Below, piece after piece: positions 1 to 64,000 of a stretch of DNA of 64,000 bases. The stretch comes from Lingula anatina (Eukaryota > Animalia > Brachiopoda): the NCBI GenBank assembly GCA_051362555.1, contig CM120640.1, positions 26,522,225 to 26,586,224 of the forward strand. Reading direction: 5' to 3'. The position numbers and the translations under genes were made by a program. How positions within the stretch are numbered: the first letter of the stretch is position 1; each line of letters starts with the position of its first letter. The notes under the pieces were generated by a model. That model saw only the letters and a program-made list of their open reading frames with translations, did no database searches and was not told where the DNA came from.

Positions 1-3000
1 TGAAGTTGTCAACACCTCCACTTGAAACAATGGATAACTTGAGAAAATAGAACAGTCTCGTTCAGTGTTTTGGATTTCTTGAGGGCAAATATGTACTGGG
101 TTTTATGTCTCAGTGGGGAATAGCAGTGGAATTTTAAAGGTTAGGTGTAGGTGGATGTGAACCCAAGTCAGTCCCTCACAAAGTGTTATTTTCCAGCATC
201 CCCCAAGCTGCTGATAAAAGTCTACAAATGCTGTTTGTTGAGGTGCACAACTTCTTCTTTGAAATTATTAATTGATGAAAAAAAGGACCTACACTAAGCA
301 CTTCAAAAATTAAACCCTCTAAATATAACTGATAGATCTTATTTTTTGCAAGGTTCATTTTTTGACAAATATTGGAAGTGGAAATGAATGCCTCTTTCCC
401 CTACTCCAAAGAAAGAGAAAATACTTCAGTAAATTTCTGCAAAATGAGTCATGGGTTTTGATAAAAGACATTTTCTTATATTAAACTTACAAACACATCA
501 TTTATTTTGCTTTAATTAGAAATGATCAAATTTGATTCAAGTGACTTAAGATATGCGGCAGGGTATCATAGGGATTTTGACTATGAGACGGTTGTACTAA
601 GTGTAGATTTCAGCAAGATAAAAGTTATCTGCCTATTCCAACTTCCCCATATTATGCAAGCATGCATCAATGGACGGCGCCAGGATACAGAAAAAGTAAG
701 ATAAGAAGAAATGGAACCAACTTTGAAATCAGTGAATTACACAAAGTAATATAAAAATAGATTGAAATGGAATAAAATCCAAGAACTTTTCTTTTGTGGA
801 TAATCTGTTTAACCATGGCATTTGCATCACTAGTGACCGTTTAAGTTACCATGTCCATGCAGATCCACCTTTGCCAATGTTGCCGCTGGTTAGTTACTTC
901 TCTGATAGAAGAAAATTTATCATTAAATATCATCTTGGATTGGAGGGTGTATTTCAAAAAGTGTTTCTTTAATTAAATTTTGTTAAAGCTTTTGTTGAAT
1001 GTTGTTATTTATTTGTCTTGGGTCTCCATTGATTTTGCCACAAAAATTTACAGTTTTCGTTTAAAATTACAAGCATGCCTTTTTAGCTTAAATAAGTACA
1101 GTAAATCCAGCACATTTTTAGGATGTGATCATGATTTTATAACCTTTGTTATCCAAAGGATCACTTTGTCTAGTAAATGGAAACTCAGTGATCAAAAGTT
1201 TAAGTTTCTTTGTAAAACAAGCTCCTGTAGTGTAAGGATTGGTTTACTAAAAGAAGGTGCTTAGTGTAATGTTTAAAAATACCAGTGTCACTGCTCCTTG
1301 AAAGAAATACTTTGATAAATGTTGTATTTTTTTTCTCTATACATCAATATCTCTATTAATTATAAAGTGTCTGACATGTTTAGTTGTTCAAAGGGTAATT
1401 GAACACTTGTAACATCTTAAGCATTCTTGAGAGGGTTACATGTAACACTTACAACTGAGACTTACATCATGCTGTTGTTAAATTCTTTTTTTTTTTTTTT
1501 GCTTTTTTGTGTACAAAAGGCTTAAAACTAACATTAAGAAATCAAACATTATAAGGTGTATGAGCTTTGTGTATCATATTAAGCTTAAGAATAGACAAAG
1601 TTTGGTTTAATTATGTGGTACCTGCTTTACACTAGTAATTGACCATCAGATTAAGCTTCAACAACCTCCTGATATGGATGTTTCATCTTTTGTACAAATG
1701 TAAGTGATCTATTCTTGAGAATAAGAATACTGTTTACTGATAAGATGTTGCTTTTCTTTGAATGAAGTTATTTAGTTACCCTCATTAAGCGAATTTGATC
1801 CGATGCCTGCAGTAATGATGTAACTAGACCTTGCTCAGAAAAATAGGATATATATTTTCTTACCACATCTTGTATGAGTTTGCTAAGTCAGACATTCGGG
1901 CTTAGATTTCAGTTTACATTTTTTATTTCCACACCATGAACCATGTAAAGCTGTTACAGTTTAGCTGTCATAGGATCCCATGGACTTCAGGATGTAAAGA
2001 GCAAACTGTATTTTAATATGAAACTAAATCTAACTGGTTTGCTTAAAGATGGATGAACAATGTTTTACAGGTTGGACAGTCAAGAAGAAAAGGATTGTTT
2101 AAACTGTTGCAAAAAAAAAAAGATGTTTCACCTTAAGAGAAGAAAGATAATTACCCAAGTAGCTTACAGTAAATTAGCTCCATTAACAAGTAGTATATTT
2201 TGAGAATTATCAACTTATTGAGTAAATTACACCAACCACATAAAAGGTCATAGTGTTTCAGAACCTCACTTACATGGCTGCAAATGCCATCATGTTCCAT
2301 TATTTTCCATCTTGGCTTCTAATTTTCATGCAGTATTATAATGAAATTAGAAAGAGGATATCAACTCTAAACAAGGGTATATTTTTTCTTAACATTTCCT
2401 ACCACAAAAATACATTACTCCAAATTTCTACAAAAATGCATGAATACATTAATTAATACTGTGCTGCATGTATGTATACCATTCCTATGTCATTTGCAAA
2501 GCCATATGCAATCAGACAAGGAACATTCTAGACTGACAATGAGCCTGAATGTCATCAGCCAAACAGATTGCCATACAGTCTCTGTAATGTGGTTGTCTTA
2601 TGATGCATTTTGGAGTGATTTCCATTCTAAAACAGTCCATGCCTGATTACACCTATTTCACTTCATAGTTTTTTGTATTACATTTGTATAAGGTTTTATT
2701 TTTATAGAATACGCTATGATGAAGAATATAATGTATAAGATTGGGATCACCTTCAGTTTATAGATACTTAAAAATTAAGATAGGTCTATTCTTACATACT
2801 TTCTTCTTAACAAGGGCATTAATTCAGTTTTAACTAGAAAATGTTCATTTACTTTTACATATCTCTGGCACATACTTGCAAATCTCATCAGAGTACATGC
2901 CAGTTGTATTAGATAAAATTCTATTTGCCCAGACTGACATCCATATTTGATAATTGGCTGATCATCCATAGTTGAGGACCATGGGATCCTTGTCTCCTTT

Positions 3001-4223
3001 CATAATCAATAAATGATTTGCTTTGTATAAGTGGTAGATGTTTGTGTTCTGATGACCCTGTAACTTATTGGAAATGTCCTTCTTATACCCTTGTTCAGTG
3101 GATTTTATTGCAATGATTTTTGTAGTTTTATAAACTCTTACACCAGCTTGCCAACACCTGGTGTCCAGAAATGAACACAGAGGATATGACATGTGGTTAA
3201 AAAAAAAACTAAATTGATTGTTGTATTTTGTTCACAAAAGCATGTAAAGATTAATTTATTGAAAAGCAATCAGTAATTTTTATCTTTATTTGTGAACTGT
3301 TGCTATGCTGGATAAAAAACATCTGAACTTAAAAACCCAAACCTGTTTAGAGGTTAGAAAAGTGCACCTAAGGACAGGCATTCTGGCCATTGGATTTCTG
3401 ATTGACATCGCTGCAGTCTCTTTGAATGACAAATGGTTTTTGTTGTAGTCCTGTGTTGTTCAAACTTCCGACCTAAAACAGCAACTTTTATAAATCAATT
3501 AGCCTCATGCTCAGGTGAATTACAAGTTTATTATGAAGCTTTCTTGATAAAACAGGCTTTAAGTATGATTTGTTAGACCATTGAAACATCTTTGAAAGCC
3601 CTGACCAATAAACTGCGCTGGTGTCAAGCAACATTGTACCTGTGTAAAATAAATATAGTGTGGCAAGGGGACAAAATATCCCATGGAGTTATTAATTTCC
3701 TGCTAATGGCATAGCCAGGGGGTATGGCAGATAATGAAGTGCAGCCTTATAGGTAGAGGTTATGCCTAGGTGATGTTTGTTTAAAGAATGTTACCGTTGA
3801 CTCGTGTGCGAGCACCCTCGTAGCTGGAGGTATAAACTTGTAAGAGAATCTGCATGACAATTGATATCTGGATTCAGGAGGGAACTCACATGAGTTCTGC
3901 TCAGTTAGCTCTTGGTCAGGTACTGAACAGGGCCTTTTAGTCTCGGACAGCATAGATGGCAGTCATGAAAAAAAAATCGATTTTGGGGACTCTGCTGACT
4001 TTGGCTCTTCTGGTAAGGAGCAAAATTTTGATCATTAGCCATACATTTGTTAAAATTGATTTGTTCTTTTTTCAGTTTCTTATATTTATCTGCAAAAATA
4101 ATCAGGATTTTAAAACTTGGTGCTTATATCAAAACAAGAAGTAGGCAATTTGTTTAACTGTTAGGAAACAACAACAAATTTCAGTGCATGGTGATATGCG
4201 AAATTTCTGTATCAATTTACTTC

Positions 4224-4326
4224 ACTCTCTTTTTCTCTCTCTCTTTCTCTCTCCCTGTCTCTGTCTCTCTCTCCGTCTCTGTCTCTCTCACTCTCTCTCT
4301 CTCTCTCTCTAAACTCTCTCTCTCTA
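4224..4326. repeat. Imperfect (CT)n microsatellite
   Basis: About 100 bp of CT-dominated dinucleotide repeat with interruptions. Confidence 0.9.
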
Positions 4327-6345
4327 AAAAGAAACACGGAAGGCATGGCAGGGACATACATTTATCCTGTGCACTATAATCACCATTTTTTTTCTCCTGA
4401 AGGCAAAACTGACAAAGTAGTGGGTTGTTTTTATTTTTAATTCAAAGAACATAGCCTTATGTTTTCTTGTGCAGCTTAAGTTTCGCATAGTATGGTGCAA
4501 GCTTGAGTTTACGTGTGCCATAGATGTAGTACAGGTTGAGTGGTGGATTTACGTAGACTGTCTGGGTAAACAGGACGGGTTTGTTGGACACATTGTGTGC
4601 AGGCAGGTAATAGGAGGGCAGGTACAAAAAGTAACATTAGTCACTTAATGGACTGCTTTGATGTGTTTACTTTCTTCAGTACCACACTAAGGGTGGTCTA
4701 GGTTACTCTTTATTATTTTGCAATGTAGCAAGACTGGCCGGAAATACGGCAGTAGCACCTCCAACTCTATTGAACAGAAAGTAGCCATTACATCTAGTTA
4801 TACGTTTTACCAACTATTATGTAGAGATTTGCTGTGGGGGTTAATTAGATATTAGCTGGACATGTTTTGAAGGAAACAAAGTCATAAATGTTAATGAAAA
4901 TGAATAATTGATGAAAGTATGTCAGTGCTCCTTTGATCAATCTTTTAAAAAGAAAAGTATTAGTATTTAATGTCTTATATTGTGTTGCGTGTAGGAAGAC
5001 GATAAAAACTTTGACAAATATCTTCCTTCATTTTATTAGCACATGAAGTTGTAAACTGCTCCGTCACTTAGTGGCTGTGAGGATAATAGAAGTGTTACAA
5101 AGAACAACTTCAAAGGGTCCATGTATAATGTTTTTTTTTAAACATTAAAAGTTCAAAGAAAGCACTAAAGGTATTTCAGATGTTGATTAATTGAATGAAA
5201 TAATTAAAAGTTACTTTCAGTTCTACAGGTATGTGTTCCTGATCCTAAGTGATGAAAAATTAAATGAAAAAGGTCAAAGTAGTTCACTAGAAGCAGAATT
5301 AATCCTTTATTTCCCTTCCTAGTTTTATTGTTCTGGGGGCTGTGGTAGTTTATTGTTGTTACACCTGAAAAAAGATTGGCCATCTGCTTTAGACTGTGGC
5401 AACTTTGTGCCATATGGAATAAAAGTCCTTGGATGGTGATGATCAAAGGATGTATCACGTTCAGGATGTCACTTTGTACGACCTAAGTTAAGTACCAGCT
5501 TAGCCAAATCATCTGCAGTGCCTGTGTGAGCAGGGATGTGTAGAATATGAATAGTGGCTTATCAAGCTATTCCACTTCCATCCTGCCTCGGTTAGGATAT
5601 AACCAATTAATAACCACACTGTTTTGACACGGCTGTTATCAATCCTCTAAGTCATTCTGAAGGGCACCTGGGGAAGGTTGCAAAACTCAAAAAGTATCTT
5701 TAAGTGGTCCTAAGCCTGATTTTGTTGACAAACTGGAGTAATAAGCATAGCATGGGGTGGCTGGCTACAGCTAACCCCTCAGTATTGAAAAATACATTCA
5801 AATTCAAATTCATAAATCAATAATGTATAGAATCTTTCAACTGTCATGAGAAATAAAATATTCATTTGATGCCTGAGGTTATCTGCAGTGAATAGAGAGA
5901 AAAGTGTTTTATAAGCTTTGACATTAACAAGAGCTTGATGGCACTGTAAGGGGGCCTTGTCTGATAAACCATGTCCAATTTGTCAGGATATTAGGTTCAG
6001 TTGCCAAACTGATGAGACAAGCACCATTATGAAAGCTGAACTTGAAAATTGATTTTTATACGCTAATGATATAATTGAATTTAATAGTGGTTGTTTAAAT
6101 TGGCCCAGTAATTTAACAAAATAATCCTGTAAAAACCCCTGAGGTGTGTTTACATCAAACTTTCTTTTGATATCTTTTGCTATCAAATTTTTCATCTGAA
6201 GGGGTTTATTGGTTGAGAACTTGTGACATCTGTAAATTTATTTAAATTTAGACAGTAAGTTTGTGTGTTTGTTAAAAATAAATAACCAAGTAATCAGGAA
6301 AAAGACAAGTCCTCTTTATCTCATTGTAATGATTTTTACTTGCAG

Positions 6346-7275
6346 AAAGTAGGTTGTGACGGTCTTCTTGGCTCAGAGAAACAGAATGACAAGTGTGGTG
6401 TGTGTGGTGGAGATGGTTCTACCTGTCGTGTGGTCTCAGGCATCTTTGCAAGGCAGCAACTTGGGTATGGCTATAACAACATCACTGCAATTCCAAAGGG
6501 AGCCTGCAACATCAACATAACTGAGCTGAGACAGAGCAAGAACTACTTAGGTAGGTAGGGTATTATGTAACCTGTGAAACAAAACTAAGAAGACTTGAAA
6601 ACTTTTGATTTGAAATTCTTATTAAACTTCTTCTAATTTTCTTTTTAAAGGTTGACATTAAAATGTCTCATTTCAAAGCAAATGCATTTATGGACACCAC
6701 TTTACCTGGGCTACTGATTCTTTACAATTTCTTTCAGTTTTTTAAAAGATGAAAATGTCTTTACAGTTTGATTAACCAGAATTATCAAAATGAAAAATTT
6801 GTTCATGGAGATAATAACTTTTTCAGTTTCCATAATAATTAATCACCGGAAATGTAACTTTCTTCAAAATGTTTATGTATCATATCTATATTTGTTTATG
6901 TAAGATATGGATGCAGACAGGGCAGCCATGCAATAAACTGCCACTTGACAGCCGTTTCATCATATCTGCTCCAACTTATATAAGTTGAATTGAAACTTCT
7001 AATTATAGATGTCATTAGACCTCTTAGACTTTACACAGGCTAATCATTAATCCACTAGTAAACATTGACATTCATCATTGGTCTTTAAAGATAAGCACTC
7101 TCTTCAAGTGATGACTGATTAATGAGCAATTAACTAACTGATTAGACCCCCGTTTGGCAGCTCTTGTGGTAGGTGTGCACAGGGTACTAATTAACTGGCC
7201 TCTCGGCACCTTTGCATGTTTTTATACATAGTCTAGAAGCCACTGATATATATTTTTTTCTTTTCCTTTTTGCAT

Positions 7276-7343
<68 letters not shown>

Positions 7344-10300
7344 TTTGTTGTCATTTTTAAGATTAATTCTATCATCATATCTATCATATCTATCTATCAT
7401 AAACTTTTGTTTTTGATGGCGTCTTCTTGTATCAATAATCATAGTCATTGTATAACTTTTGGCTGAACATTTCTTTTATTTTTTATTTATTTTAAAGAGT
7501 TATATCTATAGTTAAGGGCCTGTTCACAATGAATTCATCAACCTAGCTACTGTACGCTAACTCCACAGGGATTGTTGCTAAATACAATCAGATTAACAGA
7601 CTGACACACTTCCTGTATTTCCAATGTACTTACATGATCACCAGCTTTTCTGTTGTCTCCTCAATGCTAGGAGGAGGCGTGTTTAACAATTACTCCGATT
7701 GCATTCAACAAGAGTCCTCTTGGAGTTAGTCACAGTAGCTAGGTCGTTATATTTATTGTGAACGAGCCCTATGTTTCTTTTCACCTCTCCCTTTTATCTT
7801 AAGAAGGATATTCAAAGAAACAGCTTGAAGTGTTATGTCAGCAGAAATAGAACATCTTGTTTCCTGAAGACAAATACTCTTCATGCCAGTTTGCAAAAAA
7901 AAACAACATTTTTGAACCTGTGACAAGATTTCTCAGGACATGCTTGATAACCATCTATTGCTGTTACATTATGTTGTGTGAAGTTCCTAAGAACACTGCT
8001 TGTACTAGGAACACATTATAACCAAAAACCATATGTCAGTTAAAGGAAACATGTTGTAGTGGCAAGAAATAACTAAATTGATTCCTGCCTTTTTGATGTA
8101 CTGTGCCTTCCTGGGAGGTTCTTCAAACTATAAACATGTAACATAGGTAAGGTTAAAAGTATGAAAATATTTATATTAGTCACATTTGTTTCACCGTTTG
8201 CTTGTTGTGACATCTGTAATAGAATTAGATTTAAACCTTATAAGGAGGAATTATTCCTGAAAAAACAAAATACAAAAATTATCTTTTGTTTTGCATTCAT
8301 TGTTGCCTCTTAATTAATACAAACTTGTTCAGGGATTAGGTAACTGAATTCAATTGGTTTATACAAAGTTCAGGGTTTTGTTTGCTTTAGTAAATATCTT
8401 ATGTCACAATTCACCCAAATTTGGTGACCTGATATATTTTGTTTTTTCAAAGGGTGAAAAAGGACTCTCAGATGGGGGGTTTATTCACTTTACCTCATTA
8501 ACACAATTTCAGTATTTAACCTGTTTGATAAGGATAAGGGAAAGAATGGTGAAATAAAGACTGTTTAGAATTTAAAGTATCTGCATTGAGGAGAGTGTTG
8601 TTTACTTAACACCAAAGGTTTTCCTGTGATTCAGACATCTGTTTGTTTATTCTCTTTTTCCAATTTAACCACTTCCTCAAGTCTTCTCATTGGAATCTGA
8701 ACACATGGAGGTGGTTTCATATTTTTAGAGCTGACCAATATGTACCATTTATAGTAACATGTATTGTAAAGAAAAAGCAGCAGACTTTTGGGTTTTTTAA
8801 TATAAATTCTGACAAGCTCCCCCCCCCCCCAAAAAAAAAAAAAAAAGAAAAGTAAAAAGACATTTATTCATCCACTCAGTAGGTTTTCCAATCTCCAAAC
8901 CATACTTTTGATAATAGAAGATTAAAGTTAAAATATACAAGTTGAATAAAAAAAACACTTTGTATGAACTGTACGTTTGCTTGCATTTTGGTCTAATTTT
9001 GATCTGTGTATTTGGGGATAAAGTAGTTGCCATGAATAAAGAAGACATCAGAATGATGTTGGTCATACAATTTTATGCTTAATTAACTACTAGGCTCCAC
9101 ACTTCTCTTTACATGATTACACACTGTGTAAATGTTAAACATCAGTTCAGGTGATTAAGTAATCCAGCACCACTGAGTTTAATAGGTTATTTTCTTCTCT
9201 GTCTTACTTTAATAAACCCATCACAAAGGCGAATAACTAAAATTTTGATTATGAAGTGTTTAAATCACTGCATAATGCTTGTTTTGTGGAGAAAGTGATA
9301 GGCTGTTCTAATGAACTGTTCCACAGACATATAGACATAATTTTTGACAAGAGGAAAGTTTTGCAAGTAATATTGTGGATACGGCTGCATGTTAAGAGAG
9401 GAAAGAAAAGAGAAAAATGACAGGCAGACAGAAGGACAGACAGGCAGATAGTAGGACAAATGTGATTTAGAACCATGCCGGTGAATGGCAGAGTTTTTAT
9501 TGATGATGGCATTCCAAAGCTTAAATTTTTTTCTTGTTTGTTGGCTGCTACAATTCCATAAGTATCAAATATGCCTATCATCAAATTACCAAAATAATGT
9601 AACCTGCAAATCCTTATTTTCTAAAATTATTCTTCAGTAAGCGGGACTGGGTCCAAGAAAAAGAGATGGTTTTGAGCTGGTTATACCTACCTGGATATAT
9701 CTAAATACTATATGACTTACCTGATATCAGAAGTATGGATTGTTGTTATTGCATAAGCTAATTGAGGGGGCTTGTTATGTGTATAGAAATGAAAACACTC
9801 ATTACTGCAACCGAATTAAAAGAAAACATTTCAATATTTATAGAAGTGTAATTTACTTTGAGGTTAGTCTGGGGTTAGTAGACTGTCCACTCCAGTACTT
9901 GAACTTGACCCATGTAATAATAACAGAGACTACTCAGTGAGGGGGTCTAGCCCCAGGGATGGTGGTGTTAGGACACCCCGAGTGTGAGGGCCTGATTGAC
10001 AAGGTGAGGAATATTTCAGACACCATTGTTGCACACCTACAACCTGTGTATGGGCCGAAATTGAGACCAACAAAGCTGTTGTATTTGTAAAACCAAACAC
10101 TGGTGCAGGGTTACTGTTGACATTTGAAGTATGTCTGTCATGCTTTTAAAAGGCCTAATATAATTTTATTCCTCATTAGATTTTTAAAATAAACTTGTTA
10201 TTACCACCTGTGTTGCTGGTCAGATATGAACTGGAGTTCTGTGACTAATCTCCTTCATTCCTGTATTGATCACTATGAATATCAAGAAGTATTTAAATCT

Positions 10301-13300
10301 CTAAATAGACTAAAAGATTACAGCATCTCTTATATAATTATGTAATAGATATCTTTTGAATAGATTCACTGTATATTGGAAAAAGGGATTTAGTATCTTT
10401 TCTGCTCTAAAGAATTATCATGGCGACTGATTTCCAGTGGTTTTGAGGTTCAACAAACCATCTACATGTTCCATTTGGCAACATAAATCTTGCTTAATGA
10501 ATACTGTAAAAGATATGCAAAAACGTGGTGCCAGTTAATTTGGCTATCTATAACTCTATATGTACAGTGCACTTAGTTTAATGTGGTCTTTATGGTCTGT
10601 CTATTTCCATCTGAGCTTCTTAATTTTGGTGGCTGGATTTTGAAGTCTTATACCTTTTTTTCAATCTTCATTTCTTTTTTAAGAAGGAATTTGCAGTATT
10701 TTAATCCTTAAGACTTAGGCGAGGACACATTCTGAATTTATTTGAGCAAATACTTTTCCATCTTGTGTTACATCAGCTGTCACGTAATGTTAAGAGTTGT
10801 AATAGGTGTAGGATGACATTTCAATTGTAGATGCCTGTGGTGACAAGACTGCAGGATTACTGTTCTTAGGGCCTTTTTTTATGAGATTAAGCACAGGGTT
10901 GGTCACATTGATCTCTTTTAAGTATCTGACTTCGGTGAAAGGATTACAGTTTGGGTGGAAGCTTTGAGGCAGGCTCGGCACGTACTTGTATTTGAATTGT
11001 TGTTTGTCAGATTGCTCTTTCATAGCTATTTGCAATTGATTCAGGCTGAGGATTTTGAGGAAATGAATTCTTTGTTATTTTTTGTTATTTTGTATATCAC
11101 AGCTGTCATAGACTGTAGTGATAAACCTCATCAAAAGCTGAGAAAAAATACTGACCATCAGTATCAAAGTAAGTAAAGGATGGGATTTCCACAGTCTTGT
11201 AGTGGTACCGAGAAATTTTAGGGGAGAAAATTTGCTTTAGCTAATAGTACATGGCTGTTGTATTACTGAAAGAGGTTAAAATCCTTTGTTTCATCCTTGC
11301 TTATATCATGTTCCTTTTTGTCTTGCAGCATTAAGAACAAGGAGTGGTAAATCGGTGGTTAATGGAAACTGGGCAATCGATTGGAGTGGAGATAAAAAAG
11401 CTGCGGGTACAACTTTCAAGTACAAAAGGGGACCTCGGAGTCACCATAACACACCAGGGGAGCAACTATTGGCCGATGGACCAATTAATGAGACACTGGA
11501 CTTGTTTGTAAGTATGCACAGTGGAATATTGTGATAATGATGTGTGTGGAGTAGTCTGCATCGGAGACGGAGATTGAACCACCCTGGTATTTTATCAGAT
11601 TTACATTAATTGACATGAGATTACCCAGCTGTCAGTGTCAACCCTGGGTGTCAACTTGGTGTGTTCTGTCAACAGTGTCATTTTGATTGGAAAGTGGTTT
11701 ATTTAAATTAAAACTACAAGAGGACCTATTGGAAGGTAGCATTAGCTCAACATTTGTTCCAACTGATGAAATGTAAGATCAGGTTAGAAATCTTGTTGAT
11801 TGACATAAGCACCCTTGCAGTGTGATTGATTTTAGCCTCTCATAAGACATTGTGTTGACTTTCATTTGTTTTTTTTTCATGTAGACATCATAAAAGGAGA
11901 CTTCAAAACATGAGGGTCAAGTTGTTTGACCAGTAAATTATCAATAATGCTCTTCACAGGCTTAGCTACTTGCAAAAAATTGCATAAAGCAGTTGTATCT
12001 GTTTGATTTATTGCCCCGCTGGCAAGTAAAAGAAAGAAATAAAAACAGCTGTATATATTTATAAGGTTCAGGGGCATGTTTTGTGATTTTTTCTTCATTC
12101 AAAATGTACAATTTTCTCTTCTATGTTAATTATTGAGTAATAGGTTCATGGTTTTACAAAGATTTCTATATGCTTCCATTCTTCTAAATGTTCTTTCATA
12201 GCTCAGTTTTTTAAAGCCTCATATCCCTCAAGTGCCGTAATTGTAAGTACGCATGGTAAAACACATTGGTGAGGTTGTTAGGGGCCAACACAATTATATG
12301 GTACACCACCAAATTTTGGAAATATGAAGAGCCATTAGCTTATTGCAGTTGAGTGTGTGGGTTCACTGAGAAGCTTGTCAAGAAAGACATCAAAGCAAAA
12401 TGTGTTACTTCATTTTGGCAGCAATGGAGTCATCAAGATTTGTCATAGCTCAAATGGAATATGATGCCAAAGCGGTGCCAAAAATTCACAACATTTTTGT
12501 TTAGAATTGATTGCAAGAAGGGTTAATGTTCTTGTTAACTGCTCACTGCTGTGGACTGAAGATTGTATTAACATCTGCCAGTTGTGAATGTTAGCAACTG
12601 TGGGCTGTTCAAAAATTTGAATTTTTACAGATTTGTTTTGATAGTATTTTGTCTTTGATGTTGACAAAGTGGCCTTTGGCTGTAGTAATTCTCATGATGA
12701 ATGTATTAGTGTATTATACTATGGTACAAAATAGGAAATTTTCCAAGATTTGCACAATTAAGTAGATGAAAAAAGTTTAAAAGCCTTTTTTGTACTCAGT
12801 TATTTTTCCTTGCAATAAACTAGAATTTGGACCATTGGAGATATGTGTCATATAGTAATTTGGATTGTAAGTAATTATATAGAATATATATTTATGTAAT
12901 TATGGAAGCACTCTCTAATGGGATTTACAAATTTAATACATCTGTACCTGTAGACTGTAGTGAAATGGGACCATTCTGCAAATGTGTCTATAAACTATAT
13001 TTAGTGAATTACTAAAGAGAACATAGAAGACATTTTGTTTTTATGGTAGAAATAGCTCATTATTTTGATATTTTACAGACAATTTTATTATTTGAATAGA
13101 TAACAAGAATTAAGTTAGCCAATGGCAAAGTACATGACAGGATTACTGAATACCGCATGTCCCCACCTGCTGTAGGTCCCCTATCAATCATTGGCATCTT
13201 TAGCAAATTAATGGCCATGTCTTCAGTGGAGAAAATGAGCTGATAGTTTAGTTATGCATTTATTTATTGGCAAACACTGCCATGATTAGATGTGCAATGA

Positions 13301-16254
13301 TGCACATACGGTAAAGTCTTGAAAATTTCGTCGTTCTTGAAAATTTCGTCGGCAGACGATTTTCCGCCGAGGTAATTTTTTTCCCCTTGAAAACTTCGTC
13401 GACCTTGAAAATGAGGTACTCAATAATTTTTGAAAAGTTCGTCACCAAATATGGCCGCGTTGTCCAGCTCAAACATGAAGGTAATGCGTCAGTTGATTCA
13501 AGACAATGATACGATCAGGATATCATTGCCGATAACACTCTCAATGGGAGATAGGAACAATAGTGCGCCCCTGCGAGCGGTTACTCACAATATAAGTGGT
13601 TAAGATGTGAATCCCCGTTCTTAATTGCGGGAACATCGGCCTTTTGTCTAAATAGTTTCATTACTATTACCTGGCTCAAGGTGCCTTATCAAGCCGGCAA
13701 ATAAAAGTCACAGGCCGCGGCTTTGTCATTTGTAACGCCGTTATTGTTATCGGCGGCTGTCGTAAATGAGGAAGACACAATGAAAAATCAAGATATTATC
13801 TCGAAGGGAAATGTACCCGTCACTTCTATTCATGTCCATGTTCAATTTAGGACCATTTAACAATTACCTGGCTCATCCATGGAGATCGTTCCCAATGCGA
13901 ATGGGACGAGATGGCAATTTTCATAGCTTCAGCAGAGAATCTTTTGCGTAATATTGTCAACAGATCGTTCGCGATCCAAACGAGACAAGAAGAAAATTTT
14001 CATATTTATAGCAGACTCCGTTCGCGTAAGATCATCAGCGGGAGATCGTTTGCGATCCGAGCGAGACGAAAAGGCAATTTTCATGTCATCATCGGGAGAT
14101 CGTTCGCGATGTAAGCAAGAATGAAATGCAATTTTCAAATTAGTGCAAGGAACTTAGTTTGCAAAAGATCGTCAGCGGGAGATCACTATTCTAACCCCCC
14201 CTTTGAATTTAATAAATAATATATATATTTTCATTTTATCTTAAACCCCCCCCCCCTTCCCCGCTCATGGCATATCTTCGGCGGAGAATCGTTCGCGTAA
14301 GATAATCATCGCGGGATCGTTTGCGATGTAAGCAAGAATGAAATGCAATTTTTATATTAGTTCAAGGGATTTAGGGAACTTCGTTAACGGAAGATGGTCA
14401 GCGAGAGATCATTATTTCCCTCTCCCCCCCCCCCCCCCCCAGACCCCAGACACACACACTTTGGATTTAAAAAATATCTTTTTCATTTTATCTTTAAACA
14501 GCCCCCCCTCCCCCGCTCACGGTATATATTCGGCGGAGAATCGTTCGCGTAATATCCTCAGGACTTTGTTCGCGTAAGATCATATCAGAGGGAGATCGTT
14601 CGCGATCCTAGCTTGACGTAAAGGCAATTTTCATATCATCGTCTGGAGATTGTTCGCGATGTAAGCAATAATAAAATGCAGTTTTCATATTAGTTCAAGG
14701 AACTTAGTTTGCAAACGATCGTCAGCGGGAGATCATTATTTTAACCCCCCCCCTCCCCTTTGAATATTATAAATAATATATATTTTTAATTTCATCTTTA
14801 ACCCCCCCCCCCCCCTTCCCCGCTCACGGCATACATGTATCTTCGGCGAAGAATCGTTTGCGTAATATATCGCCAGGACTTTGTTCGCGTAAGATCGTCA
14901 GAGGGAGATCGTTCGCGATCCGAGCGAGACGAAAAGGCAATTTTCATATCATCATCGGGAGGTCGTTCAGTTTTCATATAAGTTCAAGAAACTTAAATTG
15001 CGGAAGATCGTCTGCGGGAGCAATTATTTTAACTCCCTGTAAATTTTTAGGAAGTTACAGATGGTACTTTTAGAAGGCCTGACATTCAATCCTGGGAAAA
15101 GCCCTGCATGCAACAAACGTTGCCAAGTGCATAATTATTTTTAAATATGTCGCGGCCAGGTTATAATGCAAGGAGGCAATTAAGCTTATCTTGATCCTTC
15201 TCCTCTATCAGGAGGTATGTTTCGTACCGAGAAGATAATTCTCAACACATTTTCGGGTACAGTAAGTTAAATTTAACTTAATCGAGATGCAGTAATAAAT
15301 ATATTATTATTTACCGCCAGAAAACGACTTAGGAAGTAGTTTTAAATATCCCACAATATAGGAGGGTCAAAGATAACAGTCGCTAAGGATAAAAGCCCAA
15401 AGGCCAGATTTTTGAAAATTTCGTCATACCCAGGAGTCGGGGAGAGGTAATTTTGAAAAATTAGTCGGATTTACACAATTAAAAATATTAATTAATTTTT
15501 AAGTGACGAAATTTTCAAGACTTTACCGTACACTGATTTTGGTAACTTAAGCTAATAGGAAATAAAGGGAGCACAGTGGTTAGGGAATGATGAGGTAAGT
15601 TGATATTAACCTGGGTTATTTGGTACGTGTTGTTATAGCGGATTTCTTGCTTGGTGATCATTATAAGGTGGGGTGAAAGAAAATATGTGGTTAAATGATA
15701 TCTTTTCCATTTGGTAATATGTGAAATCAACCTCATAAACATTGTATTTAATATAAGGAAACTGGGAAGATCACCCCTTTAAATATCATGCATATAGTGT
15801 ATGTGGGCACACATGCATGAAAGAAAACCAAACAAAACAAACGAACAAAAAAAAAAAAGGACTATCACAAACTTACTCTGGATCAAAACAGACAACAGAT
15901 TTCAGTTCTTTAGTTTCAACTAAAAAGTCCTTTTATGTTGTGCTGGTCTGTGATATTATAAAACTGCTCATTCTTACAGGATTTTATGTAAGGTGCATAT
16001 TTTTCATTTTGAAATAGAAGTTTATGTCAGTCTGTTTCGGGGCTTATAGGTGGTGGTGTGTGGGGGGGGGGGGGGGGGAGGACGGGAATGGTTTGAATGG
16101 GTGTGCTGTGAATCAAAATTTGATCTAGGTTCTCTATCCATTTCCGAAGCTGGGTTAGCTGAGAGGGTGAAAAGATCTACTTTTCAGTCTTTTTTAAATT
16201 TCTGTTTGTGTGCTCATGCGTGCAGGCACGTGTGTGCACGTATGCATGCATGCA

Positions 16255-16287
<33 letters not shown>

Positions 16288-19200
16288 TTCTGAATATATT
16301 CTTTATCGTCTACTTTATAACATATATATAACCAGGGCAGAGCAATTTGATTTGTTTTCCATTACCTCTTTCATTAAGAATTGTTGCCTTAATTATTAAG
16401 TGTTAAGAGAAAAAAATATTTCCCCACCTTCAAGGAAAATGGCCAGGTTGATGTGAACTTTACAACCAAGTTAGCTGTCTGTAATTGAATGGAAAATTGT
16501 GTAAGTTGTACTTGGCAGCTTGGCAGGCTAAGGCATATGCAACTCCTGTGATTTACAAGCACCATTTACTCACCAGTAATTCAGAGTTAAAGTAGTTGAG
16601 TTGAGAGCATGATCTTGTTTACTTGAGAAATAGTTTCTTTGCCAGGACTTTATAAAACTTCTTGACACGCTTTCCTTTTTGATCATATTAAACATTTCAA
16701 GACTCATTCAGCTAATGCTTGTCATCATTTCTATAGACAAACTTAAACACTTTGTGTCTGAACATATACCTGACACCTGTGTCTGCTGTTTCTGACACTG
16801 TGCATTTTCATGGAAGTTTATTCGCCAGCACCATAAAAGGAAACTATGGGCTCATTCCCAAACAAACTATTGTGTTATGTAGAGAGATCTAACTCCATAG
16901 TTACTCTTACTGAATGTAATCAGCTTAGCAGATTAACCTGCTGTAGAGTTGAAATGATAATTTCATTGGGAATGAGCTCAATGAATCAAATCTTGATTGA
17001 TTGATTGATTCACAGATTAAAAATACAGCTTGACTTTTCTGATCTGTTCTGATCAGATTACTTTTTCTTCAAGTTATAGTTTTTTCCTTTTTTTTTTCAT
17101 TATCACAAATTTTCCAGAAGCAACTCTGAGTTCCCATGGGTCTGACCCACCTCTCTCCATTTTCTGAATGTCCATAGTAACAGTAGTAGTAGTTAAAATT
17201 GGTAATGTTTATGCTTGTAAACATTGGGTTATATTCCATCACTATAGGAAAAAAAAACATTCTCTGTATATATTGGTTGTTCATCATTTTAGACTGTTTT
17301 AATGTCACTGCTTCAGTCAGTTATGTCATTTTTATGTCTGTCCATTTGACAGCTTTGCTGCCTTTTTTTTTTTTTTTTTTTTTGGGGGGGGGGGTTCTAG
17401 TTTGAGGTTTTTTATCCAAATCTTTAAATAGGTTGCATATATACCTGATTTCCAGTTTATTTTTATATTCACACAATACCTTGATTTTACAAATAGATAG
17501 TATGTTGTTGTGCCCCACAATCAAGTTGAATTGAGGGACAACTCCCCTGCCCTCTCCATAGGATAAGGGATATTTTACCATAGTTGTTTTATTATGTTTC
17601 TTCCAAAGTCATTGAGTTGAAGTATTTCTATCAAAAAGATATCATTTTAAGCATACAGAATGCTGTTATGGTTGATTGAAAATAGACATCTAGTACTTGT
17701 AAACTTTATTAGAAACAAAGTACAATTTTTAAAAAGTATTATTGGAGCTCCTTTCATCTATAGTGATCTCTGAAGTGCTCCCCAGCAAAGGTTGAAGTTA
17801 CATTAAGAAGGAAAAACAGTTCTGCAATTATTTACAAGGCTATTGAGATCCTGGACATCAGAAAGAAAAAGAGGGCCAAAGAATAAGTTATCCTTTGATT
17901 ATTTGAAACATAGACAAAACAAAAAAGCACTCAAAATTGGCTTCCGATTTTTTATTGACTGATTTTGTGTTGGCCTTAGACCTGAAAGTGGTTTGAGATT
18001 AAGGAACAAAAGAAAAGCAAACACGGGATAAATTGTCTGTGACTACCACCTGATTAAAAGGCTCAAGGGAATGACAATTTCACTTGGTGTTTCATTGAGA
18101 GGTAATGAAGATCTATGGGTACTGGGAAGACCTGGTGGTGAATTAACTTCTCATTGTTTTAGCCTTAGTTATTGGTACTTTTTGCTTGTTCTTAACTGAA
18201 ATAAACAACTTTGAATGACTAGAAAAGAAAAAAATGGAACTTGGTATTTTAGATTTGTACTGTTCTATGTCCTTATTTTTTTCATCAAAATATAACTGAT
18301 TTTTTTAGGAACAAAGTGAAGATAAGATGATATTAGTATTTTTTTATTCAAATAATGACTTCCTAAAGATTAGATAATAAGATTAAATGCATTTTTCATT
18401 TTTGAGCATGGTTCCTGTTTAATCTGCTTATATTGTTTAAAAAGTATAACACAACAATAGTTTTCCTTTTCAGTAGACAACTTGGAAAATTAATGTGGTG
18501 AAAACTGAGTCTAATGTAACCCCATCACCCTTACAAAGATCTTGCATTAGGGAGTTGTAGATGGCAAAATTTAAGATTAAAAGTTAACAGAAACATTGCA
18601 CTTGATTTGAGATGGTGAAAGGCACAAACGATGGAATCCTGAGTAAACACTTGAGGAAAAAAAAGTTGAATGTTCATACCAGAAATTTTTGCAAACATTT
18701 TAAAGTGGTTTAACCATGTATGCTACTAAATGGCCTAAGTCAAACAGGGCTTAAGGAACTTTTTATTCAGATACTAGCAGGTTGTCCTAATTTGCAAACA
18801 GGGGAAGCTATTGATGTAATTTTCAAACAATGGGGAATGTCACCATTTTGAACTTTGTTTATTTTTGTTGAGTAGTTAACATGATCGGGTCATAAGGCAG
18901 CTGAATTTTTAAGTCAACTGCCAGAGGTACTTGTATAAACCCTCTCTTTTTGACTGTTATAGCATTTTGTATTTGTTTACTGCACTTTTAAGTGAATAGT
19001 GTTGGATTTGGTTCAGTTTCAACATCGCCCATTGAAAGCATGTTTTCATTTTATGCATTCCCTTAAATATACATTGTTCTTTTGATGCAAGTATTTTGAC
19101 TTGAAAGCAATTTGAAGTTCTTATTTGATTTACCCTGTCCAAAAGTAACAGAGTGCCTTAAACCAAGGGTCACATAGAAGAAACTAAGTCCACATTATGA

Positions 19201-22200
19201 GCCCTAAACCTTCCCCCAAGTGTGTGCTTTCAAGGACAAGGCAGACTGAATGTACTGTTGTCTGCATTGTAATCTGAGAATGATGAGAAGATGGAAACAC
19301 AAAAGTGAGCCTGGGCTGGATGTGATGCGAATATGAGAGATTGAATTTTTGTTAACATTTGTTGACTCAAAAATCCATTCTCAATAAGGGTATTTCTGAC
19401 AGAGTCTGTGTAAATTTTGTGTGTCGAGATTTTTTTCAGATAGAAGTAGAACTGTTGTTACTTGTAAACAAGGGGGAGAGAAAATACAATACTAGTCACA
19501 ATTGTTATTAAAAGATTAAAAAGAGTTTAAAATTATTATATAAACAAAAATATATATCTCAAATGGTAGATGTTAACATGCTTAACTGACAAAAATTTAA
19601 GAAAATTGATTAATTTATCACACTATAAAATTTGCCCGAAAAAATAATTGTTGTATAGTTTTTTTTTGTATGGGAGTTTTATTATCTTATTTCAGATCTT
19701 ATACAACAGGGAAAGAAATCCAGGCATTATTTATTCATACACTACTCCTGTGACATCAGCAACGAGGTATGGCCAATCAGATTCGAGCAGGTATAATTCT
19801 CGGCGCTATGGTAACGGGCATTATTATAGGCCACACAGGCCGTCCAGCTATTCCTATCCTTGGGCTTACAGGTATCTAATCCTGACTTCCAAGATTTCTT
19901 CCAGTTTTTGCAGTCAGGCCTACAAAATATACACTAACTTTTTCTAAGTAAAAATGTCACTTTTCACTCATTGAATTGTTATAAGATGTTTTCTTACAGT
20001 CCATTAACCTGGTGGGGTAAAATGGTGCATGCTTTTTTCTGCAAATCTCATTTCAATTAAAGAAAGTAAATATTTATTTTGTAGGCCTGATCAGATATTT
20101 TCTGAAATAGATATTTTCAAGGAAGGTTAACTTTTTAATTTTTTTTTGCAGTATAATGATATTTTTGAATATCATGTTGTTATGAATATATTTGTTGCAG
20201 TAAACAGTAGAAAATATATTGGATTGGAAGAAATCAGGTGTCCTTTCAGATGAGGTACCTTGCAGAATGCACTGATGTGCTTCATGCTGTCAGGCTATCA
20301 CTACCAGTACTAATATTTACCTTCATACTAACTCTTATGGATCTAAATTTCATTTTTCCATGTAATTGGCTTCCTGTCATACCCCAATGGCCAACCAAGT
20401 GTGCTAAAAGTTTGCTTTGAGTTTATGTACATCATTTTTGTCTCTGCTGAAGCTTTCTTTGTAATTTCTGCATGGCAAATTTACACAACCTTAACCTATG
20501 ATTTTTTTTTAGATATTTTAAGCATGTTTTGAATGGTGACCAATGGTTTTCCTTTAAAACTTTTAAAAACGACTGAGAATCTGTGTATTAAAAAGTTATG
20601 AAAAAGTACTAAGAGGTCTGGATTGTGCCCCCACAATCGTGCCTGGCACTTTAAGTGCACACTGTATTGAGGACACCTGGAATTCTACGCTCAATTTAAA
20701 CCTAAACAAGTTCGCCTATTACTTGATTAAGTCCATTGGTTAGTGACATTGCGTACAAAGCCATGGTGGTAACTTGAGGATAATAAACACATGTTCTAAT
20801 ATTTTTTACTTTTGAGTTTATGTTCAAGATCAATTTTATTTCTTTAGACAACAAAGTGATCCTACTGACCCCAGGCTGTCCTTCAATGAAGCCCCAAGAT
20901 ATCTGACAGATGATGATTCTTCCAATAATCAACAATACCAAGCTCAGAGAAGCAGTCAGAGATACAGCAGCCAAACTCGCTACACTAATGGCAACACTCA
21001 AAGTAACAGTAGATATGACACAAGGTATTCAAGAAGGCAGTATAATTCAGGGTATTATCGCCCTGGACAACACCAAACGCCTACATCTCACCAGCAGCCT
21101 AATGTTCAGAACCGCTACCAACCAAGCAGTTACTCCTACCAGAGAGGTACAGGAGGGGTGAGGTACAGGTATAACAATAGACGACAACCAGTGACCACCG
21201 ATAGGCGTGGTCAGGGCACAGCCTCACAGACAGCTGGACATGCTGTGAATGACCAAATACAGTTGAATCTTCCTGAGAAGGACAGGACATCGGGGCGTGG
21301 TGTGGGCAACACAGGCAGTTTCTCCTGGAGGATTTCTGGCTTTACGGAATGTTCACACACTTGCGGAGGAGGTAAACCTTCCATTTCAAAAATTTTACGC
21401 TGGACTAAAGCTATAGTGAAAATTGTTTACCATTGTCTTATCAAATTCCTGTGTGACTTTTTTTGTTTCTGTCTCCAAGTCAATTAGATTTGGCTGAAAA
21501 CTTGGGACAAATTGATTTAAACATGAGTTATGCTAAGGGTAGTACTAAAACAGTTAATGAACTGTGGTTTTTTCAGAGTCACTTATCTGTGTGTTTCATC
21601 GTGTTATGTCTGAAACTTTTGGCATCCCTGATTTATGAGGCTACTTTTCATTTAAAAAGTGTAACCTGTCCTCTAAAAGATCATACTTGGTATTCTGGAT
21701 TTCCTTTTTCTGTCTAGTTAAGTGTTAAAATGGAAGAAAAAAGTGATCCCATGGGATGTGAACCACTTCTTTACAATGAGCCGGTTTGACTTCTAGTACT
21801 TAAATGGGGAGCTCCTCTGTAAAATTGTCACTATAGTTCACTTGAGATAATGCGTGCTAAAAAAAACTTGACATAACCTGTCAGTACTAAGAGGTGATTT
21901 TGAAACAATTTATGACTGCAATTACCCTTAGGGCAAAAATTTTACTTTAAGTAAAAAGTGTTTGTGGATTTGATTAAGGACCAAATTCCATCTAAATGAT
22001 GTTTGGTGACACTGCTGTTAACCCTGCCACAGTGTATCCAGGGAATTCTTTCCTGTTTTACAACAAAGGGCATTTGGTTATTCCGTACATTTATCAATAG
22101 TAGATATTCTTTTTAGATTGAAATGGATAGAGTCCCCACCTACTGACCTGTTATGGTCATTTGAAACCATTTGTATGAATAACGCATCTAGGTATAAGAT

Positions 22201-25200
22201 ATTAATAAAATGTCACCGATACAATACAGGACACAAAAGAATGCTTATAGAGGCCTGGTAAACACAAAGCTTCGCCATAAAACCTTGAGGTGGGGCATCT
22301 ATTCCTCACAGTGACAGACATATATTGGGTTTATTGGTGACAGAAACTGAGTTTTGTGTGCTTCTTTATGCATATAATTTCCCTTTTTTGACAAATTTCA
22401 TAAATCAATAATCCATTATTTTAGGGACCCAGAACACCATCATTGTGTGCGTCCAAGGGAACTCCCTGGCTGTAGTAACCAATGACAACTGTGATAATGC
22501 CATAAAACCTGAGCTGCAGACTGTCAAGTGCAACAATAATCCATGTCCCCCTGGGTATGGTTACAGTGAACAGAATTACATCAGTGTTTTTAAAAGATAA
22601 TTTAGATTTAATTTAAAGAGTATTTTGAGTAAGAAGCTTATTAGAGTCTTGAAAGATGCAAGCAACCATTTGTAGAATGAATTTATAAAGTTTGCCAGGG
22701 TGTCTTATGAAGAAATTATGGACTAGTACTGATGGCATTACACCTACAATATGATGAATAATGTTACTTCAAACCTTAAGCATGTATGTTGAAGAATTGT
22801 TATAATAAATAATTATTGACCAGACTACTCGAGAAAGGTCAACCTAAAGAGACCAAACTATTAAGATGCCCTTATGATAGTGTTATCAGTGTCATCATCT
22901 CAGCAGGAACTACTGGCCTACAACTTTAAGTCTAATTTTTTGTGAATGGGTAAAAACATGGGGAGGTCATTTAGTGCAATCAAAAGATAATAATGTGGCC
23001 CATTCATGCTTCCGTTTCAAGAAAAAAAACTTCTCCCTAAGTGATTGTCTTTGTAAAAGATACCAGAAATATGTTTGGGAAAAAAATTCTTCATTTGCAA
23101 TACTCAAAAATAACAACATTTATATCCAGTAGCTGTTTTCTGAGTAGGTTGTGTAGCGTGTCAATTTGAACATTTTACATGCATGAATTATTAGTAATAA
23201 AAGGCAGATATTGCCAGATAATATTATTTCTAAAAAAGTAATAAATAAATTTTAGATGGAACACTACAGAGTGGAGTGAGTGCACAACAACATGTGGCTT
23301 GGGTCAGAAGAGCAGAAATGTGGAGTGCAAGCAGAGAATTTCTGCTGCATTGATCATCAGTGTGACGGCAAACCTGTGCGCCAAGGAACCTCGCCCTGCT
23401 GAAACTCAGAGATGTGATTCCAACCCACCCTGTGCAGAGTGGAAGACTGGGGAATGGGGACCTGTAAGATTTGATTTTATACTTTTTTTCAGTATTAGTA
23501 TGCTTATGTATCAATAAGAGCATTCACATCGAGAGGAGCCGAGGTCTAGCATGGTCGAGATCTAAATCCTTTAATGGTCTCTCAATGAATGTCATTGAAA
23601 GTCACTGAGAGACCGTTAAAGGATTAGGCAGTCTTCCTTACATGTAGGTCCGCCATATTTAGGTCTCGGCCTTGCTAGACCTCGGCTCTTCTTGATGTGA
23701 ATGCTCTCAATACTGCCACGTTGCCATAAATGTACCTGGGGTGAAAGCTATCTTACCCAGAAGGCCACTGTGAGCCCTGGCAGCAGGCAGGTTCATACTT
23801 GCAATGCAGCACCATGCATCCTGCAGTGTTGCTCTCTGACTCTTTTGCAAACCGTATAATTTAAAGGAGCGTACCATAATGTTAGCGTCACTGTAAGCTA
23901 GGACAAGCTGTTTAAGATTCAGAACATTATGTCATGCAGCTAAATGCTTATATACCCAGTAGTTATTGCTGCAGGTTGAAAACTTCGTTACATATTAGCC
24001 TAAAATCGTAATCAAAAGAATTGCATTTAAACTGCTACATAGAAAAGCTACTTTTATTTAAATGAAATGTCCAGACAGCCTGAACTGTTATTAGTTAAAA
24101 TTTATTCTTGTTTTGAAAGAACTACACCGGGCCAATTTAACCATAGAGTAATTTGTGTTATCACTGGACCATATTCTGATGGAAAAAAAACTTAAGTTCA
24201 TTTCACTGAAGTGGACTTACATTTTTTGCCCATATGGTTGAATACCATCAGTTTGATCAAATGCACTGGGATGTGAAGAGGCATTTCCTATGTTCTGTTA
24301 CAATTCATTGACTGAACATGCTGTAAAACCTGTTCTCAATATCCCTCTGGGTGAATTATTTCCACCATTCGTCTGTGTAACCTGCAAGTCATGCACCACT
24401 TTGATAAAGTTACCCTTTACCAAAGCTGTCTTTTATTCTTCATTATACACCTGTAAACTGTCTGGCTTTTTTTCTAGTCCTCACAATCTAATGGCGCTGC
24501 ACTGCCTTTAATTGAAAAGAAAATGCATTATTTTTGTCAACATTTGAAATAAAACCCTAATTTAAAAGTCTGCCACTGTGCTTATGTCTCCAGCATTATT
24601 CTCTGTTATAAGCAAAAAAAAGATCCCAAGTGTCAAGACTACGAGACATTTTTGAATTTATGAAGTAATTTTATTTGACAACTAACAAATTCTCCTGGAG
24701 CATGTTAAAAATACCAAACTCCACTCCTGCTGTTTTGAGGTGATAAATACAGTTTTTCATTTACTCTTAGCAATTTTAGGTGTTTTGCTGAATTATTTTC
24801 CAAAGTTGTTGTCAAAAGTTCCCCATACCTCCACCATGGAAAAATCAACTTAGATAGCCAGTAAATCATCATTAGGTCTCCAACTGACAGCTGAGCTGGC
24901 ATTCTTTGGTGTTTCTCTATTGTTGATTTCCTCTAACCTTTTACACCATTGTGCAATTCAAACCTTCTCTTTTTCTGTAGAAGAATTCAGTTATTGTACC
25001 AAACTTCTCTTTACCATTGGTTTCTTGTCTCAAATATTTAGCTCCTGTTTGTTTGTCATGGTTCTTGATTTCTCACTTAAGATGAGGAAACCTGCATTTT
25101 TTGAATATCCTTTATACATAAAAATTTAATCCTGGCTGTAAAGTGTGGAATAAGTCACAGCCCTTATTTTTGTATAGGAACTAAAGAAACCGATTTTATC

Positions 25201-28200
25201 TATGTGCACATATAATCCCCAAAACAACTTGTACATGTAATATATCTGTAGATGGACACCATGTATATCTGCTTTTTTGCATTCTAAAAAAGGACAATAA
25301 TAATGAACTTTTATCTGAGCTAGGACAATATCAATGAATTTTTGGCAGGCGTCAGTCAGTTTTTGACATTACACACTCAAAGTGATGGTGTCTCAAGTAT
25401 TTAGCAGCAGTAAATTCTAGGTCCAGTAGAATTAACTGAAGTGGATCACACACATTTAACAGAGGAGAGAAGTGATCTAATTTGTGACTAAAGGGTGGTC
25501 CTTTTATCTGAGCTCAATGAATATGTATGGTAATGTCTAAAAATATACAAGCTGTTTCACAGTAGTTGTGTATAATTTGGTATGGTATGGGTGGTCCTTT
25601 TTTTGTCACCGGTGACTTAAAATTCTTAGAGCACTTATGTCAGTTTTAATTTTCTTTTTACAACCCAGTCAGGACACTTCAAGGGAAGGCTGTGTTCACA
25701 TATAAGGTCAAATACACTCTCTTAAAATGACAAAAATTTCTAAGAGAAATTATTCAGATATTTATGTAGTGTACGTACCAGAGACAGATGTGAATTGAGC
25801 TCTATGTCAGATTTCTCTTGAATGTTGTTTTTTTATATATTGTTATGGAACAGCACCTGGATGCTTCCTGCCTTAAACTCACACACTCACCAGGTGCTAG
25901 AAGCAGTTTATATTTCTATATCATTGCCAATATAACAATGTTCAGTACAAATCCTGTTCAGTACAAATCCTGTTTATATCTTGCAGTGTTCAGTTAACTG
26001 TGGCCATGGGAAGAAGAGCAGAGAAGTGAAATGTATAGACAGCGAGGAAACCAGAGTTCCTGACAGTCAGTGTGATGCTAATAGAAAACCCAGGAATGAA
26101 GAAAGCTGTGATGCTGGAGAGTGCAGGAAGGAATGGTATTACACAAAATGGACAGATACGGTTAGAGCACAGTATTAGATATATATATATATGGATACAG
26201 TTTAACATATTACAGTGCACTGCACTTATTAATTAACAGTCTACATGAGAAAAGGTCTGCTATAAAAAGGGTAGTTCTGAAAAGGACATCACTGAATAGA
26301 GCCCATTGTGAAAAAATGTTTTTGAATGTGTCCAGGGAAGCAAAAATAACTGAGAGAAATTTATTAATTTTGACAAACAGAAAATATACTTTGATCATAG
26401 CAACTGACTGAGTGAATTATTAACTTAAATTAATATGTTATTTTTTATTTTGCTGGAAGCAAGGGTATTAGGATTTTTATAAATACACTCATACTCCCTG
26501 ACCATTGAAAGTCAATATCCATTGTATTTCACTTTTCAGTGTTCCACAGATTGTGGTGGGGGCCAGTATTATCGTAAAGTATGGTGTGGAGCAGAAGATG
26601 GCCTGAGCTGTGACAGGGAAGACAAACCTGATAGTGAAAAGCCATGCAGATCTGATCGTCCATGTGGCGGGAAGTGGTTCATGGGGCCGTGGAGCTCTGT
26701 AAGATTTATTTGACTGGTGGAATGTGAACAAATACATTATGGCATTCAAGAGTATATCCTACCCAATTGCATTACTTTTTCTTAGATGCTAAATTGATTT
26801 GAGGATTTATTTGTCCTTGTTGTTTTCTCTAAAATGTCAGTTTGATGATTTTAGGGGTTAATTTAATTGATTTAAATTGTTTTAATGTCCAGTGTCACTA
26901 CCAGTAATTTATTGATTTGCAGCTTTTTTATAATCAGCATGTAGTAAATGTAGAACAGGTGTAGCTTATAAATTAGATTTTATCCCTGTTTATACATTTT
27001 TTGAGATATTTTCTATATTTTGCAATCATTACAGCAATTATTGTGATGGAAATTGATAATGCAAAGTATAAAGATCAACTTTTTGATATAGTGTAGACCA
27101 AATCAAATAGAAGTAATCACGTTTACTTGATGTGATATAGAAAATGAATGGAATTATGCTTTCAAATGAGAAAATTCTTTTCAGATTTTTTCAAGTACAT
27201 GTAAAACACAAAGAAGATTATGAAAACTGCAATGATTTATCTTACTGAACATTATACCCATTCTTGCATTTTTATAAGAGATAACAGAACTGAAAATTTT
27301 GATCCTTTTTTTTTTTCAGTGTTCCTCCTGCTCAGGAGTCCAGACCAGGCATGTCATATGTATCAAAGAAGTCCACCCAAATTACTGGGCACAGGTAGCA
27401 GACAACAACTGTGTCACGGAGGACAAGCCAAGACAGGAGCGTGCCTGCCAGTCAGAATCTTGTGGAGCAGAATGGTATCTGAGTGACTGGGGATCAGTGA
27501 GTATTATTACTGTTAAATGTGTCTGTACAGTCCAGAGTGCTACCACCATCAATGCATTTTAACACAATTTCCCCCCACAGCGCTTCCTTTCAGCATGAAT
27601 TATTTTTGTATTTTTGTTTCCTATGAGTGTGACATGTTTGATTCAACAAGCCATGTTGAATAAAAATTAAGAATTGATATATTAAATATAACCCCTGGGA
27701 AAACATTGGCTAAAAATCACGAGGTTTTATGTCCAAAGAAAATGCTAACTTCTTGAATGTATGATTTTATAAAATCAACATCTTTCTTTTCAGTGCTCTG
27801 CTAGTTGCAGTGGAGGAATTAAATCAAGATCTGTTAAATGTTTAGACAAAGATCAAAAGCCCAGTAATCACTGTAAAATCACAGATAAACCACCGACTCA
27901 AGAGAGCTGTAACCTTACTCCTTGTCCAACTGTTCCTACAGGTACTTAAGCTTTATTTGCATGTTTTTTTTTTAATTGTCTAAAATGCTGACGTTCTAAT
28001 TTGATCCAGGATAGATTTGATCCAAATATATCTGAATTATAAAAGACATTTTGAATGCATTATGTAATGCAAAGACTTTGTACTTTTTTGTACTTTGCCA
28101 GTGTTGCAGTAATTTATATCTGTATAATTATTTAAAAAACATTTGGGCCATGTATGAATAATTTGTTACAGGTCTAAATTGCTTTGATCTTTGATCTGAG

Positions 28201-28387
28201 GATATCTTACAGTAGGATTATTATTTTTTTATTGCAGACATCTTTCATCTCTTTTTATCTTCACTTTCTTGCAGATCCAAAATGTAAGGATGAATATTCT
28301 AACTGCCGTATTGTGGTTCAAGCAAGACTGTGTTCATACCAATACTATCATAAAGCATGTTGCAAGTCATGTAAAGTGCATAACTAA
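6346..28387 (+). CDS. THSD4: Thrombospondin type-1 domain-containing protein 4 / ADAMTS-like 6-like protein, 5'-partial (earlier exons lie left of the window), ~730 aa in window
   Basis: Hand-spliced exons, all AG/GT bounded and phase-consistent: 6346-6550, 11329-11507, 19696-19871, 20848-21371, 22425-22554, 23256-23463, 25987-26160, 26540-26698, 27320-27496, 27794-27941, 28275-28387 (TAA). The translation shows the ADAMTS Cys-rich end ([27 protein letters not shown]), a spacer (IPKGACNINITE...NYLALR...NGNWAIDWSG...GPINETL), six TSP1 repeats (e.g. WRISGFTECSHTCGGG, WNTTEWSECTTTCGLG) and a C-terminal PLAC domain (CKDEYSNCRIVVQARLCSYQYYHKACCKSC). Six TSRs plus PLAC and the VVQARLC motif are characteristic of the THSD4/ADAMTSL4 subgroup. 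Confidence 0.9.
7279..7340. repeat. (AT)n microsatellite, ~31 units
   Basis: Uninterrupted AT dinucleotide run. Confidence 0.97.
7515..7770. mobile_element. Palindromic MITE (PIF/Harbinger-like termini)
   Basis: Long imperfect inverted arms AGGGCCTGTTCACAATGAAT...ACCTAGCTACTGT and ACAGTAGCTAGGT...ATTTATTGTGAACGAGCCCT. Flanks are TAA and TAT (imperfect 3-bp TSD). Confidence 0.65.
13309..15528. mobile_element. Non-autonomous DNA transposon (~2.2 kb), Tc1/mariner-type TA target duplication
   Basis: Perfect 24-bp TIR CGGTAAAGTCTTGAAAATTTCGTC (13309-13332; reverse complement 15505-15528), flanked by TA on both sides. Subterminal repeats of (C/T)TTGAAAATTTCGTC and CpG-rich internal tandem units containing GGAGATCGTTCGCGAT. 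No transposase ORF. Confidence 0.85.
16257..16287. repeat. (CA)n microsatellite preceded by an alternating purine-pyrimidine tract
   Basis: About 15 CA units after gtgtgtgcacgtatgcatgcatgcacgt. Confidence 0.85.
17330..17365 (+). mobile_element. 3' terminus of a second, related HINE-like element
   Basis: TGTCTGTCCATTTGACAGCTTTGCTGCCTTTT is nearly identical to the 3' end of the element at 47192-47221. I could not delimit its 5' end. Confidence 0.55.
23517..23707. mobile_element. Palindromic MITE with nested inner hairpin
   Basis: ~50-bp inverted arms AGAGCATTCACATCGAGAGGAGCCGAGGTCTAGCA... and ...TGCTAGACCTCGGCTCTTCTTGATGTGAATGCTCT; inner inverted repeat AATCCTTTAATGGTCTCTCA / TGAGAGACCGTTAAAGGATT; CAATA on both flanks. 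Confidence 0.75.
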
Positions 28388-30220
28388 AACCCTGCTGTTT
28401 GCAAGACATGATAGAAAGAAAGTATTACCAACATAATATTCATAGGTGCCATGTACATGACATAAGCACAAGCCTTTGGATTTTCATGATGATTTTCACA
28501 ACGCTTTTCACAATCATGCCATTATTGTGGAAACCAGGACTTCTTATTATCCACTGTCACCTTAACGTCACCTGAGGAGCACCCATATTAAACTTAATGC
28601 AGGACTTAAAAAGATTGTTTACAATTAATATACATAATGCAACTGCAACAGGAGGTATAGGTGGCTGGCAGACTAAGAAATGGCCATTTTATATATGTCC
28701 ATCATGTGACAGTAGAAAAAAGGGATTATTTAACAAAACCACTTGAATATGACATGAGATAATTTCGTTTTTCAGGTTCACAAGTGACCTTATCTTGTGT
28801 TGACACACACAAAAAAGTTTTATTTGTATTGAAGAACAGAATCGTTTAACTGGTTAATGCCAATGTCACAGGCATCCATATTCCTTGTCAGGCTCTTGGG
28901 GGTTTGGTTCTTCCTCAGTTCTGAACAGATTTCCAGGGTACATTTCTTCCATTTTTCTATTTATTGTGAGCTTCAACATGCACATCATGTTTTTACAAAT
29001 TGAATTAAAGCTTTGCATTATGTCTTACTTAATGCTATATGCATCAATGTAAACTGTGATTTACATCTTGCAATGGATGTATGCTGAGTGAGAGGGTTTT
29101 TTTTATGAATACAGACAAAATTAAATGACACAGTTGCTTTACAGGAAGTAAAGAAAGTGAATAACATATTTATTTATATAATTTGGTCAAGAAAAAAAAA
29201 TATGAAGTAATGATCATTTGTGACCTCAAGATTATTTTAGTGATTAAAGTTTGTATTGAAACATTGACGTGAGGCATTTTGGTGCTAAAAGTCTGTACAA
29301 AGTTGATTTTTTTTTCGAATGAAGTTGTGATAGACAAGCATGAATTAACACAATGTATCTTGCTTCTAGAACAAATGGCTGGGAGAATCTCTGCCTGCAT
29401 ATCTTGAAAATTATTTATCGTAATAGTTTGGTTGTTTAAGTATCTTATAATTTTTTCAATGTTGGAAATGGATTATTTTTAATGTCTACATCTTCACTGG
29501 CCATTGTAGAGCTTAATAGCTCTTAACAACTATTTCACAATCTATCAACACACTTTCATACAAAAACAAACTTGACTGATTTCATCATATTTGTTTTCAT
29601 CATACACATTAATCATCTTTGTCTTGCAACCATTTTGTTATTGTTAAAAGCTATATTTCTGTTGTATTATTTAGAGTTAGGTTCATACTTGTTAGGAACA
29701 CTGCCAGTATTTTATTGCCAATATTGAATTTAATGTCTGCATGACATTTGCACACGAAGGGTTTTAGGGCAATATGCCTTTTTGCTAGTACATTTTATAT
29801 AAAGATTAGCTTCCATGTAGTTTTTGGATAACCTGGTTGAATGGCTGTGATTTTATACCACTGATTAGGGCTTTATCGAAGTTTATTTATGTCTTGATCA
29901 GTAAAAAAATTAAATTTACATTTTGAATGATTTTGTCAATAACTTTGTTAATATCAAGACATACGGCGTGAGCCTGTTTGGTTCAAACAGTTATACTGAG
30001 GAAATTCCACTGGTTTTTGATGACAGAACTTTGATTTATATATGCATTTTACTCACATTTAAAACAAGTTGTATAGGAAACCATTAGAACCAGTTATTTT
30101 AAACTATTCAGTTTAACATATTAGAGCTTCAGGTCAACATTTCATGCCATATCTTTCAATGTTTGTTTTTTGTACATTATGTTAATACCATGAAACTGTA
30201 TTTAGTTGAACTTCATTTAT

Positions 30221-30226
30221 AATAAA
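30221..30226 (+). terminator. Candidate polyadenylation signal for the THSD4-like gene
   Basis: AATAAA ~1.8 kb after the stop codon, followed by T/GT-rich sequence. Not confirmable without transcripts. Confidence 0.35.
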
Positions 30227-31023
30227 ACAAATTTAATCACATTTTGTAGTTTTGACTTATTGCTTAAATATTCTGTAATTTGTCATTTGGATTTGACAGT
30301 CACAGTTAAATATCTTTATAAACAATTTTGTCAAGATTAACTTCATATTAAACAACTACAAATGTATGTAAATAGTTCTCATCTACTTTTTTCGAGGAAA
30401 AAAAAACATGACATTAATCAAATTAGTCTTGGAAAATCTCAGTTCACTTTTGAATTATTTCACTTTTTTTTATATCCACAAGTTGTTTATGTGAAAATAA
30501 GTAAGTTAAACAACCAGTTATATCTATAGTTTTTTTTCACCAGTGGAGAAAAACATGCATAATTTTTAAAGTTTGTTTAATAGTTCTATAAATGCTTTTC
30601 CAGTCATAGACATACATTGATACAATCAAAATAATTCCATTTTCTTCATTATCTCTTCCCTTCCTTTTGTTCAGTTCATTCTGGGTGACTTTTTGTTATA
30701 AACCATGTACCATTTATGTTATAGAAAAGTCCTTGGCTCACTGTAATATATACACAGTTACAGCACAGCATCTTCACAATTTACAGTCACAAACTCCAGT
30801 GCAGAGATTTGTCTCTCTCCTCCACTTCATTAATCTTCTTCAACTGGATTCAATACCATCTATTTCAACTACAAAAGAAATAAAAAAAATTTCTTTTTAA
30901 TACATTCATAGACACAGCTATGTTTACAGAGTGAAATAATTGCTTTTTGAGTAAAAAGTAGGTCAAGGTGCAAAGATGTCGAGTGATATATGATATAAAA
31001 CATTGTATTTAGTTTTATTTAGA

Positions 31024-31028
<5 letters not shown>

Positions 31029-31087
<59 letters not shown>
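31029..31087. repeat. (AC)n microsatellite, ~29 units
   Basis: Uninterrupted AC run downstream of the PSMA4 stop codon. Confidence 0.97.
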
Positions 31088-31089
<2 letters not shown>

Positions 31090-31472
31090 CCACACAAAGT
31101 TTAATGTAATGCACTGGAGAAACGATGTGATTGAGATTACTGGGTTCAACATTGGGGTTGACGATTGCTTCAACACAAAGATGTTAAGACTGGAGTGAAT
31201 AGATTATATTGAATATAACCTGAAAAGGTTATATTACAAAAGACAATTACTGTTTATTGTATAATCTTGACCACTGTTCAGTCAAAAACTTCTAACTGAA
31301 AAGGAAGACACATCAAATATGGAGATATCTATCCTTAGCTATAAATTTCCAAGAAAGAGACATTTTGAACAGACAAAGCCAATGCTGCCAGTAAAAATTA
31401 ATACTGCACCGCAACAAAAGCTGACAGACATTGCCAGTTTGATGGATAAAAATTACCTTAATGAAAAAAAAT

Positions 31473-35297
<3,825 letters not shown>

Positions 35298-35792
35298 GTT
35301 GGATATTAGTAGAGCTATGCGTTCATTTATTCAGCAGTCACAGTTTCGTATTTATTTGTTTCAAACTGGCAGTGTAAAATCCTAACAGAATACATTCAAT
35401 TTCAATAAACAGACATTTATATAAACGTTAGAAGTAATGTGCTTTCTAAAAATGTGATGTTAGCTGATTTACTGAAACCATAAACGCATATGCATTCCAA
35501 GTTTCGGTGATGCAAATTATTCCTTGTCTTTTGAAACACCAATGGCCACATATATTGATGACGTAAAAATTTAAACATCACAACAACATTCAACAAGCAG
35601 GCGAGTAGTTTGGAGTTCTCGCCTTCAGTTTTTGTATCGCAAACTTTAATGTGAAACTATTTTACGTTGACTTTTGCAGAATGGATTAGGTTTGGGGCTG
35701 TTTAGTTTCAAAGAAAGCTAAAAGTTTCAGAGGAATCGAAAGAGTGCAATAATTGATTCCCCAAGTAGGCTTCACATGCAGTGGCAGTGGCG
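35298..35792. promoter_or_regulatory. Probable bidirectional promoter region shared by PSMA4 and the laminin-like gene
   Basis: The two start codons diverge and are only ~495 bp apart. The interval is locally richer in CpG than the gene bodies and contains CCAAT (35539-35543) and a CRE-like TGACGTAA (35559-35566). TSS positions cannot be read from sequence alone. Confidence 0.55.
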
Positions 35793-38700
35793 ATGACCTG
35801 GTTTTGGTTGTCCTTGGTATTTACGACGCTTTGGGCTTCAGGGACAGCTGTGCCCGTCAACGTAGCCCTAAACAAGCCAGTTTCAGCCAACATCACATGT
35901 GGGACCACTGGCATTGAGACCTACTACGGCCACAATCAGATTCTTGTCCAGCCTCGTCTGCGAGTGTCAGGTGAATGTGAAGATGTTAACACTCACCCAG
36001 CTTCAGCCATGGTGGATGGCGATCCCAATACCTGGTGGCAGAGCACCTCAAGGTCCAGGCTTGTGGCCGCACAGTTAGGACTGACCAGCGCTGACCCAGA
36101 GGCTATTATTATTTTGGATTTGGATCAGGTATGCATTCTTGGAAATAACTTATTGTGGAGTTATTTGTTGGTATTGTTTGCTATAGTTATATTGACTATG
36201 AATAATTAAAAACCTGCTTCCAATAATGTAGAAAAGGCTACGCCCAGGTGTATCTTAATCATTAATTATGTATGAAAGTCTGTGAGTAATCATGCTGTTT
36301 ATTTTACATTGCAATTGTCAGTGAACATGCTCCACCATATATGTCAAACTTTAATGTGACATTCAATTGTGTTTAAAAACTTAATTTTACAATATTTGGT
36401 GAAGTTAATTTTTTTACCACTTACTGAACATTCTTGTTGTTAAGGATCTATTCTTTAATCTGTCAACCAATTAACACACCCTTATAACTGTTGTGAATAT
36501 TTAATACAGCCTGTCCAAGGAGGAAGCAATCAGGTCTGGGAAATTACACGAGAGTTAATTACATTGGTTTTTAATTAGTGGAATGCCAAATAAGGAATTG
36601 TTACACTGTGGATTTGTGTGGTGTGATTTTAGACACTTGCCATCTGTTTGTCAGTTATTTTATTATTTTTAAAGTTAAAGAAACTGAAAATATTTTTTAA
36701 AAAGTGAGAATAAGGTTCATTACACCGTGTTTTCCCATCTGTAAAACTTTCTGCCTTTTATCTTTTATGCAAATAAAATTATATTGCCAATTAGACCTGA
36801 TCTCAAATTTCCTAAAATGTTTAATAAGATTAGAACTGGCAAAAATATTTTATGAAAGAAAAACACTTAAAATGGAGGGAAATACTGTGGAATGGAATCA
36901 AGAAGCTGATCACAGATGCATGTAGTACACAAACACAAATATGTGCAATTGTAACTTTTTTGATTGAAGTTGTGAATCAGATATTGGTCATTGGTATGCA
37001 GTGTTGAAAACTTCACACATTTTCTTTTCATAAGAAATATATATATACATATACTGTTTAGCTGCATGTATATAAAATGCAGCTAAACCGTCTAGAGACA
37101 GGTTGTAGGACCTTTTTTATGGTTTTAAAACATAACTATTATATTTACAGGATTGTATATGGTATGAATCATACAATCAACATATGAAATATTCTTTCCA
37201 TTTTGAATGTGCCAAAAGGGAACAGGGTGCAAGGAAATGGAAGAATACTCTTTTTTTTTTCATAACATTAGTAAAAATTTTTGTCTTCTTGTAACCTACA
37301 GGAATTCTCTGTAGAGCAGATCATACTGAGTATGGGAGACTCAAAAAGGCCAGATCGTCTGGCCATTGAGAAATCATTTGATGGAGTAACCTACCAGCCC
37401 TGGGTGTATGTGGTGACCAGTACCTCTGAATGCCAGGATATGTTTGGAGTGTCAGAGAGAAAGCAACCAAGCGACAATGTCATACCCATATGTATAAGAT
37501 ATGAAAGTATCAGGGCTACAACAAATGAAACGGTAATAACACGTACATATTTGTCATATTTTTTACAAAATTATAATTATGATTTTAATTGTCAGATTAA
37601 ATCAAATGTTTGATTATACATATCCATGTTTTGAATCTTCCACAATTGCCAGGGAGTCAAGGCATGTGTATCCTAGGCTTCAGATCCAATTGATGTCAGC
37701 TTCTTTATTATCAAATCTTCATACATGCATAGTTTGGCATTCAACATTTTTTTATCAAAAATTATTGTTCTATTACAAATACGACCTCATGGATAGCACC
37801 AGGTAGACGAGGATAATAGCTATGTCACATGCCTTTTTACGAACTCAGAGGCATACAATTTAGATGGTGCCTTGAGCATTTAAAATTGGCACAGTAAATT
37901 TGAATCAAATGCTGCTGAATGTCAGTCTGTTAAGCAGTGGAGATTTGAAAATAAGGGCACATTTTGTATCTGGTGTTTTAGATAGGCATTTGGAATTTAT
38001 CCTAAAATTTCAAATGTCTGTCCAGTTAGAGATAAATAATTTTAATTGTGTATTTTTTTTTTCAGATGACATTTGATTTTCAAGCATTTCCACTTGCTGT
38101 CAAGGTAAAAACTGTTTACCATTAAGTCCTACAAAGTCTGACAGAACCTCTTCTATCTGAAAATGTACTGTTACATTAAGACAAATGAAATCAATACAGC
38201 TTAGAATCAGACCCAATAACTTAGATGGAAAGGTATGAACCAAAAGGACATTTTTTATCTTAATATGCCTCTTTTTTTTTAAAATTACCACTTTCTACCA
38301 AGCATATTGTCCTTCAGTTTATTTTATCAATTTCTTTTTGCTGATAATATTTCTGAGAACATTTGTTAATTTATATTCAGGACTGGAAGCTTGCCCGCTA
38401 TCTTAAGTTGCAGTTTTATGAAATGGAGTTAACATTGGGGGCAACAGGGGATAACTGGGTGAGCATATGCATACTGTTACATAAGATACTGATAAGTCCC
38501 ATTTTACTTTATCTACTGCAGTGCACTCGGTAGGATTTTTCTAAGGGAGTACCGTACCCCTTGCCCAAAAAAAGAAGGGGTAATTTTCAAAATGAAGGGG
38601 TAAAATTAAAAAAATGCTCATCAAGGTGTAATTTTGTGTATTAATAATCATGCAATCACACAGTTCACTTTCATAACAATAACCCACTATCCTTTTATCC

Positions 38701-41700
38701 AAAATCTTTTATTATTTCAATTTAACAAAAAGAAAACAAAAACAAAATGGACAGGTCACGCATAGGTCACGACTAGATACTGTGTTTGTTAGCGCAGCAC
38801 TTCAAGTTCAACTGTTTTCTAAGCTGGCCAAATCTGGGGCTAGCCGGTTGCTGCAAACCACTTTGTTTCCAACTGGCAAATGACTGCCAATAATAAACGA
38901 TCCATTTTGTCTGTGATAATAAATTTTACACTTCAAATTTTCCGGGCAAGTGAACAGCCGAAAGTCACTTGCGTTTCCGGGCAACTACCAGCTAAATTTT
39001 AGTTGCCCGGCTGATAAAACTAGTTGCGAAACGCAACCATCGCAAGTAGGTATGTCGGACTCTGAAATCTATAGTAAATAACTTTGCCTACCTTGCATGA
39101 CAAAACCTTTTAATTGACTGTTGTTTTTTTCCTTTGCTTTTCCTTTTTCTCGTCATTTTGTCATCACTGGTAATCAGCAGAGCTGGAAATTCCCGGTCAC
39201 CCGCTCGTCAAATGCAACTAAAAATTTATTCTGACGACTAAAACTACAAAAGTCACAAGGGTTACTGGCCTAAAGTATTTGGTCTGGGCGAGTGATTTAA
39301 ATTGGTCCTAAACGTATGGTTGCTCAATTAAAATGTTGAACAATTATGTGAATAAAAAAACGATCATTTCATCGTTGTTCATACCTTGTTTATACTAAAG
39401 AGAGGCACACGTGCTTTGACCTAAAACTTGCATATTATGACCAATCAGAGAAGATTACGTCATCCTCTGCGGGTCAGTGAAAGAAGAAGCATGTTTTAGT
39501 CGGGTAATTCAAATATCTTAAGAAAAAAATGAGACACTTGGGAATCAATTATGACATCTTCAACATGAGTCTGACCGTCAACAGTCAACGGACTGGTCAA
39601 CTTCGCCGATCTTCAAAGCCAAAGGTGTGCGTATTCGTACGCGCTGGGGCTCCAGCCAGTGCGTAAAAACAGCAAAACAACGCGTAATTACGCACTCTCA
39701 TACGCTAACGAGTTTACTGTACTGTATCCAGGTATTTACAAAATCTATACTTGGGAGTAACTAGGAAATTAGTATTGATTTTATTGATTTAGCAAGTTGT
39801 CTGAAAGCATTCATGCACACTGATAATTTTGCTAAGGTTTTCTGATAAATTATTCAACACATGTGACAAATCTCTTGATGCGTTGTATTTGTATTCTACT
39901 ATTGTAGAATTGTGGCAGATACATCAATATAACCTGGAAATATATGTAAAATTTAGGATTGATCCATTTATATTTTTATTCTTATATTTGTACTAAAAAG
40001 TCACTTTAATCAACTCAGAGTGATAGTAGGTTGTTATTCAACACTACTTAGGGAAACATCTGTTCATAAATTTCAGTATAAGTAACTCACATTGAGTTTT
40101 GATTTCCTCAAGTCATGGTATTGTTCTTTTATTTTATATAATGCCCATTGCTATTAATGTATGGACACATTTTCCTTGTAGCAACACTACACAGTGCGTG
40201 ACATTGAGGTGATGGCAGAGTGTATATGTAATGGCCATCAGACTGACTGTGCACAGAACAACCTCACTGGCCAGTATTCTTGTGTGTGTGGTGGCAACAC
40301 AGAGGGTCTCTACTGTGAGAGATGTCAGCCTTATTATAACCAGGCAGCCTTCACTTATGGAATACCTTGTGAAAGTAAGAGAGAAATGGACTTGTTTGGA
40401 AAAATGGGATTGGGTTGCTGTGTTCTTGAGTATGTCAATGAATTTTTAATGTGACAGTTCCAGGCACCTAGTTTTCCAATGGTAATTAATTGAATTCAAC
40501 ATTTTATATGCTGCAGGAGATAATATTTCCATATCACACAAAAATGGGTTTAAGTATTTCTGTGACTTTAAAATTGAAATTTACTTGGTCTTCTATAAAT
40601 GTGTATAAAATCAAAATCCTTGAACTCAGCATAAAAAAAGATATCATTTTATCCTAGGCTGCAATTGTTTCAACCACAGTGAAGAGTGCTATTACAATCA
40701 GACAGTGGATGCCAACAACCTGAGTTTCAATAGCAGTGGTATCAGGGCAGGTGGTGGAGTTTGTATTGACTGTCAACACAATACTTCAGGTAACATCTGC
40801 TGTAACTCTGATATTCTAAATAAATTATGATTAATACATCATATGTTACTTGTGTAAATATGCCAAACTGTTGATGACAGGTAAAGTGATGTTTTTTCTG
40901 TTTAGCAGATGTAAAATTGATTTTTCTCATGAAAATTTAATAAGTTTTAATCCTACATACTGTGAGTGTTATATGAACAGTAGATTTCAAGTTATGCAGT
41001 GTATTTTAATGAAGATGTTGCCAAGAAATGAAAAATTATTATAATTATTTATGATATTTTGTGGCAATCCTTAAATATAATGGATATCCATTTTGCTGTG
41101 ATAAAAGAGCAGGTTTTTATCCCAACCTTGATTTCAGGTGTCAACTGTGAGAAATGTGAAGACTATTTTTTCCGTCCGCATGGCCGTCCCCAGACCCATC
41201 CTAATGCTTGTGTCTCCTGTGATTGTCACATGGCAGGGGTGACACTTAACCTGGAGACAGGACTTTTGGGTGACTGTGTCATGAATAATGATTCCATATT
41301 GCCAATTGGAAAGGTGAATAAATAGCTCAGTCAATTTCTAAATCATAAGATCATTTAAAAAATATACATATATTGAAGTGCCTTGTCACTTTTTAAGGAG
41401 AAAAGACTGAGCTAATGATTAACAGAAAATCCCCATGCCTGGACATTTTGAAACACTCAATGGTTCTTGGCACCCAGTTAATATTCATACATGATAAAAA
41501 GAGAACTAATGAAAAGTTGATTATTGAATTATCAGGGTTGAATCCTGAAACAAAAAAATTAACTTCATTGCCATGATGATATATTTCAGGCTCCAGGAGA
41601 CTGCTTCTGCAAATCCAATGTGATAGGTTCCAAGTGTGATCAGTGTGCTGAAGGCTACTTTAACCTGTCCCAAGAAAACCCACAGGGTTGTCAAGGTAAT

Positions 41701-44700
41701 ATTTACATACCAGTAGTGCATGGCTGAATTCAGAAATTGTATGCAAGCTCTAAATCATGCTTTATCCGACACACTGATGTTAAATTTGTGAATTTTTCTT
41801 TGATATTCATTGATAATCAAATAGGTGTTTGAAATTGAATTTTACATGTATAACTTGTAACACTGCTAATTCTGTTAGAGCAGTGCTGCAGTGACCAAAT
41901 TACATTATGATTTATAAAATAATATGCCATGATATTTCCCTCCAGGTTGTCTGTGCCACAGCCCAGGGACTATTGGTGGTTCAGGTATATGTGAACCTGA
42001 TAATAATGGACAATGTCCCTGTAAGGAGTTTACTACAAATCGTATCTGTGACATGTGCATGGATGGATATTATGGACTAGAGAGCAACAACACCCAAGGT
42101 TAGCTTTTTTTTTTAGGCTTTGGCATTAAACCATCTCACCTTTCCATTTTTGTATTGTACTTTAAATACATTTAACTTCATTTGGACTACCATCACATAT
42201 TTGGTTCACTTCCTGCTGACCCAAAAGGCCCAGAACCTCATACTTGAATGTCTTGAAAATATTGTGTTCTGTGTTCTATTGAAAAAAGACCAAGATGCAT
42301 GTCTGAGTTTATATCTTGTCTCTTTATTCTTTGAGTAAAGTATAAACATATAATTTTTCTAATTCTACTCTCCCTCCTCCCTCTGGTGTCAGTGTTCTAA
42401 ATATCCGTCTTAAAACTGTTATTATAATTTCTAGGATTTTCATTATATTTTCAGGATGCAGTCCATGTAACTGTGATGTTGGAGGTTCCACCAGTCCAGT
42501 ATGTAATAAGACCACTGGACAGTGTCCATGCAGGCCTAATGTGGCTGGACTGATGTGTGATAGGTATTTGCATGCTTGTTGTACCTATTTAATTGTATGA
42601 TCACTTACACAAAACCCTTAACCCTTATATTACAATATTTTCACAAAGGTGCTCACTATTTTTCACAGTGATTTAAAAAAAATTCATTCATAGTGACATT
42701 CATATGCAATGGTTATACATCCATGTGTTTTCAACTGTTTCAGACCAGCAGATAATTACTACTATCCATCTGTACACTTCATTAGTGCTGAGTTTGAAAA
42801 TCTTCAAAACAATGCCTGGGACAGAAAGCAGACACCTGATCCTTTCTTTGGATTTGGATATGGAGTTCTTACCCTCACAGTAAGTAAAACAAGTTTGTCA
42901 TGATAAATAGCAAAGTAGCAAAATTACACACACTGCAACCTGACTAGATTCAGTTTTATGACCTGAAGAATTTTAAATGAGAGAAATGTTTTCGTCTTAC
43001 TCTTTGAAGGAATAGTAATGATTTTAATAATTTCTTTGCCTTCTTTAATTGATTGTAATGGTTTATCAGGGGGAGTCCACCACCCAGTTAGACATACCTG
43101 CAATCGACCAGCTCTCTGGTCAGTTTCATGTTGTCCTCAGGTACATGGCCAATGGCAGCATGGATGGCAACCTGACTGTGCTCTCTGGACAAGGTAATAT
43201 TTAACAATCACAAAGTACTTGTATGAAAATTGAGAAAATTTTTGTATTTAGTTCACTTGCATGCTATTGTCAAGCTGGGTGCATTCTAATGGTTTTTGTG
43301 AAATGTATTTCACAATATTGTTAAATTTTTACTTATTAGCTTTTATTTTAAATTTGAATTTTTTATTTCTCTCATAAAATAAATCATCACTAACATATCT
43401 CTTTCAGTCCCACAGTTAAGGCAGATCATCAGCCTCAACTTCTGTCCCACATGGTGTTATATTGCTGTTGGCAATGATGCTGTCATTGACTTGCAGCCTG
43501 GATCCTATACCATCCAGATCCAGGTTCCTTCTCAAACTGGGATTGAAATACTATTGGTAAGGTTATATCTGCTTTGTTGAAGGATATGTCACAGCATTTT
43601 TAGATTTCTATTTATTTATTATTGGTTTTTTTATCGCCAGGAAAATATATTTGATTGATTTCCCTGTATTGTGTAAATGCTATATTATCATGAAGGTTTC
43701 TTTATTAGTTAAATAAGAGCATGCCTGTTTTTTTTCCATCTGACACAACTAACAAACTTTTAAAGAAATTCTTATACTAATATTGGTTCCTGGGATATGC
43801 AGCTGTTCAGAGTAGAACTGCATGAAGTTGGTATTCTTAATTTAAAATTATTTGCATGTTGACTTTCTGATGATGATTTTTTGTGTTGGTTTTATGTTGT
43901 ATTTCAATACTAACCCCAGTTATGCATGTTGGTTAAAGGATCAGGTTATAGCTCTCCCAGTAGAGTTCAGGAATGCTACAGAGGTGCTGGGTGGAGAAGC
44001 CAACACATTTCATTCCACTTGTGATGTTGTGAGTAATCTGGCAAGGTCAGTATCTAGGCTGTAAAAGTGATGGTATGTTTGGTCTCCTCTTAAAGCATCT
44101 TGTTGGCATCCATAGTTTTGTTAGAGGTGATTTAGTTGATTATTAAGTAGAAAGTATGAAGGACACGTGGATTCAAGCTTTGATAAACCTTGTTTAGTCT
44201 TTGATAGTTTCCAAAGAATTATTATTGTCTTGAGTAACAATAAGTGATTAGGATTTGTAGAAAATGTTCTTTGGAATATCTACCTCTACCCTTAATTAAA
44301 CATTTGTTATTAGGTAAAAGAAACATTGCCTCTATTTTTTATCATATGGGCTCAGGTAAAAGAAACATTGCCTCTATTTTTTATCATATGGGCTCAGTAA
44401 ACAGACAAAAAATGTGACAATGGCTTTTAACCACATATCTAATATGCCATTTGTTTTACAGGGACCCTGCTAGGCAAAATTACTGTGATTCCCAAGAGTT
44501 CTCCCTGACCTCATACTACCTGAATGGTGCAGTGCCCTGTAACTGTGACATCCTGGGCAGTAATGGGACCATGTGTCAGCCTAAAGGTGGTCAGTGTACA
44601 TGCAAACCAGGAGTGACTGGACAAAGGTGTGACCAGTGCATGGTAGAGTTCTACAGCCTGACTTCAGCAGGATGTGCAGGTAATCACAAGTTAAATTAGA

Positions 44701-47700
44701 TCACAGACTGTTATGCTGTGCCATTGTACAGTCTGTCTGTCTGTCTGTCTGTCCATCTCTCCAACCCTCCCTCTATCCCTTCAGTAGACTGTTTGAGACA
44801 TTGGGAATGACCTGGCAACCAGTATTTTTTCCTGCACCTTACATTTGGTTCTTGTTTTCTGTAACACAAATGTCCAAGTGTGTAGACCTTTGTTTTCTTC
44901 ACAAATTTAAGTCCCTTCAGCAATAATTCTCACACTACAAAAATGTAAATCCATATTTCTTCTGATTTGTTTTGTTCAAAAGAAAATTTAACCATACATT
45001 CTTGTTTTTATGTACAGACACAGATGTGTCTGTACATATTGCCATCACCTGCGTCTGTCGTCGCCGTCGCCGTCGCCGATCATGTCGCCGTCGCCGTGCA
45101 CTTTCAGCGTTAACACCATAAGTGGAAGACAGTTTTACTTTTTGGCTTTATATTTACAGAGCTGATGAATATTCATAAAACACAGGTCAAGTTCGAAAAT
45201 CAGTATGATCGGGCCATTATTGTAGAATTTATGCTGTTTTTTCACTTTTCAGCATATATGCAACACTGTTAACACATTTCAAGGAAAACTGATAGGCCTG
45301 TTGTCATGAAACTCACAGGAGTAATCAATCTTACTAAAACGCAGATCAAGTTCGAAAATCGGCATGATCGGGCCACTATTTTAGTAGTTATGCTGTTTTT
45401 TCACTTTTCAGCATATATGCAACACTGTTAACACATTTCAAGGAAAACCCATAGGCCTGTTGTCATGAAATTCACAGGAGTAATCAATCTTACTAAAACG
45501 CAGGTCAAGTTCGAAAATCGGCATAATCGGACCATTATTTTATAAGTTATGCTGTTTTTTCACATTTCCTCAGATTCAATTCTTAGGCATGTTAACAGTC
45601 TCATTTAATTAATAAGATACGTAAAAGTGTTTGTTTGACATTTTCTGCATCTTTACAACATTGTTAGTTGATTACTTAAAAATGATGGTAAACTTGTAAT
45701 CGTGTATTGTGTAATAAGGTGTCAAAAATGGAAATAAACTCATATCATTGCAGTTTGTAAGATTCAATCATTCACTATGTTCAGAAACTCAGAATGGAGG
45801 AAATTGGACATTTGACACTGTTCTATTGATATTTTTCACATCTCATCAATTTTCTTAGTTGATCATATAAAAATGGCAGTAAACTGTTAATTTTGTTTTA
45901 TGTTAAAAAAGTGTTAAAAATGGAAATAAACCCATTTCAGAATAGTGCTGTCTTGTTTCACATTTCCTCAGATTCAATTTTTAGGCATGTTAACAGTTTC
46001 ATTATTTAATTAATAAGATAAGTAAAAGTGTTTGTTTGACATTTCCTGCATCTTTACAACATTGTTAGTTGATTTTGTAAAAATGATGGTAAACTTGTTA
46101 TCGTGTATTGTGTAATAAAGTTTCAAAAATGGAAATAAACTCATATCACTGCAGTTTGTAAGATTCAATCATTCACTATGTTCAGAAACTCAGAATGGAG
46201 GAAATTGGACATTTGACACCGTTTTATTGATATTTTTCACATCTCATCAGTTTTCTTAGTTGATCATATAAAAATGGCAGTAAACTGTTAATTTTGTTTT
46301 ATGTTAAAAAAGTGTTAAAAATGGAAAAAAAAAACATTTCAGAACAGTGCTGTCTTGTTTACATTTTGGCATTTTCAAGTTGTGACTTTGAAGTTCCATG
46401 GGCCGGAAGACCTTTGCTAGTCAAATTTTCTGAATATCCATAATACTAATGTTTTATTATTAAAAATTGATGGTCATTATGCTGTTAAACGTTATGTAAT
46501 ATTGCATCAAAATTTGGAAAAAAATATTTTGGGCACTGCTCCCATGATGACCATTTAAGAAAAATCATGTCACTTACTGTTCTCAAACTTACAGGAAAGA
46601 AACATGGGACTAAAATACAGCTTCAGTATGCAATGCAGTCTGTTTGGTAATTCTTTCTGCTAGTTAAACAGTTTTTTTTGTGAAAGTTTAATTTTTCACA
46701 TATTGGCATTTTCAAGGTGTGACTTTGAAGTTCCATGGGCTTGAAGACACATGCTAGTCACATTTTCTGAAAATCCATGATACGCATATTTATTATTAAA
46801 AATTGACGGTCATTATGCTGTTAACCACTATGTAATATTGCATCAGAATAGAAGAAAACACAATTTTGGGTGCTGCTGCCATGATGACCATTATGGGAAA
46901 ACCATGTTACTGATGATTGCCAAATGTTCAGAAAAGAAATACAGGACTAAAATGCAGCCTGAGTTGGAAAAACAGTCTAATTGGCTTCTTTTTCTGGAAG
47001 TTATACATTTTCAAAGTGTGAACTTGAACTGCCATGGGCCTGAAGCCTTATGCTTGTTACACATTTTACTTACATTGGTATTACCTGTTGAGCATAATTT
47101 AAATTTGATGTTGAATTTGCAGTTTTACATAATGTACTTTTGCATCAGAATTGACAGTAGCCTATTTTGTGCATAGTTATTTCCTGCTTTTTGTCTGTAC
47201 ATTTGACAGCTTTGCTGCCTTGTTTTCTCTTTAGCCTGTGAGTGTGCCAGCGATGACAAGATCTGTGACTTTGTTACTGGTCAGTGTAAATGTCCACCCA
47301 ATACACAGGGCAGGCAGTGTGACCAGTGTGTGGCCAACCACTGGGGCTGGGATGGCAAAGTAGGGTGCCAGGCTTGTGGTTGTAATGCCACTGGCTCAGT
47401 GAACCTGCAGTGTAACCTGACCACAGGTGTGTGTGCCTGTCAGCCTGGAGTTCATGGTGCCCAGTGCCTGGAGTGCCTGGATGAGTATGCCTTCTTCAGT
47501 CCCACTGGCTGTGTGGCATGTAACTGTAACACTGCTGGCAGCACAAGTACTGTTTGTGACAAGGGGAGTGGACAGTGCCCATGCAAGGTCAGTGCACATG
47601 GAAAGTCAAGGTGTATCTGCTGTGTTTTAATCTAATGCTAAGGAAACTGAACATTGTGATATGTTTAAGAAACATGAAAATTTTTATTGTTCAGAATTGA

Positions 47701-50700
47701 TAACACAAAGAATAAGCACTGATTTCACCAACTGAAACATTTGGTCTTAAACAAATGAATAGAACAGGTTCTTGATTTTAATTTTAAAAAAAACTTTGAT
47801 AGTTTCTATTCCTTTGTATACACTGATAATTACTTTTTTCAGAGTAACACAGTGGGCCAGTACTGTGGCAGTTGTAGGGCAGGAACATACCATCTGTCTA
47901 GTAGTTATGATACTGGCTGCCTGGACTGTATATGTATGGGTATCACTCAGAACTGTGCCAGCTCAGGACTGAGATACACACGGGTGAGAAAAATGATCAG
48001 AGCTCACATGTAGAATCATGTATGGTAACAATGTGTAGCATGTAAGAAAACAGGGAAATTTTACAAAAACTAGATGTCCATGCTCATGAACTATCCCTGC
48101 TGTTTTAGTTTTTTGCATTTTAATAACGTATATCATGATATTTGATTGATTTAATCACAATTTTAAAAACAATTTGGTAAATAGTATATATAATATAATT
48201 TAAGTGTCATATTGCTTGATTTCTTCCATTTTTTCATTCAGCAAACTCTTGCAGTAAACCAGTTTAATGATGGTATTAGCAAGCCATCCTTTGAAGTGAT
48301 GAATGCCACCGCATCCAAACCTATCAATGCCACAAACACACTGCTGAATGGCATCGAAGTCGCCCAGGCAACCATTAGCAACCCACAAGAACCTCTGTAT
48401 TGGAGAAGCATATACACCTTCATCAATGACTTCACCAAGTATTACGGATCCAGTCTAAACATGACTGTGCATTATATCAATGTCCTTGGGTTTGGAGCAC
48501 CACTCAACACCAGTGTGGTGTTGGTCACACCCACTCAGAAGAGACTGTACTATTCAGTGCCCGAAGTTCAAGTCAACACCACCACAACAATATCAGTGAA
48601 ATGGCTGGAGAGTTTCTGGAGGGTTGTGGATACTAATGCTCCAGTGAGTAGAGGGGAGTTCCTCACATGTCTGGCTGATGTGAAGTGGCTGTTGCTTCCG
48701 GCTTCCTGGTCAACAGGGCCCCATGTCACAAGGTGAGTGGTGGATATATGTGTGGAATTTAAACTCAAGAAACCTTGAGGAAAGTTAATTTTAGTTGTGA
48801 TAGTGTTCAAAATGACGAGTGTTACTTAAATAAGATTTATATTTCGACTTCTGAGGATTAAGATTAGTAAGAAAATATTCAATTTACACAGTATTAATAG
48901 ATATTCAAGTGGGTAGCATTGATACACATGTAATTTTTCAATCCATGTTTTCAGTATTGAAGCTGTGCAGTATGAAGAAGCCTCCACCTCAGGCACTGGG
49001 TCTTTAGCACTGTCAGTAGAACAGTGTGTATGTCCTCCTGGATATGATGGACTTTCATGTGAGGTAAGACATTAAGTTCATTAAATATAAATGGTGGTGA
49101 CAATAAAAACCATTCTTAATTTTATAAGTTATATAGTTTAATGCTTAAGAAATGTATGTGCCTGTTTGTGAATAGTTATCATTCATTTTCAATTTATCAT
49201 CGGAAGAAATCATTTGTCATAAAAAAGGTTGATGGTGTCTAAGGTATTTTAGAGTTGAAAACACTTTCTCAGCCAGCAACACAAAGGTATTTGCTAATTT
49301 CTTGTTAATCCATAACAGTGCAGAAGAGTTGCATATTTTGATTAATATGCCCCTGATGTATTTATTCCAGAGATGTGCCACAGGGTACAAGCGTGAGAAC
49401 GTGACCACCCATGGCTACCTGGGTGTGTGTATTCCCTGTGAGTGTAATGGCCATGCTGAGTACTGTGACCCAGACACTGGAGAGTGCAAGGACTGCAGGG
49501 ATAACACCACAGGTACGGAGACTGTATTGGCAGTGAAAGCACTCAGTCAATACCTACTTCAGATGTAATTACCTCAAATTAGTATGTTGCCTTTGTGGAT
49601 GGCATGCTGCCTGTTCCTGATCATGTAAAATCTTTTTATTTATAAGAATACAGATTTTACAGTTAACCTTGCCCAGTGAGCAACCTAATTATTATCTATT
49701 TGTGTAGGGATGAAATGAAAAATAAAGCAGGGTATGTAAAAAAAATACCCATATAATATATAATTACTATAGGAGCTGAAGTCAGATTGAGAGAAAGTCT
49801 CAAAAACCTTACAAATATTTTATTATAAGCTACAGTCTTTTGAAAATACAACACCAGTGGATATGCACATTCTTTTCGTTACAGTGTAACAACCAGGCAG
49901 AATTACTGAATTTTCTGTATTATTCAGGGACAAACTGTGAACTTTGTGCCATTGGTTACTATGGCGATGCTACCCAGGGGACCCCCAATGACTGTAGGCC
50001 CTGTCCCTGCCACAGCCCCAGGGTCATGGACCCCAGCTGTACTGAGGTGAACGGATCAGTGCAGTGTCTTAGCTGTGCTCTAGGTTATACTGGAGATATA
50101 TGTGATAGGTAAGGGAATTAGTCTAACAAGGGAACTTCTGGTCTTGGGATGGGTATACGTCTACTACATTTCTCACTGGAAATAAAGTGAGCATATATTT
50201 CTGTAAGACCTGAAATTTAAGGAAACAACAACAACAACAACAAAAAATGGTTTATTATTGGCCAAATTATTTTTTTACACATTTCTTCCTATTATATTTG
50301 TTCAGTTTGGAGTGTATCAGACTGTATGGTATAATGTTCTCACTTCCAGCTGCTTACCATTCTTCTATGGCAACCCTGAGGTTCAGGGGACTGGGACTTG
50401 CACAGAGTGTAACTGTAATGGGAACTCCCTGGACTGTGACACCAGGACTGGGGTATGCTCAGGGTGCAGCTCCAACACCACTGGCTTACACTGTGAGAGG
50501 TGTATAGAGGGGATGTTTGGAGATGCCTCACAGCAGAATTGTAGAGGTAAAATTCAGTGCTGTTTATTTCTGTTAAAGTAAAACATGGAGATGTAAAAAA
50601 AGCAATAATGTTGGAATCAAATTTCTTCAGTTCATCTAGACTACAGGTTCAACATATAAAGTGTATTGACTCTAGGCATAACAAGCAAAGGATATTATTT

Positions 50701-53700
50701 TGATATTTTAGTCCAAGAGATTCTATATTCTTATTCTTATCTCCAGGTTGTGACTGTGTAATGACTGGCTCCACTAGTGCCATATGTAACCACACCACAG
50801 GTCAGTGTGACTGCAGACCAGGAGTGGGGACCAGAGACTGTGGGAGCTGCCTGGAAAACTACTGGGGATATAATATCAGACCATTCAACAGTATGTATCA
50901 CTGATATTGGTTGCTTGTTTCATTGCTTTGTTGTATGTTCAACTCACCATGTATCAGAGGCAGTGATGCACAACATGTCCCTGTCTTTCATGTATATTAA
51001 AGTATGGGATAAGATAGTTGCATTTGTCCCTGAAAATTTTACTTGTGGATAAGGGTATATCATGATTATCACAATGTATTTTTAATAAAGAATTAATAGC
51101 ATAAAAAAAGAGACATCTAATATGATGATAATATTTTAGGTTGCATACCATGTGACTGTAATGTGGCTGGCAGTACTACATTACAGTGTGCTGGGGACAC
51201 AGGTGTGTGTTCATGTAAGTCTCATACAGCTGGGGACAAGTGTGACCAGTGTGCACCTGGACTATGGGGACTGCCATATAGACCATGTGAAGGTAAGATA
51301 TGTTAATGACACTGGGGTGTGGTAACCTAAGAGTAAGGACTGGAGGAAAGGTGAGGGCTGAACACCTGGATTTTGGTGACTGTCAGCCATATAAACTGTG
51401 TAAAGGTATGAACACAGTATGATACGTATATGAAAAACATTCAGATTATGGTAATGGGCTGCATAGTGAGAGCATATTTTTACAAGGAAAGAGATGTCAG
51501 GAATTGCTTGTTAACACTTACATGTATTTTTCATTTTGAATAGAAAACTTTTTATTCTGAAGTCGTTTCTCCTGTTCTACTTCCAGCGTGTGCCTGTAAC
51601 ACCACTGGTAGTGTGAATGCATCAGCCCCCTGTGACACCGTATATGGTCAATGTGAGTGTAAGCCTGGGGTGACAGGCAGGCAGTGTGACCAGTGTGAGA
51701 AATTTTTCATTGGATTTGGTCCTGCTGGATGCACTAGTAAGTATACAGCGTACAATGTCTTCTAGACAATGCCTCGATCTTTTCAATGGGGCAAATTTGT
51801 GGATTTTTGCAATAATATATTTTAAAGTCATAATTACTTATAATTAGAACAAAATTTAAAAAACAGGCTACATTTAGTTCTATTCTATGTAGTAAAAGCA
51901 CCACAAATGCTATAAAGAAATACAATTTCTATGATTCTGAAATTATGTATCTGGAAAAGAGCAAATTATTACTGTTACAGCATACTTGTGTCCCATGGCT
52001 GATATCTATATCCAACACACAGTAAAAAGCGTGATGAAGTAGTAGTTGTCTGCTTTTAAAGCCTATGGCTCATTAAGTACATGTATGTAGTCCATGCTTA
52101 GTTACAATGATATGTGTGTTAATGTAATTATAATATATATCCTTTTTCCATTACAGGATGTCTTGATTGCCAGTATTCACTGGGTACAGATACACTTGTC
52201 TTGCAAGACACCTGGCAAACTTACTGGAATGTCAGCAGTACTGTAGGGGGCCTTGTGGCACAAGATGCACAGCTCCAGCAGCTCACTCAGACACTGACGG
52301 GGACTCTGGACAGTATTGGATTCTCAGAAAGCACTCTCTTCTCCCTGGAGGCTACATTGAGGAACATTACAAATAAGGAAGCTGGCTATAATCAGAGTGT
52401 TATCAGTCTGCAGTCAAGGGTGAGGAAATTAATCTATATATTTATTTCTTCTTACTTTGCCAACATTGTTGCTTTAAATGAAATGCATCTAAACTTATTT
52501 TCTCATGTTGACATTAATTTAGGTTCAAATGGCTGTTGATGCTGCTAATTCGTTAAGAAATGAAGCAAGAGCAGAGCTGAACAGGCTGCAAGACATCAAG
52601 AATGATGTCAGGAGTGCACTGCAGAGTGCTCTAGAAATTGAAGCTGTATCTGTTGGTACAATAAGTCAACTGACCAACTACAGTGTGCAAGTAGAACAGG
52701 TACAGTGTTTAATGTATATATATTTTCATAGCCCATATATAAATTATGTATTATAGAGGTAGAAGATTAAAAGAATGTCTTGGTTATTTGCACATAATCT
52801 CATTTTAAAAGTAAGCAAGTAAGAAGTTTTTGCAATTGGTTTCAATAACGAGTTGCAAACAATGTCATTAAACGAATACTTACATTCTATTATTCAGCTC
52901 CTTGCCAAAAGCAGAGAAGTAAGCAGGTATCTGAACCAGAACTTCTCAGCAGAATTGTCCAGAACAGCAGCAGAATTGGCTGCTGGCATTGCAACAGCTA
53001 CAGATGCACAGGCCACCAGTGAGCTGATTCAACAACAGGTAAGAATGAAGTAATTTTTGTCATGATTATGATAATATTTTCATGGGGATGTAAATATAAC
53101 TAAACTATATTTTGAATATCATCTTATCATTTTACAACTTAATTTTGACATTGCTAAAGTTTTGCATCTCTATTTTCATCAGAGTGCTGTGTGTGCTAAC
53201 TTAGAAGGTGCAGCTCTAAATGCTCAGTCTGCCCTGAGCCAAGTTGAGGCCAACATACAGGCCATAACCACTGCAGCAAGTAATGTAATGTCTGCCAGGG
53301 ATAGAGTGATGGACATACTCAACCAAACTGAGGTACACATTTGATGGATAGCTTTCTTATACACTAATATTCAGTGAGCTTGTGGGAAGGATATAATTTT
53401 TTTTTTTAATTTTTAATGCGCTTGCAAAATGTTCTTTTGATATTAAAAAGATGGCTTCAAATTCAGTTGTTTAGGATTAACATTCATAATATGTATATGT
53501 GGATTTAAAATGTATTGGATACAAGGACTTTACCCTGTTAAAGGGATAATAACTCTTCGTATGAGATCTATATTTCACAATAAAAACATTGTGAATAAAT
53601 CATAGAAATATAATATATTCTGTTTTACCACAAAAATGGCAGTTATAACTATTATTCTGATATCTGAGCTTGTCTTTAGACCACGTGACCTCCATTGATG

Positions 53701-56700
53701 GCTATACTCTGTTAAAATCTCTTAAGAGATTTTAACAAAAAAACAAACTTTTTAGAAAAAAACCAGGGACTAACTTTGAATGTAAAAATGGATTCATTAA
53801 CCATTGGTAAGTATAGGAAAATTGTTGTTTACTCCAGGAAAATTAATTTTTTGGCCGAAACGAAGAGTTATTATCCCTTTAAGATTTTTGTCTTATATAA
53901 AATAATTGGTTCAAAACATTTTACTTTTAGTATCAAAAAAGCTATGCATTGACCCTGTTTAGTGAGGCAGAAGCCATACTAAACTTGACAGCAGTTACTT
54001 TGAATGCCAGCAGAGACTCTTTCCTTGAAGGCCAACAGGCATTTGCTGAGGCATCAGCAATTGTTGCAGATGGGATTCCTAAAGACAGTATGTACTGCCC
54101 ACTATATTAATGCTAATTTGAAGTTACACTGCTTGCCATTATATGTAGTTTGAAGCATGTGCTAGGAAAAGAGAAGAGTTTTTTTTATTTTATCAAGTAC
54201 ACATCTTCACAGCATAAATTTGAATGTGATTTGCCTCATTGAAGTGTAATGCAAAATGCTTTTTTAGCACTGCACAAAGCAGTTTTAATTGATTTTGATA
54301 CCAAAAAATGTGAATGTATCTCAAAATATAGATTTGTGATTGTATAGAGACCTGAACCACAGAACCCCATCAAGATGAAGCCTTGAAGTACAGATTTGAG
54401 CAAATCACAGTCATTTATTTGGACTCCTCTAAATGTGGTGGAACTTGGGCAAAATTGTGGTTCACTGTATTGTGGACTGGGCTAATAATTTTTTGACAAC
54501 TTCTTGGTCTTGATGGGTTCTTGGGTTTAGTGGGAGTGATAGCATGCTAGAATGAGGTTTATGCTGCATGTTGCCTGACACCTTTGTAGCCACAATTGCT
54601 TTTTACCCTTTTCTTCTTGCCTTGGAGACAACAGTTTGACAGAATGCTTTAGTGCTCCTTAAACCAAATGGATGCATTCCAACCTTGAACTGGTTCTCTT
54701 TCTTTACAGTTCTGATATCCAGCTACATTTCCTGTTTTTTTTTATTATTATATCCCTAACTCATCATGATAATTGTTTTTATTTCTAACTTCTTCTTGAA
54801 CCTAAAGCATTATGCAGTCATGGTCACTGTGAAACTCAGTGACAATAACACACCAACTCCTGGATGTCTGCCTCTTGCTCTCTGTATATATATTCTGTAC
54901 CTGGAAGAATTATCCTCTCAATATCCTTCACATGAGTGAATTATCTTTCCCCCTCCATTCCCCCCTTGATGAGTGACATGAAAGTGGGTTTGGTTCTGCT
55001 AACAGGTGCATGCAGGTTAAAAGGTTTATATGTGATCCATGTAAAAATTTCAGACCAAATCCCACTGGATGCTGCAGGTCACCAGTACATGATAATGTTT
55101 ATGGAGAACAGAGTAGAGAATGGGCCCAAGTACAGATACCTGGAGCTGTTCATCACTCCAGCAGGTATAGAAACAAACAACGTGACAGTCCAAATAAATC
55201 AGGTGTACAATAGTGCTATACCAAACATGACCTTTGTGGTCAGTGCAGGAGAGGTGAAGAAGGTGAACATATCTGTTGAGCTCAGGATGCAAGGGTCAGT
55301 AATGACCAGGCAGGGTCTGGAGATTTTGGCCACTGATAGAATAGTTGTCTATGCCTTGAACAAGGATGAGTTCTCCACTGATGGGTTCCTGTCTCTTCCC
55401 AGAGAATCTCTGGGGACAGACTACTACACAGTCTCGTATTACCCTCCTAATTATAAAACACAGGTGGGTGTGGCAGCTATGGAGGATAACACTGAAGTGA
55501 TCATCACTTTGCCACAGCAGACCTTCACAAGCAGTCGCGTGTTTGTGCTGTACAGGGACAATATTTTCAGGAATGGTAACTCATTCACGGTGATGATGAA
55601 CAGGTTTGATACTCTCCAGTTACAAGACGAGGTGGCTGCTGATTTGACAGGCACACGCATCCAATCCAGCAAACTAGTGGCAGTGTTTAGTGGGAATGTA
55701 CGAACTAATGTGGGACAAGGCACCCGTTCTAGGGACCACTTGGCAGAGCAGATTCCACCAATCAGCTCATGGGGGAGGAACTTTGCAGTGGTGCCAATTC
55801 CAAATCGTACCACTGGAGATGTGGTCAAGATAGTTGCCAGCCAGCCAAATACAGAACTGATTGTTGCTAATGCTACAGAAGAAATGGTCTATACACTCAC
55901 CCAGGCAGGGAGTAGTAGAACACTCCTGCTACCGTCATCTACTTACTGTTTCATTGCAGCAACAAAACCCATCCTTGTAGCTCAAATTGTTTACAGTCAG
56001 TTGACAGAGGAGAGCATTGAAAAGGCTGACCCGTCAATGATCCTCATCCCGTCCATCGAGCACTACAGCTCCAACTACCATTTTGCCCTGCCAAAGCCCT
56101 CAGTGGGCAACTACACCCACTACTTTCTGATAGCCATTGAGGACAGTGCCAAGAATGGGGTCATTCTTGATGGTCAGCCATTGCCCAGTGCTGCCCTGTG
56201 GCACCCTATCCCCTTCACCACCTTAGTGGGTGGGTATTTTGTGGTCAGTGGAGACCAGGCACACACCATTACTCACACTGACCGCTCAGTGACCTTCATG
56301 GGGGTTATGTATGGAGCAGGAGACAGGGAGAGCTATGGACTGCCTATTGGGATGAGGGTACGAAACCAGGTAGGTCGACTGATTTTTATGGTTAAATTTC
56401 AGAAAAATTTAGATTTTAGAAGTTTAAGAGATTAACATTTCCATTTCATTGCTTATGTTATAAGTAAGTCACAAATATCCTGTCTTTACATTTTTGTATA
56501 GGTGTATATGTTTATGTTGATTATCTTTTTTCTTCTTTTTCATCTCTCCTCAGTATGAAGTTACAGGTATGTCTTTTTCAGTACTGTTTCATTCTCGTGA
56601 AAAACAATAGCAAGCAATCATAATTTGATGCTTTCTTATCTTGGAGTTAAGCCAATGTGTATATTCTTAGGGATAAAGTGGTGTGTTAACATTTTCAGAT

Positions 56701-59700
56701 ATAGATGCCTTATCCTTTTTCGATATAACTATATATTGCATGTTCTTACAAAAAGTGGTTGTCATTTAAGTTTCTATATGTATATATTTCAGCACTTCAA
56801 ACAACATTGGAATCATCAGGCAAAAAGTTTGTGGTAATGTACATGGAGAATAGGATCGAAATCCCTACTCAACCTTTTGTGGAGCTGTTTGTAACCCCAG
56901 CAGAGAATGTGTTCAGTGTACTGGTCAACATCAACCAAGTGTATGACCAAGCATATGGCAACCGGACATTGGTCATTCAGGGAGGACAAGTCAGAAAGGT
57001 GGACATTCCAGTCAGTTTTAGAGTAGTGGGGAATTCTCTTACTAGGCAGACCCTAGAGATCACCAGCTCAGAAGCTGTGGTGGTGTATGGAGTCAACAAG
57101 GATGAGTATTCCAGTGATGCCTTCCTGGCTTATCCTACTACTTCACTGGGGAAGGAGTATTATGTAGTGTCCTATGCACCTCCCACGATTAGCACAGAGT
57201 TGGGGATAGCTGGGGTGCATGGTAATACCAGAGTGAGTGTCACTTTCAGTCCTAATGTTCAGGTGTCATATGGTAGTGTCACATACGGTGGTGGTGACAC
57301 TCTGACAGTGACTTTGAACCAGTTCTCATCTCTACAGCTACAGAGCCAGTTTGGGGATTTGACTGGGACACGTATAGTATCAGACAAACCAGTGGCAGTT
57401 TTCAGTGGCAATGTCCGCACCAGTGTCCAAGGCAACTCAAGAGATCATCTTGTCGAGCAGTTGACTGCTGTTCAGTATTGGGGCACCGAGTTTGCTACTG
57501 TACCCGTACCACAGAGGACTGTAGGGGACATCTTCAGGGTTGTGGCAAGTGCAGACAACACGATTATTAATGTTCGAAATTCCACCAGTGTTGTGACATC
57601 TTATATCAACACTGCAGGGGGATTTGTACAACTACCTCTGGATTCAGCAACGTATTACTACATCACATCCAACTTCCCCGTGCAAGTTGTGCAGATAGTG
57701 AAAAGTCAATTAAATGGTGAGCTGGCAGATCCCTCCATGTTCCTGCTGCCCCCTATAGCCAGATACAGCACAGGGTACCACTTCTCCCTCCCAGCACAGG
57801 CAGCCACTGGGAGCTACACCCACTACTTCATGCTGGTTATAGAGAACAAGGACAAACATGGCTTGCTGCTGGATGGACAGCCCCTGAACACAGTCCAATC
57901 CCTGACTTGGAACACTATTCCAGGGACATCACTGGTGGGGACGTACTTTGAGCTCTCTGGGGACCAGTCTCACTTCATGACCCACTCTGACCCTAGTGTC
58001 ACCTTCATGGGACTCCTGTATGGTGCTGGGGATAAGGAAAGCTATGGTCTACCTATAGGACTGAGATTTGCAGATAATTTGGTGAGTGCACTTATTAGTC
58101 TTATAACGATGAAATTGATTTGTAATATTAGTGTATGCTAATTTACCATTAAATAATATCTTTTGAAATAAGAGAATGAGAATCATTTTATTATTTTTTA
58201 AATTGATTTTTTTTCTTCTTATCATTTCAGGAGGGAATACAAGGTAAAGAAACCTTTAAATAACATATATTTTTTGTGGCTTAATCTTCAAGATATTAAA
58301 ATACCAAATTCAAATGTTTTTTTTTACTTATTAATGTTTTGTGTGGAGATTGCATTTGACTAGCTTCAGAATGATTTTACGACTGAAACCTGAAGTGAAA
58401 TGAGATTAAACTAACACACTGTTTTACATTGCACGCCTTTTTGTGAGTAACACAAGCTTTTTTGTAACTATTATAGCTGCACCACCAACAATAGATGCAG
58501 GTAGAGAATACATGGTCGCTTTCATGGAAAATAGAATCGAAAATCCTAAATATCAGTACCTGGAGCTTTTCCTCACTGCAGCAGGGGACGCTGTGGCTGA
58601 TATATCCGTCAGCATATCACAAGTTCATGACAGAAATCTTGGTAATAGTTCTGTGGTTTTAAGACCAGGAGAGGTGACACGGGTAAATATTTCTGTACAG
58701 TTGAGAATGGAGGGCACCACTCTATCAAGGCAGGGAATAGAAGTGAAAGCCTCTGGGAACATCATCCTGTATGGTCTGAACAAGGATGAGTATTCCACTG
58801 ATGCATTTTTGGCCTTACCACAGAATGGCATTGGCACAGATTATTACACTGTCTCTTACTCACCGGCCACCACCAAGACCGAGTTTGTCATTGTGGGTAC
58901 CAGAGATGACACTGTGGTCACAGTGACCCTCCCAAATAGAAACAATGTAGCAGTCCAGTGGGCAGGTCAAATATATTCCAGAGGAGAGTCATTCAAGTTG
59001 ACATTGAACAGGTTTGATACAGTCCAGATCCAGAGTCCAGACTCTAACTCAGACCTCACTGGCACTCACGTCCAGTCTGATAGACCAGTGACAGTCCTAA
59101 GTGGAAATGTTAGGACTCAGGTCGGCCAAGGAGTGTCCCGAGACCACCTGGTGGAGCAGATCCCTCCTGTGTCTTCATGGGGGAGAAACTTTGCCACAGT
59201 GCCTATCCCAAACAGAAGCACGGGGGATATTTTTAGAGTTGTTGCAAGCCAGGATAACACTATTGTCACCATAAGGAACACAGATGGGGACCAAGTCAAG
59301 ATTTTAGATTCAGCAGGAGGATACACAGAGTTCACTATATCATCTACTGCTTACTCCTATATTACGTCTAACCATCCCATATTGCTTGTCCAGATTGTAA
59401 AAAGTCAGGTGTCATCATCAACATCTGAGGTGGCTGACCCAGCTATGATGGTGGTCCCACCTTTTGAGCATTACAGCAACAATTACCACTTCTTATTGCC
59501 TTCTGGTGTGGCTGATACTTATGTCCACTATTTTCTGTTGGTCATTGAGTCTGACCTGAGAAATGACCTAAGACTGGACGGCACATTCATGACTGGGTTG
59601 CCATGGCAGAGTATACCTGGGACAAATAAAGTAGGCACTTTCTTTGAGGTTACTGGGAGCCAAGCCCATGTATTAAATCATGTGAACCCCAATGTAACAT

Positions 59701-62700
59701 TTATGGGGATGCTGTATGGAGCTGGTGACAGGGAAAGTTATGGACTGCCAATAGGCATGCGCTTAGTTGAAAATGTGGTGAGTTGAAATTTTAAAGAACT
59801 TGGTTGGAATATAAATATCTAAACTTCTTTATGAATTATGCATGTATTATTACATAAGCCTGAGTTTATACAGTTAATAGGGCTTGTTTTGCAACTGTAT
59901 ACTCAAGTATGGTAAATATTGCAGATGATGCATAATACATTTGGCTATGCAAGAAGAAAGCACACTTAGCACAAAACACATTTTGTCAGTGTTTAATCAA
60001 TTTGCCATAGCACTTTGTTTGAAAGCATGAATTTTATTGTTTTTTGCACATTTTTTACATTTTACCTAGGATCAAGGAGGTAAGATTGGATAACTAGAAA
60101 CCAATAGTATAATGCTTTGTGATTCTTGTGTCTTTTTCCTCATCCTTTTGTCCCTTTAATTAATATGTAAGCTTTACATTTTCTATTTTTCAGTATCTTA
60201 ATCCCCAAAAGCTAAATAATTAATCACTGACTTTCCAGACTTTCTTGAAACTTACCATCAAAACATGTCTTCTTTTGTATCGGTCTGAGTTTTGACTTTA
60301 CTATTTGATAATAGCCAGTTGTACAGCGGCATTACTATTCATCATTATGCTATGTTTTCCATTTCATGACTAGGACAAAATGCATCTACAGGTTAAAGCT
60401 GAATTTTGAAATAATGATTATTATGTATGATTATGCACAGTGTATGTGTTAGTCAGGCACAGGTGCTGTTGGGGTAGGGAGTAGTATTTGTATACATGTA
60501 TGGAATATGGGCCGGTGTCAACATAAGTATTGGGTTGTTTTCATTTTCTATGTACATATTACACTACATAATGGCATTTTCAAATACATTATCTCTGCTT
60601 GCTAGCTGACCATCTCTTAGTGTTGGCATCTTTGAAGTTTTTCTCTTTTTGAATTCTCTGTGAGGGAATTGTTTAACTGTAATCACAGAAATATATTCAC
60701 TGCAACGACATATTTGTGAAATAATCATGATGAGGATATCCATTTTTACTGAATTAATGAATTTCACATTGAAGTTGTAATTTCAATAAATCTTTTTTAT
60801 TTTAAATGATGATTTTCTGAATTTTGGGGTTTTATTTACGAAAAAACCCTTTTAGAATATAAGATAAAACTGAAAAGTAGAAATTAGGATATTTGTACAT
60901 TTTTAATGTAGAATTTGTGTCAATATCATATTTAATGTGTCAAATATTAACTCTAACTTTTTAATATAGGTTTTGAGAGCTGGACCAACATTTCCATGCA
61001 GTTGAGGACTTTGTCCAACAGTACAGAGCAGCTGATGCTGGACACACAGGTCTTAGCACAGCAGGCAGAACAACATGCCCAGACTGTCACTGCAGCTGCA
61101 CAGGCTATTCAAAGGTACTGCTGTGTGAAAATCTTGTCCTAGATTATACTTGTGATATGATGTTTAAGAATTCATAGCAATAATAATGTAGTCATACAAA
61201 TGACGGATTACAATCTAAATTTGAAAGAGTTTGTTTTGCCTTGAATCTGCTGTAATTTGTTTGAATATTTAAGTTGCCATTGTTTGATGTGGATATATCA
61301 AGATTTGTAATATTGTAAGATATATCAAAGACACCATTACAAGATCATACTGAATCCAGTGTTGTCAAATTTTTAGTAAAGTGATTTGCCTTATTCTGAC
61401 AATAAATACATTTTTAAAAATGACATTAAAGGTGTAGTTTAGCCATCTATACATCTCCTTACTATGTTTCCAGGGAGTTCTCCCTTGTAGAATCCAGAGG
61501 TGCCATGGCAGTGGATGCTATACAAAAGTATCAAGATGTTGCCAGAACTCTGAACTCCTCTCTGTACCTGGCTCAAGATGCCAACAACACAGTGACTCAG
61601 GCCATGCAGTCCATGCAGGACATCACAGTGGTAGACCTCCAGAACCAGGCACAGACCAGCTCACAGGCTAGTTTGGACATGAAGGCCCAAGTTGATGCAA
61701 GGGTTATAAATCTTGCAGGTAATTATGGTTTAATGAAGTGGTTTATTGTAGATTTTCTACATTTTGGATAAAGTAATTGCACTCAAAAGGAGTCCAGTGT
61801 TATCAAGTTTTCAGTAAGATGAATAGACTTTGTACTAAGTGTGTACTATAAAGGTTTTTTTTTCATTTTTGGGGAATTTTTTTAAAGACAGGATATTCAT
61901 GATTGCCAATGAGAGCTAACACAGCAATACTCATAAATTCATCATACATTATTTTAAGTTTAGCCAATTTTCATATTTCTTTATCAATAAAAGTTTTATA
62001 AAGTTACTTTTTTAACCAAGGCAAAATAATCAAACTGAAATTTTCTATGATTATGTAAAGCCATGCCGTGTGTTAGCCTGCCTTTAAATATATGACAGAT
62101 AATATTTTTGCTGAATCTTTATGTGAACCAATTTGTTTGATTAGGTCTCAACTCCCAGTTGAATTCTGCCAACTCCAGTCTGCAGTCAGCAGTAGGCATG
62201 TGGGCTGGTTTAGAGACACAGATAGCCAACCTGGAGGCAAGAGCTGCACAAGTGAATGCAGCTTCTGCAGGTACACAGGCACTATAGATAGATAGAACAA
62301 TAATACTGCCTTGTATTATTACATTTCTTCTATATTTCTTAATTTTTGTTGCGACAGTCACCAGTGCTGTGTGCCACAATTCTGTGAAATTATAAGCAGT
62401 TTTACATTGGGTATTTTTAAACAGGAACAATCTCGAATATCAAAAAATCATTTCTGTTTTTCAAAAGGTTTGTTTTCAAATTTTCAGATCCAGGCATTAT
62501 GACCTTGCTGGACTCAGCTAACAATACAGCCACCCAGGCTCAACAGCTGAGTGACCAGGTGCTCCAGGCTGACCAGAGTGACCAGAGCCAAATCCAAGCT
62601 CAGGAGGATCTCGTAGCTGTCATACAGACTAGTGTTAACAGCATATCAGTGGTCACTGCACAAATTAATGCAGAATGTAAGTCGATTTAAATTGAAATGA

Positions 62701-63793
62701 ATTTACTGTGTAGGGTTTTTTTTTAATTGGTTTGTCGATGGATTTGCCGAAGAAGTTGCTGGAATTTTTTTTAAAAAATATACTTTGTAAAAGAAATACA
62801 TTTGTATCCCACTGCAGTGAAATGATGTATCAAGTAACTGATGCAATTCTAAAGTATTGAAGAACATAGATAAGGATTATTTGAAGGGAGACATAGTGAT
62901 TTAAAATATCTTTTTGTATACCTTGTGTCAGCCTTTTGAAACCCCAATTTTCCAATTTTCAGTACAAAGCTACAAAATAATGTACAGTCAGATGCAGAGT
63001 CGACTGACCGCAATCAACCAATTCCACAGTGAAACTAATGCCACAAGATACCGACTATCAGCAAAAATGGCGAGCATAGAGGCCAAGCTTGCTCGTGCCA
63101 AGCAGCTAGCATCTAGCCTTGAGCGCCCTGTGAGCTTCCCAGGCAGTGCACACATCACAGTGCAAAACCCATCCCTAGAGAGCAGAATATTCAATGAGCT
63201 GTCCCTAGAGTTCAGGGCAAGCCAGGAGAATGCTACAGGGGTGATCTTCTATGCTGATGGCACAGCTGATAACTCCTGGCTGACTCTGTATGTGAACCAT
63301 GGTACATTGGTTTTTGAATTCAACCTGGGGAGTGGCATAGTAAGAATGGAGAGCTTAGCTACTATTTGCAGTGGCTGCTGGCTCAAAGTTTTAGCCAACA
63401 GGTAAGGTGGTAGCAGCATCTAGGCTGCTGTGATGTGATGGATTCTAGAAGTTAATGACAATGACATGAGTTTGTACGATACCTTATGCCAGTAATGTTT
63501 ATATTAGTGAAAACTTCCTTTTTATTAAGTTAATGAATACTGGTGATTATTCATTAAGAATGTTACAAGTTATTTTAAGATGTTATTGGTATAATACATT
63601 CTCCAGGGATGAAAAGGAAAGTAGATATTAATACATGGGAATATTTCTTAAAAGGTATACCAGCACTGGTCACCTGACAGTGACCAGAATGTCCACAGGG
63701 GGCTCTACTACAGCATATGGAGAGAACAATGTGGGGAACTCCCTCCAACTGGGGGCAGACTTGGTCCTTGCAGGAATGCCATCCAATGCTAAG
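35793..63793 (+). CDS. Laminin alpha-like chain (signal peptide, LN, LE repeats, LF-like, LE, L4, LE, coiled coil interrupted by 3 IgGFc-binding-type domains, LG1...), 3'-partial
   Basis: 42 phase-consistent exons: 35793-36128, 37302-37532, 38066-38104, 38381-38458, 40182-40374, 40658-40789, 41138-41313, 41590-41695, 41946-42098, 42455-42563, 42744-42879, 43070-43193, 43408-43556, 43939-44045, 44462-44679, 47235-47587, 47843-47983, 48242-48732, 48955-49063, 49371-49512, 49928-50108, 50350-50546, 50747-50890, 51140-51292, 51587-51736, 52157-52419, 52523-52699, 52898-53038, 53183-53332, 53931-54087, [55054-56369, 56554-56566, 56793-58081, 58231-58243, 58477-59777, 60070-60079], 60970-61114, 61474-61718, 62145-62270, 62488-62676, 62963-63401, 63655-63793. 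Signal peptide [19 protein letters not shown]; LN motifs [15 protein letters not shown] and [17 protein letters not shown]; alpha-type LE2 ([17 protein letters not shown]...[14 protein letters not shown]); many LE repeats; L4 domain ending [16 protein letters not shown]; CLDC start of a heptad region; LG start (ELSLEFR...[19 protein letters not shown]). Confidence 0.9.
38519..39719. mobile_element. Non-autonomous hAT-like DNA element (~1.2 kb) with a 5-bp flanking duplication
   Basis: Imperfect 11-bp TIR CAGTGCACTCG / CAGTAAACTCG (reverse complement of 39709-39719), TACTG directly flanking both ends, and a CpG-rich interior in an otherwise CpG-poor intron. Confidence 0.6.
44312..44397. repeat. 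Exact 42-bp tandem duplication
   Basis: AGGTAAAAGAAACATTGCCTCTATTTTTTATCATATGGGCTC occurs twice head-to-tail (44312, 44354). Confidence 0.9.
45010..47223 (+). mobile_element. Helentron-associated non-autonomous element (HINE / DINE-1-like)
   Basis: 5' hairpin ATGTACAGACAC-agat-GTGTCTGTACAT (45010-45037), (GTCGCC)n microsatellite (~45055-45097), and central tandem arrays (~159-bp units at 45183/45342/45501; ~398-bp units at 45560/45958; ~300-340-bp units at 46366/46703/~47005). A 3' subterminal IR TGTCTGTACAT (47192-47202) is followed by a short stem-loop GACAGCTTTGCTGCC, and both flanks are T-runs. This matches the canonical HINE layout. Confidence 0.8.
53542..53878. mobile_element. Kolobok-like MITE (337 bp)
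   Basis: Perfect 19-bp TIR AGGGATAATAACTCTTCGT at both ends with TTAA on each flank (53538-53541, 53879-53882). TTAA TSD with RR...YY termini is typical of Kolobok; piggyBac termini start CC. Confidence 0.8.
55054..56369 (+). CDS. Laminin cassette exon 1: IgGFc-binding protein N-terminal-type domain
   Basis: 1316-nt exon, tttcag acceptor (phase 1), cag|gtaggt donor (phase 0). Motifs [75 protein letters not shown] are typical of the FCGBP N-terminal (IgGFc_binding) family. Confidence 0.88.
56554..56566 (+). CDS. 13-nt microexon (YEVT+g) completing cassette module 1
   Basis: Preceded by a ~30-nt pyrimidine tract ending ctcag and followed by gtatgt. It converts phase 0 to phase 1 exactly as needed to join 56369 to 56793. 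Confidence 0.72.
56793..58081 (+). CDS. Laminin cassette exon 2: IgGFc-binding protein N-terminal-type domain
   Basis: 1289-nt exon, ttcag acceptor (phase 1), ttg|gtgagt donor (phase 0). Motifs [63 protein letters not shown]. Confidence 0.88.
58231..58243 (+). CDS. 13-nt microexon (EGIQ+g) completing cassette module 2
   Basis: Pyrimidine tract ending tttcag, donor aag|gtaaag; phase 0 to phase 1, same length and position as the microexon in module 1. Confidence 0.72.
58477..59777 (+). CDS. Laminin cassette exon 3: IgGFc-binding protein N-terminal-type domain
   Basis: 1301-nt exon, tatag acceptor (phase 1), gtg|gtgagt donor (phase 0). Motifs [70 protein letters not shown]. Confidence 0.88.
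60070..60079 (+). CDS. 10-nt microexon (DQG+g) completing cassette module 3
   Basis: T-rich tract ending cctag, strong donor gag|gtaaga; phase 0 to phase 1, matching the phase-1 acceptor of the coiled-coil exon at 60970. Confidence 0.68.
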
Positions 63794-64000
63794 GTATGTG
63801 AATCTGCTGAAGGCCATTTAGGTGCACAAAATATGATTTGTTTAGACTTTTTATCATATAAAAAACATGTTATAATGGGCATATGTATCCACTGACTTAT
63901 AATAGAAAACAAAGGAGTTGATCTCATTTCTTTTTAATGCTTGTTTCTAGACACAGACTGATGAAATTTTTTAAAATTTTTTAAAGTAGTGTGAAAATTT

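Follow-up and report, generated by a model that had tools for sequence, protein, structure and literature searches.

Three FCGBP_N modules in the middle of the coiled coil of a laminin alpha-type chain predicted in Lingula anatina

The gene and its atypical laminin short arm

In this study we describe a gene on the forward (+) strand of a 64-kb stretch of Lingula anatina DNA, here called the window. The gene model comprises 42 exons, every intron is GT-AG, and the stop-free reading frame of 3,487 aa leaves the window inside the first laminin G (LG) domain. It opens with a start codon, a hydrophobic N-terminus that is likely a signal peptide, and a laminin LN domain (exons 1-5, 35793-40220). 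The next segment (40221-47917) consists of LE repeats, about five in front of a single LF-like insert (~42751-44537) and four behind it; it is followed by an L4 domain (Laminin B, domain IV; 48242-49027; PF00052, E 1.2e-8) and a third LE array (49371-51736; PF00053/PF24973 on the two exons scanned). The N-terminal half of the coiled coil (52157-54087) starts with a CxxC motif (52159-52170, C1451/C1454), as in laminin alpha chains, and three exons with FCGBP_N domains (PF17517), each trailed by a micro-exon, separate it from the C-terminal half (60970-63120). The only LG domain inside the window is LG1 (63124-63793; PF00054, E 1.2e-6; PF02210, E 7.3e-6). The domain set that an earlier note had expected from the letters alone is what Pfam returns: Laminin_N (on two exons), laminin EGF, Laminin_B, three times PF17517 and Laminin_G.

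Pfam (PF00055, PF00053, PF00052) and matches to PDB entries show the LN domain as well as the LE arrays and their L4/LF inserts, and at the level of sequence the product is confirmed as a laminin alpha-type chain. The best solved-structure matches of exon 2, in the LN domain, are laminin alpha-1 and alpha-5. With laminin alpha-3B and alpha-5 the chain shares the alpha-type LN domain, the LE arrays, the coil, LG and the order of its two inserts, an LF-related one first and L4 second. However, a passage of PMC5338690 gives the first insert of those chains as ~580 aa, whereas here it is about 195-200 aa (residues 521-715), lies after about five LE repeats and is of the size of a beta-chain LF. 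Its C-terminal junction matches laminin beta-2 LE5-LF-LE6 (5lf2_A, E 2.9e-22), and position, size and this junction agree with a beta LF, which has a CBM35-like fold of about 220 aa behind a truncated LE5, although Pfam recognised no LF when the exons were scanned as pieces of 29-49 aa. With laminin alpha-1 and alpha-2 the comparison is again mixed: the LN domain and the coil end with LG1 match alpha-1 structures best (8dmk_A; 5mc9_A, E 1.4e-7 for the LG1 segment), but both short-arm inserts of those chains are L4, whereas Pfam finds only one L4 here and the first insert ends like a beta LF. Hence the predicted chain, whose short arm combines one L4 with one LF-like insert of beta size, is neither of the alpha1/2 nor of the alpha3/5 type. 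The earlier note mentioned neither this atypical host chain nor the age of the module triplet described below.

Structure and transcription of the inserted modules

FCGBP_N domains are common to gut mucus and gliding bacteria. In the window they occupy three big exons, module A (55054-56369, E 1e-59), module B (56793-58081, E 2.1e-61) and module C (58477-59777, E 3.4e-66), each matching PF17517 over its whole profile (1-297 of 297) with 203-224 bits against a curated cut-off of 25.6, so that the IgGFc-binding-type call of the earlier note holds for all three. Every big exon runs from phase 1 to phase 0. We scanned the three spacer introns for strong AG...GT micro-exon candidates of 6-60 nt and found exactly one of length 3n+1 in each, namely 13 nt at 56554-56566, which is covered by RNA reads between modules A and B, and the predicted 13 nt at 58231-58243 and 10 nt at 60070-60079. 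Each restores the frame. In the first two introns this was the lone candidate, and the third adds two candidates of length 3n. Taken together with the phases of the big exons, one 3n+1 candidate per intron indicates an arrangement that is more than chance.

The six insert exons total 3,942 nt or 1,314 aa. They lie between the exon 53931-54087, which ends in phase 1, and the restart of the coil at 60970, also in phase 1; direct joining of 54087 to 60970 is likewise in frame and would give 2,173 aa. Our splice model thereby reproduces the exon coordinates, the phases, the in-frame insert and the stop-free path that had been proposed before. That the modules result from misassembly, or from a recent insertion without function, seems extremely improbable to us: the three 1.3-kb frames are intact, only 50-52% identical to each other and bounded by canonical splice sites, GC3 resembles that of the host gene, CpG is depleted throughout, and both spliced RNA and one-to-one relatives in another species are found.

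RNA was aligned up to position 58150 from four runs of three studies (X1, X4, X7 and X9), chosen by species label. Its many differences from the window sequence show that it stems from different individuals or a near relative, and each class has few reads (5-48 read-equivalents). Within these bounds modules A and B are transcribed roughly as deeply as the laminin exons in all four runs, in agreement with the claim that the insert exons are included in transcripts, and the reading of an in-frame insertion in mid-coil is supported. Depth per exonic base in laminin exons and module A was 0.81 and 0.78 (X1), 1.62 and 1.69 (X4), 4.29 and 4.55 (X7), and 5.63 and 5.51 (X9), a ratio of module A to laminin of 0.96-1.06 in every run; for modules A and B combined the ratio to laminin was 1.33, 1.22, 0.89 and 0.78 in the same order. 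In the stranded runs X1 and X4 the reads of A and B run in the laminin direction only. The joint from A through the micro-exon to B is seen in three reads of X1 and five of X7, and the laminin joints 52699^52898 and 53332^53931 were observed as well.

Neither boundary joint, 54087^55054 or 60079^60970, was found among the 15 of 29 joints listed (four of the eight expected exon joints included) from RNA up to 58150. This would suit a nested gene, in which the three exons form a separate FCGBP_N transcript within laminin intron 54088-60969; stand-alone multi-module FCGBP_N proteins are common, and 76-85 nt ahead of exon A there is an ATG in its frame, accompanied by a weakly hydrophobic stretch. 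A start at this ATG predicts 175, 298 and 390 base-reads (X4, X7, X9) in the bin that holds the first nine bases of A, whereas splicing at 55054 predicts 17, 29 and 37; we counted 19, 26 and 93, far under the prediction for an intronic start. About two reads of X4 lie in the intron behind 54087. The modules are furthermore on the same strand as the laminin exons, and their depth stays matched to that of these exons while it varies sevenfold from run to run. Directly behind module C neither a stop codon nor AATAAA or ATTAAA is present but a clean donor, and the 3n+1 micro-exon after it fits the phase of the next laminin exon. We therefore hold a nested gene to be very improbable, and expect that both rod-insert joints and module C are very probably present in the mRNA.

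It is a different question whether the insert is always retained. A regulated cassette, with the whole insert or its module-plus-micro-exon units spliced in a tissue-dependent manner, would let a single gene make laminins with and without modules, and since the insert runs from phase 1 to phase 1 and the length of every unit is divisible by three, all skips preserve the frame. In X7 seven reads cross 54080 as opposed to about three read-equivalents over the first nine bases of A (P 0.03-0.29, depending on the assumed loss rate), which may reflect some skipping of the insert, and the depth of module B relative to laminin falls to 0.72 in X7 and 0.57 in X9. However, the same ratio is 1.7 in X1 and 1.4 in X4, so that it scatters in both directions, the ratio for module A shows that skipping was not dominant in those four runs, and no joint skipping A was found among the 15 of 29 joints listed. 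We regard such regulation as rather unlikely; it would not conflict with the structural side of the explanation that we prefer.

Age and relatives of the module triplet

The modules have one-to-one counterparts, 48-55% identical, in three Logan ORFs (P0234, P0058 and P0056) from another species. In the tree these ORFs form a clade with A, B and C of the window (98/95), in which A pairs with P0234 (100/99) and C with P0056 (80/83), and a single clade for the three modules of the window is rejected (p-AU 0.003). This rejects a recent triplication and shows that the module triplet is old. Behind the last motif, at the same spacing as the donors in the window, the frames of the Logan ORFs continue into Val-Ser, which is what translation through a GT donor would yield. 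For each of the three the longest contig on record measures 8,714 nt; presumably all of them lie on a single contig together with a laminin.

The nearest FCGBP_N proteins are those of Lingula anatina LOC106170605 (P0208), whose modules are the sister group of the window modules, and LOC106163541 (P0001), to which the window modules are 40-43% identical. FCGBP and invertebrate FCGBP_N proteins carry the same PF17517 module, often in tandem and in varied secreted proteins. In FCGBP itself, however, an N-terminal FCGBP_N is followed by VWD-C8-TIL, and a passage of PMC4948705 describes the domain as mostly N-terminal among family members, whereas the window modules are internal, flanked by coiled coil, and have neither VWD-C8-TIL nor such cysteine-rich repeats nearby. 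P0001, P0002, P0003, P0054, P0210 and P0211 have a Cys/Asp linker of 36-49 aa; the window modules abut without a linker, and no remnant of the linker motif was found in the insert region. We infer that one FCGBP_N module entered the laminin gene by phase-1 exon shuffling, that it was then triplicated, and that the usual Cys/Asp-rich linker exon shrank to a frame-keeping micro-exon.

We searched for other laminins with this domain. Laminin domains (Laminin_N, EGF, Laminin_B, Laminin_G_1/2) occurred in 0 of 50 PF17517 proteins of 759-2,165 aa and in 0 of 29 of 2,560-5,000 aa, the classes of 2,166-2,559 and >5,000 aa being left out. BLASTP of the laminin parts against 198 proteins gave one weak EGF match, and Pfam found no laminin chain among the 16 of these 198 that were long or had an EGF match. 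Laminin parts were likewise seen in 0 of 26 metagenome loci, and no laminin bearing PF17517 turned up in the literature searched. The remark that no equivalent laminin has been described thus agrees with our protein and literature searches; the negatives from the protein searches are weak ones, since these were either limited by words or ran on sequences grouped at 50%, and the list of representatives lacked even P0001. One PF17517 protein lists Laminin_G_3, in an unrelated context.

The insertion point and a possible head on the laminin rod

The coil measures 291 aa from the CxxC to the insert and 288 aa behind it (579 aa in sum), so the claim of a mid-point split stands, while the flank lengths of 296 and 290 aa given with it were slightly off. 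Both flanks show the hydrophobic periodicity of 3.5 residues (z 3.1 and 3.0 against 300 shuffles), in contrast to modules A, B and C (z -1.0, 0.4 and -0.3, likewise). The first half ends in Gly-Ile-Pro-Lys-Asp at the phase-1 donor, and P1743, its sole proline, lies at the insertion point. The C-terminal half has a weak Laminin_II match below the cut-off (E 0.008). RGD and furin-type sites were both absent from the rod.

In SMC-style architecture the halves of a coil pair antiparallel. If this chain folded back in that manner, with the module triplet at the apex, it would need neither a beta nor a gamma partner; the near-equal halves, the helix break at the insert and the divergence of the chain, with its short arm of non-standard alpha type, would be in line with this. 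However, any mid-point insertion also yields equal halves, the coil end aligns with the E8 segment of alpha-1 (mini-E8, 5mc9_A), and the summed length of the coil and the CxxC at its start fit a trimer, for which a passage of PMC6744579 describes three linking disulphides at the start of the coil. We consider a fold-back chain improbable.

The long arms of alpha-1/alpha-2 and alpha-3B/alpha-5 chains carry no large globular insert, unlike the 1,314 aa found here, of which modules A and B are supported by RNA. The insert contains one cysteine and sits in an alpha-type chain, whereas L-beta, the interruption of beta chains, is a small knob rich in cysteine, ~30 aa long, and its chain has no LG domains. 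A passage of PMC6744579 describes the long arm as interrupted by the small L-beta segment only. Beta chains, in which LF follows a truncated LE5 and the coil tolerates an interruption (a passage of PMC6744579), resemble the window chain with its LF-like insert and its split coil.

Module C was modelled with AlphaFold2 at pLDDT 94.7 and pTM 0.93, replacing an earlier, poor module model from three sequences (pLDDT 56). An all-beta fold is confidently predicted, composed of internal repeats, with repeat 4 lacking a match (1-3%); these repeats would bring the N- and C-termini of each module close together, as looping out requires. A sequence search returned no related solved structure, Foldseek returned scattered beta-sandwich matches only (TM <=0.17), and the best VIA-align match had Z 8.2 over 86 residues (rmsd 2.7), from which no function can be deduced. 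Nor is the name 'IgGFc-binding' informative on function, because IgG binding by FCGBP was not reproduced according to PMC8267560; the role of FCGBP_N is described as unclear in a passage of PMC11796319.

We favour, with moderate confidence, the reading that this laminin alpha-type chain carries an FCGBP_N triplet in mid-coil that is likely spliced into most transcripts and looped out as a display head. The alpha chain would leave the rod at the Gly-Pro break, and a stalk of normal length, likely shared with beta and gamma chains, would display a putative ligand-binding head of 144 kDa. A loop-out from the heterotrimer with the coil register resuming behind the insert is probable in our view, and since the triplet lies in frame at the exact middle of the rod, a large binding head is likely displayed from a normally plain stalk. 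The chances are about even that this head serves, laterally on the long arm, for adhesion or for binding glycans or matrix. Vertebrate laminin binds agrin at the side of its long arm, in the central region, and the insert lies in that region.

More tentatively, the gene might stand for an old lineage of its own among laminin alpha chains, with a socket at the midpoint of the long arm holding a constitutively spliced and deeply conserved FCGBP_N triplet. If so, the laminin rod would serve as a display scaffold, providing a matrix with a mucus-type adhesion head on the flank of the rod. Laminin structure is regarded as essentially complete in a passage of PMC6744579, and the window chain would add a mid-rod insert of 144 kDa to it. 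A coiled coil could then resume behind a very large loop, and the insertion point might be a site for engineered cargo. For FCGBP_N the rod would offer a fixed geometric setting, useful for seeking its ligand, and the high-confidence model of one module can guide such ligand work.

A laminin alpha-type chain with three FCGBP_N modules in its coiled coil

In this analysis we find on the plus strand a laminin-type gene of 42 exons, rebuilt by coordinates from its ATG at 35793 to 63793, which is free of stop codons over 3,487 aa, has GT-AG borders at every intron and exits the window within LG1. Pfam matched 13 of the 14 exon pieces scanned (one had no match), returning the domains that the earlier note had expected: Laminin_N, laminin EGF, Laminin_B, three full IgGFc_binding (PF17517, FCGBP_N) and Laminin_G. 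Between 54087 and 60970 lies an insert of six plus-strand exons (3,942 nt, 1,314 aa, ~144 kDa). Modules A (55054-56369), B (56793-58081) and C (58477-59777) each occupy one 1.3-kb exon in phase 1-to-0, followed by a micro-exon (13, 13 and 10 nt) that brings the phase back to 1 and that was the sole strong 3n+1 splice candidate within its own intron. The stop-free GT-AG model agrees with the original claim of 1314 aa inserted in frame, the coil leaving and resuming in phase 1. Heptad periodicity is present in both flanks and absent from the modules, and the proposed midpoint split (~296 and ~290 aa) holds with 291 aa of coil ahead of the insert and 288 aa behind; the sole proline of the first half stands three residues ahead of the insert. 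CpG observed/expected is 0.04-0.21 over the coding sequence (35793-63793), which fits a methylated gene body; the insert, at 0.19-0.21, lies somewhat above the laminin parts, at 0.04-0.13.

For LN exon 2 and for the coil-end/LG1 segment the best matches are alpha chains; for exon 1, netrin-4 and alpha-1 are about equally good matches. The first short-arm insert (42744-44537), ~200 aa long, follows about five LE repeats, ends in a stretch resembling the beta-2 LF and precedes a single L4. In alpha1/2 the short arm carries two L4 domains, and in alpha3/5 the first insert measures ~580 aa (PMC5338690), whereas the window chain combines its one L4 with an LF-like insert of only ~200 aa; hence it belongs to neither group. 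The short arm, with its beta-sized insert in a chain of alpha type, combines features of alpha and beta chains and may represent a separate laminin subfamily. The intron at ~45000-47150 contains a repeat-derived block in which two internal duplications (~45190-45560 and ~45560-46360) were noted by eye.

PF17517 and laminin-chain domains did not occur together in any protein among 50 listed PF17517 matches of 759-2,165 aa, 29 of 2,560-5,000 aa, 198 collected proteins and 26 metagenome loci. In the available parts of a survey of 974 FCGBP_N proteins, the main text does not mention 'laminin' and supplementary Fig. S5 does so six times, always as Laminin_G_3; those of PMC11260871, PMC7333891, PMC12749355, PMC13425148 and PMC13063508 contain nothing on a laminin/FCGBP_N architecture. 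Nor did our search of the freely accessible literature find one. The earlier statement that no such laminin had been described is borne out, and within the literature and proteins searched the gene is a previously undescribed form of laminin alpha chain.

Transcription and splicing of the insert

Of nine raw RNA runs with the species label, four (X1, X4, X7 and X9), which come from three studies, were mapped to 51000-58150, a region covering modules A and B and ending ahead of module C and the 3' joint of the insert. Bin depth was converted to depth per exonic base, excluding four bins full of repeat reads (51717-51955, 53390-54106). A MITE-like element at 53538-53882 (345 nt, perfect 23-nt inverted ends) draws in RNA reads that stem from its other copies, by the hundreds to thousands. 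Depth over laminin exons and module A was 0.81 and 0.78 in X1, 1.62 and 1.69 in X4, 4.29 and 4.55 in X7, and 5.63 and 5.51 in X9; module B reached 1.38, 2.28, 3.10 and 3.23, respectively. The combined ratio of A plus B to laminin was 0.78-1.33, at 5-48 read-equivalents per class. In the two stranded runs, X1 and X4, both modules are read in the laminin direction only, and the A-micro-exon-B joint is crossed by 3 X1 reads and 5 X7 reads. The laminin alpha-type gene with its FCGBP_N insert is real and expressed, and an artefact is hardly credible. The reads and the window disagree at many exon positions, which means that the RNA was from other individuals or from a close relative.

For the joint check proposed at first reading, A and B are transcribed and joined through the micro-exon, and the predicted boundary joint 54087^55054 is not among the 15 of 29 joints listed, which include four of the eight exon joints expected. 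This absence tells little, since three ordinary laminin joints are equally missing from them. It is very improbable that the modules form a nested gene with its own transcript, as coverage directly upstream of A is what a splice at 55054 would give and does not fit an intronic ATG start. Another possibility is regulated skipping, with the insert included or skipped as a cassette; the frame is kept when the whole insert, or any single module with its micro-exon, is left out. In X7, 7 reads lie over 54080 and only ~3 read-equivalents over the start of A, and in X4 about two reads fall in the intron behind 54087; both observations count against full inclusion. The same two positions have 2 and 2 reads in X4, and 2 and at least 2 in X9. 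Overall, we consider regulated skipping rather unlikely.

Relatives and age of the modules

Pairwise identity among A, B and C is 50-52%. Their closest relatives are the Logan ORFs P0234 (55% to A), P0056 (54% to C) and P0058 (48% to B); for each of them the longest contig listed measures 8,714 nt, hence the three probably share a single genomic contig of another species. The tree was built from 34 modules, 22 of 56 extracted rows having been dropped as redundant or distant; in it these ORFs and the window modules form a clade (98/95), in which A pairs with P0234 (100/99), C with P0056 (80/83) and B has no settled partner. The sister rows of this clade are Lingula LOC106170605. A constraint uniting the three window modules was rejected (p-AU 0.003, 16 rows), hence the triplication predates the split of the two species, and the triplet is old. 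Behind the final motif, all three ORFs continue into Val-Ser at a distance equal to that of the window donors, a sequence likeness which suggests the same exon ends. From the tree their source is probably a lophotrochozoan, and we infer a laminin context for them as well.

In P0001, P0002 and other tandem homologues from lophotrochozoans, a Cys/Asp-rich linker of 36-49 aa separates modules that adjoin directly in the window; the micro-exons would be remnants of the linker exon. Two Lingula anatina proteins, P0001 and P0208 (LOC106170605), join FCGBP_N modules with collagen repeats and EGF domains, and are other matrix-rod fusions. P0051 (Ambystoma mexicanum, 7,017 aa, 17 matched PF17517 stretches), P0052, P0055 and P0069 are very long and mostly tandem PF17517 modules, P0052 with a ZP module at its end.

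A possible lateral head and the neighbouring genes

An AlphaFold2 model of the module (63 aligned homologues; pLDDT 94.7, pTM 0.93) is almost entirely beta. Profile comparison recovers internal repeats of ~105 aa (r2/r3 97%, r1/r2 81%, r1/r3 74%); r4 gave 1-3%, and 15 shuffled controls gave at most 1.8%. The module likely forms a compact body with as many as four sandwiches; if these close a ring, its termini would come together, as a loop-out requires. Sequence search, Foldseek and VIA-align found no solved structure matching the whole module.

We favour, with some reserve, an alpha-type chain that would assemble with beta and gamma into a heterotrimer and display the modules as an adhesive or glycan/matrix-binding head. 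The CxxC where three laminin chains are linked is retained, and the coil totals 579 aa, near the usual ~600 aa; a chain folding back on itself without partner chains seems improbable. In the proposed trimer the alpha helix would break at Gly-Ile-Pro, the three modules bulge outward and the helix resume behind Gly-Gly. As agrin binds the central long arm in vertebrates (PMC6744579), such a head would provide a lateral binding site or take the place of one. FCGBP_N is found in animal proteins that are secreted and also in gliding bacteria, for which a part in slime adhesion has been suggested (PMC4948705); its role is described as unclear (PMC11796319), and its IgG binding could not be reproduced (PMC8267560).

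A gene for proteasome subunit alpha type-4 lies on the minus strand at ~31490-35300 (PF00227/PF10584; PDB E 1e-27). Its probable start, ~35298, faces that of the laminin gene (35793) in head-to-head orientation, and with ~500 nt between them a shared promoter is possible. On the plus strand, an ADAMTS-like gene (~6300-28390) has cysteine-rich, spacer and TSP1 exons, with no protease domain in view, and a low-complexity exon rich in Ser/Tyr/Arg/Gln (~20850-21370); its last exon, ~28280-28385, we take by eye to be of PLAC type.

Follow-up and report, generated by a model that had tools for sequence, protein, structure and literature searches.

Three FCGBP_N modules in the rod-coding region of a laminin alpha-type gene from Lingula anatina, likely included in most transcripts

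The coiled coil of laminin is viewed as a rod of three chains with hardly an interruption. We asked what is encoded by a laminin-like gene of the brachiopod Lingula anatina in which a long block of other domains interrupts the rod-coding region, and whether this locus switches between a conventional and a decorated laminin by splicing in 0-3 of these domains by tissue or stage, as an earlier note on the DNA had proposed. The window analysed is a stretch of 64,000 nt (assembly GCA_051362555.1, contig CM120640.1, positions 26,522,225 to 26,586,224 of the forward strand), and all coordinates refer to it. A natural alpha-type chain with 1314 folded residues in mid-rod would demonstrate that the two halves of the rod are able to assemble independently, with a large loop between them, and would be relevant to how the chains of laminin come into register. 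Such a chain would also place on the basement-membrane scaffold a domain of unknown function that mucus proteins share with bacterial surface proteins. This interest stands without alternative splicing; tissue-specific switching, if true, would add to it.

The laminin gene and its insert

The gene is of the laminin alpha type, with a coordinate model of 42 exons that runs from the signal peptide to LG1 and gives 3485 aa without a stop. The signal peptide was read from the sequence, and Pfam matched Laminin_N, EGF_laminin and Laminin_B in the laminin part. The features are as follows.

35793..36128, plus strand: first coding exon, predicted signal peptide and start of LN (Laminin_N, Pfam E 2.5e-7)
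37302..51736, plus strand: exons 2-25, remaining LN, LE, a domain of about 190 aa, LE, L4/Laminin_B and LE (Pfam, coordinate model)
48242-48732, plus strand: L4/Laminin_B (Pfam; Atlas confirmed Laminin_B only)
52157..54087, plus strand: exons 26-30, the 291 aa of coiled coil that follow the CLDC motif, its first half (RNA joints 52699^52898 and 53332^53931)
53931-54087, plus strand: last exon ahead of the insert, ending in phase 1
55054..56369, plus strand: large exon of module 1, FCGBP_N/IgGFc_binding, 1316 nt, phase 1-0 (Pfam E 1.6e-59; RNA depth)
56554..56566, plus strand: microexon 1, 13 nt, phase 0-1 (RNA, 10 reads in 3 of 4 runs)
56793..58081, plus strand: large exon of module 2, FCGBP_N, 1289 nt, phase 1-0 (Pfam E 4.9e-61; RNA)
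58231..58243, plus strand: predicted microexon 2, 13 nt, phase 0-1 (rank 1 of 65 AG..GT candidates in the gap)
58477..59777, plus strand: large exon of module 3, FCGBP_N, 1301 nt, phase 1-0 (Pfam E 3.4e-66; AlphaFold model)
60070..60079, plus strand: predicted microexon 3, 10 nt, phase 0-1 (rank 2 of 537, the top frame-restoring candidate)
60970..63793, plus strand: remaining 289 aa of the coiled coil, its second half, followed by LG1, the gene continuing beyond the window (Pfam, PDB match)

By layout the gene resembles the alpha3/5 type, sharing with laminin alpha chains the signal peptide, LN, LE arrays, one L4/Laminin_B, a coiled coil of 581 aa (normally about 600 aa) and LG, of which LG1 is present where the window ends; it differs in the globular insert of 1314 aa in mid-rod and in a short LF-like region. 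Possible alpha3/5 traits are the single Laminin_B and the non-LE region of about 190 aa, which gave no Pfam match in the exon tested and which we take, by resemblance, to be likely a shortened LF. The best PDB matches were laminin alpha-1 and netrin-4, both weak: the exon of LN reached an E of about 0.003 at best against solved laminin and netrin, and the region of the rod end and LG1 matched mouse laminin alpha-1 with an E of 1.4e-7.

Three tandem FCGBP_N/IgGFc_binding modules interrupt the rod, forming a block of 3942 nt or 1314 residues that agrees in frame and phase with the laminin at both ends, where the splice joints 54087^55054 and 60079^60970 would connect it. The coordinates and lengths in the earlier note were reproduced (1316+13=1329, 1289+13=1302 and 1301+10=1311, with AG/GT ends throughout). 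Its description of each module as a symmetric 1-1 unit applies to the large exon and microexon taken together, as phase-1 introns bound each domain, but not to the single exons, since every module consists of two asymmetric ones (1-0 and 0-1) with an extra internal phase-0 intron. Regulated microexons of the neural type were ruled out: none of the lengths 13, 13 and 10 nt is divisible by three, and the listed joints, 15 of 21, include no direct one from module 1 to module 2.

The FCGBP_N modules and their relatives

The modules matched PF17517 with 202, 207 and 224 bits (cut-off 25.6) across profile positions 1-297, and they contain only 1, 0 and 0 cysteines, respectively. AlphaFold predicted a confident all-beta domain (pLDDT 94.6), and covariation in an alignment of 322 rows (Meff 273), a depth below the domain length, gave a ladder of 107-419, 108-420/421 and 109-423 at ranks 51-104. 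No PDB sequence matched the domain, Foldseek returned generic multi-sandwich matches only (TM <0.2), and the top Z of 8.2 with VIA-align (88 residues, rmsd 2.7) gave no clue to function. The same domain, well over the Pfam cut-off, occurs in vertebrate FCGBP and in the Lingula proteins LOC106163541 and LOC106174328, and PF17517 proteins commonly carry 2-17 copies in tandem, with TSP1, collagen, EGF, ZP, CUB, VWD and lectin as partners. FCGBP proper carries an N-terminal FCGBP_N followed by VWD-C8-TIL, whereas the domains here are internal, with coiled coil on either side and very short microexons as the linkers between them, and no VWD was matched by Pfam in the frames scanned.

In BLAST comparison the modules are 49-51% identical to one another, and a tree placed all three in one supported clade together with two homologues, which fits the tandem duplication that had been suggested. 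In the homologues P0063 and P0066 the donor position of modules 2 and 3 is read through with the same 'VS'; with the exon of coiled coil and LG1 as query no relative of 79-254 aa was found, so their contig could not be linked to a laminin. The 1-1 symmetry had further been read as a sign of exon shuffling. The modules do form class 1-1 blocks, and their domain is extracellular and all-beta, but any intron insert that keeps the frame must be symmetric, and of the other internal exons in this gene 14 of 35 have symmetric phases, while 18 of 41 introns are in phase 1, so that the symmetry of the modules does not exceed expectation. One class 1-1 block of large exon and microexon may have entered a phase-1 intron long ago and then been duplicated twice; the class 1-1 blocks and the tandem paralogy fit such exon shuffling with later duplication (PMC8001218).

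Searches for a laminin-FCGBP_N fusion elsewhere, limited in reach, gave none in word-based searches at 759-2165 aa (50 matches) and, with the Lingula domain as probe, at 3326-5000 aa (9 matches), none among the 150 best of 9058 HMMER matches, none at 66 metagenome loci and none by Pfam on 18 long matches (the 7017-aa P0060 left out); nor did BLAST detect resemblance to laminin parts in any of the 207 fetched homologues. The fusion is also unreported in the literature searched (without subscription papers and one supplementary file of PMC4948705), and in Fig. S5 of PMC4948705 six of six 'laminin' matches are Laminin_G_3 alone. The laminin architecture is likely new, and the modules are probably included in most transcripts.

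Module inclusion in the RNA

Four runs of raw reads under the same species label (X1, X3, X4 and X7, of which X1 and X3 are stranded) were read across 52500-58150. Modules and laminin exons lie on the same strand in X1 and X3, and the joint of module 1 through microexon 1 to module 2 was detected with 3, 2, 0 and 5 reads per run, the letters of the microexon sitting between the two sides of the joint. Of 21 joints, 15 are listed; at the end of module 1 (56369) they comprise this inclusion alone, and none of the 15 is a skip joint. The pooled depth was 7.6 for the upstream laminin exons, 7.3 for module 1 and 7.1 for module 2, corresponding to ratios of 0.96 and 0.93 with a rough 95% range of 0.5-1.85. 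Overall depth was low (1-8x) and the runs disagree, with ratios of 0.76 (0.37-1.63) and 0.52 (0.23-1.18) for modules 1 and 2 in X7, and modules 6-9 times deeper than the upstream exons in X4. The RNA thus fits inclusion of the modules in most transcripts, and the proposed switching of 0-3 domains by tissue or stage was not borne out by the listed joints and the pooled ratios.

Splice switching, with the modules as regulated cassettes that yield a plain or a decorated laminin, is accordingly a minority possibility that we regard as unlikely. The earlier note had counted eight in-frame isoforms: all 8 module combinations are free of stops, and skipping of the whole block reads GIPKD-S-FESWTN in frame by translation, but exon by exon 13 of 64 subsets remain in frame, and as each module is a 1-0 exon plus a 0-1 exon, its skipping requires the joint removal of two exons across short introns. 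The cassette reading is favoured by the upstream donor at 54087, the weakest of 42 in the gene, as weak sites go with skipping, and by module 2 in X7 at about half the depth of the upstream exons. An indirect hint comes from X4, where two reads exit the exon near 54087; module 1 has no corresponding cover at its start, while the start of module 2 is covered. These reads could be a skip of module 1, but they also fit unspliced RNA, because X4 covers the intron bin 54201-54389. Fibronectin EDA/EDB and tenascin FNIII are class 1-1 matrix modules shown to be skipped, and they share with the present block symmetric phase-1 beta modules, whereas here two exons form each unit and no skipping was seen at low depth. 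Symmetric shuffled modules are argued to be skipping-prone in PMC6335736, where skipping also goes with short exons and long introns; symmetry, however, would follow from insertion itself, and the block is the reverse of that pattern, with introns of 149-292 nt and exons of 1.3 kb. The more elaborate proposal of a splice-tunable cluster of 0-3 FCGBP_N domains at a natural coil break, with an array of sufficient age to occur in another species too and a basement membrane that is either plain or binds mucus or secreted matrix, appears similarly doubtful.

The rod around the insert

The insert enters at residue 291 of the 581-residue coiled coil, leaving halves of 291 and 289 aa, both with heptad periodicity of steady phase across long stretches. 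Across the junction the heptads are offset in phase by about 180 degrees, and a proline lies three residues ahead of it; skipping all modules would hence restore an uninterrupted reading frame, as had been claimed, but not an uninterrupted heptad pattern. We consider it probable that one chain with all three modules is made from most transcripts and that the modules loop out as a cluster of beads, rather than serving as a regulated combinatorial cassette. Looping out of the rod is predicted because the C-terminal strand of the domain appears to pair with the N-terminal subdomain and because helix and heptads break at this point. A trimer with beta and gamma chains would then form on either side of the loop, and the insert might, speculatively, connect the laminin network with matrix partners of the mucus type or of another kind; FCGBP_N is without an established ligand in these animals.

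Alternatively, the fusion may be real but the insert may block trimer assembly, the divergent paralogue then being a secreted matrix or mucus protein derived from laminin, which differs from the favoured reading in mechanism only. The break of the rod by 1314 residues, the short LF-like region and the divergence of the chain, with its weak LN match and a coiled-coil/LG1 exon without a relative of similar length, point in this direction. We nevertheless give it a low probability, as the total rod of 581 aa with its steady heptads and the cysteine motif at the rod start are kept, and the rod end aligns with laminin alpha-1.

Still less probable is a separate transcript of the same strand, from a nested gene or an internal promoter, with an N-terminal FCGBP_N, while the long laminin is always spliced 54087^60970. 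Such a transcript would agree with the usual N-terminal place of FCGBP_N (PMC4948705), with in-frame ATGs (54969 and 54978) that precede a short hydrophobic stretch, with the far greater depth on the modules in X4, and with the absence of the joint 54087^55054 among the 15 of 21 listed, which also lack the constitutive joint 53038^53183 that was expected. However, a similar upstream ATG is found at 8 of 41 acceptors in the gene, the intron bins at 54390-54956, directly ahead of module 1, hold almost no RNA (0.1 in a single bin of X1, otherwise none), and the intronic candidates for a first exon whose hydrophobic stretch is strongest have poor donors. Moreover, the block agrees in phase with the laminin at both ends, the pooled depth is equal, and in X7 seven reads at 54080 stop short of the intron while cover is present in the first bin of module 1. 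An assembly artefact or a dead insertion of pseudo-exons, which the lack of the fusion in any protein of the databases searched might suggest, is hardly credible and largely refuted for modules 1 and 2, as the modules are only about 50% identical to each other and fully open, and three runs, which come from two studies, show their expression and splicing. Among the best-supported 40 of 562 differences, moreover, those in coding sequence are mostly synonymous (modules, 10 of 12; laminin exons, 9 of 11).

The insertion point does not correspond to the hinge of laminin-332, since it lies 289 aa from the end of the coil and the hinge about 220 aa according to PMC10888245. The laminin beta knob (L-beta) is a non-helical, cysteine-rich insert of about 30 aa in the coiled coil of the beta chain; both interrupt a single chain without helix, but the present insert comprises 1314 aa, is nearly free of cysteine and resides in an alpha-type chain.

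Laminin gene and inserted modules

The laminin gene, best read as encoding an in-frame laminin-FCGBP_N fusion whose modules are mostly included in the mRNA, which we consider probable, lies in a window of animal DNA with ~35% GC. Its coordinate model has 42 exons (35793-63793) with AG/GT at all junctions and a stop-free translation of 3485 aa, giving in order a signal peptide, LN, LE repeats, a ~190-aa non-LE region, LE, L4/Laminin_B, LE, a coiled coil, three inserted modules, a coiled coil and LG1. The non-LE region (42744-44679, just ~190 aa), putatively LF-like, is preceded by few LE repeats. Together with the single L4 it suggests a shortened alpha3/5-type chain; in alpha3/5 chains the LF region is much longer. 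By eye, 45000-47150 in a 2.5-kb intron is internally repeated and transposon-like.

Exons of the inserted modules
55054-56369, large exon, and 56554-56566, microexon, of module 1
56793-58081, large exon, and 58231-58243, predicted microexon, of module 2
58477-59777, large exon, and 60070-60079, predicted microexon, of module 3

Lengths and phases of these six exons match those stated in the earlier note, and translation bore out its claim that 8 of 8 module combinations remain in frame. The symmetric 1-1 character it ascribed to the modules holds per module but not per exon: with large exons 1-0 and microexons 0-1, it takes two exons to make up one module, and 13 of the 64 exon subsets are in frame. 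Each large exon hits Pfam IgGFc_binding (FCGBP_N, PF17517) over the full profile (202-224 bits), and pairwise identity between modules is 49-51%. The phase symmetry is unsurprising in itself: any frame-keeping block within an intron must be symmetric, and the gene has 14 symmetric exons among its other 35 internal ones and 18 phase-1 introns out of 41.

Position in the rod

The insert follows residue 291 of a 581-residue rod, shortly after a glycine and a proline. Heptad phase is steady through most of the first rod half and shifts by ~180 degrees across the insert junction; further shifts occur later, so this break is not unique. AlphaFold (66-row alignment) gave a confident all-beta fold for the module domain (pLDDT 94.6), for which sequence and structure comparison found no informative solved relative. 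Covariation of the last strand (419-423) with a first-subdomain strand (107-109; ranks 51-104) suggests that in the modelled domain both termini may exit on one side, which would permit looping out. The three modules, on short linkers, would then bulge from the rod and leave the beta and gamma chains free to pass, allowing a trimer with both. That the chain instead fails to form a normal trimer, irrespective of splicing, seems doubtful. In the consulted parts of PMC10888245 and 10.64898/2026.02.08.704728, the laminin-332 hinge is central, contains prolines and lies ~220 aa from the coil end, versus 289 aa between insert and LG1, so the likeness is one of kind, not position.

RNA reads and module inclusion

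Four of nine listed RNA runs labelled with this species were mapped to 52500-58150 (using ~6, 6, 6 and 25% of the respective runs). The joint from 56369 through the microexon 1 letters to the module 2 start was carried by 3, 2, 0 and 5 reads, laminin joints 52699^52898 and 53332^53931 by 7 reads apiece, and X1 and X3, both stranded, place laminin exons and modules on one strand. Pooled depth, computed without bins under the repeat at 53538-53883, was 7.6 for upstream laminin exons, 7.3 for module 1 and 7.1 for module 2 (ratios 0.96 and 0.93, rough ranges 0.5-1.85), varying by run (0.76 and 0.52 in X7; modules 6-9x deeper in X4). Among the coding differences listed, 10 of 12 within modules were silent, as were 9 of 11 in laminin exons.

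Regulated combinatorial splicing of the modules, as proposed earlier, appears unlikely. Donor 54087, preceding the modules, ranks weakest among 42 in a matrix derived from the gene's own sites (microexon donors rank 6-13), which argues for skipping, whereas the 1.3-kb-scale exons and short block introns (149-292 nt; flanking introns 966 and 890 nt) argue against it, being the opposite of the short exons and long introns associated, along with weak sites, with skipping in the part of PMC6335736 consulted. Nor did the skipping part of that proposal gain support from the four runs over 52500-58150: the 15 of 21 joints listed, each with at least 5 reads, include no skip joint. Also absent from them are any joint from 54087 and 53038^53183, which is expected to be constitutive; they therefore neither establish nor exclude the laminin-to-module link. 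In X7, 7 reads cover 54080, none running on into the intron, and cover of the first module 1 bin comes from pairs in one orientation only. X4 has two reads at 54080, with same-orientation cover absent at the module 1 start and present at that of module 2, which fits a one-fragment skip of module 1 or unspliced RNA, also present in this run. In-frame ATGs at 54969 and 54978, followed by a short hydrophobic stretch, precede module 1, as comparable ATGs do 8 of 41 acceptors in the gene. A separate module transcript is improbable.

At 52898-53038, X7 departs from the window sequence in 7 of the 141 exon bases, almost always silently, and represents a strongly divergent population that carries this species label; X1 is mostly identical. 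The repeat is a MITE-like element of 346 nt, bounded by perfect 23-nt inverted repeats, in the intron preceding exon 53931. Its read depth is hundreds- to thousands-fold and the flanks vary, which means that there are many transcribed copies elsewhere; no second copy was found within the 64-kb window.

Origin of the probable fusion and neighbouring genes

Tandem FCGBP_N arrays with diverse partner domains are common among the best homologues examined. A laminin chain was a partner in 0 of 207 proteins and 0 of 66 metagenome loci, no report of such a fusion was among the papers listed by the literature search, and Laminin_G_3 is the sole laminin entry in the figure of the 2016 FCGBP_N survey (PMC4948705, one supplementary file excepted); these negatives are limited by the reach of the searches. 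In the consulted part of that survey, the mucus link of the domain rests on FCGBP.

The closest named homologues are brachiopod and mollusc proteins, which makes a lophotrochozoan source likely. In a tree of 40 rows (domains sharing 37% identity or more with module 3), modules 1-3 cluster with the homologues P0063 and P0066 (support 98/85); the pairing of module 3 with P0063 has 94/92, under the star threshold, and monophyly of modules 1-3 is neither supported nor contradicted. P0063 and P0066, the closest homologues (54% and 48% to module 3), share 8714 nt as longest contig listed and read through at the donor position of modules 2 and 3, so another species likely has a tandem array with the same exon boundary, possibly an orthologous one. 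In several metagenome loci the FCGBP_N match is split, which shows that in other lineages the coding sequence of the domain is divided into many pieces. The consulted part of PMC8001218 describes class 1-1 beta modules as what exon shuffling usually moves, and the block accordingly fits insertion and duplication, so the earlier interpretation is partly supported.

Neighbouring genes
about 6280-28400, + strand, ADAMTS-like gene exons with cysteine-rich, spacer and TSP1 domains
about 31300-35300, - strand, proteasome subunit gene (PF00227)

The ADAMTS-like gene has a Ser/Tyr/Arg/Gln-rich exon at 20816-21487. The proteasome subunit and laminin genes seem to be arranged head to head, ~500 nt apart, and possibly share a promoter.

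Follow-up and report, generated by a model that had tools for sequence, protein, structure and literature searches.

Organization of the locus

The window analysed here is the whole 64,000-nt stretch of Lingula anatina DNA (assembly GCA_051362555.1, contig CM120640.1, positions 26,522,225-26,586,224, + strand), and all positions below are counted within it. Its forward strand carries a predicted laminin alpha-type gene in which the coiled-coil region is interrupted by three IgGFc-binding domains, each encoded by one large exon (B1, B2 and B3) followed by a microexon (m1, m2 and m3). With the microexons included, the 16 exons between 52157 and 63401 form a single stop-free frame of 1,991 codons; joining into one frame covered this range, and the exons upstream of it were scanned singly (Table 1). 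The unusual feature of the locus is likely the predicted laminin chain carrying IgGFc domains rather than the microexons.

Table 1. Features of the predicted laminin gene, in window coordinates.
Feature	Position	Strand	Properties and evidence
Upstream laminin exons, in the order LN, LE repeats, L4, LE repeats	35793..51737	+	Laminin_N, EGF_laminin and Laminin_B matches, exon by exon
Laminin coiled-coil exons upstream of the insert (five)	52157..54087 (52157-52419, 52523-52699, 52898-53038, 53183-53332, 53931-54087)	+	Opens with CxxC; 291 helical residues; phase 1 at end
B1, IgGFc_binding domain (PF17517)	55054..56369	+	Phase 1 to 0; E 1.6e-59; read-covered
Microexon m1, 13 nt	56554..56566	+	Phase 0 to 1; Y-E-V-T plus one base; 10 junction reads; ranks first of 75 candidates
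B2, IgGFc_binding domain	56793..58081	+	Phase 1 to 0; E 4.9e-61; read-covered
Predicted microexon m2, 13 nt	58231..58243	+	Phase 0 to 1; best-scoring short-exon candidate on the + strand of the window
B3, IgGFc_binding domain	58477..59777	+	Phase 1 to 0; E 3.4e-66; structure model pTM 0.92
Predicted microexon m3 (weakest), 10 nt	60070..60079	+	Phase 0 to 1; frame restoration
Coiled-coil exons after the insert, up to and including the exon of the next row	60970..63401 (60970-61114, 61474-61718, 62145-62270, 62488-62676)	+	290 helical residues
Exon entering the first LG domain	62963-63401	+	Laminin_G match; weak Laminin_II match, E 0.0078

The laminin host

The LN, LE and L4 exons, scanned singly, lie on the same strand and in the order expected for a laminin. 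The LN domain is marked by Laminin_N in the exons at 35.8 and 37.3 kb, with weak matches to the LN domains of laminin alpha-1 and netrin-4 (E 0.003), and the LE arrays and L4 by EGF_laminin and Laminin_B matches. None of the four short non-LE exons at 42.7-44.0 kb, in which an LF domain of the alpha3/5 type was sought, matched Pfam. Downstream of the insert, the best solved-structure match is a laminin alpha-1 chain (5mc9_A, E 1.4e-7), and an LG domain directly follows the coiled coil; the end of the window (64000) falls inside this first LG domain. The arrangement of LN, LE arrays, L4, a cysteine-opened coiled coil and LG is that of laminin alpha chains (PMC6744579). The 1,314-residue block divides the 581-residue coiled coil into 291 and 290 residues, and on both flanks the helical periodicity beats 300 of 300 shuffles.

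The RNA evidence consists of raw reads from four of nine listed runs (X1, X7, X3 and X4), placed on 52001-58180 at a depth of 0-8 per run, and statements on splice joints rest on the 15 of 21 joints listed for this stretch. In the stranded runs, laminin and IgGFc reads come from one strand. Per exonic base, the pooled depth is 6.9 over the coiled-coil exons, 7.3 over B1 and 7.1 over B2, against 0.2 in the upstream intron, bearing in mind that clipped reads are lost on short exons and that poly(A) libraries favour 3' exons. Reads show the laminin joints 52699->52898 and 53332->53931. The joint 54087->55054 is absent among the 15 of 21 listed, and so are the ordinary laminin joints 52419->52523 and 53038->53183. 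In X7, 7 reads cover 54080 but the first 37 nt of B1 have a mean depth of 3.0, a drop that would accommodate an isoform without the block. Neither PMC11592408 nor PMC4582122 mentions an IgGFc-laminin architecture in the text available, and no laminin chain with an IgGFc insert was found in the literature searched.

The IgGFc modules and their relatives

The earlier note had left the large exons unnamed; they encode IgGFc-binding domains inside a laminin coiled coil. Together with its microexon, each forms a symmetric phase 1-1 module of 1329, 1302 or 1311 nt, all multiples of three. By translation, the frame survives the loss of any whole module or of all three, the latter leaving 677 open codons, and breaks on the loss of any one exon. 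The three domains are 49-51% identical to each other, have their donors at the identical aligned column and form one clade (support 99/97) in a tree of 43 domains. This clade could also stem from a donor gene that was already triplicated in this lineage. The model of B3 (pTM as in Table 1) is almost all beta, with a last strand that reaches residue 424 of 433; the microexon residues fall beyond the last predicted strand of the domain.

No solved structure matched the IgGFc domain by sequence. Fold searches with its model gave nothing closer than generic matches to beta-sandwiches (Z 8.1 at best, rmsd 3.1, 96 aligned), which point to no new fold and no function. The name of the domain gives no function either, because the human domain failed to bind IgG (PMC8267560). 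Word-seeded protein searches spanned 759-2165, 1045-3325 and 3326-5000 residues, with 50 of 50, the best 120 of 158 and 34 of 34 matches listed, respectively; among these matches, none of the 196 IgGFc proteins retrieved (759-5000 residues) matched the laminin exons. Lingula and Watersipora also have stand-alone tandem IgGFc proteins of the FCGBP N-terminal kind, which resemble the locus in having two or three adjacent copies, at most 43% identical to the window copies among the matches listed. In those listed proteins the copies are separated by linkers of 30-60 residues with 2-8 Cys and are combined with TSP1, EGF or collagen, without laminin parts. As to the features of FCGBP, the N-terminal IgGFc_binding domain is present here in three copies; vWD/C8/TIL assemblies were sought after it, the flanking exons encode coiled coil and LG, and no vWD match occurs in the scanned exons.

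Sequence evidence for the three microexons

The earlier note had proposed a frame-restoring microexon after each large exon. The coordinates, lengths (13, 13 and 10 nt), AG/GT ends, phases and three junction peptides are all borne out by sequence and translation, as is the phase clash on which the proposal was built: B1-B3 each enter in phase 1 and leave in phase 0, and the microexons enter in phase 0 and leave in phase 1. The distance of 150-290 bp given there corresponds to upstream introns of 184, 149 and 292 nt; the introns flanking the microexons are short throughout (149-292 nt), save the 890 nt after m3. A strong pyrimidine tract, claimed for all three, is found at positions -23 to -4 of m1 and m2 (19 and 18 of 20), whereas m3 (15 of 20) is ordinary, the range in 13 ordinary exons being 10-16.

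Scored with a splice-site matrix trained on just 13 exons of the laminin gene itself, the microexon donors reach 9.1-10.1, against -2.1 to 12.3 in 13 ordinary exons, with m3 at 9.1 and consensus. Each microexon is the top-scoring candidate in its gap (of 75, 16 and 166 for m1, m2 and m3), and all three top ranks have a length of 3n+1, for which the chance is about 0.05 (hand-worked from 26/75, 8/16 and 47/166). An equal-scoring 3n+1 candidate appeared in 38, 0 and 269 of 500 resampled gaps, respectively, and the control introns (3,297 bases) held seven candidates at or above the m3 score. By sequence m3 is thus not above chance, and its assignment comes from frame logic alone. The predicted splicing-in of m2 is strongly supported by its sequence. 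A tandem acceptor at 58234, 3 nt downstream, would yield a 10-nt form of m2 that is also 3n+1 and leaves the frame unchanged. When the DNA of the three junction regions is aligned, homology stops at the donors, and the flanking introns cannot be aligned between units.

Inclusion of microexon 1 in RNA

The splicing-in of m1 is confirmed by 10 reads in three of the four runs (three in X1, five in X7, two in X3 and none in X4). In these reads 56369 is joined to 56790, and the first 10 letters of the microexon stand in between; its last three letters are absorbed by the aligner because they are identical to the acceptor's own CAG. With the pooled depth standing at 11.5 where B1 ends, these reads explain almost all of it, and read depth is zero in the bin 56533-56738. 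No joint that skips m1 occurs among the 15 of 21 joints listed (reads, 52001-58180). Because read depth is low and the runs carry no tissue labels, rare or tissue-limited skipping would escape notice; besides the 15 of 21 joints listed, the alignments hold 466 loose ends.

The phase-1 donor at 56373, named in the earlier note as the case that would speak against the microexon, is likewise absent among the listed joints, and together with its counterparts at +4 (58085 and 59781) it was rejected for poor consensus. Read-through of B1 into its own intron was rejected in view of the lack of depth there, and an in-frame ATG upstream of B1 was rejected as a start, the depth fitting a start at the acceptor 55054.

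Interpretation and alternative explanations

We consider it most probable (about 0.7) that the microexons are constitutive tail exons of a phase 1-1 IgGFc module that triplicated after its insertion into the coiled coil of a laminin alpha-type gene. An IgGFc-binding module would have entered the coiled coil midway, at a phase-1 intron, likely once, after which the two-exon unit of large exon and microexon would have been triplicated in place. Each microexon would contribute three or four linker residues plus one base that restores phase 1. The microexons may have been kept because their loss breaks the chain, as translation indicates, and not because skipping is used. The predicted product is a laminin long arm interrupted at its midpoint by three beta-rich globules of 1,314 residues in total. 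By analogy with the small L-beta knob, the model suggests, with moderate confidence, that these globules loop out as a side appendage, whose putative function would likely be to offer a further surface for adhesion or matrix binding.

The earlier note had read the microexons as a possible regulatory switch, in which skipping shifts the frame and leads to NMD or to a chain without the distal coiled coil and LG. That they are required for the frame is correct: by translation, any single skip runs into a stop in the next exon after 15-42 nt (at 56835, 58492 and 61003), in every case ahead of later junctions, as NMD would demand. NMD would also conceal skip products from steady-state reads, and work on human brain (PMC4317164) discusses non-symmetric alternative microexons in connection with NMD. 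We nevertheless regard a switch as very improbable and unsupported by the data, given the listed joints free of skips and an inclusion of about 10 of 11.5. Strong splice sites between short introns are, moreover, what has been reported to mark constitutive microexons (PMC4317164). The acceptors of m1 and m2 have no UGC, an SRRM3/4-type feature, within 40 nt, and that of m3 has one at -25; the flanking introns are unalignable between units. Three redundant switches would be unneeded in a secreted structural gene, and duplication explains the repetition. For the same reason the argument that position and phase had been kept by selection fails as independent evidence: the three units descend from one, and triplication of a two-exon unit with ordinary frame constraint accounts for both. 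The microexons are thus likely ordinary, always-included exons.

If anything is regulated, it may be the cassette as a whole, with a conventional chain (54087 to 60970) beside chains with one to three modules in which the microexons are constitutive. This is unlikely, though of the alternatives it fits the data best: all whole-module skips keep the frame, the X7 depth drops at the start of B1, and modules of the phase 1-1 kind are easily lost through exon skipping (PMC3927616). Against it, the pooled depths of B1 and B2 match that of the coiled-coil exons despite short-exon clipping and 3' bias, and the joint 54087->56793 is absent among the 15 of 21 listed; 60970 lies outside the read stretch. 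Misassignment of m3, in which case a different short exon or a shifted site (donor 59781, acceptor 60978 or 61002) would bridge the third junction, is improbable. Its score is readily equalled by resampling and alternative sites compatible with the frame exist, but these are poor in consensus by eye, m3 ranks first in its gap with a consensus donor, and m1 shows the architecture to be real. Least probable of all is a separate same-strand gene with its own start and end, nested in the laminin intron 54088-60969. The laminin frame is open without the IgGFc exons, 54087->55054 is missing from the listed joints (60079->60970 lies outside the read stretch), an AATAAA follows m3 at 60785, B3 meets a stop two codons beyond its donor, and stand-alone tandem proteins exist in Lingula and Watersipora. 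Yet the phases fit at both ends, B1 coverage has almost nothing upstream of 55054, the locus lacks the Cys-rich linkers found in the stand-alone proteins, and depth tracks the laminin exons in each run (X7 4.6/4.5, X1 0.9/0.8, X4 1.3/1.7, X3 0.1/0.3).

Comparison with known systems and implications

Constitutively spliced microexons are known in human brain (PMC4317164) and plants (PMC8831610), where they encode conserved motif cores, whereas those described here encode non-conserved linker tails of a triplicated module. SRRM3/4-dependent neural microexons are of the same size class; their skipping is regulated, and most have a UGC together with a pyrimidine tract placed at some distance from the AG (10.1101/2024.09.17.613571), features that are not seen here. 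In the Trichoderma Xlr2 gene a very short exon also decides the full-length product, but its skipping is regulated (PMC11121469).

Modules of class 1-1 enter phase-1 introns and undergo tandem duplication (PMC3927616). The IgGFc unit resembles them in lying between phase-1 introns, internally in a multidomain extracellular protein and in tandem copies, and differs in consisting of a 1.3-kb exon plus a microexon and in having a coiled coil, not an inter-globular linker, as its recipient. The interruptions of the laminin long arm named in the available text of PMC6744579 are a small L-beta segment and local heptad flaws, compared with three globular domains here; the insertion site is the centre of the long arm, where agrin binds vertebrate laminin (PMC6744579). 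On balance, we think that the locus probably encodes a lophotrochozoan laminin alpha-type chain, its long arm broken at the exact midpoint by three FCGBP-type domains through exon shuffling and stitched by microexons, with modules that are possibly switchable as wholes. Such a chain would give a basement-membrane laminin a new appendage for binding.

Should this predicted chain be made, a laminin coiled coil can accommodate a central insertion far larger than the L-beta segment, which would bear on how the three laminin chains hold register. The FCGBP N-terminal domain would also gain, in this predicted chain, a defined matrix setting in which its ligand can be sought. The microexons themselves are ordinary in kind, and overlooking them would break the gene model at three points and hide the architecture; that annotation pipelines miss such exons, as the earlier note expected, is reported for plants (PMC8831610).

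A block of IgGFc-binding exons within the laminin coiled coil

The laminin gene carries, within its coiled coil, three large exons (B1, B2 and B3) that each match IgGFc_binding (PF17517) and are each followed by a microexon (m1, m2 and m3). The domains upstream of the coiled coil were scanned exon by exon, without joining into one frame; the closest solved-structure match of the last exon is laminin alpha-1. Joined translation of 16 exons (52157-63401), microexons included, gives 1,991 stop-free codons in a single frame. The block (codons 297-1610) has 291 residues of coiled coil before it and 290 after it, and the helical periodicity of both halves exceeds 300 of 300 shuffles.

Features and coordinates in the window
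Feature	Position	Strand	Description
ADAMTS or ADAMTS-like gene (part)	~6286-28000	+	Cysteine-rich domain, spacer, TSP1 repeats
Low-complexity exon of this gene	~20816-21340		Long, Arg/Ser/Tyr/Gln-rich, between spacer and TSP1 repeats
Laminin gene	~35.8 kb to window end	+	LN, LE repeats, L4, LE repeats, coiled coil, LG
Small exon, laminin gene	38063-38104		Likely 39-nt LN-domain exon; 38066-38104 scored as short-exon candidate
Four short non-LE exons	42744-44046		Between LE arrays; no Pfam match when scanned singly
Direct repeats, long laminin intron	~45150-46400		Two near-identical pairs, ~120 and ~370 bp (by eye)
345-bp element, laminin intron	53538-53882		Perfect 23-nt terminal inverted repeats ending in TTAA
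Flanking coiled-coil exons	53931-54087; 60970-61114		
B1	55054-56369	+	IgGFc-binding domain
m1	56554-56566	+	13 nt
B2	56793-58081	+	IgGFc-binding domain
m2	58231-58243	+	13 nt, predicted; tandem acceptors 58231/58234 (would give 13- or 10-nt forms, frame unchanged)
B3	58477-59777	+	IgGFc-binding domain
m3	60070-60079	+	10 nt, predicted

Four of nine RNA runs (X1, X3, X4 and X7; 6-25% of each) were aligned to 52001-58180. Pooled depth is 6.9 over the coiled-coil exons, 7.3 over B1 and 7.1 over B2, against 0.2 in the intron that precedes B1. B1 depth also tracks the laminin exons run by run, and together these values support one transcript for laminin and IgGFc exons. Two results speak against one transcript: the laminin-to-B1 joint 54087->55054 was not found among the strongest 15 of 21 splice joints of the four runs, and depth in X7, which is 7 at 54080, is only 3.0 where B1 begins. 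An isoform without the block is thus possibly also made. Each coiled-coil half would pair with the beta and gamma chains, and the block's three globules would loop out, comparable to L-beta, described in PMC6744579 as a small looping-out segment of vertebrate laminin beta chains.

The protein searches were word-seeded and length-limited. All 196 IgGFc proteins among the matches listed match the IgGFc exons. At a threshold of E 0.01, these 196 yield no match to the 14 laminin-side exons compared; their best E is 0.015. The window's chain has 38 of 434 five-letter words in common with the Lingula query, exceeding the 4-18 of five checked recovered matches, so a full-length copy in the searched databases would likely have surfaced. 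No laminin with an IgGFc domain was found among the 3-25 top-ranked results of each search of the open literature; supplements of genome papers may list such a gene. Pending two junctions, the predicted laminin, whose long arm carries a triple IgGFc insertion, represents a known protein in a new form.

Microexon inclusion and the proposed switch

The earlier note had read the microexons as frame-restoring. The single frame and the phases (1 in, 0 out for B1-B3; 0 in, 1 out for m1-m3) confirm this, and its three junction peptides are present as written in the joined translation. A splice-site matrix trained on the 13 ordinary exons ranks m1, m2 and m3 first in their own gaps (of 75, 16 and 166 candidates, respectively). 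A 3n+1 candidate of equal score occurs in 38, 0 and 269 of 500 resampled gaps, respectively, and control introns hold seven candidates at the m3 level in 3,297 bases; m2 thus lies far above chance, m1 modestly and m3 not above chance by sequence.

At the joint from 56369, m1 letters are found in three reads of X1, five of X7, two of X3 and none of X4 (letters printed for X1 and X7). Set against a pooled depth of 11.5 across the final 43 nt of B1, these ten reads allow for little skipping. Neither the skip joint 56369->56793 nor 56373->56793, which would use the donor named earlier as a bypass of m1, was found among the strongest 15 of the 21 joints. Depth in bin 56533-56738 is zero. Fixed differences from the window within exons indicate that the RNA was taken from other individuals, or from a close relative that shares the species label. 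The microexon m1 is real; the predicted m2 is very likely real and the predicted m3 likely so.

Regulated skipping as an NMD switch, as proposed in the earlier note, is unlikely, a grade that takes into account that NMD could hide the skip product. Skipping one microexon does break the frame (stops at 56835, 58492 or 61003), but a premature stop is expected of any non-3n exon, and the UGC given as typical of SRRM3/4 target microexons in 10.1101/2024.09.17.613571 is absent at m1 and m2. Nor does the kept position and phase call for selection on a switch: the three-fold repetition would be one ancestral arrangement copied twice, and plain frame need suffices to hold it. The microexons, m2 and m3 as predicted, are likely of the ordinary constitutive kind.

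Module structure and origin

The three domains share 49-51% identity, and at most 43% with the proteins compared; their donors fall in the same aligned column. In a tree of 43 domains (B1-B3 plus domains of 23 proteins taken from the 196), B1-B3 form one clade (support 99/97) among brachiopod, bryozoan and bivalve sequences. The nearest Atlas clusters of the large exons are mostly eukaryotic, Mollusca being commonest. The predicted B3 structure is compact and almost all-beta (pTM 0.92), and its last strand stops nine residues before the exon end, which makes the microexon residues a linker. According to PMC8267560, the human IgGFc-binding domain did not bind IgG.

Large exon plus microexon (1329, 1302 and 1311 nt) is a class 1-1 module: the frame stays intact when whole modules are removed, whereas removing one exon brings a stop within 42 nt. 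Such modules are described in PMC3927616 as inserting into phase-1 introns and duplicating in tandem. Several animal lineages have evolved tandem arrays of the IgGFc domain, and 11 IgGFc-like domains stand in tandem in a 4,476-residue hedgehog protein. In tandem relatives, adjacent domains are separated by linkers of 30-60 residues with 2-8 cysteines, whereas only a few residues join those of the window. One possible origin of the microexon is a linker exon that has shrunk; another is the gain of an intron close to the module end that severed the module's tail.

Other features

The four exons at 42744-44046 we take to be probably an LF domain, by position in the laminin architecture. The direct repeats are probably remains of repeat elements. 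The 345-bp element is likely a MITE, possibly of the Kolobok or piggyBac kind; its RNA depth of hundreds to thousands and loose ends at both termini point to many copies transcribed elsewhere.
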